From Haliotis rufescens (lineage: Eukaryota): a stretch of DNA of 64,000 nucleotides. Shown piece after piece: positions 1 through 64,000 of this stretch; positions within the stretch are counted from its first letter, which is position 1, and each line of letters opens with the position of its first letter. Position numbers and translations under genes: made by a program. The stretch spans positions 23,250,001-23,314,000 of the forward strand of contig NW_025963802.1 of the NCBI RefSeq assembly GCF_023055435.1, read 5' to 3'. The notes beneath the pieces were generated by a model. It was not told the origin of the DNA and did no database searches. It saw only the letters and a list, made by a program, of their open reading frames with translations.

Positions 1-8
1 AACAATTG

Positions 9-140
9 CAATGTCCACGAATCCTTCAGATGTTGTCAACAATGACCACGAATCTATCACATATTCTGAAAAATGTCCGCGAATCTATCAAATGTTGTGA
101 ACAATGTCCACGAATCCTTCAGATGTTGTAAACAATGTCC
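9..140. repeat. Degenerate 31-bp tandem repeat, about 4 copies (caatgtccacgaatccttcagatgttgtnaa)
   Basis: Units start at 9, 40, 71, 102 and 133. Confidence 0.85.
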
Positions 141-268
141 AATTGGAAATGCCATTTTTGTGCGGGTTTCTGAATCACCTGATCAGTGGTCAATAACCTA
201 AATGTTGTTTTAACATTGACTACATGGATCAGAATAAAAGTCAAAGACACACACGTGATAAATAAACA

Positions 269-274
269 TTTATT
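269..274 (-). terminator. Candidate AATAAA polyadenylation signal for NK4 (about 0.7 kb 3' UTR)
   Basis: tttatt on the + strand at 269-274, about 710 nt past the stop codon. Based on position and motif only. Confidence 0.4.
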
Positions 275-984
275 CAGATGAGATGATAATGAGCTATAAT
301 ACACAAACATGTACATCTTGTTCACACATTGTGAAACGAGTCTTCGTCAATATTTTTCTCGCTGAATGGTGAAAGTAGTTTAGAATTATTACTCAAGATA
401 GACATAAATACCCTGTAGTTGCTATTGAGATCTAAACAGCTAACATGTACATCACAAGTAGATTTGGTTCTACGTTGTCTAGTTGTCTCGAAGTACGTGT
501 ACTAGTCAGAAGGACACAGTGCAAACCGTGGACCAACAGATTACAAACTTGCAACGTAAACACTGCTTTAATATTGACATACATGATAACGGGTTTATGT
601 CCCCTCGCAGTCCAGTTGTTCCGTGTCTGACAATTCAGATGACATTTCTCTTAAAGACAAATTTGTCTGTTAAAACAACACACCCGGCCCCCTCGGCACA
701 TTCTGCATTTGTTATCGACGGCAACCGGAAATGGATTCAAGGATCCGAGTGTCGAACAGTCCTGTCGAAGGTGCTGATTGTCTGCGGTGTGTCATTACTT
801 TTGCATGGCCCGAAGTGCCAGACCCGAGCTCTACACTCCATCACAAAGGCGCTGTATGGAGTTTATGTACAATAGTGCAGTCAAACAAACCTCGGGCTGG
901 ATTCAAGCTTTGAATTACCTGAGTAGGTAGTGACCCCCTTAGGGTACCGTATTACGTGTCATTACTTTTGAGACGAACCCGTCC

Positions 985-1556
985 CTACCATGCCCTAATG
1001 CCTTGGTGTATTGGCTGCTGGACATATCCATTCTGTTGTATTTGGTTCACCTGGGCCATGTGGTTAGGGACTGTGTTATAACTGGGAGAAGAATAGGCAA
1101 AGGGATTAACATTGTACGGAGCAGAATAGGGAGGAGTCATATTTTGTCCCATGCACGGTTTCCCATCCCTCACGAGTACCGGTACAGCCACCCTCCTTGG
1201 GGGCTGCATGGCTGATAGTTCCAAACTCTTATCCTGTCGTTGTCTTTTGCATTTGTATCGTCTGTTCTGAAACCAGATTTTAACTTGGGTTGATGTCAGT
1301 TTCAACATGGAAGCTAATTGTTCTCTTTCCGGGGCGGAGAGATACCTCTGCTGTTTGAACCGTCTTTCCAACTCGTAGACCTGCGCCTGGGAAAACAACA
1401 CGCGGGGTTTCCTCTTTTGTCTTTGTTTAAGAAGTTGACATTCTCCTGAAGAGTCGGAGCTTGTTGAGGGGGTCTTCGTTTTCTCACCCTCGGGGCGTGG
1501 AGGGGTTGATGCCGTGGCGGGGGAGCCGGACTGGGTGACGGTGCACGGCAGTGTCG
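985..1556 (-). CDS. NK4: NK4/tinman/NKX2-5-family homeobox transcription factor, coding exon 2 (homeobox 1237-1416, NK2-specific domain, Tyr-rich region, GIRAW C-terminus)
   Basis: Translation contains [60 protein letters not shown] (NK2-class Tyr54; by my recollection about 57/60 identical to human NKX2-5). It also has the NK2-[19 protein letters not shown] and ends GIRAW*, diagnostic of the NKX2-5/2-3/2-6 (NK4) family. The minus-strand acceptor ctttctgcttacAG|CG ends at 1557. The ORF-track N-terminus MVVFLLT is intron sequence. Confidence 0.97.
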
Positions 1557-1880
1557 CTGTAAGCAGAAAGACAACCATATTAGTCTTGTACTGTCACATT
1601 TGTAATGTTAACATTTCGATTCAAACAGGACCGTCCTGAAATTATCCCCTTAACCAATATAACCAACCATCATCAACGTTGTCATCTGTGAGCACCATCG
1701 TCACCGACATCACCAGCACTACCATCTGTGCAACCACAGACCACTTGCCACACACTACACAACCACCACAACCATCTACCCTTCATTATAATCTTCATCA
1801 TCAACAATACCGGCATCAACACTACCAAAATCAATGCAGCCTTTGGTGCCACATTGTCAATATTACCATCCATACCATCA

Positions 1881-2242
1881 CCATCTCACACACTCCCTGA
1901 CAACACCACCACTACCACCCTTGCCGTCAACGACATCACCATCTCACACACTCCCTGACTTAACACCACCCCTACCATCCTCGCCGTCAAGACATTACCA
2001 TCTCACACACTCCCTGACTTAACACCACCCCTACCATCCTTGCCGTCAACGACATTACCATCTCACACACTCCCTGACTTAACACCACCCCTACCATTCT
2101 TGCCGTCAACGACATTACCATCTCACACACTCCCTGACTTAACACCACCACTACCACCCTCGCCGTCAACGACATTACCATCTCACACACTCCCTGACTT
2201 AACACCACCACTACCATCCTCAACCATATCACCATCTCACAC
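1881..2242. repeat. 60-bp minisatellite, about 6 copies, inside C/A-rich low-complexity sequence (about 1660-2430)
   Basis: Consecutive 60-nt lines at 1981, 2041, 2101 and 2161 are nearly identical. Confidence 0.95.
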
Positions 2243-2427
2243 AACATTCTCACCCTTCCATCTTCGACGTATACCATCGCGATATCAACACTAACAACAT
2301 CATACCAACAACAACCATCACCATCATCACGCTTCCATCTTCTATGTGCATAATCGCAACATCAATACCACCATCAATACAACATACCAGCCACCATCAC
2401 CATCCTCACCCTTCCATCATCCACGTA

Positions 2428-4031
2428 CACCACTGCCACTCAATACCAACAACATCCCACGGACCACCATCACCACTGTCACTCAATACCAACAACATCC
2501 TACCGACCACCATCACCACTGTCACTCAATACCAACAACATCCTACCGACCACCATCACCACTGTCACTCAATACCAACAACATCCCACCGACCACCATC
2601 ACCACTGCCACTCAATACCAACAACATCCTACCGACCACCATCACCACTGTCACTCAATACCAACAACATCCTACCGACCACCATCACCACTGTCACTCA
2701 ATACCAACAACATCCTACCGACCACCATCACCACTGTCACTCAATACCAACAACATCCCACCGACCACCATCACCACTGCCACTCAATACCAACAACATC
2801 CTACCGACCACCATCACCACTGTCACTCAATACCAACAACATCCTACCGACCACCATCACCACTGTCACTCAATACCAACAACATCCTACCGACCACCAT
2901 CACCACTGTCACTCAATACCAACAACATCCTGCCGACCACCATCACCACTGTCACTCAATACCAACAACATCCCACCGACCACCATCACCACTGTCACTC
3001 AATACCAACAACATCCTACCGACCACCATCACCACTGTCACTCAATACCAACAACATCCTACCGACCACCATCACCACTGTCACTCAATACCAACAACAT
3101 CCCACCGACCACCATCACCACTGTCACTCAATACCAACAACATCCCACCGACCACCATCACCACTGCCACTCAATACCAACAACATCCCACCGACCACCA
3201 TCACCACTGCCACTCAATACCAACAACATCCTACCGACCACCATCACCACTGTCACTCAATACCAACAACATCCTACCGACCACCATCACCACTGTCACT
3301 CAATACCAACAACATCCTACCGACCACCATCACCACTGTCACTCAATACCAACAACATCCTACCGACCACCATCACCACTGTCACTCAATACCAACAACA
3401 TCCTACCGACCACCATCACCACTGTCACTCAATACCAACAACATCCTACCGACCACCATCACCACTGTCACTCAATACCAACAACATCCCACCGACCACC
3501 ATCACCACTGTCACTCAATACCAACAACATCCCACCGACCACCATCACCACTGTCACTCAATACCAACAACATCCCACCGACCACCATCACCACTGTCAC
3601 TCAATACCAACAACATCCTACCGACCACCATCACCACTGTCACTCAATACCAACAACAACCCACCGACCACCATCACCACTGCCACTCAATACCAACAAC
3701 ATCCCACCGACCACCATCACCACTGCCACTCAATACCAACAACATCCCACCGACCACCATCACCACTGTCACTCAATACCAACAACATCCCACCGACCAC
3801 CATCACCACTGTCACTCAATACCAACAACATCCCACCGACCACCATCACCACTGTCACTCAATACCAACAACATCCTACCGACCACCATCACCACTGTCA
3901 CTCAATACCAACAACAACCCACCGACCACCATCACCACTGCCACTCAATACCAACAACATCCCACCGACCACCATCACCACTGCCACTCAATACCAACAA
4001 CATCCCACCGACCACCATCACCACTGTCACT
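2428..4031. repeat. 43-bp minisatellite, about 37 near-identical copies (caccactgtcactcaataccaacaacatcctaccgaccaccat)
   Basis: Period 43 (2471 to 2514). It accounts for the 565- and 667-aa ORFs. Confidence 0.97.
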
Positions 4032-4756
4032 TTCAACATAAGCATCATAACTATCATCAGTATATGTTTATCATTATCAGGGCCAGTTGTGATGCATGTT
4101 GATGCAGAGTCTGGTATATACGCCGTGAACACAGTGACGCCTTCTCCCAGCGTCAGCAGCGGTCGTATGGACCACGTTGTCCCCACATGCAGCGCTAGCT
4201 TATGTAAACCATGGGCTATAATTACTCCTCGCCCTCAAAGCGGAAGTACACCCAATAAAGCGTGGAATTGTGAGAGGTCTTCAACACTGAATGCTCAATT
4301 TAATAGATTCTCTATCATTTTTACACCTGCTTCGAAGAAAGAAGTCTAAATGTTTTACCGAGTATATTTCAATACAAGAGTTGCATGAGAACAGACGGGC
4401 CTATACGAACCCTGCGTAATAGGATATAGCGGAAACGGAAATCGGTTCATTAGCCCTTTCGAGTCTCACCTCGCCCCTTTACCAAGACGAAAACAAGATA
4501 AGAAATATTGCCCCCACTATAGGGGAAACTGGGCAGCGGTACAACATAGATAACGGTATTCCGTTGACATATGAGATCAGAGGTCATTTTACTAACATGT
4601 AATAAATGGTTGTGTATGAAACAAGTTATAATGTGACTGTGACTTGGACGTATTGGGTGTGGGAAGACGACAATTCATGTGAGCTGTGGGACAACTTCAA
4701 GTGAAACACCTATGAAACAGATTTCTTTAAGGGGCATTTAGAAGTTGGAGTACTAA

Positions 4757-4915
4757 GTAAGGATAAGATTTATGGAAGAACAACTTCTTTATTACAATTA
4801 GGAGCGACGTTTTGGTGTAGGTACTAACTTGCTTGATAGCAGTGTTAGAACCTACACCAAAACGTCGCTCCTTATTGTAGTACAGAAGTTGTTCATCCAC
4901 AAATCTTATCCTTAC
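4757..4915. repeat. Long inverted repeat, 72-bp arms with 15-nt spacer; MITE/foldback-like
   Basis: 4757-4828 matches the reverse complement of 4844-4915 at 66/72 positions. Confidence 0.93.
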
Positions 4916-6100
4916 CATGTCACACCGCACTACAACGTGAAATGAACAAATGAGGTGGTGTCAACATACATAATAAAAGAGAATGTTCAGTTAAAAAGTA
5001 ACTAGAGGATACTATTGGGGCTTATGGCCAACAAGGATTCCGTTTCGTGTACACATTCGACAGCGGGTATAATCAGGGCAGTGTGCGCGAGATGATGTCT
5101 CGCATCCCAGCCTGCACTGCGACCTGCAATGTACACGCTACACACACATGCGTACTGCCATCCACGTGGGAGGAACTACGTGATTAGGGTAGCTCTTGAT
5201 TACATAGCCACCACATATCTACGCCATTCTTCTTATACTCTATCATATAGGGTTAAACTGTTCGGCAAACAGTCCAGCAGCTGCTGATCGCACATACACG
5301 GGTGTTTTGTCATGAAGAAATCAGGAAATCTGTTGATTCAGAAAGTCGAAGGAACGAACCCCCAAAGGGCGAGTTAATTCTGCTCGTTTCGGGGGGGTTA
5401 AACCATATAACGGTTGATATATATATGAGATTGAATTATGATCTGTAGCGTCAGTTTTACTTGTTAAATTGCACGTTCAGAATGGCCAGTGAATTCCTGA
5501 CTCAAAACCAACTGCAACAACAATAGCGTGACATAATCCTAATGGTTTAATCCGTGGTTATCCCTCATATTTATATTGTTTAGATATCTGAATTAACCTT
5601 ACACCAACAAAGAATACATAGAAACGTTCTATATCTCAAAGTCTGTCTGGACTGGCCACGTGACACACACTCAATGTCTCTTGAAGATCATATGAAGTCA
5701 AGTTCCCGCCAGGGGTTAGCCATCTCTATATTTGGTACATTTTAATGAAAGCGGATCGGGTACTTGAAATATGAAATTACTAGACAATTACACGACAGAG
5801 ATACAATTATGAGCACTATGACAACGTTCACTAACGTCCGAAACGGAGATTAACACCATTGTAAGCCAATAGCTTCCGGAAGCAAACGTTTGTCAATGCG
5901 AGGGCAACGCCTATATTTATGTTTGAAATAGAAACAAAAGTGTAAATTTATGTTTTTGAATTTTAGGTTTCGTACCGAAATTAATTTCGGCGCATTGAAA
6001 TTAATTTCAAACATAAATGCTATTGTTCTCTTTTCATATTATTTACAGATTAAAATAATAAATGCAGCAAAGAGGTTTGTTATTATTATTATATTATTAT

Positions 6101-6140
6101 AGTGAGTGAGTGAGTGAGTTGGATTTAACGCCGCTTTTAA
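6101..6140 (-). mobile_element. 3'-tail fragment of the tRNA-derived SINE family with (CACT)n tail
   Basis: Reverse complement reads taaaagcggcgttaaatccaactcactcact..., matching the tail of the 33002-33164 SINE. Confidence 0.65.
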
Positions 6141-7604
6141 CTTATATTATTATAACTAAGAGGAAAAAGAAACTTTACATCTCAGTTGATTTTATCATAT
6201 GTATGATTTTCAAATGAAAATCTCATAATCGATATTACCTTTTTTTAAATGAACTGTAGTAGCGCTAAGCCAGCATTTACAAAATACTTCTACGTGTTTT
6301 TATTTTTTTAATATAATTTAAGTTAAAACTTAAATTTAAACTGATTTTTTTTTTAAATCGCATAATACATAGCTGCTGATGGGTATCTAAGACATCTTAT
6401 CTTTAAAATTCACTAAAGTTGTTTTTTTTCCGGCATAAATTAACATTTCAAACAATGAAAATTCATTTCTTATCCCAGTCGTCATTGAACCAATTTATAT
6501 TTACAGAAAATCACCAGCCACAGCTTACTTTTTGCCAACTGTTACAGGAATGAGTGATGTTTAAATGAACATAATTAAATTTAACAACAGTTCTTTCAAT
6601 TACATAAATAACAAACTCGGTTTACTTTCATTTACCCCTCAGTGTATGTCATTAGTTTCAGCAGTATCGATATTTATCCTAATCGTCACCAACATTGCTG
6701 TACCGTGGCTGCTCCCACTGAAAGGTGATGCCTTTGTGAATATACTACCATTTGACGTGATATAAGCGCCCCTCGGAAACAGACATGGAGGAAACTGAGG
6801 GCCAATGTAGTCATGTAGGATCTTGTCATTCATCCTCCAAGTACGTCTATTAACTAACAACCCCACGCTGAACGCTGACTGTCTGTTATGTAGATGTAAA
6901 ACTGGATGCAAGGTGCTCGCGTTACCGCATGAACTTTGTACTTTCGGTGTTAACAGTGAAATGTGTGAAAAAACCCGTCAAACTATTTTTTGCAATGTCC
7001 TAATCTGGAGATCACTTACACACCGGTACAACGGGAGTCGCACATCAGATAGTTGGCATATTAGACTCTCTACACTGCGGGCGTCGGTGTGGCTGGTTGA
7101 CTTGGTGTGTATTCGAACCCCGTGTGTCGATATCGATACTCAGCCACTCTTGTTCTCTCGTACAGAGCAGACAACACAGACTGCCCTAACACTACTGTGG
7201 TCTGGATGCCTGCAGGGAGAATCTCACTCGTTCTGGCTTGTGATAATACGGGTATGCTTGAACCGGATAAAGATCGTCAATGTGTTTTATTTATTGAAAT
7301 ATGCAAGTATGTGATGAGTGTGTGAGGTTGGTTTCACACCGCTTGTAACATTTATCAGCATTCGGGTATAGAACAGTAGGATTGAGCCCAGTCATAAGGA
7401 TATTGGTTCGTGTGGGGAATGTCACAAGAGATTATCTGACCCTGAAGTAAATACAAAACCCAGAGAATATCAGTCTCGAATATCTGACCAAACCGATTCA
7501 ATAGGGCGGAAAAGGCAGCATTATGGTGACAATTATATGTCTCCAGGTGTCCGCCAAAAGGGTAACAGAAGGGATGACCTAACATCACTAATGCCCTACT
7601 ACAT

Positions 7605-8952
7605 TCACACCATAGTACCAGTGTTGCCAGTCACACCACAGTACCAGTGTTGCCAGTAACACCACAGTACCAGTGTTGTCAGTAACACCATAGTACCAGT
7701 GTTGTCGGTAACACCATAGTACCAGTGTTGTCAGTAGCACCATAGTACCAGTGTTGTCAGTAACACCATAGTACCAGTGTTGTCAGTAACACCATAGTAC
7801 CAGTGTTGCCAGTAACACCACAGTACCAGTGTTGCCAGTAACACCACAGTACCAATGCTGCCAGTAACACCACAGTACCAGTGTTGCCAGTAACACCACA
7901 GTACCAGTGTTGCCATTAACACCACAGTACCAGTGTTGCCAGTCACACCATAGTACCAGTGTTGCCAGTCACACCATAGTACCAGTGTTGCCAGTCACAC
8001 CACAGTACCAGTGTTGCCAGTCACACCATAGTACCAGTGTTGCCAGTCACACCATAGTACCAGTGTTGCCAGTCACACCACAGTACCAGTGTTGCCAGTC
8101 ACACCATAGTACCAGTGTTGCCAATCACACCATAGTACCAGTGTTGCCAGTCACACCACAGTACCAGTGTTGCCAGTCACACCATAGTACCAGTGTTGCC
8201 AATCACACCATAGTACCAGTGTTGCCAGTAACACCACAGTACCAGTGTTGCCAGTCACACCATAGTACCAGTGTTGCCAGTAACACCACAGTACCAGTGT
8301 TGCCAGTCACACCATAGTACCAGTGTTGCCAATCACACCATAGTACCAGTGTTGCCAATCACACCATAGTACCATTGTTGCCAGTAAAACCACAGTACCA
8401 GTGTTGCCAGTCACACCATAGTACCAGTGTTGCCAGTCACACCATAGTACCAGTGTTGCCAGTCACACCACAGTACCAGTGTTGCCAGTCACACCATAGT
8501 ACCAGTGTTGCCAGTCACACCATAGTACCAGTGTTGCCAGTCACACCATAGTATCAGTGTTGCCAGTCACACCATAGTACCAGTGTTGCCAGTCACACCA
8601 TAGTACCAGTGTTGCCAGTCACACCATAGTACCAGTGTTGCCAGTCACACCATAGTACCAGTGTTGCCAGTCACACCATAGTACCAGTGTTGCCAGTAAC
8701 ACCATAGTACCAGTGTTGCCAGTCACACCATAGTACCAGTGTTGCCAGTAACACCATAGTACCAGTGTTGCCAGTCACACCATAGTACCAGTGTTGCCAG
8801 TCACACCATAGTACCAGTGTTGCCAGTCACACCATAGTACCAGTGTTGCCAGTCACACCATAGTACCAGTGTTGCCAGTAACACCATAGTACCAGTGTTG
8901 CCAGTCACACCATAGTACCACTGTTGCCAGTCACACCATAGTACCAGTGTTG
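7605..8952. repeat. 26-bp minisatellite, about 52 copies (cacaccatagtaccagtgttgccagt)
   Basis: Period 26 (7621 to 7647), highly homogeneous. Confidence 0.97.
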
Positions 8953-9066
8953 GAAAAACAAAGGCCAGATTGCAGGCCATAAGGACCCATACAAAAATGA
9001 AACTACGGGCCCGACACAAGATCTACCTGCCACGGGCGTACTGGCAGGCGCTTATTTCTAACACTG
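8945..9066. mobile_element. hAT-like non-autonomous MITE, 122 bp
   Basis: Termini CAGTGTTGGAAAAA and TATTTCTAACACTG (reverse complement CAGTGTTAGAAATA, 12/14 match). Flanking 8-mers catagtac (8937-8944) and ccttgtac (9067-9074) match 6/8, consistent with a decayed 8-bp TSD. CAG termini with 8-bp TSDs are typical of hAT elements. Confidence 0.65.
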
Positions 9067-9547
9067 CCTTGTACATACCCCTAACACCCTAACGTGACCT
9101 GGAACGTTATCGTGGTTTTGTAGTGAGGTGTGGGTGGTACGGACGGATTTGAAAACAGTTTCGCGGTTTCCCGTTTTCGAAATACTGCTCAAACCACAAC
9201 CTATTTATTTCCCCATGAGAAATATTTCAACTATTCGCTGTTTTGAAGGTTTGCCTGTGTCTGCCACCTCCAGGCTGGTGACCGTATCCTGGCCACTGTC
9301 CGGCGGATGGCGGTGCGATGCCGTGCCATACAGCCCCGCCATCCATCGCTCCTGTGAATCACCACCGACACACACATACACACTGATAGGAAACAATGTA
9401 TTGTTGATAACTCTCTGTGTACTAAGACAATGTCTAGGTATATATCCTGTCATAAGATCAACATGTGTTTGCAACCTTCCTGTCATAAGATGTTCTGTAA
9501 TTGATGTGAGATGTAAACAATGAAACATGCACATAACACATTGCAGT

Positions 9548-10109
9548 ACCATACACGTATCAGGTTGTAGGCCGCAGTTACAACCATACACGTATCAGGT
9601 TGTAGGCCGCAGTTACAACCATACACGTATCAGGTTGTAGGCCACAGTTACAACCATACACGTACCTGGTTGTAGGCCGCAGCTACAACCATACACGTAC
9701 CAGGTTGTAGGCCGCATTTACAACCATACACGTACCAGGTTGTAGGCTGCAGTTACAACCATACACGTACCAGGTTGTAGGCCGCATTAACAACCATACA
9801 CGTACCAGGTTGTAGGCTGCAGTTACAACCATAGACGTACCAGGTTGTAGGCCGCATTAACAACCATACACGTACCAGGTTGTAGGCTGCAGTTACAACC
9901 ATACACGTACCAGGTTGTAGGCCGCATTTACAACCATACACGTATCAGGTTGTAGGCTGCAGTTACAACCATACACGTATCAGGTTGTAGGCCACAGTTA
10001 CAACCATACACGTACCAGGTTGTAGGCTGCAGTTACAACCATACACGTATCAGGTTGTAGGCCACAGTTACAACCATACACGTACAAGGTTGTAGGCTGC
10101 AGTTACAAT
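9548..10109. repeat. 35-bp minisatellite, about 16 copies (accatacacgtaccaggttgtaggcygcagttaca)
   Basis: Period 35 (9548 to 9583). Confidence 0.95.
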
Positions 10110-10254
10110 CGTGTGTATATAACCAGAATCAATACATTCTGATAAAAACACTTAACACAGTTCTCATCGCAGACTTACATGGCAGAATACTTATCATCAG
10201 TAAAACCTGTGTAGATGTCAATCAAACCCATTTTGATTGAAAATGTGGCACTTG

Positions 10255-10620
10255 TGTAGCTGATGTGGGTGTAGCTGATGTAGGTGTAGGTGATGTGGAT
10301 GTAGCTGATGTGGGTGTAGCTGATGTGGGTGTAGCTGATGTGGATGTAGCTGATGTAGGTGTAGCTGATGTGGGTGTAGCTGATGTGGGTGTAGCTGATG
10401 TGGGTGTAGCTGATGCGGATGTAGCTGATGTGGGTGTAGCTGATGTGGATGTAGCTGATGTGGGTGTAGCTGATGTGGGTGTAGCTGATGTGGGTGCAGC
10501 TGATGTGGGTGCAGCTGATGTGGGTGTAGCTGATGTGGGTGTAGCTGACGTGGGTGTAGCTGATGTGGGTGTAGCTGATGTGGGTGTAGCTGATGTGGAT
10601 GTAGCTGATGTGGGTGTAGC
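10255..10620. repeat. 15-bp minisatellite, about 24 copies (gtagctgatgtgggt)
   Basis: Obvious 15-nt period. It produces the ADVGV / SYTHI / SATPT / HQLHP repeat ORFs. Confidence 0.97.
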
Positions 10621-13600
10621 GTGACATCCATTACATGTCAACTGTGCGTGGCTCGCTATGCGTGTAGTCAATGTGAATTTTTCCTACACTTGGAAACACT
10701 CCGACTAGATATAAGCGTGTTAAGACACGTCCTTTAAACTGTAAGCAATGATCTCAGAGGTGGCCACGCAGTACAATTCATACGCCCTAGCCCAGCATAT
10801 ATCAGCGCGTGATGCTCTTCTCGATGCTATGAACATCCTTTGATACTTTAACTAATTCGCAAGTGTCAATCGTCCCATTTCTACAGTTATCCAATACAAC
10901 TCAATGAGAAATAAAATAAGCAGACATTTTAGTTTTTTGTCGTCGAGCAACGCGCAATAGTCCCAACGTTTGCCGGGACAGGTAGGTTCACCAGTACCGC
11001 TACATCTCTATTCCACACTGATCAAACAGACTTGGAGAACTACAGGAACTGCTCTCAGACTATTTCACTAGAGTGTATTCCAGCGGTCTTGGCGTGGGAT
11101 GAGGCTACGGTGCCATGTAAATCGACCGGTTTCATCTGAACGTGATCTAAGTAGTGTTACATGATGTGTTTTGTTACAGGGATTGGGAAGGATACTATCC
11201 ACATTTGGACATCATTTTAATTGTTCATCTCATAAATTCTATCTCACACGCTCAAATATTATTTCCCTTTTTAGGAAAATGTACTTCGATATATATTGCC
11301 GTCGCCGCTGAACAACGTTCTTTAATTATCAATTACATAAGGCTACATTTGCTTAACCGGACATTATATAATGTATTACCCGTTGACATCATTGTTAGCA
11401 ACTGACTATATAAGAACACATTATGCATTGTTTTGAATGATTCATTCACAATATTCTTATCTCATGGCCTCCATTTCCTTTTATACTCTGTTACATATTT
11501 AGGCAATGCTGTGCTCAACTGCTTGCATTTCACAACACAATTCGAAAAGTAATTCAATTTATTTGTTTCAAGGAAATTCAGTCATAACACTGGTAACACT
11601 CGGTCACAGTTAAATTACAACGCAATTATTTTATTGTTCAAACTGTTGTCGCATAAGCGCGTTACATCCGTTTATCTTGACCCACGTGTACACAGAGACT
11701 CGCTACAGAAATCAGGATACATTCCGGGAGAAAATGCTACTGGTCACATTCGGCGCAGACTTGAAGGTACAAGACTTGCGTCACTGACTACGGGAGAAAC
11801 CACAAAGCAACGCCAGTAAAACCGTTCGGATTTTCCGAAAACGAAAATGCTGGTTTTGTTGCTTTCTTCCTTGTCCAGGGTTTAGACGGGCACAGCCCCG
11901 GACGGTGGCGGCTTCTACACATGACGCGATGGGCTTTTGCCCGCTTTCTACTTCTCAACATTTCATAGAAATCTTTATGTTCGAATGCATTGACTTTTCA
12001 AATAGTCTGACTGATTTTCGATAGGTAGAAAAAAAACATTTAAGTGAAATGTCGTTACGTGCAGTCACTACGCATATTCTTTGAACATGTTACAATTATT
12101 TTTGCGTTTTGTACTGAAAAGATGATAATTTAAAGATTAATTAATTGCTAGAAAAGTGCAACAATGCACAGTTTGTAAAAAGGATGCCATGTAGTCACGG
12201 TGAGGCCACACACGATAGCGCCTTCCCAACATTTACATATGATCATGTCAAGTCATCGATAGCTCCATTACTCTGAAGTAGTTGTGCAAGTAGTACAGAC
12301 CCCTAATCCCTGATTGAACGGGTTGGCCGGCCACTTGAAGGATTACACCTGTTCTTACTGTGTGTTTTAGGGGGTGTTGCCTACCCGGGGTAGGCGGCGG
12401 TTGCCGGGCCGGCCTCTGTGAACATCAAACATTGTGACACGGCACTTACAGGGGTCAATTAGAAACACATTGTGTCAAGGGCTGACACAGCACTAGTAAC
12501 GTAGATATAACCGTCTTTACTAAATAGCTTTAGTTTGGATATAGGGCTTCAGATATGTGTAAATAAAAGAGTTGGTTGTTGTGGGATATTGACGACTGTT
12601 ACAAGTGTCGACTGGTACAGCGATGAAGTTGTGATTTATCATCGCGTGGCAATATTTCGGACAAATATCGACTTTTGGTGATATAAGGGCAAAGGGCGTG
12701 ACACAAACATGGCGTGTGATGTCCAGGTCAGTTTATAGTAATAGCTTACTAACGGAAATCATTTCAACTTATCACTTTAGTGGTTGTGGGACGAAAATAT
12801 CATCTAAAACCATGATTGTGGGAAGCATCACTTACTATGATACAATTTTATTTATGTCAGTAAGAATAAACCCCTTCACCATCACCATCCCATCCCCAAC
12901 CTAACTCCAAACCCCACCACCCATACACCCTACCCTCCAACACATTAGCGACCCTCATTCTCCCTTTCCAAGGTGTTACCATGCACGTGATTTATCTGGT
13001 GATTATCCCCCTACTCTCGGGGTTATTTGCACGTGCAAAGTTTATTTGTAAATCACTTGACTTGTGAAATTGACAAGAGTGTTGACACATAGGCGGCCCT
13101 GTGTAATGTCGATTTCAATTAAGGGAAGCGAGCGTCGCGAGTCATGTGATTTAATTATACAATATTCTCGAAGTACCCGATACCTAATTCCAAATTAGAA
13201 TTTCAGCATGGCGATGTTATATAGATTGCAACATCACCACATAATTGTCAATAGATACGCACATATAAATTTATGAAATATCTATTAAAATTATCAGTGG
13301 GCTGCTAACTGAAAAATAATTGCAGGTCCCAGTATCTGGCTGTATGTACCGCGGGCATTCCAAGCCGTACCATTTATCAAACAGTTTAATATTGTATATA
13401 CTGGGGGTTAGTTTGATGAATTGGGGTTACATAGGATACTAGATACCACTCGAAAGCAGAAGTTATCTCACGAATATGTTAAATATAGCCACCTCACGCA
13501 CTGTCGATTTCACGGGCACGATAACCCTGTAATATCCCACGATTGTTATCACCAGAGCTGTCAGAATCATAAACGAGCTTACGCTGGGTTTACGGCGGTG

Positions 13601-16600
13601 AGGACGCGCACGTTGGTGACGAGGGGTGTTTATATCACGAGCAAGAATGCCTTTATATACAATTTAATAGTTTAGCAATACACTAAAGTACCTGCAATGA
13701 TGCAAATTAATGTAATTCCTATTATTTTCATATTCCCTTCTTTAAACAGGTTTAGTAAACAACGCATTCGAGACGTCACCTTGGAGTATGATTGTTGTTG
13801 GAATATCTTCTACAAATGTAGCTGAACACCTCCACACACAACTATCTAAGCTACGTGCATTGTAATTATGTTGTTAAGCGTCTTATTGAAATTTCCTGCT
13901 GCGAAAAAATGAGTTCATTAAATGTAGAGCTTTATAGATGCAATTAATTAAATTGATTAGAATATAATGAGGAATTTAATTTGTAGATTTTCATCGCGAC
14001 CGTGCTGGAACAAAAGTGACATCCCGTTATTGCTACAGAAAAAACACACATTTTATTCTGGTTGAATTCTAAAACCAGCGCCAAACGTTTCTCATAAAAT
14101 CAAGGTTTAAACTTCCTGATGGTTTTATTGCATGTTGTGCTTGTTAAGGCGTAATTGAAACGTTTTTAAACTTCAACTATAATCAAAACGTTTTACTTCT
14201 AAACAAGGTTGACACGGCATATATCTAAATTGGAAATGTGCTCAACGGCAGACAAAATGTGATTAGTGAGGGGGATGCATAATCCAGCACTGATGTACCC
14301 AATAAGCAAAACAAAATGGAGCTTGTGTTCAGTGATTGATAATTTACCAGATAATAGTATAACGGCGTAAGAAAATATTGATCTATATAAACATGCTGGC
14401 AAGAACATTCGAGTGCATTACATTCGCCAGTCTTAACGACAATCTAGAGACAAGTTAGTCAAATCTTTCATTGACCATTCAGAGTAAGTTTAAAATAGGG
14501 TTTGTTTATTTATTGGGCTAATAGTTTTAATAAACCCTTAAAAATTCATTGATAGAAAATAACATTTAATACATTATTAATACACCTGTATCCGAACGGT
14601 ATTTCTGAAAGACGCTTACAGAAATATGACTTTTAGCATCTTTCGATCAAATGTTATTACCAAATTTAGAAACTGATTCAGTGTAATCGATTCATCTCGC
14701 CCTTTTGTATTCTGGAAAAAACGTTTTCCTGGTACAGGTAAGTCTGACAATTTGTAATGATGTAATTCGTGCTTTATTAGTACATTTCCTCCTGTATAGC
14801 TCTACTACACAGAGGCACACAGGAAACCACACAATAGCACTGACACGTGTTCATTTCATGTCAATTTCATGTTAACTGAAAGGGACATCCTCGTTGGCGT
14901 CTTCAACAGGTAGCTATTTCAATGATGTATGTAGAACCGATATAATATACTGGTCGGTAATATATTGGATAAGGTATCATATTATAATATACTATATTAC
15001 AATTAATTCGGTGAATGTTTTATGTACCATCAGCTGTCAATATCGCAAAGAACTACGATGCACATTGATATATCAATGTGGTATATATATATATATATAT
15101 TTCTCATGTCGATACCTGTCATGCATATTTCACAGTTGTCAGTCATAAATTCAAACTTCGTCAATCCTAATCAAGTACATGGCGGTGCTTCTAAGATGTG
15201 AACACTTCCTCTGTATAAAGACGAAAGAAATATTCTAAAATAGTTCCTATATTAACCCTGGATATTTTTCACGGAAGCTAAAATCTGTTCCCAATTTCGG
15301 CGTAGCTATCCATCAAATTAAGTAGGAAAGGCGATCAAAATAAGATCATAATTGCTGATCCGTTTCTCGTGTAAGTTGCGTAGCTCCCAGCCATAAAAAT
15401 GCGCCAACTAACCCATGACGTTAGAACATACGGCACCAATTTCTTTCTGCTTCTAACTTTAATGGGATGACATATAGCTTGGTCTTCTAGAATGTAACTC
15501 GGTGCAAACACTGATTGGAGGAAGGTTGACGTTCACTTGGGGCTTTCTCTAGTGGAACGGGGCAGGCGCTGAGGTGAAATTGTTTTGAAGTTTTATTGTA
15601 GAAAGTTATACGGGAGGAATGAGTGTATACACTAGACGATGCTCATTTAGAATACCTTTCGTTGATTTCCATTTAAATGTTAGTACCAAACTAATCCTTA
15701 ATTTGTCGAAATGAATTGTTAAAACTAAACGGAACAAGTATATGACATGGAATCGCAGTGTATGGAACAGTAACCTGCCCGTGTCACACCAGTAATGAGG
15801 AATTCAGTGTCATGAGGCACAGGTCGTATGAGACAGTAGCCCCCAAATAACATATTGTTAAGATGTCTATTGGAAGTAATATCCATAATAATAATTAATT
15901 TTAAAACATATATATATAGTCTGTCCATGTTTTGCAGATTTCACAGTGCTATGGGTAATAAAAGTAATTTTATGTCAATTTGGATGCCTTTCGAAATGCC
16001 GACCATTTAAATGACCATGAACGTGTCAAAAGCAGATATCAGCACCCGGTAGCTGGTTAAAAGCTCATTCCAAAAGTTTTTTTCATACGTGCATGTAGAG
16101 ACTAATTGTTTTAGCCCGTGTCACTTTCACAGTTTTGTCACAAGAATTAGCCATGTCTTATTTCAAAGCGACTCTGTATTTAAAGCAAGCGCACACAGGC
16201 CTGCATGTTATTGGATAGTGTATGTACACTTTACCTGGACACGCATATATCGTCTCATTGATTTTAATCCGTCGTAATTTCTTCTAAGCTATGCGTTTGA
16301 TGTATTTTGGTAATATTTGTTTTATTCAAAAATATGTTGTAAACTTTTTATATTCAACGCTGTATTATACCATAACGTATATACGTGCATTTAAAACATT
16401 CATCACTTGTTCCTATTTCATAAATGAACACGTATTTCAATATTTATTTTTTAAGGTTTATAATAACTTACTAGCGATACGGCAGTGTATACGAAGGCGA
16501 TTGGTAATAACAGGAATTAATTAATAATGATAGAATGTTTCAAAACGAACAAGAGTGTCTAAATCTTTGAATTTGTTTTGAAAGAAAATTAAAGGACAAT

Positions 16601-17281
16601 CGTTTACATAGTAATTCACATTGTATTTACAAGTTTGATATAAACAAAAGTACGGCCGTTTCACCCTTTCAAAATTCCTACCATTTGTATGTGTGTCTGG
16701 TGAAGCGATCGCCGTGTGCGCAGATGCCACACACGTCTTAATGTAAATTACTGCAAGTGCGTGCTGCACGAGAAGCACGCGCGCTCGGGGAAAATTCGAA
16801 GAGGCGCGCTGTGCCTCACAATTACAATTTCTTACAAATTACACGTATTTAACCAAATTTTATGTACTTTGTGTTTTACTTGTATGCTATTAATGTTTGT
16901 TGTATTCTTTGTTATGACACTTCAGTGGATTATCCTAAAGTTAAAATAATATACACGTGGAAATATAGGTATTATCATTATTATAACCAATGTTGTTATT
17001 TTGTCGATGCTGCCGTGACCCACATAATTTCTTTAACATCTACGTGTACCCGAACATCAAAGTTTATTGTCAGGAAATAATGGATGGTCCGTATATTTCT
17101 TTTTTAACTTTTTAATCCACTGATGAAGGAAAAAGAAAGAAGGCACCAAGTCATATTTATAAGCCGCAGTAATAATATCTTTTTATGATAACGATATGTA
17201 TATCATTTACTCATATTTTGCTATTTAGATGTATAAGTTTTGACAAACCAATATTCATGTATTTTGTCGCTGTGCAAGTCA

Positions 17282-17344
17282 TTTGTTTGTTGTTGAACGC
17301 CGCACTCAGCAAAATTGCAGATCTATGACAGTGGCCTGTAAATA
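17282..17344 (-). mobile_element. Decayed 3' fragment of the headless SINE-like family (see 38172-38428)
   Basis: tttgtttgttgttgaacgccgcactcagcaa...ctatgacagtggcctgtaaata aligns with 38200-38255. Confidence 0.7.
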
Positions 17345-20067
17345 TTCATATTCATACGTTCCTGGATATGTTTGGATACATAATTCAACAATGCTCAGTT
17401 TGATCTAAAAGTCAGCAAATAATATTTCTTACGGTCTGGATTCTAATTTGGAATGAGGCGTTTCCGAATGTAGAATAGATTTGAAAGTGTCCTCGTGAGA
17501 GAAGAAAGACCCCGACCAAGCTCCGAGCCAACATTTGTCAATGATCTTTGACAATACTAGATTATGAACAGAGAATATGATCCACAATGACTTAGCCAGT
17601 ATATATCGGCCAACTGTTTCCTTGTAAAGGACGAAAGGAAAACGTCATCTCATTTGAACGTTTAGATCGGAAGGTGGTATGATATTCCGCCAGTGTGGAT
17701 CAACGCTACATTTCTTCACTTTTCTTGGCTCGTATTCACATAAGATACGTTTTTTTTAAGAATTAGCAGTTATTTCAATCAATAAAGAAATTTGAGAAAT
17801 TTGCAGATGCATTTATAATTTCCAGTCCAATTATTTCACAGATGCGCAAATATAGAAAAAAGGACAGGGAAGTAAGAATGGTTAAAAAGTTTCCGAAACA
17901 TGACGATTCCAGTGCATCCCTGCCAAGCTTTGGTCACAGGGCATGAAGTCGTTATACCACTAGATGGTATTCTGGATAAGACGGAAGACACAGTCCATCC
18001 TGTCAAGATAGAGGCTGTACGGACGGTGGTCTTTGAAAGCAATAACTCACGATAAGTAGTCAAGAAACCCATTGCTTCATCGCTATCATCCCCGGATCTG
18101 TGTATTATAAATTAATGAACAGATCCTTAGGGGCTATAAACCATGACAGGAATAATAATCAGCCCCTAGCGTGGGGGACCGCCCAATTTAGATCTACCGA
18201 CGCAGGAAGGGACCGATGTGGGTAGGAAACCCTTCCCCAGTCTTCGGCTCCCGACGAGTATTCCTTGTGGACATTCATTAAATGCTGGCCGGGTTACGAA
18301 GGGGGATATTATTGTGAATTTGGCTAATTGGATTGTTGATAGAGGCAAATACACATTGGGGTTATGGCTCCTCCGAAAACCTTACATATCATTCGCGGAA
18401 TCCGTTTAATACGGATAATGGCGCGAACAGGTTTTGTGTCGTCTGCGTCCCGGGGAGCAGACGATAGTTCTAACAGCTTTGTATATAAACTTAGTCTCTG
18501 GGTGGCAGAAATGCAGAGAAGGGTTCGTTCCATACACAGACGATATGTTGAGAATATAATTGTAGGATAAGAACGATCAGTCTGTTTGAAGTTCCACCAT
18601 CAGATAGTTCCTTCATTTTTGGCCCAGAGAAGCGATAATCATCCAGATACTGGGTCGTCTGCTATGTTTCAAGACCTACCTTCTATTGCCTTCGCCGGAG
18701 GAACAAATTAAATTTCATTTCATAGCGTCGGAGAGCGTGGCTTTTCCCAAGGGTGTGAAAAGTAACCAAAGACATATGGAAATATTGTTTGCAGTTAATG
18801 AGATGTAGTGGGCATAAACAATCTACGTAAGAACCTGCTCATTTCTTAAAAGTTTTTACCCCCTTTCGCTGAATGAAAGTCCCCGCAGTCAACTGTAAAA
18901 CGTAATTGTGTGCAAAAAATGTTATGCGATTCTGTTATCGTAAAATCTACATTTTCACAAATAAAACAAATAAACGTGTGTAGAGTTATGCGTATTCACA
19001 TGGAACTCTGTTGCGTTATTCCAGATGATATAGAAGTAGTAAGTATAAGTATTTACACGTCACAAAGACATAACGGCATTGTCAGCGATGATTTCACCGT
19101 TCTGCTTAACTATTCGCGTGTGATACATTGTAGGAAATAATGAGTGAGACAAGATGTAAAAGAGGAGGAAGCAACTCACGCGGTAATTGTATGAATCAGA
19201 ATATTTATATAAACTGACGTATTGTTGGTGCGCACTAACGTGTTTCTTCGGAAGCGTGAAGTAAAGCGATGTGTACAAATGCCATCTTTGAAACACAACT
19301 GCAGAAACATCAGCTAGGTCTAACTTAAACCTATACCCTTGTCCAGATTATCACTGGACATTCTGTTATGCAAAGTTAAAGCAACACAGTATATGTTAGT
19401 AATAGTTTGCAAACAATACGTTTAATCCTGTAACACGACATACATTCTTGAACCAGGATGTTCAAGAGAATTTGTGAAAGACAGGGTCCATATTGTGACA
19501 ATCACATGAACAGTTTTATGATACAGTATTACAAATGTCTGGAGAGGAAATACTAAAAGAATTGTGTCAACAAAGCGTTGCTCACCACTGGTCCAGGTCT
19601 GACAACACTGGATGTACGACCGGATAATCCGGTCGGGGAGACCCACGTGTTGAGAGATTGTGCTGGTCGTGTAACATCCGTGAGGTTCACTCCTGGTATG
19701 CGTCCGCTGGACAGTGTGTTATAGTGTGTTATAGTGTGTTATTCTAAACAAAGGTGCTGTAAACATGAAGTGCATCTGGTTATATCGCTGCAACTACTTA
19801 ATTCCAGCAGACGACATTCCTGACGTTGAGAGTAGACACTAGCGGGAGTATACATCACGCAACACGCAGCACACACAAGTAAGCAGAACACACAACTCAA
19901 CTGCACACATCTTTACCCTCTCTACCTAAGAACCTCTTCAGCTCATCCAAATGAATTGAATCATATCATATGAAATGAACACACACAAGGAGATGTGGAT
20001 TTCTACTAGAAGCGGCTAAGTAGAATCTTAAGTATCTCTTAATCTCTCAGAGCCCTCTCTTACTTAC

Positions 20068-20413
20068 GTTTTGTGTCGACGCTGTCGTCGTCTATGCAAG
20101 GTGTTGGCGGGGTGTGGATGACAGTGTCGAAGTCTTTTGCTGATGGGGGTGGCCCGGCACCCAGGGCAGTCCCAGGGGAGCCGCACGGCAGGGTGGTGTA
20201 TGTCGGCTGGATATGATCAAGAGTCGGAGATGCAGGACTTCCATAGATACAAGAAGCGTAATTATTCATCTGCAGTTGATCGCAAGATCTTTGCGTCTCG
20301 AAAGGAAAATTAGCAGTCGGCATAGGGAAATTCATCGCCTGATAGTCCAAGTGATTTTCGCCGACTCCGCTAAGCAGAGTCTTAACGGAAAAGTTAGAAT
20401 AATTGGAATACAT
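20068..20413 (-). CDS. NK4: NK4 coding exon 1 (start codon, TN/eh1-like motif, Pro/Ser/Thr-rich region)
   Basis: ATG in AAAATG context with an in-frame TAA 8 codons upstream. N-terminal SNFSVKTLL resembles the TN domain (TPFSVKDIL). A consensus donor C|GTAAGT at 20067-20062 leaves phase 1, and C plus CG from exon 2 gives CCG (Pro), keeping the homeodomain frame (115+1+189 = 305 aa). Confidence 0.88.
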
Positions 20414-20559
20414 TTTACAATATCCGAGGAGTTGTTAGTCTTTTGGATGCACACACAGTCTCTGTGATGTTTGTAAGCGGCAACCGACGGCTGTGATATC
20501 GTGCAGGACGATCACTTATCGGGAACGAATCTTGCAATGACAAACCCACGTACTCCTAG

Positions 20560-20840
20560 CTTCAGCCAATCAGCACGTCGCTCTCAGAGAACGGCGTGAG
20601 ACCTCCTACAGTGTGTGTAAACAGCCAACAAGTCTCAAGGACTTGCTAAGTTAGTGACCATCTCATGAATATGCATGAGCTCTATTTCTTGTCTCCGTTA
20701 CACGCTGGCTATATGCCGACAGTTTGGCCAATTATTGTCGATCACGATGTTAGTAATTTCTTCCTTGTATGCCATGTCAGTGTCTGCTCTGTCTTTCACA
20801 TACGTCGCTAAATTGTCCACAATCCTTCAAATGCAAATGG
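20560..20840 (-). promoter_or_regulatory. Putative NK4 proximal promoter: CCAAT box, inverted CAAGTC pair, POU MORE-like palindrome, octamer
   Basis: agCCAATcag at 20566-20570; CAAGTC-TCAAG-GACTTG at 20629-20645; CTCATGAATATGCATGAG at 20662-20679; ATGCAAAT at 20831-20838. All lie 150-430 nt upstream of the ATG. The TSS is not determinable. Confidence 0.45.
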
Positions 20841-22104
20841 GGAATATTTAAAATATTGATAAAACTGTGTTTAAATGGAAATTTAAAAACTTAGAATACA
20901 AATCTAATGGCATTCTCTAAAATTCCTATCGCACTGTTTCAATATTGGATCTTTCCGTGCATGTTACAAATATTTCCTCGTATTATTTTAAGACACTCAT
21001 AATATTAATATGATCAATTTTGATACTTTCATTGACATTGTATGTCACTGCATGTGAACTATCCAAAGGGTGGAAGCCTTGTATCTTTCACCAAATACTT
21101 CCTGCAATCGTAATAAAGTGATAAATGTTTGGGGTGATATCAACATTAATATATTATCAGTGGAAACACAGACGAAGCTAACAATGACCTTTATGTGTTT
21201 TCAAAGTGGCGCTACTTTGTCTAAGCTGACCAGGCAGCCTGTGTAATTACTCTGTCTAATGACTTTGATAAATCCGAGAAGCGCGAAGTCAGTTCCCTAA
21301 AACTTCGCCGAGACGGCCTCGAACACATTTCTTGATAAACCGAACAATTGAGCTCCACATACAGCGCTGTGTACCTTCCACTGCCCATTTACCTCCCACC
21401 GTGAAGGTTAGTGGTTTTTCTCAACCTCCCATCGTCTTTCCCCAGTCCCCCTTCCGACGCCCAGTGTATCGTCTGCTCCCGGAAAGTTTACCCGTTTCAT
21501 CTCCTCCTGGCCTCCTCTTTCTCTCCCCTATTCCTCCCATTTCAGGGTGATTTCTTCACTCTCCCCATACAATTGCCGTTTATCAATTGCCTTAGCATAA
21601 ATCAAGCAGGTCGTGTGTTTTTCTTTGACACATTTATCACCGCCAAAAGACTTTAAATTGGTTTCCGTTACGACTTCAGTGGTCGTGGGGAGTTCGTGGT
21701 AGATGTTTGCGGGATGGCACTGTGAGGAGTTCACATCTGGGATTGAATTCTATCGATTTAAAATCTTTTTAGTATTTTACCGTATACAAACTTTATATAG
21801 TGTGTATTTGTGCAGCACAAAATAAATCACATATTATTTAGAAATCTTGATTTTGCCACCTGTCCGAAAGTAATATTATCGAGTTAATATTTTTCTTAAT
21901 TTATTTAAAATATTTTATTGCCCTTCAGTTGCTTCTGAATATATCACAGCCGTTCAGGTGAAGATGGCAAAACGTAACGTCACCGTCTTTACAAATCTTT
22001 GTCTCCAGGAGAACTACACTAAGAATAGAAAAAACAGAAAGCAAAAATAATTTGCTTTGGAAAAAGAATTCAAAAGAGTTCTAAACAGATTTTTTTCAGT
22101 GACT

Positions 22105-22448
22105 GTGGCCAGTGAGGCGACCAGGTGATGGCGTCAATACGTTCTGGGTGTAGAGATCTTGTCCCGTGGGGCGACCACGTAATGGCGTCAATACGTTCTG
22201 GGTGTAGAGATCTTGTCCAGTGAGGAGACCAGGTGATGGCGTCAATACGTTCTGGGTGTAGAGATCTTGTCCCGTGGGGCGACCACGTAATGGCGTCAAT
22301 ACGTTCTGGGTGTAGAGATCTTGTCCAGTGAGGAGACGAGGTGATGGCGTCAATACGTTCTGCGTGTAGAGATCTTGTCCAGTGAGGAGACGAGGTGATG
22401 GCGTCAATACGTTCTGGGTGTAGAGATCTTGTCCCGTGGGGCGACCAG
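22105..22448. repeat. 54-bp minisatellite, about 6 copies, 1.7 kb upstream of the NK4 ATG
   Basis: tggcgtcaatacgttctgggtgtagagatcttgtcc recurs every 54 nt (22129, 22183, ...). Confidence 0.95.
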
Positions 22449-23457
22449 GAAAACTGTTCAAATGGCTAACAACTGGTGTTCTTTCTTTCTCACGCTTGCA
22501 AGTTTTGGACTTCTGATAAATATAGACAAATGAGTGCTGTCTGTGACCCAATGTGATATTTTTACGATTACGTTTCCACTTTTTCTAACTACATCTCATA
22601 TGAAAACTACGTTGAGTCAAAGGCTGGCTCGTGTTAACATTTTAGAGAGAAAAACCCCGTTGGAAACTAAAATCAGCCTTTTTGACACATTTTACCCTTA
22701 CCAATACATTTTGTGTTGTTTAAAGTCCGACAGCTGCAAGTGATGAAATCTATTTTTCGTGTATTTGAACTCATCAACTTCTAAGTTTTATGCAGTTCTT
22801 AATTAATGCAGATCATGTTGGCCCCAGTGAGCTTTATTCTACCTCGTTCACATGTCCTGGTCTTGATCTGCAATTGTCACCATGAATGTAAGTTTTGTTA
22901 CAACACAATGTTGGCTGCCAGTTTAAGAAGCGATTAATTCCTTCAGTAACTGAAATGTTACAGAATAATTCCAAGTTTGGTATTAAGTTCCACTTTCATA
23001 AATAAAATACACGTTGTAAAGTAAACAATGTAATACAAATGAGATGTTTCAGATAACTTAATAATTCGGCTGTTCTCTTACTTGATGTAAACAATTTTGA
23101 AAATAAATCGAAACTCGTCATGATGCTAATCTTGGAGCTCTTTAGATTATTCTATAACTTCCAGAACACTGCTCCGGGGCAGGTTTATAGGTAAACACTC
23201 ATTGTTGTAGTGTGACCAGCTCGAGCGTACAAGTCACTGGGCGGGTACGTGAGCGTGGTAGTACGCAGTCTTTAGCAATATTCCATCTATACATCAATAC
23301 GTGGCACACCAAAAATGAGCTTCGTACATTGTATTCATATGGAGAACCGACCAAAAGAGGAGGAGACACGCGGGATTCTCGTCTGTCCTGTTATGCATAT
23401 TAATGAAGTAGTTAATATGGAAAAGATAAAGTAGGTTTCATAATAAAGTTAACATGT

Positions 23458-23514
23458 TACAGTTATAGTTACAGTGATAGTTACAGTGATAGTTACAGTG
23501 ATAGTTACAGTGAT
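23458..23514. repeat. 12-bp tandem repeat (gttacagtgata), about 4.5 copies
   Basis: Seen directly. Confidence 0.85.
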
Positions 23515-24529
23515 ATTTTCAAACCATGTGACAATAACCTGTGGGTGGGGCTTGCAGACATCCGGGACTTTGAAGAAAGGTGTTTATCGTATGTTTCTGG
23601 TGTTGACAACCTCCTCATGTGCTTGATCGTAAGGATAATTGTACATCGACATGCAATCAATTTAAAAATGATTATATACAAAGTATGTACATTTCCTTTT
23701 TGCAGCTTTAAACATCAACTAACATAACACATCTTTGTGAGTATCTAAAATGGCATCACATTAAAGACAAACGTTCAGCCCTAGTCACATAAACCTGAGG
23801 AGTACAGCCTTTAAGATATTCATTGAGAAATGCTAACTTAAATCTACTGCACATTAGGCATTTTTTCCACTCAAGAGGAAATCTCAAAAGTCATATCGCC
23901 CCAAACAAACACATCTTACCATCTCTTGTATGTAGGTAGAACGAGAGTATCGAAGTGCCACCTAGCGGTGTCTCCTCAGACTATCTACTCTCGAAGCCAT
24001 AGAGCAAGACGTTTCAAGCAAGAGTCAAAAGCTCAACTTGACGTTTGGAGTGCAGACATAAGATGATGACATCAATTCAAGTAACTGCACTTTGCTCCGG
24101 CAGGTCCACAAAGTGAGGTGCAGCCGTGGGAAGAGATTGATTAGGAGAAGTTTAAGAGAAGCTGGATTAAATGAAGCAAACATACTCCTGTGACCTCCTT
24201 CGACCATTTACTACGACTGATAACAGCTACTGAGAAATACAGTATTCACGACCATAACGTTGACATTATGAATAGCATAATGTAGGCAGAACTTGTAATC
24301 AAAAGATGTGTTATTGAACTGGACTGCTTCTAAGAGTGCAGACAGGATGTAGACATATCTTTGTTTTATCATTGCATGTTGGCAATGACATTTTCTGTGA
24401 AAAATGTCTTGTTCGCACATATATAGTATATGTATCTTATGCTTCAATTGTCATATTCATACAATGTACGAGATAATGATATTCAGCTTCCACATCAAGT
24501 TCACGAACATGATCCCGCCTGAACTGACA

Positions 24530-24620
24530 CGCCGTGATAAAACTGAACTACTGTTCAAAATGGTGTTAAACGCAACTCACTCACTCACTCACTCACTCAC
24601 TCACTCACTCACTCACTCAC
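24530..24620 (+). mobile_element. SINE 3'-tail remnant with expanded (ACTC)n microsatellite
   Basis: cgccgtgata...aaaatggtgttaaacgcaac followed by about 11 ACTC units. It parallels gccgtgatattgctggaatattgttaaaagcggcttaaaacc...cactcac at 33111-33164. Confidence 0.65.
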
Positions 24621-24724
24621 GAATAGAACACATCCCATGTCATGTGTTTTTCTTTGGGTCGGACAAGCATAGCGAAATCTTCGTACGTGAAGAAAGCGAG
24701 CATAAGCCCTACTTGAAAAGCACC

Positions 24725-27698
24725 TGTAATCGCTCCACTACAAATACTAAGGTTATCTCGACAAAACAAATACCATGTAGACTCGACACTACAAATACCA
24801 TGTAATCGCTCCACTACAGATACCATGTAATCTCCACACAACAAATACCACGTGATTGCTCCACTACAAATATCATGTAATCGTGACACTGCAAATATCA
24901 TGTAATATCGACACACCAAATACCAGGTAATCGTGACACTACAAATACCATTTAACAGCGACACAACACATACCATGTAATCACGACACAACAAATACCA
25001 TGTAATCAAGATACTATTAATACCAATTTAAGCGCAACACAACAAATGTCATGTAATCACGACACTACAAATACCAATTTGATCGCGACACAACAAATGT
25101 CAAGTAATCTCGACACTACAAATACCATGTAATTGTAACACTACAAATACCATGTAATCGCGACACTATAAATACCATGTAATCACGACGCTACAAATAC
25201 CATGTAATTGTGACACTACAAATGCCATGTAATCTCAACACTACAAATACCGTGATGTAATCTGGACACTTTAAATACCATGTAATCGTGGCACTAAAAA
25301 TACCAGGTAATTGTGACACTACAAATACCATGTAATCATGACGCTACAATTACCATGTAATTGTGACACTACAAATACCATGTAATCATGACGCTACAAA
25401 TACCATGTAATAGTGACGCTACAAATACCATGTAATCTGGACACTACAAATACCATGTAATCGTGACGCTACAAATACAAGGTAATCTAGACGCTACAAA
25501 TGCCATGTAAACGTGACACTACAAATATCGCGACACTAAAAATACCATGTAATCATGACGCTACAAATACCATGTAATGGCGACACAACAAATACAAGGT
25601 AATCTAGACGCTACAAATACCATGTAAGCATGACACCATAAATATCGCGATATTATAAATACCATGTAATCGAAACAGTAACACTGGCGTGGTCACGGCA
25701 TATCTCGATATAAAAATACCATGTAATCGTTACACTACAAATGCCATGTGATCGTGATACTACAAATGCCATGTAATCGTGACACTACTTATACCATGTA
25801 AGCATGACACTACAAATGCAATGTAATTCTGACACTATAAATACTATGTATTCTCGACATTACAAATACCATGTAATTGGGACACTATCAATACCATATA
25901 ATCTGGACACTACAAATGCCATGTAATTGTGACACTACAAATTCCATGTAAGCGTGACACAACAAATACCATGTAATCTCGACATTACAAATACCATGTA
26001 ATTGGGACACTATCAATACCATATAATCTGGACACTACAAATACCATGTAATTGTGACACTACAAATACCATGTAATTGTGACACTACAAATGCCATGTA
26101 ATCTCGACACTACAAATACCATGTAATCGCGACATTATAAATACCATGTAATCATGACGCTACAACTACCATGTAATTGTGACACTACAAATACCATGTA
26201 ATCACGACGCTACAAATACCATGTAATTGTGACACTACAAATGCAATGTAATCTCAACACTACAAATACCGGGATGTAATCGGGACACTTTGAATACCAT
26301 GTAATCGTGGCACTAAAAATACCAGGTAATTGTGACACTACAAATACCATGTAATCATGACGCTACAAATACCATGTAATTGTGACACTACAAATACCAT
26401 GTAATCATGACGCTACAAATACCATGTAATAGTGACGCTACAAATACCATGTAATCTGGACACTACAAATACCATGTAATCGTGACGCTACAAATACAAG
26501 GTAATCTAGACGCTACAAATGCCATGTAAACGTGACACTACAAATATCGCGACACTAAAAATACCATGTAATCATGACGCTACAAATACCATGTAATGGC
26601 GACACAACAAATACAAGGTAATCTAGACGCTACAAATACCATGTAAGCATGACACCATAAATATCGCGATATTATAAATACCATGTAATCGAAACAGTAA
26701 CACTGGCGTGGTCACGGCATATCTCGATATAAAAATACCATGTAATCGTTACACTACAAATGCCATGTGATCGTGATACTACAAATGCCATGTAATCGTG
26801 ACACTACTAATACCATGTAAGCATGACACTACAAATGCAATGTAATTCTGACACTATCAATACCATATAATCTGGACACTACAAATACCATGTATTTGTG
26901 ACGCTACAAATACCATGTAATCGCGACCCAACAAATACCATACAATCTGGACACTACAAATACCATGTAATAGCGACACAACAAATACCATGTAATCGTG
27001 ACAATGCAAATACAATGTAATCTAGACGCTACAAATGCCATGTGAGCGTGACACCACAAATATCGTGACACTATAAATACCATGTAATCGAAACAGTATC
27101 AGTGGCGTAGTCACGGCATATCTCGACATGAAAATACCATGTAATCGTTACACTACAAATGCCATGTAAGCGTGACACTACAAATATCATGTAATCGAAA
27201 CAGTAACACTGGCGTGGTCACGGCATATCTCGACATAAAAATACCATGTAATCGTTACACTACAAATGCCATGTGATCGTGACACTACAAATGCCATGTA
27301 TTTGGGACACTATCAATACCATGTAATCTGGACACTACAAATACCATGTAATCGTGACATAATAAATACCATGTAATCGTGACGCTACAGATACTATGTA
27401 ATCGCGACACCATAAATACCATGTAATATCGACACAACAGATACCATGTAATCCCGACACTACTAATACCATGTAATGGCGACACGATAAATACGATGCA
27501 ATCGTGACACTACCAATGCCATGTAATCTCGACACAACAAATACCATGTAACCGTGACACTATAAATACCATGTAATCTCGACACTACTAATACCAAGTA
27601 ATCGTGACGCTACAAATGCCATGTAATCGTGACACTACAAATATCGCGACACAACAAATACCATGTAATCGAAACAGTACTGGCGTGGTCAAGGCATA
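24725..27698. repeat. About 25-bp satellite (gacactacaaataccatgtaatcgt), about 3 kb, diverged monomers with a 1019-bp higher-order duplication
   Basis: The monomer is visible throughout. Diagnostic variants recur at offset 1019 (e.g. 25672 and 26691). Confidence 0.95.
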
Positions 27699-28034
27699 TG
27701 ACATATCCTGTCAAACAAGTCTGCTGTTGTGTGATGATGTTGTTGTTTGTGGTGTTGAGGGGTTACACGGCATCACAGTTTAAACACATTGACTTGGTGT
27801 TAAACATTGTCTCAATGTTGAAGTCTTTGCACACCCAATTGTTGGCGATGGCTTACCGACGTTGTCATTGTGTTATCACACCGCTTTTACGGGGTCGATG
27901 CTCCAGCGAGTTGGTTTGCCTTCACCAGACTCATAGAGATGACAGATCAAGTATAGAGCCTCCCCGAGTCATCACTGTTAACCTTCCTAAGTAGGCGTTG
28001 TTATCGTCAAGATAATAATACGTTCAATAACATA

Positions 28035-29529
28035 CACTCTTCAAAAAAAGAAACGCACAGGTAGTATATAGTTGATTTAACCTGACTACACAAAAACCGG
28101 TATATAAATTGGATCTATGTTACTGGAAAATGTTGGTGGCCTGATATTCGACAAACGGTGTGTCAAAACGCAGCCATTGTCGATTTGCAATGTCTTAAAC
28201 GGCATAGTTTTCACAATTGTTAAAAAATGTCATGGAGGAAAAACAGTAAAGCAAAATGCACGTGCAAGTTATGGCATTCGTAACTCGTGGTAGTGGCTAT
28301 AAAAAGGCAAGCATAAGCCAATAATTTGTCATTCAATTGTCAACATTTTTCAAGTTCGAAAATGCCGAGACTTAGCGCTGTAACATCGCCATAGGACGTA
28401 TCCAAAGAGGGGAATCGCAGTCTTCTGTTGCACGCCACTTCAACGTCCACCACAGCATCATTTACCGCCTTTGGGACCAATACACACAGTTCAATTCCAC
28501 TGCCGACCTTCCGAGAACCGGCCGACCAAGAGTTACCGCCCCTGCACAGGATCGCTACATTCGACTGTTCCACCTACGGCATCGCAATGCCCCAGTTACG
28601 GAGACTGCAGGACGTATCCATGGTTTGAGGAGGATATCGGACCAGACTGTCATGAACCATATTCGCGAGGCTGGAATCCGACCCAGGAGACCAGTTATCG
28701 TTCCTGTTTTGCAACAGATCCATCGACAACGACGCTTATGTTGGCACCATACCTTACAGCCTTGGAATTTGAGAAACTGGAGACGAGTGTGGTTTAGCGA
28801 TGAATCACGATTTCTTCTTCACTGGCGAGTTTGAAGACAACGTATTTATTCTCGTCGTAATGAGCGTTTTGCCCCACACTGTGTACGTGAATTCGACAAT
28901 TTCGGTGGCGGTAGTGTCATGGTGTGGGGGGCTATATCCTACACCACGAGATCTGACTTGGTTGCGGTTCAGGAAAATTTGACAATAAAATTCTTCAACC
29001 TCACCTTCTTCCAATCATTGACCGCCAGAGGGAGCTGTTTCAACGGGACAACGCTTCACCGCACACAGCTCGTGTCACGGTAGACTACCTTCATAATGCC
29101 AACATCAACGTTTTGCCCTGGCCGTCGGGATCTCCAGATCCCAACCCAATCGAACACCTCTGGGATGAACTCGATCGACGTGTAAGTCAACGTCAGAACA
29201 TGCTGCAGACACTTCACTCCCACAACTGGCCAACGCGTTACAAGCAGAATGGTCCAGACTTCGTACTCCTATCCAGTCAGTGCCGAGGAGATACAGAGCC
29301 TTGATTGCTGCCCAGGGAGGTCACACGAGATACTGAGTTCAGCGCAATCTTGTGGCCTTATGTGACATGACAATGAAGAGTTTTAATGCCTTTGTACAAC
29401 GTCAACATGTGACTAGCGAGCTACAAAATTTCATATTTGTATCTATAATATTAAATTATATATATCGATTTTATTAGGTACAATAAAATTACTAAAAATA
29501 TACCTGTGCGTTTCTTTTTTTGAAGAGTG
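28035..29529 (+). mobile_element. Tc1-family (DD34E) DNA transposon, 1495 bp, both ends intact
   Basis: Perfect 29-bp TIRs CACTCTTCAAAAAAAGAAACGCACAGGTA (28035-28063 and 29501-29529). TA target-site duplication at 28033-28034 and 29530-29531. Internal transposase remnant. Confidence 0.97.
28362..29336 (+). pseudogene. Tc1 transposase pseudogene (frameshifted, with deletions)
   Basis: Fragments in shifting frames: MPRL..., HTH region with GRPR, WRRVWFSDESRF, FGGGSVMVWGAI, QRDNASPH...WPSGSPDPNPIEHLWDEL (34 residues between the second D and E), and terminal GGHTRY*. Confidence 0.93.
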
Positions 29530-30141
29530 TACATCGTTCAACATTCAGCGTTCAGCCGATGGGGAGCAAAGCAATGGCTTTGACCATGTGTCATCCTTGG
29601 ACATGATGGTCGTGGTGAACGCCTCGTGGTAACCATGGCTTGGTGTGACAGAGGGTGGAATTAGTGTGTGTTATATCCGTGCTGTCAGAGTGCGTTACAC
29701 TGTCAGACCATCACACCTTGTGTGTGCCCAAACGCTGGGTGGCATGACTTGACCAGGTCAATATTGATCCTCCTTTAACTGGGGTAGCAATAGATGGTTT
29801 CTCTGTTTACCGATCGTTCTGTGGCCGATATCCTTTACGGTGGGGACCTTGTGCACTGGCTTATTTACAAATGCTGATATCTGAAATGAAATCAAATTCC
29901 TCAAGGAACAGGTATTATTTTTAATAGAGCCCGATTTAGCCAGCTAGAAATGGAAATTACAAAGTCTGAATACTGTTTTAATGATATCGGGCATGTTCAA
30001 ATGACTGAAAGCTGACATTCTATGATATCTGGTCGGCTAATAAGGTTCCATGCTATACGTTGCATGCTTAAATTCATTCGCATTTGAAAAATGTAATATA
30101 ACTTAATCTGAACATCATAGAACGATTTTGTATTTTGTAAC

Positions 30142-30313
30142 CGAGTCTGAACCAGACAACCCAGTGATTGACATCAGGAGGAACGATCTACGCAATCGGG
30201 ATACGATTACATGCATCAACCAAGTCAGCGAGCCTTGACCACCGATCCCGTTAGTCGACTCTTACGAGAAGCATGGTTTGCTGAAGACCTGTTCTAACCC
30301 GGATCTTCACGGA
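30142..30313 (-). mobile_element. Headless SINE-like / non-autonomous retroelement, copy lacking the 3' tail
   Basis: Aligns with 38258-38428 and with the reverse complement of 46744-46856. Confidence 0.85.
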
Positions 30314-33001
30314 TGTTTATTATTTTCAAGTTGATAGGTCATGAAAGTACATGTAGGTTGTTGTGTTATCAGCATTTGTGAGAAATGCAAACATATTTCA
30401 TATATATTTATGTCGAACAGCAATTAACCGAAAATGACATGTTTTGCAATCTTGGCCCTGTCCCTTCAAATTGGCAATACCTCTTGAACTACCTGTTTGT
30501 GTACGTTTTCATATGCAAAATGAACTTTCAAAGTCTGCCCTTTTTTACCAACCCTGAACCCGAGAGTTGCAGTCGAATGAAGAAAGAATGGATGCTCTCA
30601 TTGCAGATCTATGTTCCCATCAGATTAAACTGACAGGTTATGTGGACGACACCCACACTGGTCACCTTGTCCATACCAGCGACCCCTGCCAGATAGCCAC
30701 ACCACCAACCGTATCTAAATTTACTTATGCCACATAAAATTGATGATTGCCTTTGAACCGCCAAGTCTCGCCAGTAGGAGGCGCCATGGGAAGTCACGCG
30801 ACCGGCACCAGAGCTTGTGCGCTGATCAGTGAGACAATGCCTCCATTAGCGTAGTGGTCAAGCAACAGTTGACCGTTGTGATTAGCGCCTTTTAATGACC
30901 ACTACTCGATGATAGAAGTGGTCGTTAATTACCGCCACCGGCAGGCAGAACACTACGCCAGTTTTCCTCTGCTAATATTTGAATTTAAACGGTTGTGCTG
31001 GCTCATGTAACCTTCATGTGGTGATGTCTTGGGAATAGAAGTCTGAAGTTGGTGTAAAATAAATCCTCATTTGAAGATTATCGGGGTTTTGTCAGATAGA
31101 TAGATTGTACATATAGTAATATTGTGTGTCCTTTTCGTGTTGACAACATGTAATATATGATGAATGTTAATTTATTATTGCTATGTCGCGAGTGTTCACA
31201 TTTTTCGAAACATCGTTTACCACACTTCTCCATTTGGACAAGGGCTAAAACACGGAACCGGTCAAACATGTATACATCACGTGTTTCGCCAAGGATTGCC
31301 CGATCAAAAGAAAAAAATAAGAACATTGGTTTCTTCATTAACATGTGATGAAAAAAACGTAGTCCACATGTCCCTTGCTCACACTATGGCATTGTACCTC
31401 GTTCTCATCCCACACAGTAATATGTCAGGGCGTCACAAAAGTGTACAAATATTGTGTACGAATATATGTCATATTCTCTTTCTGACTGAATAATTTACCT
31501 CGGCGTGAATAGCAACAGCGAATACATGTAAATACATATTGCAATACCACTGCTGTAATGTCACTCAAATTGAGTTTTCATTACCAAAGGAAACATCTGA
31601 TTCTATATTCGTCACAAAACTTATTTTCCTGTGTTGTCAACTCAACTTCTATTGACATATTACACTGGCCCACTGAATGAAGGGATTGCATAACGTCTAT
31701 ATCATATGCGCATTACAAAACCCACATGAACGGATGTGCGCGGATGGATCTGAGTTCTGAACCAATTGTTGCGTTTGATCATAGAAGATGGGGACTTGTT
31801 TCTGGGACATTGTAGTGGTGAGGGAGGGGGAGGGGGAGGTGATGGGGGGTTGAAGTGTCAGTCCCGCGGCTGGCACATCGCACCAGGAAGTCCATGTAGA
31901 TAGAAGGCCCTACACATCCACTCTCAAACCTCTTAAACAACGCGAAAAGTCCGGGTTTTAGAATAGAGCAACAACAATTGACTCGCGTGCCTCTCAAGTA
32001 AGCGATGACACAGACACTATACTGGTGAGGGCAAGCGATGCATCCCTCTGACGCAGGATGTTGTTATCCCAGTGGGTTTAGTTCTACCACCCAGCTACAG
32101 CACCGTGTTCCAGCTTTGCACAATGTTTGCTTTGCGTTTGAATGTGCTGATATCTCGACTAACGAGTGATCTTGCTGTATGTGATTCACAATACCCGTAG
32201 TTAAGATAGAAATTAAACATGGGGAAATAATGTCCATAGGACATAATTTGTCATTACTTCAAAAAAATAATAACCTCAGAGCTAATGCATTTGGCGTGTT
32301 TTCAAATATTATTGCAAGGTTGTGTAAATGGATTTTTAATTATGCAATTGTTCACGACAGTGTTAGGTTACTTTTTCATAGTGTATGAAAACCTTGAGCT
32401 ACACAAGGAAGTATACGTCTAGTCTGCTGTTTTTCGAGAATAAAGAAATAAGATATATTCTATATCTGCACTCACGCTTCACCCTTGTTCCTTATCCTTC
32501 ATTCTTGCGACATATCATTATCTTGTAACGACACATCGTGTACGCTCTGATATTCCGCCACAGAGACGAAGAATTCATAGATTCTAGACATAAATTCTAG
32601 TTTGCCCGTCCCCGCTCCGTCTTCGTCATATCGGACCTCTCTATTTCGGGGTTGTGGAAAAATATTACAGACACTGTTTGGTTGCATATTTGAACTTGCA
32701 TGTTCAGACAATTATATATATATATTGTTTACAGTTAATTAACGGGCAGACCTCGTTAGTCGTAATAATGCAGCACCCACAAAGATTATATTTGTTTTAC
32801 AACTATAAACAGGAGTCGGTTTTATTTCTATTTTTGTGAAATGATTATTATGTTTTTGCTTGAGATTCTCAGTGTCGGATACGGTTTGTAGTTATTGGCG
32901 CAGGCTGTTTTCTGTCAGCTTACATTATGCTACACGATGTACAATGCGACACGCACACACATGTCAGTGCAGGCATAATCTCTATTAATTATAAATATTG
33001 C

Positions 33002-33164
33002 GGGGCGGTGGTGTAGTCTAGTTGTTAAAGTGTTCGCTCGTCACGCCGAAGACCCGGGTTCGATTCACCACATGGAGGCAATGTGTGAAGCCCATTTGTG
33101 GTGTCCCCCTGCCGTGATATTGCTGGAATATTGTTAAAAGCGGCTTAAAACCATGTTCACTCAC
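33002..33164 (+). mobile_element. Full-length tRNA-derived SINE (tRNA-Asp/Glu-like head) with perfect 12-bp TSD
   Basis: A-box-like TAGTCTAGTTG and B-box GGTTCGATTC. TCGCTCGTCACGCCGAAGACCCGGGTTCGATTC parallels tRNA-Asp(GTC). It has a CACT tail, and the TSD tataaatattgc is at 32990-33001 and 33165-33176. Confidence 0.9.
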
Positions 33165-34285
33165 TATAAATATTGCCCGTGCTAGTAACTCGCAATGTCA
33201 TGACAACTTCTTCATTGGCCCCACCGACATCCACTACTCCCGCGACAACCAAATTACGTGATGAATGAAATATTGAAGAGGCTTGGTGTTGGTGTTTTAG
33301 TGATGACTTGCGGGTCAATGTTCGTGTTATAGTGACTAGGGTCAATCTTATTGTTATATAGTGACGAGGGTAAGTGTTGATGTTACAGTGACGCGACCAG
33401 GTCACGTGATGTTTAAGTCACTATTTGTCACTAAATAAAACATCCCATTTTTGCATCTCGTGGAACTATGCTTGCATGACAGCTACAAAGGCTCGCAAGG
33501 TATTAACACTATAAAGCAGCATGCCAGCGCCCTGTGACGGCTGTGGAATGGAAAACTCACTTGAAATAAGTACCATTAAAACTTTAAACCGTGTGTCCAA
33601 CTTCTGAGTCACCAGCATCTGATTTTGCTACTTGACATACTACGATTAGTTATAAGAACATGGTCCCATCACTAGTTGCCGACAGCTACGGTCGGCTAGC
33701 GTATTACCAACTGCACATGAGCATGGCTATATCCGGCAATGTTTGTAACTCACACATGGCGAGCATCTTTATCTATCTGCTCTTTCAAAATACAAAACTA
33801 AATTCACCTCAATGAACATGATACACACTACCACGTGCATACACATGAGTACAATGACTGGCTGTCAGTTTACAGTTATTCAATGTTATTACTTTATCGA
33901 ATAAGAAAAATACACGCTATATCGAATAGAAATACTGAACAAATAGCTCTGAGATTTGAGCTGAGTGCTTGGTCTTCACTACAAAAATATTCATGATCCC
34001 TAACTTTTTTGTGCAGTATATATATTGTCGTTGTATTGTGTATTGAGAATAAATATATTTATTTGTACAATGAAAACATGTCCCGTCAAATATGCGAAAT
34101 GTACTTGACGTGGCAAGCATCGCCTTTAGTTGAAATTATGTGAATGTACAATGGGATTGGGCCAAATCGACACACATGCGCTGCTCTCTGCCCATCTACA
34201 GTATTCCACATGTATAAAAATGTTGAATATGCATAACCTTTAATATACACGCATGCATAAATATGTTGATATGGATTTATATTCA

Positions 34286-34440
34286 NNNNNNNNNNNNNNN
34301 NNNNNNNNNNNNNNNNNNNNNNNNNNNNNNNNNNNNNNNNNNNNNNNNNNNNNNNNNNNNNNNNNNNNNNNNNNNNNNNNNNNNNNNNNNNNNNNNNNNN
34401 NNNNNNNNNNNNNNNNNNNNNNNNNNNNNNNNNNNNNNNN
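34286..34440. other. Assembly gap (155 N)
   Basis: Run of n. Confidence 1.
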
Positions 34441-35571
34441 ATAGCTAAAAATAAGTCGTTTACAGCCCGATGTTGATTAATCCAGTACGCGGACCGTGCT
34501 AATTAGATTATTAGCAGTTTCTAGATCTATGACTCTTTGACGCTTATCTTCACAATCACAACTTTGTTTACCCCCACAATCGTGTATATTTTCCTGTGGG
34601 AAAAGTTACTTTAATATACTTTTCATTACGAGTATCACAACGTGGGGCGTAGTTACAAGACTTCAAACTCTAGTCAATTTATTTTCCCTTGATACCGGCA
34701 AACTATGATTAATAACGAAATACACATAAAGTAAATTATGTTATATTTTCCTATGAGAATAAGCCGTCGCTGCGTGTTTCATGCCCCGAAACCTTGTGTG
34801 TCAGCTTGGGGAGTTTTGAAACGGGAGAGGGGCAGAAAAATATCACCCCTCCCCTTTCCTCACACCGACCCCCTCGGGCGACGAATTACCCCCTCGGAAA
34901 CCAGGCCCCAACATGAAACACTTGCGAGGCTTTGAAATCAGTGTACGTCGGGGGGCACACCGTCAATGTGTTGGGGAACAGTGGCCGCGCTTTGGTAGTC
35001 ATGCTTCCACCACTCTGGTCGTTCCAGGCAGGGACTTTCTGGTCGAATGACCTCTCTGTGTCGGTATTATCCGCACCAAGGGAGTATTAATCAGTCGCAA
35101 TCGGAGATGACTACAGAATTAGCGGGTTCCCTCTGTGAAATATGCACATTAGCTGCTTAGCTTCTAAGTAGGGGACAACAAAATGTTTGACGTGAGTGAG
35201 AATATATCCGTCAAGTGGGAAGCAACGACCAATGGTGTCTTTAAGCATCGCTTCTATACAGGCACAACAGATGTAGGAAGTCACGCTTGTTTGATGTTAT
35301 AGAGTAATTATCTAGTTCTCAAGAACCTGGTAATGAAGCTACTTTCCACGCCTTTGATGCCAAACTCTCAAACTTGGGGATGAGCCGCTTGTCTCCGTGT
35401 TTTAACTTTTTGCGCCACCGATAAAAATTCAATTAATGCTCCTCATTTAAATTAAGACATTTTGGCCCCTTCCGCCCACCTAAATGACTTTAAATGACAT
35501 AGGTAATGAAAATTCCCATCACACGTTTAAAAAAGACGGCGGGCAGGATTCACCCCGACCATCTCGGTCGA

Positions 35572-35767
35572 NNNNNNNNNNNNNNNNNNNNNNNNNNNNN
35601 NNNNNNNNNNNNNNNNNNNNNNNNNNNNNNNNNNNNNNNNNNNNNNNNNNNNNNNNNNNNNNNNNNNNNNNNNNNNNNNNNNNNNNNNNNNNNNNNNNNN
35701 NNNNNNNNNNNNNNNNNNNNNNNNNNNNNNNNNNNNNNNNNNNNNNNNNNNNNNNNNNNNNNNNNNN
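35572..35767. other. Assembly gap (196 N)
   Basis: Run of n. Confidence 1.
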
Positions 35768-36026
35768 CATTAACGCATGTTTAGACGGATGTCGTAAAGA
35801 AAAAAGAGCACCTTCGAAATCATGGTGTAAATATTTATCCTTAATAGCTTCATTAGAAAACATATATTCTCCTGGCAGGAAAAAGGGAGTTCTTGTATCA
35901 TCATACATTTAATCAGAGCCAGACTTGCCTTGACAACTGTTTTCGAAGAATCGAACGTAATGAAATATTTAATAATGTCGCGCTGTGGCGGTTTACTTCG
36001 TGAATGAAATAGCGCATTGTAAATGA

Positions 36027-36027
<1 letters not shown>

Positions 36028-36060
<33 letters not shown>
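36028..36060. repeat. (ATT)11 microsatellite
   Basis: Seen directly. Confidence 0.95.
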
Positions 36061-36068
<8 letters not shown>

Positions 36069-38171
36069 TTTTTCTAAAATTTGTAAATCAAGTTAAATTA
36101 CGTTCAGGGTGATTAATCAAATGTCATAGTTGATAATTAAGACGTCAACACTAGAAAATTATCAGTCTCGAATTCCCGACGAAACAGATTCTATTGGGCA
36201 AATTAGCTGTGAAAAGTACATCAATAGATCACGGAAAATCAGTGATGACACCAGGTGTTCACCAAAAACATACCCTGCTCTGTAAAACAAATTTTGAGCG
36301 TTGATTTTTACTTTACGTTGAAAGTATGTTAATGGAGATGTTTACGAATTCGTTCTGCCATGTAATGTGATTATATCACGTAATATATAATACAATGATG
36401 TTCCTCTTCCAATTTGTACTTCGTACTTGGAAGAGTGCTACTTGAGACACAAGTGTTTACGTACTTCATCCTTGAAGTAAGTAAGTCCTTCCTATTAATG
36501 CAACAAAATGTCGAAGACTATCACAAGAAACAATTTCAATATTATCCGTCGTCTATCTTTACCGGTTTTCCAACCAAGCGGCAAGTCGGTCGCTTTTTAC
36601 CTCTTCAAAAATTAATATCTAAAAGTGGTGTACTTAATACAGCTCATAAAATAGTTAGAAACCGCTTCATGTGAAGATTATTTCAAGTCAGTGTTTAATG
36701 ACTCTGGTATTAAATCACTCTTATCACAACATTCGTACATAAAGCCCTTCTTTCCCTCACTCTACCGCCCGCCACCAGGCTTATGTTATCATGCAATGAG
36801 AATTTGTCCGTGCGTTATTTCAATAAGTTTTTAAGCCCCTCCACTTCATGTTGAGGGGCGCTCACTATATGACACTCTCCGAGCTGTGGCAATCTTCAAG
36901 AATATTTACCGTTTCATTCACAGAATCCCGGTGTTACCCCGCAAATGGTTAACTCTTTAACTGTGGAGACATTTGGCCAGGCAGTACACGGGCACCCTGG
37001 CTCTGTTTACAGAGATGTATGTATCTAAGGTTTAGTTTACACCATAACCAAACGCAATAACAGTACCCTAGCAACAAACGGTAACGCCAGAAAGGGTGTG
37101 GGGGTGTATAATGTCGACGGGAGGGCGGCCTCTTCACCTGTGGATCACGGCCAACAGACGCGGGATAACTGGTGAGATTACTGACAACATTGACACATCC
37201 CTATACTTTGTCAATGGAGATCACGACCGGTGCATCTGATCGGCAATAATATAAGTAATGCGATGTCGGATGATTAAGCGACAGATGTTTATTTTGTCGT
37301 AGACACCAATACTTCCGTGACGTGTGTTGAGTGGATGTTACAGTTGTGCTGTAGGTTGAGCATCGGCACACGTCGATGTCAAAATGCGTTATACGAACAG
37401 CAAGGTCACAACAACCTACCAAGACCAGGTCGCCATTGTGGCCACACAATTCACATTGAAGTAGTCCCGCTGGAAGGATGTACCTGGGTATGTTCTGTCC
37501 TGGTATCATTACTTAAAGGAACAGATACAAGCACGAAATTATGGCAACCAAACTTTATATATTCGGTCAGAAATACAAAATGAGAAACAATGTTTTATTC
37601 ACACATGTTGTGTATTGCAGGGCAAGACTACAATCAGATATTTGTAAACATATACCAGCTGTAGACGTATCCACGGACATTCTTGCCACCGTCCTTTGTC
37701 ATTATTGCATTAGTGATATTTGTCAAAATACACATCTCTTATCGCGTGTGGGTTTGTTTATCATGCCGTTCTCTCACTGTGGCCGAGTTAACTTGACACT
37801 GAAGTGGTTAATATTCCTATTTCTAATTAAATCTTCATTAATTATCTTCCTCTTTTGGCCAAGACTGATAAAAAGTCCTCGAGGTATCTTTCTGGAATTT
37901 CCGTTCAGCTACTGAAATGTGAAATATTCAGACAGATATATTTATGCATATCTATATGTTGGGCTCAACATATATAAACAACCAATTTACAGCAGTATAA
38001 AGCAAGTGCAGTACAGTTATCTAAGTTTTGAAATTACAAATTTTCTGTTGATCATATATCAGGCTATTCTAATATATTTCGTCTTCCAAGCGTATAAATA
38101 TGCGTCATTTATTCGAAAATGCATTCGACTGTCCAGTAATGCCCGAAACATGATCTGTGTGTCTGAGTTCA

Positions 38172-38428
38172 CTTTGTTTGTTGGTTGGTTGGTTTGTGTG
38201 TTGTTTAACGCCGCACTTAACAATATTCTAGCTATATGACGGCGGTCTGTAAATAATCGAGTCTGGACCAGACAATCCAATGGTTGATATCATGAGCATC
38301 GATCCACGCTTTTGGGATACGATTACATGCATTAATCAAGACAGCAAGCCTGACCACCCGATTCCGTTAGTCGCCTCTTACGACAAGTATATCTTGCTGA
38401 AGAACTCTACTAACCTCAATCTCCTCGG
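38172..38428 (-). mobile_element. Apparently full-length headless SINE-like retroelement (about 257 bp) with (AAAC/AACC)n tail
   Basis: Same family as 30142-30313 and 46744-46930. Flanked by a decayed 15-bp direct repeat, gtgtgtctgagttca (38157-38171) and gtgtatctaagtaca (38429-38443), matching 12/15. Confidence 0.85.
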
Positions 38429-38894
38429 GTGTATCTAAGTACAAAGGCCAATAGTCATGTTCTGAGGTTGTCGATGCTGGTGGCTCGGAAATAGATTCGG
38501 TTAATCAATTATCTTTTACCTGCTATGAATTATCTTACCTAACTTTGCCGGCGGAACTATACAACAGATGAGGACATGGGGTGTCTAACAAATATACAGA
38601 GAAGTACAAAAGTGACTACGACTTCTTTTCGTGACCAAGTCATTGGTAAAAATCTTTTCAATTTCCTACCTCGTTTAGTTTATGCTCCGAAGAAGAAAAG
38701 AAATCAAATCAAAAGTATCAAAATTCTCCTCAATTACGAGCGAAGTGGCAACTCCAAACTGACGAGATTGGGTCCAAACACGCCTGAGTAGTTGTATAGA
38801 ACGCCCTCTGGCGGCTTCCCCCGTCTAAACAACATGGCGACATGAACCTGCCTTCTGATCAGTCTGTCGCGGAAGAGAATAAATACCCAGCGGC

Positions 38895-41800
38895 CTGTCT
38901 TGTACAGACCATCCTAGGCTTGTGGAGAGCTGGACCACAGGGTCTGTCTAATATAAGGACAATCTAAGGGAGAAGAAACGTGGTACAACGGGTCTGTCTT
39001 GTACATATCATCAGGGAAGGGGATATGGTATGACGGATGCGTCTTGTACAGATCATCAGAGAAGGTGGTACCACGGGTCTGTCTTGTAGAGATCATCACA
39101 TAAGGAAAGGTGGTACCACGGGTCTGTCTTGTAGAGATCATCACATAAGGCAAGGAGGTATACGGGTCTGTCTTGTACAGATCATCACATAAGGAAATGT
39201 GGTAACACGGGTCTGTCTTGTACAGATCATCACATAAGGAAAGGTGGTACCACGGGTCTGTCTTGTACAGATCATCACATAAGGAAAGGTGGTACCACGG
39301 GTCTGTCTTGTACAGATCATCACATAAGGAAAGGTGGCACCACGGGCTGTCTTGAGGAGATCATCACATGAGGAAAGGTGGTACCACGGGCCTGTCTTGT
39401 ACATGTCATCAGGGAAGGATAGGTGGTACCATGGGTCTGTCGTGTCATATCATCAAGGAAGGAAAGGTGGTACCATGGGTCTGTCTTGTACATATCATCA
39501 GGGAAGGATAGATGGTACCACGGGTCTGTCTTGTACAGATCATCACATAAGGAAAGGTGGTACCACGGGTCTGTCTTGTACAGATCATCACATAAGGAAA
39601 GGAGGTACACGGGTCTGTCTTGTACAGATAATCACAAAAGGAAAGGTGGTACCACGGGTCTGTCTTGTAGAGATCATCACATACGGAAAGGAGGTACCAT
39701 GGGTCTGTCTTGTACAGATCATCACGTAAGGAAAGGTGGTACCATGGGTCTGTCTTGTACATTTCATCAGGGAAGGATAGGTGGTACCGTGGGTCTGTCG
39801 TGTCATATCATCAAGGAAGGAAAGGTAGCTGTCTTGCACATATCATCAGGGAAGGATAGGTGGTACCACGGGTCTGTCGTGTACACATCATCACATAAGG
39901 AAAGGTGGTACCACGGGTCTGTCTTGTACAGATCATGACATAAGGAAAGGTGGTACCACGGGTCTGCCTTGTATATGTCATCAGGGAAGGATAGGTGGCA
40001 CCATGGGTCTGTTGTGTACATATCATTAGGGAAGGAAAGGTGGCACTATGGGTCTGTCTTGTACATATCATTAGGGAAGGAAAGGTGGCACTATGGGTCT
40101 GTCTTGTACATATCATTAGGGAAGGAAAGGTGGTACCATGGGTCTGTCGTGTCATATCATCAGGGAAGGGAACATGGTAACATAGGTATGTCTTGTACAT
40201 AACATTAGGGAAGGATGGGTGGTACCATGGGTCTGTCTTGTACATATCATTAGGGAAGGAAAGGTGGTACCATTGGTCTGTCGTGTAGATATCATTAGGG
40301 AAGGAACGGTGGCATCATGGGTCTGTCTTGTACATATCATTAGGGAAGGAAACATGGTACCATTGGTCTGTCTTGTACAGATCATCAGGGAAGGAAAGGT
40401 GGTACCATGGGTCTGCTGTGTACATATCATTAGGGGAGGAAAGGTGGTACCATGGGTCTGTCGTGTTATCATCAGGGAAGGGAACATGGTACCATAGGTA
40501 TGTCTTGTACATATCATCAGGGAAGGATTGGTGGCACCATGGGTCTGTCTTGTACATATCATTAGGGAAGGAAAGGTGGTACCACGGGTCTGTCGTGTAC
40601 ATATCATTAGGGAAGGAAAGGTGGTACCATGGGTCTGTCGTGTAGATATCATTAGGGAAGGAACGGTGGCATCATGGGTCTGTCTTGTACATATCATTAG
40701 GGAAGGAAACATGGTACCATTGGTCTGTCTTGTACAGATCATCAGGGAAGGAAAGGTGGTACCATGGGTCTGCTGTGTACATACCATTAGGGGAGGAAAG
40801 GTGGTACCATGGGTCTGTCGTGTTATATCATCAGGGAAGGGAACATGGTACCAAAGGTATGTCTTGTACATATCATCAGGGAAGGAATGGTGGCACCATG
40901 GGTCTGTCTTGTACATATCATTAGGGAAGGAACGGTGGCATCATGGGTCTGTCTTGTACATATCATTAGGGAAGGTAACATGGTACCATTGGTCTGTCTT
41001 GTACATATCATCAGGGAAGGAAAGGTGGTACCATGGGTCTCTCGTGTACATATCATTAGGGAAGGAACGGTGGCATCATGGGTCTGTCATGTACATATCA
41101 TTAGGGAAGTTAACATGGTACCATTGGTCTGTCTTGTACATATCATCAGGGAAGGAAAGGTGGTACCATGGGTCTCTCGTGTACATATCATTAGGGAAGG
41201 AACGGTGGCATCATGGGTCTGTCTTGTACATATCATTAGGGAAGGTAACATGGTACCATTGGTCTGTCTTGTACAGATCATCAGGGAAGGAAAGGTGGTA
41301 CCATGGGTCTGCTGTGTACATATCATTAGGGGAGGAAAGGTGGTACCATGGGTCTGTCGTGTTATCATCAGGGAAGGGAACATGGTACCATAGGTATGTC
41401 TTGTACATATCATCAGGGAAGGATTGGTGGCACCATGGGTCTGTCTTGTACATATCATTAGGGAAGGAAAGGTGGTACCATGGGTCTGTCGTGTACATAT
41501 CATTAGGGAAGGAAAGGTGGTACCATGGGTCTGTCGTGTAGATATCATTAGGGAAGGAAAGGTGGTACCATGGGTCTGTCGTGTAGATATCATTAGGGAA
41601 GGAACGGTGGCATCATGGGTCTGTCTTGTACATATCATTAGGAAAGGAAACATGGTACCATTGGTCTGTCTTGTACAGATCATCAGGGAAGGAAAGGTGG
41701 TACCATGGGTCAGCTGTGTACATATCATTAGGGGAGGAAAGGTGGTACCATGGGTCTGTCGTGTTATATCATCAGGGAAGGGAACATGGTACCATAGGTA

Positions 41801-43195
41801 TGTCTTGTACATATCATCAGGGAAGGATTGGTGGCACCATGGGTCTGTCTTGTACATATCATTAGGGAAGGAACGGTGGCATCATGGGTCTGTCTTGTAC
41901 ATATCATTAGGGAAGGTAACATGGTACCATTGGTCTGTCTTGTACATATCATCAGGGAAGGAAAGGTGGTACCATGGGTCTCTCGTGTACATATCATTAG
42001 GGAAGGAACGGTGGCATCATGGGTCTGTCTTGTACATATCATTAGGGAAGGTAACATGGTACCATTGGTCTGTCTTGTACATATCATCAGGGAAGGGAAC
42101 GGTGGCACCATGGGTCTGTCGTGTCATATCATAAGGGAAGTAAAGGTGGTACTATGGGTCTGTCTTGTACATATCATAAGGGAAGTAAAGGTGGTACCAT
42201 GGGTCTGTCGTGTACATATCATCACATAAGGAAAGGAGGTACACGGGTCTGTCTTGTACATATCATTAGGGAATGGAGAATGGTACCATAGGTCTGTCTT
42301 GTACATATCATCAGGGAAGGAAAGGTGGTACCATGGGTCTGTCTTGTACATATCATCACATAAGGAAAGGAGGTACCATGGGTCTGTCTTGTAGAGATCA
42401 TCACATAAGGAAAGGTGGTACCACGGGTCTGTCTTGTAGAGATCATCACATAAGGCAAGGAGGTATACGGGTCTGTCTTGTACATATCATCAGGGAAGGA
42501 TAGGTGGTACCACGGGTCTGTCGTGTACAGATCATCACATAAGGAAAAGTGGTACCACGTGTCAGTCTTGTACAGATCATCACATAGAGAAAGGTGGTCC
42601 CACGGGTCTGTCTTGTACAGATCATCACATAGGGAAAGGTGGTCCCACGGGTCTGTCTTGTACAGATCATCACATAAGGAAAGGAGGTACACGGGTCTGT
42701 CTTGTAGAGATCATCACATAAGGCAAGGAGGTATACGGGTCTGTCTTGTACATATCATCACATAAGGAAAGGTGGTACCACGGGTCTGTCTTGTAGAGAT
42801 CATCACATAAGGCAAGGAGGTATACGGGTCTGTCTTGTACATATCATCACATAAGGAAAAGTGGTACCACGTGTCAGTCTTGTACAGATCATCACATAGG
42901 GAAAGGTGGTCCCACCGGTCTGTCTTGTAGATATCATCACATAAGGAAAGGTGGTCCCATGGGCCATTCGTGTACATATCATCAGGGAAGGGAATATGGT
43001 ATCATGGGTCTGTCTTGTATATGTCATCAGGGAAGGAAAGGTGGTACCATGGGTTTGTCTTGTACATGTCATCAGGGAAGGATAGGTGGTACCATGGGTC
43101 TGTCGTGTCATATCATCAAGGAAAGAAAGGTGGTACCAATGGCCTGTCTTGTACATATCATCAGGGAAGGGAGTATGGTACCACGGGTCTTGTAC
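38895..43195. repeat. About 45-bp minisatellite, about 4.3 kb (gggtctgtcttgtacatatcatyagggaaggaaaggtggtaccat) with higher-order blocks
   Basis: The 15-aa periodic ORFs (MICTRQTHGTTFPSL) reflect the 45-nt unit. Occasional 43/44-nt units shift the frame. Confidence 0.97.
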
Positions 43196-43789
43196 GTGAA
43201 AATAAGGTTAGGATGAAACATATAACACAGCGCACACATGATATCTAGCGTAGTGTAGAACTGAGACAAGAATGAAATAATGGACAGGGAAATGATTGAA
43301 GAAGACCCTGGAAGCAACAGAGCACGAGTAGAGAGAAGGGTCTGGGGTAGGGGTGGGGGTTGGATGTACTAAGGCGTGGCTTGTGGAGAGTGTGCGGTGA
43401 AGGTGAGAGACAGGTGGATGTCTGTAGACATGTCGGTTCCTGGGTGCCTGGATAACGGTCTGGGAGGAGACTGTTTCAGGATCTGTATCATCAAGCCAAT
43501 AGTAAACACGCCACGGGTGTGTATGAGATAGGGTGCAGCTAACGCCACGTGGGAAAAGTGGAACTTTATCTGTTATTATTACTGTTCCGTATTGACTATA
43601 TGTATATGTATATTTACTTTGTTGATAGGAATTCGCTTGCACGGAAACTGCATCGATGTTATTTTTTCTTTGACGTCTGGTAGAACATACATAATTGATA
43701 CCAGGTATTATGTTCTGTTCTGATTAATGATATCATGCCTCAAAGCAAAAAGAAAACATAACACCCATTTGGTTTGTTCTGTATACACG

Positions 43790-44700
43790 CTACATCTACA
43801 ACTCAAACAACCCCCTCATTCACGACAACAACAACCCCTTCATCTTCGACAACAACGCTCTCATCTACAACAACAACCCCCTCAATAACAACCATACCCT
43901 CATCTACGACAACAACAACGCCCTCATCTAAACCAACCACGCTATCATTTATGACAAGGACAACCACCTCATCCACTACTACAACGACAACACCCCCACC
44001 TACAAAACCAACACCCTCATCCACAACAACAACAGCACTCTCATCTACGACAACAACCACCTCATCCACATCAACTCCCTCATCTACACCAACCACACCC
44101 TCATCTACGACAACAACCACCTCGTCTTACAACAACAACCCCCTCATATACAACATCCTCGTGTACAACACACCACATCCTCATCTACGATAACGCCCCG
44201 TCATCCACAACAACTACGTCGCCCTCATCTACGAGAACAGCCTGAACTACGACAACCTCAACAACACCCTCATCTACGACAACAACAACACCCTAATCTA
44301 CGACAACAACAACCTCCTCACTGTATGTCACATTTACGACACCAACAACCCTCTTATCTACGAAAACAAACCCCTCAACCACGACAGCAACACCCCCATA
44401 TCCAATAGCACCCTCATCTAACACAACAATCCCTCAACGACGACAACAACATCACCCTCATCTACGACAACAGCCTGGTCTACGACAACCTCAACATCGC
44501 ATTCATCTACGACAACAACAACACCCTCAACCACGACAACAACACCCCCATATCCAACAACACCCACATCTACGACAACAATTTTTATCCCCTCAACTAC
44601 CTCCTCCGTCATCCACAATAACAACCCTCACATTTTCAACAACAACACCCTTATCTACGACAACAGTCACCTTACTGTATGCAACATCTACTGCACACTC
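43790..44700. repeat. Degenerate (ACA)n-rich low-complexity repeat (ccctcatctacgacaacaac motif)
   Basis: Recurrent ctcatctacgacaac with variable spacing. The Thr/Ser/Pro ORF is a compositional by-product. Confidence 0.85.
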
Positions 44701-45149
44701 TCACTGTATGCCACATCTATTGCATTCACAGCAGCCCCCATCACCGAATGTAACATCAACTGCAGCCACATCCACCCTTTCACAACAATACCTCAAGTGT
44801 CCCTGTGTACCCCACAATCAGATAGTGACGAAATCAGATGAGGCCTTGCTGAAGGCTTTGAGCTAATATCTATGAGAGTAAAGCCTTCCCGTGCATAGTC
44901 ATATTATTAAATTATTATAAATTATTAAACGATCTCCCCGGCTGTCTGTGAAGTGACTGTGGATGTCTGAAAGTAACTATAGTATACGAACTTTCCTGGA
45001 CAGCTACATATTACACCTCATAACAAGCACAATCAAGGACATATGGCTCGATGTGTTTTTCTAGAACAAGCGTCGTGTTCCAGCCTCAATGCCTCAGCAT
45101 TGTCTTCCCCCGTCAATATTCACTTGCATTCCCCTTCAATATATAAGGC

Positions 45150-46402
45150 CGCGTTCCCATTCCATATAAATTTATGTTTCCCCTACATATAAACATAAGT
45201 TCCCCTTCCATATAAACCCATATTACCTACACACAATAATTCAATGTTATCCTTACATGTAAAGCTTGTGTTCCCATCATAAATCAATGTTACCCCTGCA
45301 TATAATTCTATAGTATCCTGAGCTATAAAACTGTTTCCAATGCATATGTGGTTGAGGCGTTTCATGTAATCTAATTTTCCTTATGATTATAAAACTATGT
45401 TCCCCTCACATTTAAATCCACGTCACGCCTACACATGAATCCACGTTTCCCTTACCTGTAAAGTTATGGTACCCTCATGCATAAATCTATGTTCTTCTGT
45501 GTTCCTCTTATATAGAAAACTATTTTCCCCTTACATATAGATATGTGACCCTTACATATAACTACATGTTACCCCTAAATATACATCCATGTTTCCCTTA
45601 CATATATATGTCACCCTCACATTTAAATCTTTGTTATCCCAACATATAGATCTATGTCATCCTCACATATAACTGTATGTTACCCTTACATTTAAATCCA
45701 TGTTACCCTTATATTTAAATCTATGTCACCCTTACATATGAATCTATGTCACCCTTACATATGAATCCCTTACATGTGAATCTATGTCACCCTTACATAT
45801 GAATCTATGTCACCCTTACATATGAATCTATGTCACCCTTACATATGAATCTATGTTTCCCTTACATGTGAATCTATGTCACCCTTACATATGAATCTAT
45901 GTCACCCTTACATTTGAATCTATGTCACCCTTACATATGAATCTATGTCACCCTTACATATGAATCTATGTTTCCCTTACATATGAATCCATGTTTCCCT
46001 TACATGTGAATCTATGTCACCCTTACATATGAATCTATGTCACCCTTACATATGAATCTATGTCACCCTTACATGTGAATCTATGTCACCCTTACATATG
46101 AATCTATGTCACCCTTACATGTGAATCTATGTCACCCTTACATATGAATCTATGTCACCCTTACATATGAATCTATGTCACCCTTAAATATAAATGTGCG
46201 TTCCCCTAACCTATGACTCTTTGTTCCACTAACAGACAAATTTATGTTCCCCTTACATATAAATCTGTGTTCCCATTGCAATTAAATCTATGTCACCCCT
46301 GCATACAAATCTATGTTCCCCTTAGATTTAAATCTATGTCACTCCTACATACAAATCTACGTTCCCCTTACATTGAAATCTATGTCAGCCTTACATATAA
46401 AT
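45150..46402 (+). repeat. 23-bp minisatellite (atatgaatctatgtcacccttac); homogeneous core about 45720-46190 with degenerate flanks
   Basis: 23-nt period in the core. Confidence 0.93.
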
Positions 46403-46743
46403 ACATTAATTTGTTGCGAATATTCACCACTATGGAATCCTTGGCCTTAGGGTCCTTTTGACAGCAACAAACAAAGCAGAGAATCATACAAATATACTGC
46501 CGGACAAGAAAAAGAATACATCCGTGTTTGATGGTGGCTAAGAATGAAACAAACAAGAAATTGTTGGTTATTCGATGGTGATGGATTTGATATGGGTATC
46601 ACAGTTGGGTTTTTGGACCTTAATTTTGCAGTGTTTCGAGGGACTGTTTTCAGCCTAGTGACGTGTTGATAACGTTTGTATTGTTTAGGTCCAGTCCAAT
46701 TTTCAACTGTATACTTTCTTTTGTATATATTTCTTCGATCCAT

Positions 46744-46930
46744 CTAACGGGATCGGGTGGTCAGGCTCGCTGACTTGGTTGGTGCATGTCATCGCATCCC
46801 AATTGCGTGGATCGATGCTCAAGATATTAATCACTGGATTGTCTGGTCCAGACTCGATTATTTACAGACCGCCGTCATATAGATGGAATATTGCTGAGTG
46901 TGGCGTTAAACAAAAAAACAAAAAACAAAC
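46744..46930 (+). mobile_element. 5'-truncated copy of the headless SINE-like family
   Basis: ctaacgggatcgggtggtcaggctcgctgacttgg...gactcgattatttacagaccgccgtcatatagatggaatattgctgagtgtggcgttaaac followed by an A/C tail. Confidence 0.88.
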
Positions 46931-47479
46931 ATGGATGTCGGATGCTGATGGTTGAAACCCATTCTATTATGTGCAATGTGCCTTTTCTCACATGTAAGGT
47001 ACATATCTGTTGCCCGGTCGAATTGCCAAACTGGTGGCATTACATTTACAACATGCCAACCACAATATTGTATTTCGAATTAATTATGTAAGACGCCATT
47101 CTCCAGATATTAAAGATACTTTCCGAATGAAATAGACCTATGGGGAATAACTCAAAGTTAAGCATTTATAGCAAACGACAGAAAACTAAATGTGGTATTC
47201 TTACCGATTCGGACCAAAGCCAGCATGCATAAGACATACTTGCACTATAATTAGGTGTACGGTAGGATACATTCGTTGCCCACCGATCCCGGGGGAGGAT
47301 GGGTTGATGTACCATGTATGATGGTCTTCGTAAGACGAATATAAATGAATTTAGTGCTCGGGGAACGTAAACTGACATAGCGAGTATATCAACACACGCA
47401 CCCTGTAGGATTTATGATTTATGATTCATGTACCCTTTATGTAAGTTTATGTTCCCCGAGACCGAAGATGAACACATAT

Positions 47480-47712
47480 ACATATATGTAAGTTAAACAA
47501 AGACTGATACGTAAGGTGGACAAAGACAAAGACAAGGATTTCAATGTAAAGGGAACATATTTATATGTAAGGGTAACATAGATTAATATGTGAGGGGAAC
47601 ATAGATTTAAATACAATTGTAACAAAGAGTTAAATGTGAGGGGAACATAGATTGATATGTAAGGGGAATATAGATTGGTGTGGAAGAACATTGATGTATA
47701 TGTAGGGATAAA
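47480..47712 (-). repeat. Inverted, degenerate block of the same 23-bp minisatellite as 45150-46402
   Basis: gtaagggtaacatagattaatat and gtgaggggaacatagatttaaat are reverse complements of the 23-bp unit. Confidence 0.8.
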
Positions 47713-49779
47713 AAATATTTAAGATGACGTCATTATCCCAAGGATCCCAAGGATCCCAAGGATCTTATATTGGTAAATATTTGCAAATAATTAAAGAATT
47801 AAAAATGAAAAATAAACAATTAATAACATAAGAAGAATATGGGCAATGATAATCGGCGGCATTGGGACATCCGAGTGAATCGCCTGCTTGTATTGCAGTG
47901 GCAAGTCAATCATTGTGTGGAATAGATGGTTGGTTCACGTCATGCAACGTGACAATTGCCCCATGTAGGCTGAACATAAGCAGTATGCTGACTGGTGGAG
48001 CTATGTAATAACTTGTTCCGCAGTTATGATTCCAGGTACACCTGAACGTGGTGGGCCTATTGGTTGCAAGTCTATCTGGCAATATGTTAAAACGTGAACA
48101 CTCCTGTTACCTCCCTCGGCTATGAAATGGCCCCATTTGAAGACAATGTTAAAACAGACAAATCTAACTGTTTAACACCCATGGCAACTGCTAGTTATTT
48201 CTGCAGATGTTTTAAGATTATCTTCATGTTTTTTATCTAGATTTTTGTTGACTGGCGGCAGACGTCGTAATTATATTTGTTTACACCGGGTCCTTCGCGA
48301 TCTCTGATTGAAAATTACGACAACCATAAGTGGGGTCGACCAAGTTCATTTGCGAACAAGGGTAGCTCATTTTCACGTCGATGTAGGCCTCATGTCGCCA
48401 GAATGCGCTAAGCTTTTTACCTTGTCGGAATAAAGAGAAGATTTTTCTGATTTTGAAGCTGTCTTAAAGGTTCAACAGATGAACAGTTATGGAATTCTGC
48501 ATCCGCTTTCTCAGTGTCAGTTTCGGTGAGAGATATTGTCAAAGTAAATTAAGCATGCCAAACACATATGTTTCACTGAAGACACCTATACAATAATTCT
48601 CTTACTCAACATTTATTTTGATTTCCATGTAGTTTATTTACATATATTCTGACTAGAAAGCAGGTGATGTTATTTTTTCAAACAGCAATTAAGAAGTAAA
48701 AGCGTAAGTCTGTTTTGATGGCATTATTCGGATGAAAGTTGTTTATGGAGACGGTTAATATCACTATAGTTGAACACGGAAATTAATTACACTTGGCTTA
48801 TAACGTTAGCGTTTGAAATGCGAAGTGTGGTATTATAACTGAATGACTCACCACAAATGACTCCAGCTAAGGGTAAAATTAGGATGCATGTATTAACATG
48901 ACGCAGGTCTGTAAACCTCTTATACGAAACACCTTTATTACATTACCAAAATACATTGTCAAATGTATCTAGGTGAAATCGTAAGTTCACTGGTTCCCGG
49001 GCTATGCGCTGAACAAGTCTGTGCGCCTGTTTATACGGCTAAGTGCCTGTTCACGTCTACGTTACAGCTCAAGTGCTCAGTTCAGGTCTACCATATGACG
49101 CTCAAGTATGACAATGATTAATTAGGACATGTACAGCCATGCCGATGCCGAGTGTTATGAATGAACAACGCCGGCGTAAGGGTCTAATCCAAGTGGTCAT
49201 TAGTGGTCGCAGAGAAACAAAGGGTCAAGTATTCCTGCTCAATACTGACCGAGAGTTGCTGTATGGATAGCGTGGTTTGACACATGTCGATCTTCAGCTC
49301 ATCTAAAGCTAATATTTCATCACTGAACCCTCTCGAAATGAAGCCTTGTTATTTCATTGGTTATGTTTTATAAACAACGATCTTATTTGTTTCGGACTTT
49401 TCCATCTTTTGCGTAAAGGGACCTGAAGTGCTTTGGCACAGTGGAGATTAATAGGGGATGCATCACGAGTTGACTGTCATAAGAATTCTTTGGTTCCGTT
49501 GTCTGTGCAAATCGGTCACGAATGTAGTTGAAGTAGATTTGTAATAATAAAATGTCACTTTTACGTCATCCTGGGAAAAGAATATCAATTATTAAATGCA
49601 TTTCAACTTTCACAACACAACACAATTGCTCGTGGCATTTGCGATCAACCACGGTTTACCCCCTTGTAATCAATAGAGTAAATTCGGCCAAGTTCTCATA
49701 AATAGTGTTGTCAAGTCCTATCTAAAGCATGCCAGTTTTCTCTCTATAAATATATAGCTAGGTATACAACTATCTACAG

Positions 49780-50600
49780 TGATATCCACTGAAGTAAAAT
49801 TTCAAGGGATCAAGAAAAACGACTTTACTTGTCGGTTTTTTTACTTATCCAATCTGCCTATGGTTCCGGAAAGAATAAAACTGTGTCAATTTCAGCTTTT
49901 CGACAGTTTGGTAATGCCAGGCGAGGCGTGCGGATTTGACAACATCTACACTATGGAAGGTGTCATTTACATTTTCTAAAATCATTAAGTATATGTGCTC
50001 CAAATTCCATGGTACATTGGAACTTGGAAGACTTCATCTATCAAACATAGTTAAAATGAGAATGATATGTTTGGGAACAACATTATTCCCCTGGAAACCA
50101 TCTAAACTATCCTTCTTGTATACAAGTTACAGTTTAATGACAAACCTATTTATAAATGGATAACATATATCAAACGAACTTTTGACGAACGTGGACCTAT
50201 ATATGGCTTTCACAAGGTTTAAACAATCGTATTTATTAAAAACATATTAGTTTTTGCAAAATTAAATGACATTAACCTTGTGTTGTGTTGGATAAGTGCA
50301 AGAGATAACCTTCCAAAGGTACAATACTGGGTATCATATAAACATTACTGTTTGAATACTACCAAGGGAAAATGTTTGGCGAGTCTTACTGAAGCTTAGA
50401 AATTGTAACCATAATCTACCTATTGAAACTGGGTGATGGAGAAAAATAAGTTTTAACCAAACAAATAGTTTTTAACGAAAGAAAGCAACGTTTACTACAT
50501 TGAGCCCAATATGTATAACATGAATTTTCTTTTCAATAATCCGCGATTAGGAACATTGAGAAAAGTGTACAAATTTTGTAAAAAACCCGTGCCATTGTTT
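49780..50600 (+). mobile_element. Decayed LINE ORF2 3' region (CR1 group, L2/Crack-like), C-terminal to the RT domain
   Basis: Frame-broken peptides QLFDSLVMP..GE.CGF, PNSMV..ELGRLHLSNIVKMRMIC (ELGR at 50020-50031) and KLRNCNHNLPIETG*W (NHNLPIETG at 50407-50433). These resemble the LFD.LV.PIL.YG.E.WG / GELGR / R.SNH.L.IE.GRW motifs of such LINEs. Confidence 0.75.
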
Positions 50601-51097
50601 TAACCTCTCAATACCTCTGTCCTTATTGAAATGTACATATACTGTTACCTTAGTGAATCAGTGCACATATGACTGCATGCTAGGCAAAGATGTGTTTCTA
50701 TTTGTTCTATAATTATATGTATATGTATTATGTTGTTGAAATGATTGTGTACCTCTGATGCCGCTGGCAGCGGTCTGGGTGTAAATGATCGTTCAATTTT
50801 TACCAGCTCTTAGCTTAACATAGGAAATACACTTTACTTACCTGAATGCTTATACTTATGCAGTCCGAACTCTAGTGATGACAGTTTATAAAGGATTTCG
50901 ATGGGACCAAAGAAAACGTTGCACTCAGCCGGGAAATGTACTTAGGCAGTTAATTCTGTATCTATTTCTCTGGAGCTAGATACTTAACTTTCTATCTATT
51001 GGGAGCTAGCTATTTACCTATTTCTGTAGCTGGAGCTTACTTTTTTCACTAAAATAGTATCATTTTATCTATAATAAAGCATACGACATGAGAATGG

Positions 51098-51200
51098 GTA
51101 GTCGTGTTGTGAAAACATATCTCGTCACGTTGGAAACCCGGGTTCAATTCTCAACATCCGGAATACCATTCTTGTAGCCATTCAAACCAACCCATTCACT
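51098..51200 (+). mobile_element. Decayed, internally deleted copy of the tRNA-derived SINE
   Basis: ctcgtcacgttggaaacccgggttcaattc matches ctcgtcacgccgaagacccgggttcgattc in the 33002 element. Confidence 0.6.
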
Positions 51201-53248
51201 TTGAACACCAACACTGATCGCACCAAAACTGCCCGCGAGGGGTCAAGTACACATATATGATTTAACAGTCCCACACAGGCACGTGTAGTCAGATAGCATT
51301 CCATGTAGGTCAGCCATTAAGGAACGGAAATTACTTGTACTGGTTTTATGACGGTAAATCACACATTTTGAGGTTTGTCCTTCATTATTAGAATCATGCC
51401 TGTCTCTGAAACCGTTCCTGATTGACTGCACTGAAGATGAAGAAGAAAGAGCTTTACTACTATCGTTTAAAACTAACACTTATCACCGGTGTTGGTGTAA
51501 TGAGGTAATGGTGCCAGCTACCAATATCAACTACAGCTGGCAGCTTTCCTACATTCCAGCTTACTTGGCCTGCCTAGCTGTCGCCCTACCCACTTCAATA
51601 GTTGAAAGAGGCCCCCGAGATCATAGGACCTAACCGTCGCCATGCTCGTTTATAATCAATCATATTTACCTAGGGGAGATAACTGCGTAGCATTATCCTG
51701 TATGTATTTGTCATCGTCAGATAGATTTTGATCAAACGTGTATTTTTTATCCTCGCAATCTAGACACCTCTGTTTTGTATATGTGTGGTGTTGAAAAGTT
51801 GAAGTAGACTTCTGAAACATTTAGTATCGTGAGCGACTGGACCACCGCTTGGAAAAATTGGAGAATTATTGCTATGATAAGATAACATCGTGAAATATAA
51901 CGGTGGCTTTGGACGGAGGTGGATTTCGGATTAGATCCTGTGTATAACCAGTAGTTGCCTTTTAAAACGAGTGATGTATTTTGTTGTGGTTGGTAGTTTT
52001 TCTTTCCGACATGCCGTGACCCAACTGAAGAACTGGTCAAAGCGACGTCAAACCAAACTCACGCACTCAATCTCCGACTGATACAACAGGATTCTCTTCG
52101 GGTGTGAAGTTGAACCCAATATAAACGTCTTCTCCGCTGGAGATTCCATGAACGTAATAATACACAACCACGGTGTGAATGTATATAACTGATACAGACA
52201 GGGGAAAAAACAGATCGTTTGAAACAAAAACTATTTTTAGTTCTTCACATTTGATGAATAAATTATTTGTTATATTTTTATTGAATGAACCAGTTTCTGT
52301 TCAGTCGTATGCTTCTTATTTCGTAATTTGTTCGTACAAGAGACAATCGTGTATACTGAGATAAGTGTGTATGTGTATCCTTTATCCTTCTCATGGGGAT
52401 GCCAGTAGGGGATGCACCATTTACCGGGACAATACAATGGGCATCTATTGTAACTAATCGGAGATAGTGATTAACGTAGTTCTCAGTGAGTTGGCGTGCC
52501 TGGCATTGAGCAAGAGCGTCGCGTTATCAGTCAATCCATCTAATCACCCAGCGACATCAAACACAGCAACGTCTTTACGTTACTTCGCTCATAATCGTCT
52601 CCCATCATCTTTTGATCAGTGACAGCTGTTGCGCTGTATAAAAACTACATCAAATAAACTCCCCACAGCGATTGTTACGAGATCACGTCTTATCTCGCAA
52701 TTCAGCTGCGAGATTTTGACGAGACGGAAATGGCGACCACCAGTGTGAAAATGACTGAGTTCCTGTCTACCGACCGCTCATTTTAACAACGCAACCAATT
52801 AACGATTATTCAGGCATGCAAACCATAACGGTTAATGTTGTACTGACCTTGAATTTGACCCAATGGAACCCTAAGTTAAAACCCAAACGTCTTCAATAGA
52901 ACGACACTTCATGCGATGTTGTTTGTTGTTGCTATATATTTCCAGTAGTTTCCAATTCTGTGTTGTTTTAAGTCGAATTTAGGTTTCATAATAGAAGGTC
53001 CGTTATCAATCCATTTTTAAATGAAGCCAAATCACCATGGTTAACATAAAACATTTACAGTAGAGATGTTTACACATTTTTATTTCCAAACCTCATAATT
53101 AATCGTATGATCTCACAGTCTATTGGTTGAAGGCTCGGCCTGTCGTCGTGTACCCAGCTGTATATATTATAGCATATAGCATGGCGTCATGTTACTGATA
53201 TTCAGTGCTTTCTTTTCCCCTGGATGTTTAAAGTAAGTCATGTTACAG

Positions 53249-53506
53249 AAAATACCGATGCATGTGACGTCCTAATGTTTATGAATGTGTAGTTGATGAT
53301 TTAATAGACACAATACCTAGATATATTTGACAAGTGAATCCTTTTGGCATTTGTTTTGTTTCCTACTTAAATTGTTTCGGCGAAGGAATGTTTCGTATAC
53401 ATCTAGTTATAGTTATAGGAAATACCTGTGCATATGACGTCATGGGTTGGTTATACCTAATGGTTATGAATGTGTAGTTGGTAATTTAATATTCACAATA
53501 CCCAGA
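53249..53506. repeat. Local imperfect direct duplication of about 75-85 bp (53249-53321 and 53420-53506)
   Basis: aaatacc..tgcat.tgacgtc...ctaatg.ttatgaatgtgtagttg.t.atttaata..cacaatacc.aga occurs twice. Confidence 0.8.
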
Positions 53507-54459
53507 AAAATGTTTTGTGATGTCCTCGTATTCGAGCGTGTAGAATCTGAATATGAAAACGAGGTATCGTAAAACAGGAGATGCCTCGGTGCGACCGACG
53601 TTCCCCATTACTTACATTGTCACTGCGGGTATTAATTTACGAGGGAGGAGAGTTAATCTGGAAGTAATGCTTGCAGAGGGAGGTAATTACAACAGCAATC
53701 CGTCTTTTAAAAGCGTATAACTGCTTTGTATACAACGTGTAGAGTTTTAACGAATTAATATCCGGAAAGACACTGGTAATCCCCCGGACCGATGCCATAT
53801 TCCGGAGCATTAGCGGCGCGTGTAATTATCCCCCCACCGCAAGATACATTGCGAATTTAGGAGCCCGACGCCTGAGTTAATTTAGACCAAAATGGAGGAT
53901 ACTTGTATCTCTCTGACAGAAAATTGCTCAGAAAAATGAGAGTTATATTCATAAATATGTTTTTCGACGCAGCGGAAATGAATGTACTTTGTGGGCACGG
54001 GCCTGCCGTCATCAGGAATCGCTAAAACTGAAATGAGAAATTAAGCGAACAGAGAGCCGTTACATGTATAATGACGTGACTAAGTGGTTCGGAGACGGTG
54101 CAATAACGACGTAACTTGATGTATATTGCACCGAGGAAATGTTGTTTTTTTTAAAGTTGCTCATATGACGCATTGTGATGTTCCCCCAGATCCGAAGAGA
54201 CACGAGCCGCCCATCTTTGCATTGAATGTACATTGCTCTTTTCCGTATAATACTTATAACTGTAATAAATCAGATGAAGATATCGGTTAGTATTTATCAT
54301 ATCAAGAAACACTCAAAAACAGAGGTGAGTTTTGTTAATCATTTTCACCATATTTTCCACCATTTCAGAAACAAATACATCAAAATTATTCAAATATTTC
54401 CATAGCGTACATTATAAATATTTTTAGCTCTGAACCTCTAACAGACCCCAGAGCACTGC

Positions 54460-54890
54460 ACCCATCCCCTTCTCATCTCTTGCAGCCTATACTCATCCAC
54501 TTCTCAGCTCCAGTAGCCTATATTCATCCCCTACGTTCACCCCAAGACTAACATCTAGTCTCTGAAATGAACATATTTTACAGAAAAAAACAGTTGTTAA
54601 CTTATAGTTATAAAAAATAATAAAAAGGAGCCCAGAGACTTTCTTCATTTTCAGATACTGCAGTAATCTAGACTTGCCAAACATTATAGACTTGCATGGG
54701 CTGTATTCGATAGATTTGTTTCAGGGTCTGTATGACAGACTAAGTTCACCCCCTTCCCGGCTCTAGCAGCTCATACTCACCCCCTTCACAGCGCAAGCAG
54801 CCTATACTCATCCCCTTTTCAGCTCTATGAGCCTACGCTCATCCCCTTTACAGCTCTAGCAGTCAATACGCATCCCCTTTTCAGATCTAG
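54460..54890. repeat. Degenerate about 31-bp repeat (gcagcctatactcatccccttttcagctcta) in two clusters
   Basis: Units at about 54460-54545 and 54745-54890. Confidence 0.7.
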
Positions 54891-57296
54891 GAAATAACTC
54901 AAGAAACATGAGGGTTCCTTAATGTTGTTGTTGTTGTTGTTGCATTAAGTGTTTGAGAGGGCGCCTTCTGCCTAAGCAATTTCGGCTGACCTGTCCCTCT
55001 TTGGGACTCCTGTGTGTGAGCAGGGTACACCTATCTATTGTGAGTTTGGTATTCACATCATTTCTGTTTTTGTATTGATTTGATTTCTATTTTCTTATAT
55101 TGATATAATTTCATTTTTATCCTTGGCTGTTCTGTTTATATACGTTCGAGTAGCTGTCCATCTTACAGAAATAGAGTTAGTTTGGTCTTCGCTATTGCAT
55201 CGCTTGGCTTTAGGAGATCTATCTAGGAGATAGCGGATCTAACTGCAATTCTGGTTTTAACCTATCCCGGGCTGGGGCATGGTCTTGACATTCTAATGAC
55301 ACGTGAGCAGCCTGATTGCATGATGAACATACCTTGTCATATGGTTCCTTAATACTCGAGGGTTCTTTATATAGAATTATTTCTGTTTAACCTTATACGA
55401 GATCATGAGTATATTTCAGGGACTATATTCTAGTCAACCAAGGGCAAGGAATAAGTTCGGACGGAGTGTTATCGGCGATTTGAACTTTACTGACAGTAAC
55501 AACAACGATTGTGATTTATTCTGTAACATTGGATTATATTTGTGATACAATGTTACAACATTAGTTATTCAATCAAGTCTCGCTCTCATTCCCGAATGTC
55601 ACGTGGGAGGAGATGTCACAATAAAGCTTAATACATTTTAGTCGGCATCACGGCGTATTTTCATTGAAACCGGACTCGAAGTTATAAAAAACAAAACAAA
55701 CTTAATTGTAATATTTCCGCCAGTTTTACAACCAGAAACATTGATTCTTTAAAATTGCTGGTGATGAAAAAAACTTATGTTTCCTGTTATCATATTTGCA
55801 TGAATGTGTCACTTGGCTATGATATACACGGGGTATACGGAAGAAAAATAAATATATTTATTAACGTGCCACGTGTTGTATTATATAAAATACACAATTA
55901 AAACACGATGAAGTAAAACATCTTGCCTGTCGGCCTACGAGGCACGTTTAACCTTGAAAAACAATAATTAAAAAAGGATAAAGAATATGACACATAGAGT
56001 CACACAAGACATTATTATCCTTTTTTCGTAAATAAATAACTCCGAGGGGAACGCGGCGGGGTTTAAAACAAGCGTTACTATTCATAACAAATACCTGCTT
56101 GTCGACTGAAGGTTCTAGGCTGAGGATATAATATCTTTCAAAAGATATCTGTCAAATCGTTACATTTTCTTAAAGTCATTAATATAAACTGCAAAGAGTG
56201 GGAGTAACATGCACAACCCTGGCGGACATCAGAATGTATCTGAAATATACATGTATCGCTACCGTTGATGCGAAACCATGCGTTCCTGTACATGGACTGA
56301 AGCATGACAAAATTACCCTTTACTGACCTTGAGAAGTTTACACCAATGACACATTGTTGGCGCCCATATTTGCTTCAATTTATAGATCAAAGGGATCTTG
56401 TTAAAAGGAATTGAATTAGGTTTTGTTTACTATTAATTCTCAAGCATAAATGGTAATTATTTTATTTTATTTATTTGGAAGTTTGCTGTGTTCTAAAACC
56501 CTCTGGACATGTGTGTCGGGCAACTTGCACACAGATGGCGCGATGTGTACCAGTGTAATATAGACATAGGGAGAATTTAAAAAGTAATGAGAAAGAATGA
56601 TTTAACGTCTTAGTTAATGTTCGTTTTAACCTTAGTGCCAGTGTTAGGTGGCATATACTTTAAAGCATGTCTAATGGTGTAGTTTGTCATTAATTTGATA
56701 TTAAATCACTGGATATTAAATTTAATCAAATATGCAAACTGGGTTTTTTTCTAAACCACGCTGACTTTGGACATTTAATTCTTCCTTAGATGAGCACAAT
56801 CTAAAAACTTGCAACTCTAACAACAGGTGTTAATACGATAATATGCACGGCTCGACGAAAATGCGAGGACTTCGGTCCAGATTCTGGGCAATAGATAACA
56901 CTGCATCGAGCCCATAACGAGGATAAAGGCATCACATCTCCTTTATGTCTAACATCGTGACATTTCCATTAGTTTGATAGGCTGTTTGTAACACTTTCTC
57001 TCCCCCGGCGTTACCGACTAGCTAATATGTGTTTTTAACCCAATCTTTATCTATTTTATATTAAACATTACAGCGTTTAAGCGTCACACCAACAGCTGAT
57101 GTAATGAGAAGGGGATCAGTGCTGGTACTTGATAGCGCGAATGTGTTTGCTAGTTTTGATGTTCATATCAGTAATTTAATGTGCATATAGATACGGCAAT
57201 ACCGCAAATTACAATATAAGGTTCCGTAATGGAATATATACGTACCTTGCAACACAATGTTTAAACAAACAAACAAGCGAACATAACCCGTTAAGC

Positions 57297-57640
57297 CTTT
57301 GACCAATGAAAGCTTGATGTCGGTTTACACGTAATACACTTGTTATGAGTGAAACTAACGTCTTTACGCGTAAAACTTACTTCCAATCGATGGATTTAGC
57401 TTTACGGGTAAGATACTATTTTATACGCGTAGCAATTTGTTTAGGTGTAAAACCACATTGACTATTCATTTGTCAAAGTATTTACACGTATTGAGTTTAG
57501 CTTTACGCGTAAAACAAATACCTTTACTTGTATATGACCAGCTTTTCACGTAAAACAACTAGGTTCACGCTAAAGTCAGCTTATGTAGATTTCCCATTGG
57601 TCAAAGTCTTTACGCGTAATGAATTTAGCATTACGCTTAA
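57297..57640. repeat. Interspaced array of palindromic TTTACGCGTAAA-like motifs with a CTTTGACCAATG inverted pair
   Basis: About 11 motif copies (see findings). The inverted 12-mers are at 57297-57308 and 57595-57606. Confidence 0.75.
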
Positions 57641-57713
57641 AGTGTAGCATCTTCTGCCCCTGCTCGTTAACCATAAAGTCATGGCACATTCTTGTGGCAC
57701 CGAGTATGACACG

Positions 57714-57724
57714 AACACACACAC

Positions 57725-57761
<37 letters not shown>

Positions 57762-57768
57762 CACACAC
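57714..57768. repeat. Compound (CA)n/(CACG)n microsatellite
   Basis: Seen directly. Confidence 0.95.
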
Positions 57769-58065
57769 AATAAAATTCTCAATATGCTTAACATTGCATG
57801 CGTCGAACTAGATATGTTTGTTAGGTTCGAACGTATATAAGGTTTAACCAAGAAGGAAATACTTCGATGTCACGGTTTGGATTATCGTTACAGTATGTCT
57901 CGGCACAGTATGGTACAAACAACAACAAAGACTGCATGTTTCAAGTTAATTGAGTCTTTTTCTATACATTTTGACATAATGAAGTAACATATTGCTGATG
58001 GCAAATTTAAAAGAATTTCCATAATATGACATCTAATAGTGCTATCTGACTGAATCCACAGTGGG

Positions 58066-59796
58066 ACCGTGTCCAACCTACCCTCGTAAGCTGGACAGTA
58101 TCCACCCTACCCTCGTATTGATGGACAGTATCCACCCTACCCTCGTATTGATGGACAGTATCCGGCCTGCCCTCGTATTGGTGGACAGTGTCAAACCTAC
58201 CCTCGTATTGATGGACAGTGTCCGGCCTACCCTCGTATTGATGGACAGTGTCCGGCCTACCCTCGTATTGATGGACTGTGTCCGGCCTACCCTCGTATTG
58301 ATGGACAGTATCCAACCTACCCTCGTATTGATGGACAGTGTCCAACCTACCCTCGTATTGATGGACTGTGTCCAACCTACCCTCGTATTGATGGACAGTA
58401 TCCGGCCTGCCCTCGTATTGATGGACAGTATCCAACCTACCCTCGTATTGATGGACAGTATCCAACCTACCCTCGTATTGATGGACAGTATCCAACCTAC
58501 CCTCGTATTGATGGACAGTATCCGGCCTACCCTCGTATTGATGGACAGTATCCAACCTACCCTCGTATTGATGGACTGTGTCCAACCTACCCTCGTATTG
58601 ATGGACAGTGTCCGGCCTACCCTCGTATTGATGGACAGTGTCCGGCCTACCCTCGTATTGATGGACAGTATCCGGCCTACCCTCGTATTGATGGACAGTA
58701 TCCGGCCTGCCCTCGTATTGATGGACAGTATCCGGCCTACCCTCGTATTGATGGACTGTGTCCAACCTACCCTCGTATTGATGGACAGTATCCACCCTAC
58801 CCTCGTATTGATGGACAGTATCCGGCCTGCCCTCGTATTGGTGGACAGTGTCAAACCTACCCTCGTATTGATGGACAGTGTCCGGCCTACCCTCGTATTG
58901 ATGGACAGTGTCCGGCCTACCCTCGTATTGATGGACAGTGTCCAACCTACCCTCGTATTGATGGACTGTGTCCGGCCTACCCTCGTATTGATGGACAGTA
59001 TCCGGCCTACCCTCGTATTGATGGACAGTATCCGGCCTACCCTCGTACTGACGAACAGTATCCAACCTACCCTCGTATTGATGGACAGTGTCCAACCTAC
59101 CCTCGTATTGATGGACAGTGTCCGGCCTACCCTCGTATTGATGGACAGTGTCCAACCTACCCTCGTATTGATGGACAGTGTCCGGCCTACCCTCGTATTG
59201 ATGGACTGTGTCCGGCCTACCCTCGTATTGATGGACAGTGTCCGGCCTACCCTCGTATTGATGGACAGTGTCCAACCTACCCTCGTATTGATGGACAGTG
59301 TCCGGCCTACCCTCGTATTGATGGACTGTGTCCGGCCTACCCTCGTATTGATGGACAGTGTCCGGCCTACCCTCGTATTGATGGACAGTGTCCGGCCTAC
59401 CCTCGTATTGATGGACAGTGTCCGGCCTACCCTCGTATTGATGGACAGTGTCCGGCCTACCCTCGTATTGATGGACAGTGTCCAACCTACCCTCGTATTG
59501 ATGGACAGTGTCCGGCCTACCCTCGTATTGATGGACTGTGTCCGGCCTACCCTCGTATTGATGGACAGTGTCCGGCCTACCCTCGTATTGATGGACTGTG
59601 TCCAACCTACCCTCGTACTGACGAACAGTATCCGGCCTACCCTCGTACTGACGAACAGTATCCAACCTACCCTCGTACTGACGAACAGTATCCCTCCTAC
59701 CCTCGTATTGGTGGACAGTGTCAAACCTACCCTCGTATTAATGGACAGTATCCGGCCTACCCGCGTATTGATGGACAGTATCCGACCTACCCGCGT
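58066..59796. repeat. 30-bp minisatellite, about 57 near-identical copies (cctaccctcgtattgatggacagtgtccgg)
   Basis: Every 60-nt line is two units. It explains the 548-609 aa ORFs on both strands. Confidence 0.98.
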
Positions 59797-62700
59797 CAGT
59801 GCGACATACTGTGTGTTCTACGTCTGCTGGCAGGTGTGCCCAGAAATGTACTGCTTCACGTTTAAGAAAAATAATTACACCAACTATTAGAGCTTTATGT
59901 GCTGTAAATACAGAACCACACGAGACCTGCAAGCAGGTATGTGGCTAGATCACACAACCTGATGAAATATATTACAGTCAATTACATGGCGCGTAAAGAT
60001 AACAGTGTACGTGTAGCCTTTACGGTGTGAAATCTGCATCACATCAACACGCTGTTTACATGTGTTTTGCATATGCGGCAATGTTGGGAAATAGGGGTAA
60101 TATGGTCAAAACATGTGCAGATATTAACATGAGAACATTTTTGTCATAAAAAAATCATGTAAAGCCTGTTTTCATATTGATGTATTTAATACTGTAAACT
60201 GGGGCGATAGACATAGAACTGCTATAAACACGGCCATGTCTGCTTATTGTTTTATATGAATGTGATAGGATGAACTGGTATCAAGTTCTCAAACGTCGGT
60301 ACACATTTGTGTTAGGGACGACACAGAATCTATAATGTAAAAAGATCAATAATATTAATATTATTAGCATAATTACTGTTATCAGTCTCGTCATGCTATA
60401 TCATTGAAATATTTTTCATATTTAGTATCATTTTTGTTTTCGAAATATTTTCAGTGTGTCTCATGCACGAAGTGTAATATCATATTATTAATTGAATATT
60501 CATCATACTTTTGTAATCGCCAATTGATTTGAAATCGTAAAATTACATTTAATAATCCAATTTTTTTAAGACTTTTGAAAGATACTGAAGAGACACTGGG
60601 CAGGTGTAATTTCGATCAGGACATTTGAAATATTAAAAGTATATGATAAACAAACAAAGAAATAAACAAACTGATTACGTCTAGTCGCGAAACAAAATAA
60701 CAAAACAAAGTAAGAGAAAAGGCATTGGGTTTAAATATTTAAAGGAACGGCGAAACTTGACTTACAGACAACCATAACTGGGGTAGCTTTTTTATATTAA
60801 TATTCTATTATTTGTTTTCATAAATTACATTTTTGTTTTCAAATTAAGGTGACCATGGTAACAGAACCTGAATTGTTTCAAGTCTACATTGGGCATGATC
60901 AGTCAAGACAGTATTTTACTGCAGTCGCTTTCTTGTCGTTTAAATAAACGTTATTTGTCGAACATCGACACACATTTAATTATTTCTAAATGGCTACATA
61001 ATGGAGTAGACTGCCTACCCCTATCACCCACCCCACCTGCGAGTCCCAACCCCACAGAACGGTATGCCTTGGGGGAGACGTTCTGTTTATGTACGCAGTG
61101 GCCCAACACATTCCGTGAGTTACGGATCTGCCCACATGTGCCGCCTGACCCTACGGTCGGGGAAGTGTCTTCATAACTGCCCGGGGGGTAAGGCGAGGGG
61201 TGAGAGATGCACGTGCAAGCGCGGATCAGTTTAGCTTGTCGGCAATTTCATGAATTTTTGTCCTTTCACAAAATTCGTGTTTTCTCCTGATTGATGGCTG
61301 GCTTGGCTCGGAATGAATGCTGGGGCAATCTCTAAGAGCGTCCATTTGTCAAATCTGATGCGACCGGGGGTGATACCATAGCGACGCGGTGGATGATGTA
61401 CTCACAACGGAAATTATATAATTTCGAAATGATAAGCCTTTCTAACGATATCCATTTCTGATTTAAACGAAAATATATGTTTTTGTCATTTATGATGTGA
61501 GAATTGATTGTGTCCATATGTTCAAAGGAGTTCATGTGCTGCACCTAGCGCTCCGTCCTTTCTGAAAATAAATAGAACTACCCTTGCTTGTTCTTCAAAT
61601 AATATTATAACTTGCCATATACATACGGTCTGCTTAGGTTACATCTTCTGTGATGTGTCATGATTATTTGTTTCAAATATATGCCATAAGAATTGTTTAA
61701 CGTGATACACTGACATATGAAAACCAGGATACTCGGACACACCGGAACACGGTATCACAAAACAAGCATGTCTCATTGTTTTCTAGTTGTAAATTCCAAT
61801 ATCAGCAGGATATTGTGTTGTGGGAAAAGCCTTTGAAATACACCGATAATTAGGATAGCCTATTGCAGAAACACAATCAAACAAGCTAGACATGTTATAG
61901 TCCATGGCGGACGCGGTTCAACCTGATGCTAGATAGCACCCTAATTACGTTGCCCTTGCATAATATCGACTTCCGTCAATTCCGTCTTCGCAGTAAGCCT
62001 GTTTGCGATTTAATCTTTGCTAAGAAACGTTAGGCTCTGTCTGTAGTAATCTGTAATTGCACAAATTAATTTTACTGTAGATAAATAGAATGAAGGCCAT
62101 ATGGCTGGGCCATCTACACGTGTGTTTTATTTCACTTATAGATGTATATAAAAGATTTATGTAATAAAACAATTCTTCTTCTGAATACTAAATGTCTTGC
62201 ATCAAGATGAAGAAGATTGCGTCGGGTTGCACTAATTATTTGTATTTTCTCAATTTTTGTTCATTTGTCTTTTATATTTTTAAGAGAATATCGCATTTTT
62301 ACAGTAATACGTGTTCTCCTAACAAAACTAAAAATACACAAAAGCTATATTCCTCATCACAAAAAGGTTTATAGTGCGGAGCGTAAGGGGTTAATAAAGC
62401 ATATGCGATTCCAAATTGTTCTTGTGGCTACCACCATGAAGATGCGCTTCACTATTTCTTTACTTGTACCAACTACACTGGCACACGAAGAAACATGTAT
62501 TTTTACTCTAAAGGTTATGTTCTAAACGTTATTCGTTATGGAAATGCACATTTCCTTGCAAAGATTAAGTTTGAAATACTAAAATCTGTTCATAATTTCA
62601 TATCACCCTGGGGCAGATTGTCAAATTTTGTCCAAGTGCAAAAAAACTTGCACTCACATCTGATTTTTGCTGACAATGTTTTCCCTTAGCATGAACAGAG

Positions 62701-64000
62701 TCGACAACTGTTTTTTATGCAAAATAATCACCTTATTACTTACCCGTGACTGTACATAATAACTGATGACAGTGTATGACCACTGGAGCGGTATTAAGAT
62801 AAGCCTTTACTTGTTTACCAATCCAGCTTCACAGCTTATTTGTGAAATAAATATGTTTAAAATATATGCAATCCAACATAACAAGTGATAAATAAAAGCA
62901 GAGAATAACTAGAATTTAACACGTTGCAGGTTATCCAAGTTTGATAGTCTCCACATTTATATACTGAGTTCAATTGAATGTACAACACCATCTACAAAAG
63001 TCCATCACTTTTAATTATGGCCCACAAGTCATAGGTCCTTTCAAAGGATGTTAGGTTTTATCAAAACATAACATTGATATTGCACGAGCAATTTACACAT
63101 TGTTCCCAATACCACTGTTACCACTTTTATCAGCTAGACTCGTTCCTGCCAACATGTATATATAAATTGGTATTATCAAAATTATTTCAATTTAAAAAGA
63201 AAATTCAATTTTATTTTAAAATATCTATTACATGTGATTTCTATAGACTTTAACCTTTCTTTAAAATAAAGATTTGAAGAATTTAATTGTTCATAAATAT
63301 ATCCAAACCATAGTTTCATTGTTTGAATACTCCTTCCTCCCGAGCCCACAGTCCATCGCATACAACACTAACGGAGAGGTGGCAAAATATACGCAATATT
63401 TGCAGCATATAAAATCTTACATTCTACAATAAACCGACTTTTTTGCTAACGTAAATAAAAAAAATAATATCGTGAGAGTTGTTTTAAAATAAATGGGATT
63501 TTCTTTGTCTTCTTTGACTAGAACCAAGATGTGCTTGTCATATAAATGACGTTCTTTCAAATATTTTAGCATCGATTACACGTTCGAGATTTCATCACCA
63601 GTGTAAAAAGGCAGCCAGACAATGAAATATCCTGCTGTGTTTTCGGAATGTAAATAAAACACACTTTTCCTAATATACATGTATGTGATAAAGTTATATA
63701 AAGAAACGAAAGAATTTTAATATGTCCGCTGCTGCTTTGATGTCAAGGCAGAAGTAGCTCACACTGTTGATGCGCCTTCAGCTACCGTCCTAACTATAAT
63801 AAAATTCGTCAAGTATTATAAAGATATTACATTTCAGCCTGCTGTGTTGACTTTGATTTTAATTATGATTATTTGTGTAGGCAAACAAGTGGTGAACACA
63901 ACCCAACTGTCCTGCAGCGCGACCAGGGTACTTAGCATGCCACGGACCGTCTTGACCATGTATTGTTTACAAGTTATTTCTGTCTTGGGGGGTCTCTCAA

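Follow-up and report, generated by a model that had tools for sequence, protein, structure and literature searches.

Many LINEs and the LP-SINEs have precise 5' ends although they carry no Pol III head, and the accessible text of the 2016 paper on LP-SINEs left their head as a presumed promoter (PMC4758252). How such ends are set is the question raised by two short elements in a 64,000-nt stretch of the Haliotis rufescens genome, a stretch that as a whole is called the window below. A first-pass annotation of the letters had noted that a sequence at 30313-30245 and a second copy near 38.4 kb, both on the minus strand, begin at the same point, and had proposed that they start with a ribozyme-like RNA. 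Both sequences were present as stated, the second at 38430-38172, and the start of the family mapped to approximately 30315 and 38431, confirming that the two copies begin at its true 5' end.

A SINE family and its 5' end

The SINE is ~250 nt long (about 230-257 nt), codes for nothing and has more than 11,000 copies in the genome. A 27-mer spanning the head/body junction gave 11,313 exact genome matches and a tail 27-mer gave 22,497, with no genome match for the reversed control 27-mers (junction, tail). The copy at 30138..30315 (minus strand; self-BLAST versus the 38-kb and 46-kb copies, and sequence) is a decayed, 3'-truncated LP-type element with head and body, whose homology stops near 30138 without a tail. 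The copy at 38172..38431 (minus strand) is full length and ends in CAAA/CCAA, the tail repeats of the SINE. Model R1, whose training set included both of these heads, scored the structured head of the first copy (30240..30315, minus strand; a predicted double pseudoknot and hairpin) at 61.4 bits and the second copy at 58 bits. Self-BLAST also identified a 5'-truncated copy without the head at 46744..46930 (plus strand) and an old tail fragment at 17282..17347 (minus strand). Large minisatellite arrays occupy 1611-4048, 7602-8952, 24700-27719, 38831-43230, 45105-47726 and 58064-59796 and explain why the window has long open frames.

The 38-kb copy is bracketed by the decayed 15-bp target-site duplication that the first-pass annotation had described (5' copy at 38429..38443 and 3' copy at 38157..38171, both minus strand); 12/15 positions match, with a chance of 0.0078 (5000 random pairs), and the last 2 bases of the 5' duplication overlap the start of the element. 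Among the first 30 tail-anchored copies in the genome, 12 started exactly at the first base of the family, a G, and 17 started within 4 nt of it; 13 were truncated or rearranged and missed all or part of the head. Duplications of at least 8 nt were found in 21/29 copies with head and tail (45 examined, best-hit loci), ending within 2 nt of the SINE start in 17 of the 21. No Pol III box motif was detected in the one full copy scanned, and none of the 8 loci scanned had a tRNA head. A search further upstream for a tRNA or 5S head revealed no upstream sequence shared among 17 full copies. The upstream flanks differ from one another, the 8 loci lack a tRNA, and copies and duplications share one start; the 5' end is real.

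A headless family of this kind is not new. LP-SINEs of gastropods and bivalves carry a head of ~68-70 bp where other SINEs have a tRNA-derived one (Matetovici et al. 2016, PMC4758252); this LP ('LINE promoter') head, for which a promoter was suggested with the L1Tc promoter/ribozyme named as an analogy, is common to the 5' ends of Nimb-17_LMi, I-3_DR, RTE-9_CPB and the scallop MESC SINEs (PMC4758252). Judged by sequence, the head of our SINE is homologous to the LP head of mollusc SINEs. The two kinds of SINE also share a LINE-derived head, duplications and a short tandem-repeat tail, and the 255-bp consensus of the abalone LP SINEs Hdi_LP and Hmi_LP compares with about 230-257 nt here (PMC4758252). 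The AATATA hexamer of the Hdi_LP paper was found in 2/84 tails, and the family is likened to LP-SINEs by head, length and description (PMC4758252). The scallop head in Supplementary Figure S2 of that paper agrees with ours in the sequence of the core hairpin and, judged by eye, can form the same helices from another stem sequence; in its accessible portions the paper gives no structure and names no virus (PMC4758252). At two loci (L002:2576-2795 and L030:2003-2171) the head was fused, by insertion or as a chimera, to a SINE that has a tRNA head and an ACTC tail, an arrangement that resembles the scallop MESC SINEs (PMC4758252). A candidate SINE-LINE chimera at L328 proved to be a LINE inserted into the SINE with a duplication and was rejected.

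The predicted fold of the head

The head is predicted to be a conserved structured RNA made of two H-type pseudoknots in series and a hairpin, a model supported across 31 families. On the minus strand of the 30.3-kb copy, pseudoknot 1 would consist of stem S1 (30314-30310 with 30301-30297, from column covariation), a single U loop (30309), the 7-bp stem S2 (30308-30302 with 30289-30283) and an A-rich loop 3 (30296-30290). Pseudoknot 2 would combine the 3-bp stem S3 (30282-30280 with 30272-30270, from RNAalifold) with P3 (approximately 30277-30275 with 30249-30247) and hold in its long loop the hairpin P4 (30253..30269), which has a 7-nt loop and in this copy a stem mismatch at 30268 and a loop change at 30258. 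Since the 30.3-kb copy alone folded no better than its shuffles (z -0.66), the structure cannot be judged from that copy alone; in the 38-kb copy, S1 and loop 3 have decayed.

The families came from contigs of metagenomes, viruses and genomes, in which pattern scans yielded at least 173 matches (at least 120 of them metagenomic). Among the matches listed, 131 with enough flank and the loop motif formed 41 clusters; with one copy from the abalone's own genome added, sequence anchors allowed 31/42 to be parsed, and the other 11 were left out. The search patterns fixed 17-22 nt of the core, so its invariance is imposed by the search. One of the 23 frames flanking the clustered loci was a LINE-type endonuclease.

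Pairing within families was compared with pairing after partners were shuffled among families. This analysis gave z values of 12.4 for S2, 5.5 for P3 and 2.3 for S1. Paired cells made up 86.7% of S2, with double changes in 6/7 pairs. The innermost pair of S1 was Watson-Crick in 27/31 families (17 G-C, 10 C-G; 0/20,000 permutations) and the outer pair of S3 in 21/23 families counted (0/100,000 permutations), shuffle counts that are not probabilities because the families are related. The fourth pair of S1 was Watson-Crick in 25/31 families, and the two pairs between it and the innermost vary too little for testing. RNAalifold revealed 15/26 double changes in S3 at a position that the search pattern left free. 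P3 is short and weak in the SINE and 5-6 bp long in LINEs, and its register shifts among families. P4 is near-invariant; its sequence is conserved, as is that of loop 3. A first register for P4 with a 6-nt loop was dropped for the 7-nt loop after RNAalifold and inspection of the pairs in 78 heads, whose closing pair was U.U in 30, G-C in 28, G.U in 13, A-U in 1, G.G in 1 and U.U with C.A below in 5. The C.A mismatch of these 5/78 heads fits the 6-nt-loop register better, which is also the register carried by model R1.

When heads from the SINE, LINEs and viruses were aligned, S1, S2, S3 and P4 were 92-96% paired, and 11/18 pairs changed on both sides; the otherwise fixed G-C of S3 was flipped in two viruses. 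Stem sequences vary freely while pairing is kept, and this covariation, the viral S3 flips included, indicates that the constraint acts on the folded RNA. The structure drawn in the first-pass annotation survived in part. Its 8-bp stem corresponds to the covarying 7-bp S2, with the eighth pair formed in 10/26; its other three helices were rejected, namely a pseudoknot (z 1.1; 38-69% of cells paired), a closing helix (z -0.3; 43.6%) and a GUAA tetraloop hairpin (50%). Within one 26-row alignment that structure paired 62.0% of cells versus 87.5% for the revised one (without S1). The double-pseudoknot fold has no Rfam match, and no description of it was found in the literature covered, which excluded most subscription journals and Repbase/Dfam (PMC8256844 served as a background source only). 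A minisatellite at L321:9272-9916 repeats a 52-nt unit equal to the first pseudoknot of the head only.

The fold might work in LINEs and viruses and be a mere passenger in the SINE, copied from read-through RNA regardless. The weakness of P3 in the SINE would fit, as would a 22-nt duplication within pseudoknot 2, present in 61/91 SINE heads and marking the dominant subfamily, and the 13/30 tail-anchored copies that lack all or part of the head. S1, S2 and S3 are intact in the common sequence of the family, however, and 17/30 copies start within 4 nt of the first base of the head, leading us to rate a passenger role as highly improbable.

The head in LINEs and viruses

The same fold heads I/Nimb-type LINEs of the genome. 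The SINE head aligned to the 5' ends of these LINEs with scores of 61-62 (best shuffle 35-39), and a model R1 match lay ~1.85 kb upstream of ORF2 in 14/18 regions fetched around endonuclease hits. The three head-bearing ORF2s scanned encoded endonuclease, RT and RNase H domains, the set that we take to mark I/Nimb elements, the clade being named from domain content. These domains speak against the RTE origin proposed in the first-pass annotation, which had pointed to bipartite RTE derivatives; head and tail match RNase H-bearing LINEs. The SINE tail matched the 3' end of LINE L378 in 31/41 columns (0/2000 shuffles), a similarity that is significant only when 3'-anchored and not in a whole-LINE search. 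No match to the SINE body was found in three LINEs tested, and the exact partner LINE was not found among the genome LINEs compared. A young LINE family that came first in the ranking for RNase H was rejected as the partner because it lacks head and tail (0/14 loci), and a metagenome endonuclease query had no match in the genome. The analysis bears out the first-pass annotation in so far as the SINE is headless and truly begins with ~70 nt of pseudoknotted RNA taken from the 5' end of a LINE. Among loci L365-L379, the ~600-nt LINE 3' UTR contains blocks conserved across subfamilies that may be structured, and the LINE copies cluster in a few megabase regions, often inserted into each other.

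Two arrangements of the LINE head were observed. One family without an HDV-like motif starts at the head itself: each of the 16 distinct flanks stops just before one and the same U (18/30 loci matched the anchor), so that its first base is a pyrimidine, with no extra G. A 12-bp duplication was present in L378. The 5' ends always lie 6-7 nt before S2, although the first base differs (G in the SINE, U in the LINE). In a second LINE group the ~58 nt before the head fit an HDV-like descriptor, which finds the upstream motif in 7/143 distinct heads and 0/284 control windows. The motif matched RF02682 weakly at L382:1774-1831 (G000:C54; 28.5 bits, E 0.0042, under the gathering score of 44). Young, intact LINEs with RNase H (L382; L413-L442, 30 loci) begin exactly with this minimal ~58-nt motif; they are of a type outside the six LINE clades with ribozymes, which do not include I/Nimb, in the accessible text of PMC5786205. 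The head of this group had 737 exact matches in the genome, and with an anchor in the head only, the first 30 of the 737 all carried the HDV-like motif and started at its first G; none started at the head. Every helix is kept in the heads of this group, where P3 and P4 contain compensatory changes. In sequencing runs labelled with the same species, small-RNA reads were sparse fragments of ~31 nt that did not pile up at the 5' end, which is neutral as to mechanism. At L382:1837-1867, 127 antisense 31-nt reads of piRNA-like size share one start over the first pseudoknot (run X21).

Viral loci were scored with model R1, which had been built beforehand without loci from the viral collection. Full-length matches of 42.5-72.1 bits were obtained in 7/53 viral loci (6 distinct), and the others scored at most 27.3. 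Five distinct contigs, RNA viruses by Pfam (RdRP_4; RdRP_3 with a nodavirus-type capsid; RdRP_3; S-domain coat; Peptidase_A21 capsid), carry the fold where the 3' UTR begins. It lies in sense orientation, 4-99 nt downstream of the last long frame, and at least 16-108 nt follow it; in one contig a second copy stands in tandem and is truncated by the end of the contig. The best viral copy (72.1 bits; L204:7955-8030) is flanked by two frames that share a strand, in a DNA-virus contig of 212,482 nt; ~110 nt separate it from the 1056-aa stop-to-stop frame that follows. Three looser viral scans produced no further full-length match, and a scan of a phage collection gave one weak 35-nt match.

These data bear on the first-pass proposal of a new class of self-cleaving ribozyme, by which the head would cut at its own 5' edge. 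The compact five-helix double pseudoknot of the head is ribozyme-sized with a conserved core, the 5' ends are sharp, and its position equals that of HDV-like ribozymes in other LINE clades (PMC5786205). Searches against Rfam returned no ribozyme match for 701 window bases (E up to 10) or for 16 homologous loci (E up to 1), including hammerhead, twister, twister-sister, pistol and hatchet, and the hammerhead core was absent from both strands of the 30.3-kb and 38-kb copies. The HDV nested double pseudoknot (P1-P2-P3/L3-P1.1-P4 with the catalytic C in J4/2) was found by descriptor in 0/35 SINE heads, consistent with the first-pass view that the fold is not canonical HDV. Most SINE heads (61/91) also tolerate the duplication in the core, and a cut in the viral 3' UTRs, where more genome lies 3' of the fold, would sever the genome end. 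HDV-led copies keep their ribozyme in 30/30 cases and begin at its start, which argues against both self-cutting at the head and transcription starting at the head's own first base. A structured RNA at the 5' end thus stands and its ribozyme role is weakened; we regard self-cleavage by the head as improbable.

The published LP idea, an internal DNA promoter, here combined with an RNA fold as in trypanosome Pr77, we consider unlikely, if somewhat less so than self-cleavage. In keeping with it, the head lies 5'-terminally in SINEs and in LINEs from several clades (PMC4758252), the starts are sharp, and a promoter-plus-ribozyme precedent is known (PMC3383444). A promoter that starts transcription at its own first base would lose the upstream ribozyme, yet all 30 copies have retained it; one LINE family begins with a pyrimidine and no extra G; and the fold occurs in RNA viruses, which have no DNA stage, with stem sequences that vary freely as long as they pair.

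A proposed exonuclease block and its relation to known RNAs

Our preferred explanation, to which we assign a probability of roughly 0.4, is that the head is an exonuclease-resistant RNA (xrRNA) of a new fold and not a self-cutting RNA. As a LINE-derived module of two stacked pseudoknots, it would block 5'-to-3' exonucleases and thereby fix where the SINE and LINE RNAs cut back from host read-through transcripts begin. Once such a transcript was decapped or cut, Xrn1 or Xrn2 would degrade it up to the knot and stall, and the protected RNA could then be copied by a Nimb-type LINE protein that recognizes the LINE-like tail. In the viruses, the same stall would leave a short 3' subgenomic RNA. In the HDV-led LINEs, ribozyme cleavage would create a 5'-OH end, and the knot would act as a second line of defence. 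Xrn1 is not known to attack the 5'-OH end left by HDV-like cleavage, which would explain why HDV-led copies start at the ribozyme. An exonuclease block would also account for the fixed distance from the start to S2 whatever the first base, for the viral position and for the tandem copy. With slightly greater reserve, we propose that the tandem double pseudoknot may form a new xrRNA class that occurs in LINEs and SINEs of animals as well as in unrelated RNA viruses. As a cellular xrRNA, it would carve promoter-less retroelement RNA from host transcripts, alone or behind an HDV-like ribozyme.

Several observations sit less easily with an exonuclease block. No described xrRNA class fits the head. 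The first base of a copy is usually already paired, leaving no single-stranded overhang before S1, whereas in flaviviruses Xrn1 halts a few bases before the fold. The HDV-led LINEs keep the whole fold despite a lesser need for it, and a start at the knot, as could be expected of a decay product, occurs in none of the 30 copies. The 22-nt duplication falls inside pseudoknot 2 in 61/91 SINE heads, only five RNA-virus contigs were found, and one viral match (L204) lies between DNA-virus genes. The near-invariant hairpin could instead be a protein or ribosome site, and this leads to the main rival, in which the head is an element for cap-independent translation or RNP assembly that binds a ribosome, an initiation factor or a LINE protein, and the 5' ends are set otherwise. 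Such a function would suit the retention of the head immediately downstream of an HDV-like ribozyme, which would release an uncapped RNA, and the conserved sequence of the hairpin and loop 3; cap-independent translation enhancers also sit at the start of viral 3' UTRs. It leaves unexplained the exact start at S1 of SINE and HDV-less LINE copies, and the SINE has no coding capacity. We judge a translation or RNP role to be possible but on the unlikely side.

A covariation-backed fold that these elements share with RNA-virus 3' UTRs makes the question of the 5' ends testable on a 70-nt RNA. The genome itself supplies natural controls, since the head occurs both alone and preceded by an HDV-like ribozyme. 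Cellular xrRNAs were still to be found according to a 2021 review (PMC8374639).

Known viral xrRNAs (flavivirus 1a/1b/2, xrRNA-LT and coremin) resemble the head in their place at the 3' UTR start, tandem copies, pseudoknots and size of ~70 nt, and in a 5' strand that pairs into the fold and is followed by a conserved U (PMC8374639, PMC10520033). The head occupies the corresponding positions, at the 5' boundary of the elements and at the start of viral 3' UTRs, there with a tandem copy. It differs in having no three-way junction and no coremin spacer and in occurring in retrotransposons, and its resistance is a prediction. Where the flavivirus RNAs form a three-way junction (P1-P2-P3) with PK1/PK2 and a 15-16-nt ring, the supported fold here is two serial H-type knots. 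Coremin consists of a 4-bp hairpin with a YG..D loop, a conserved spacer and a second hairpin, with Xrn1 halting one base before the hairpin (PMC10520033); a coremin descriptor was negative on both window copies, and their 5' ends lie ~45 nt upstream of the hairpin. The HDV-like ribozymes of R2, RTE and ingi/L1Tc are likewise 5'-terminal, clade-swapped modules of non-LTR elements that form a double pseudoknot with a 7-bp stem (PMC5786205, PMC3383444). The head differs from them in strand order, in having no HDV P3/L3 and in its start, as copies begin 6-7 nt upstream of the 7-bp stem and not at its G (G+1 of P1). The true HDV-like motif is a separate module that lies upstream of the head in one LINE group.
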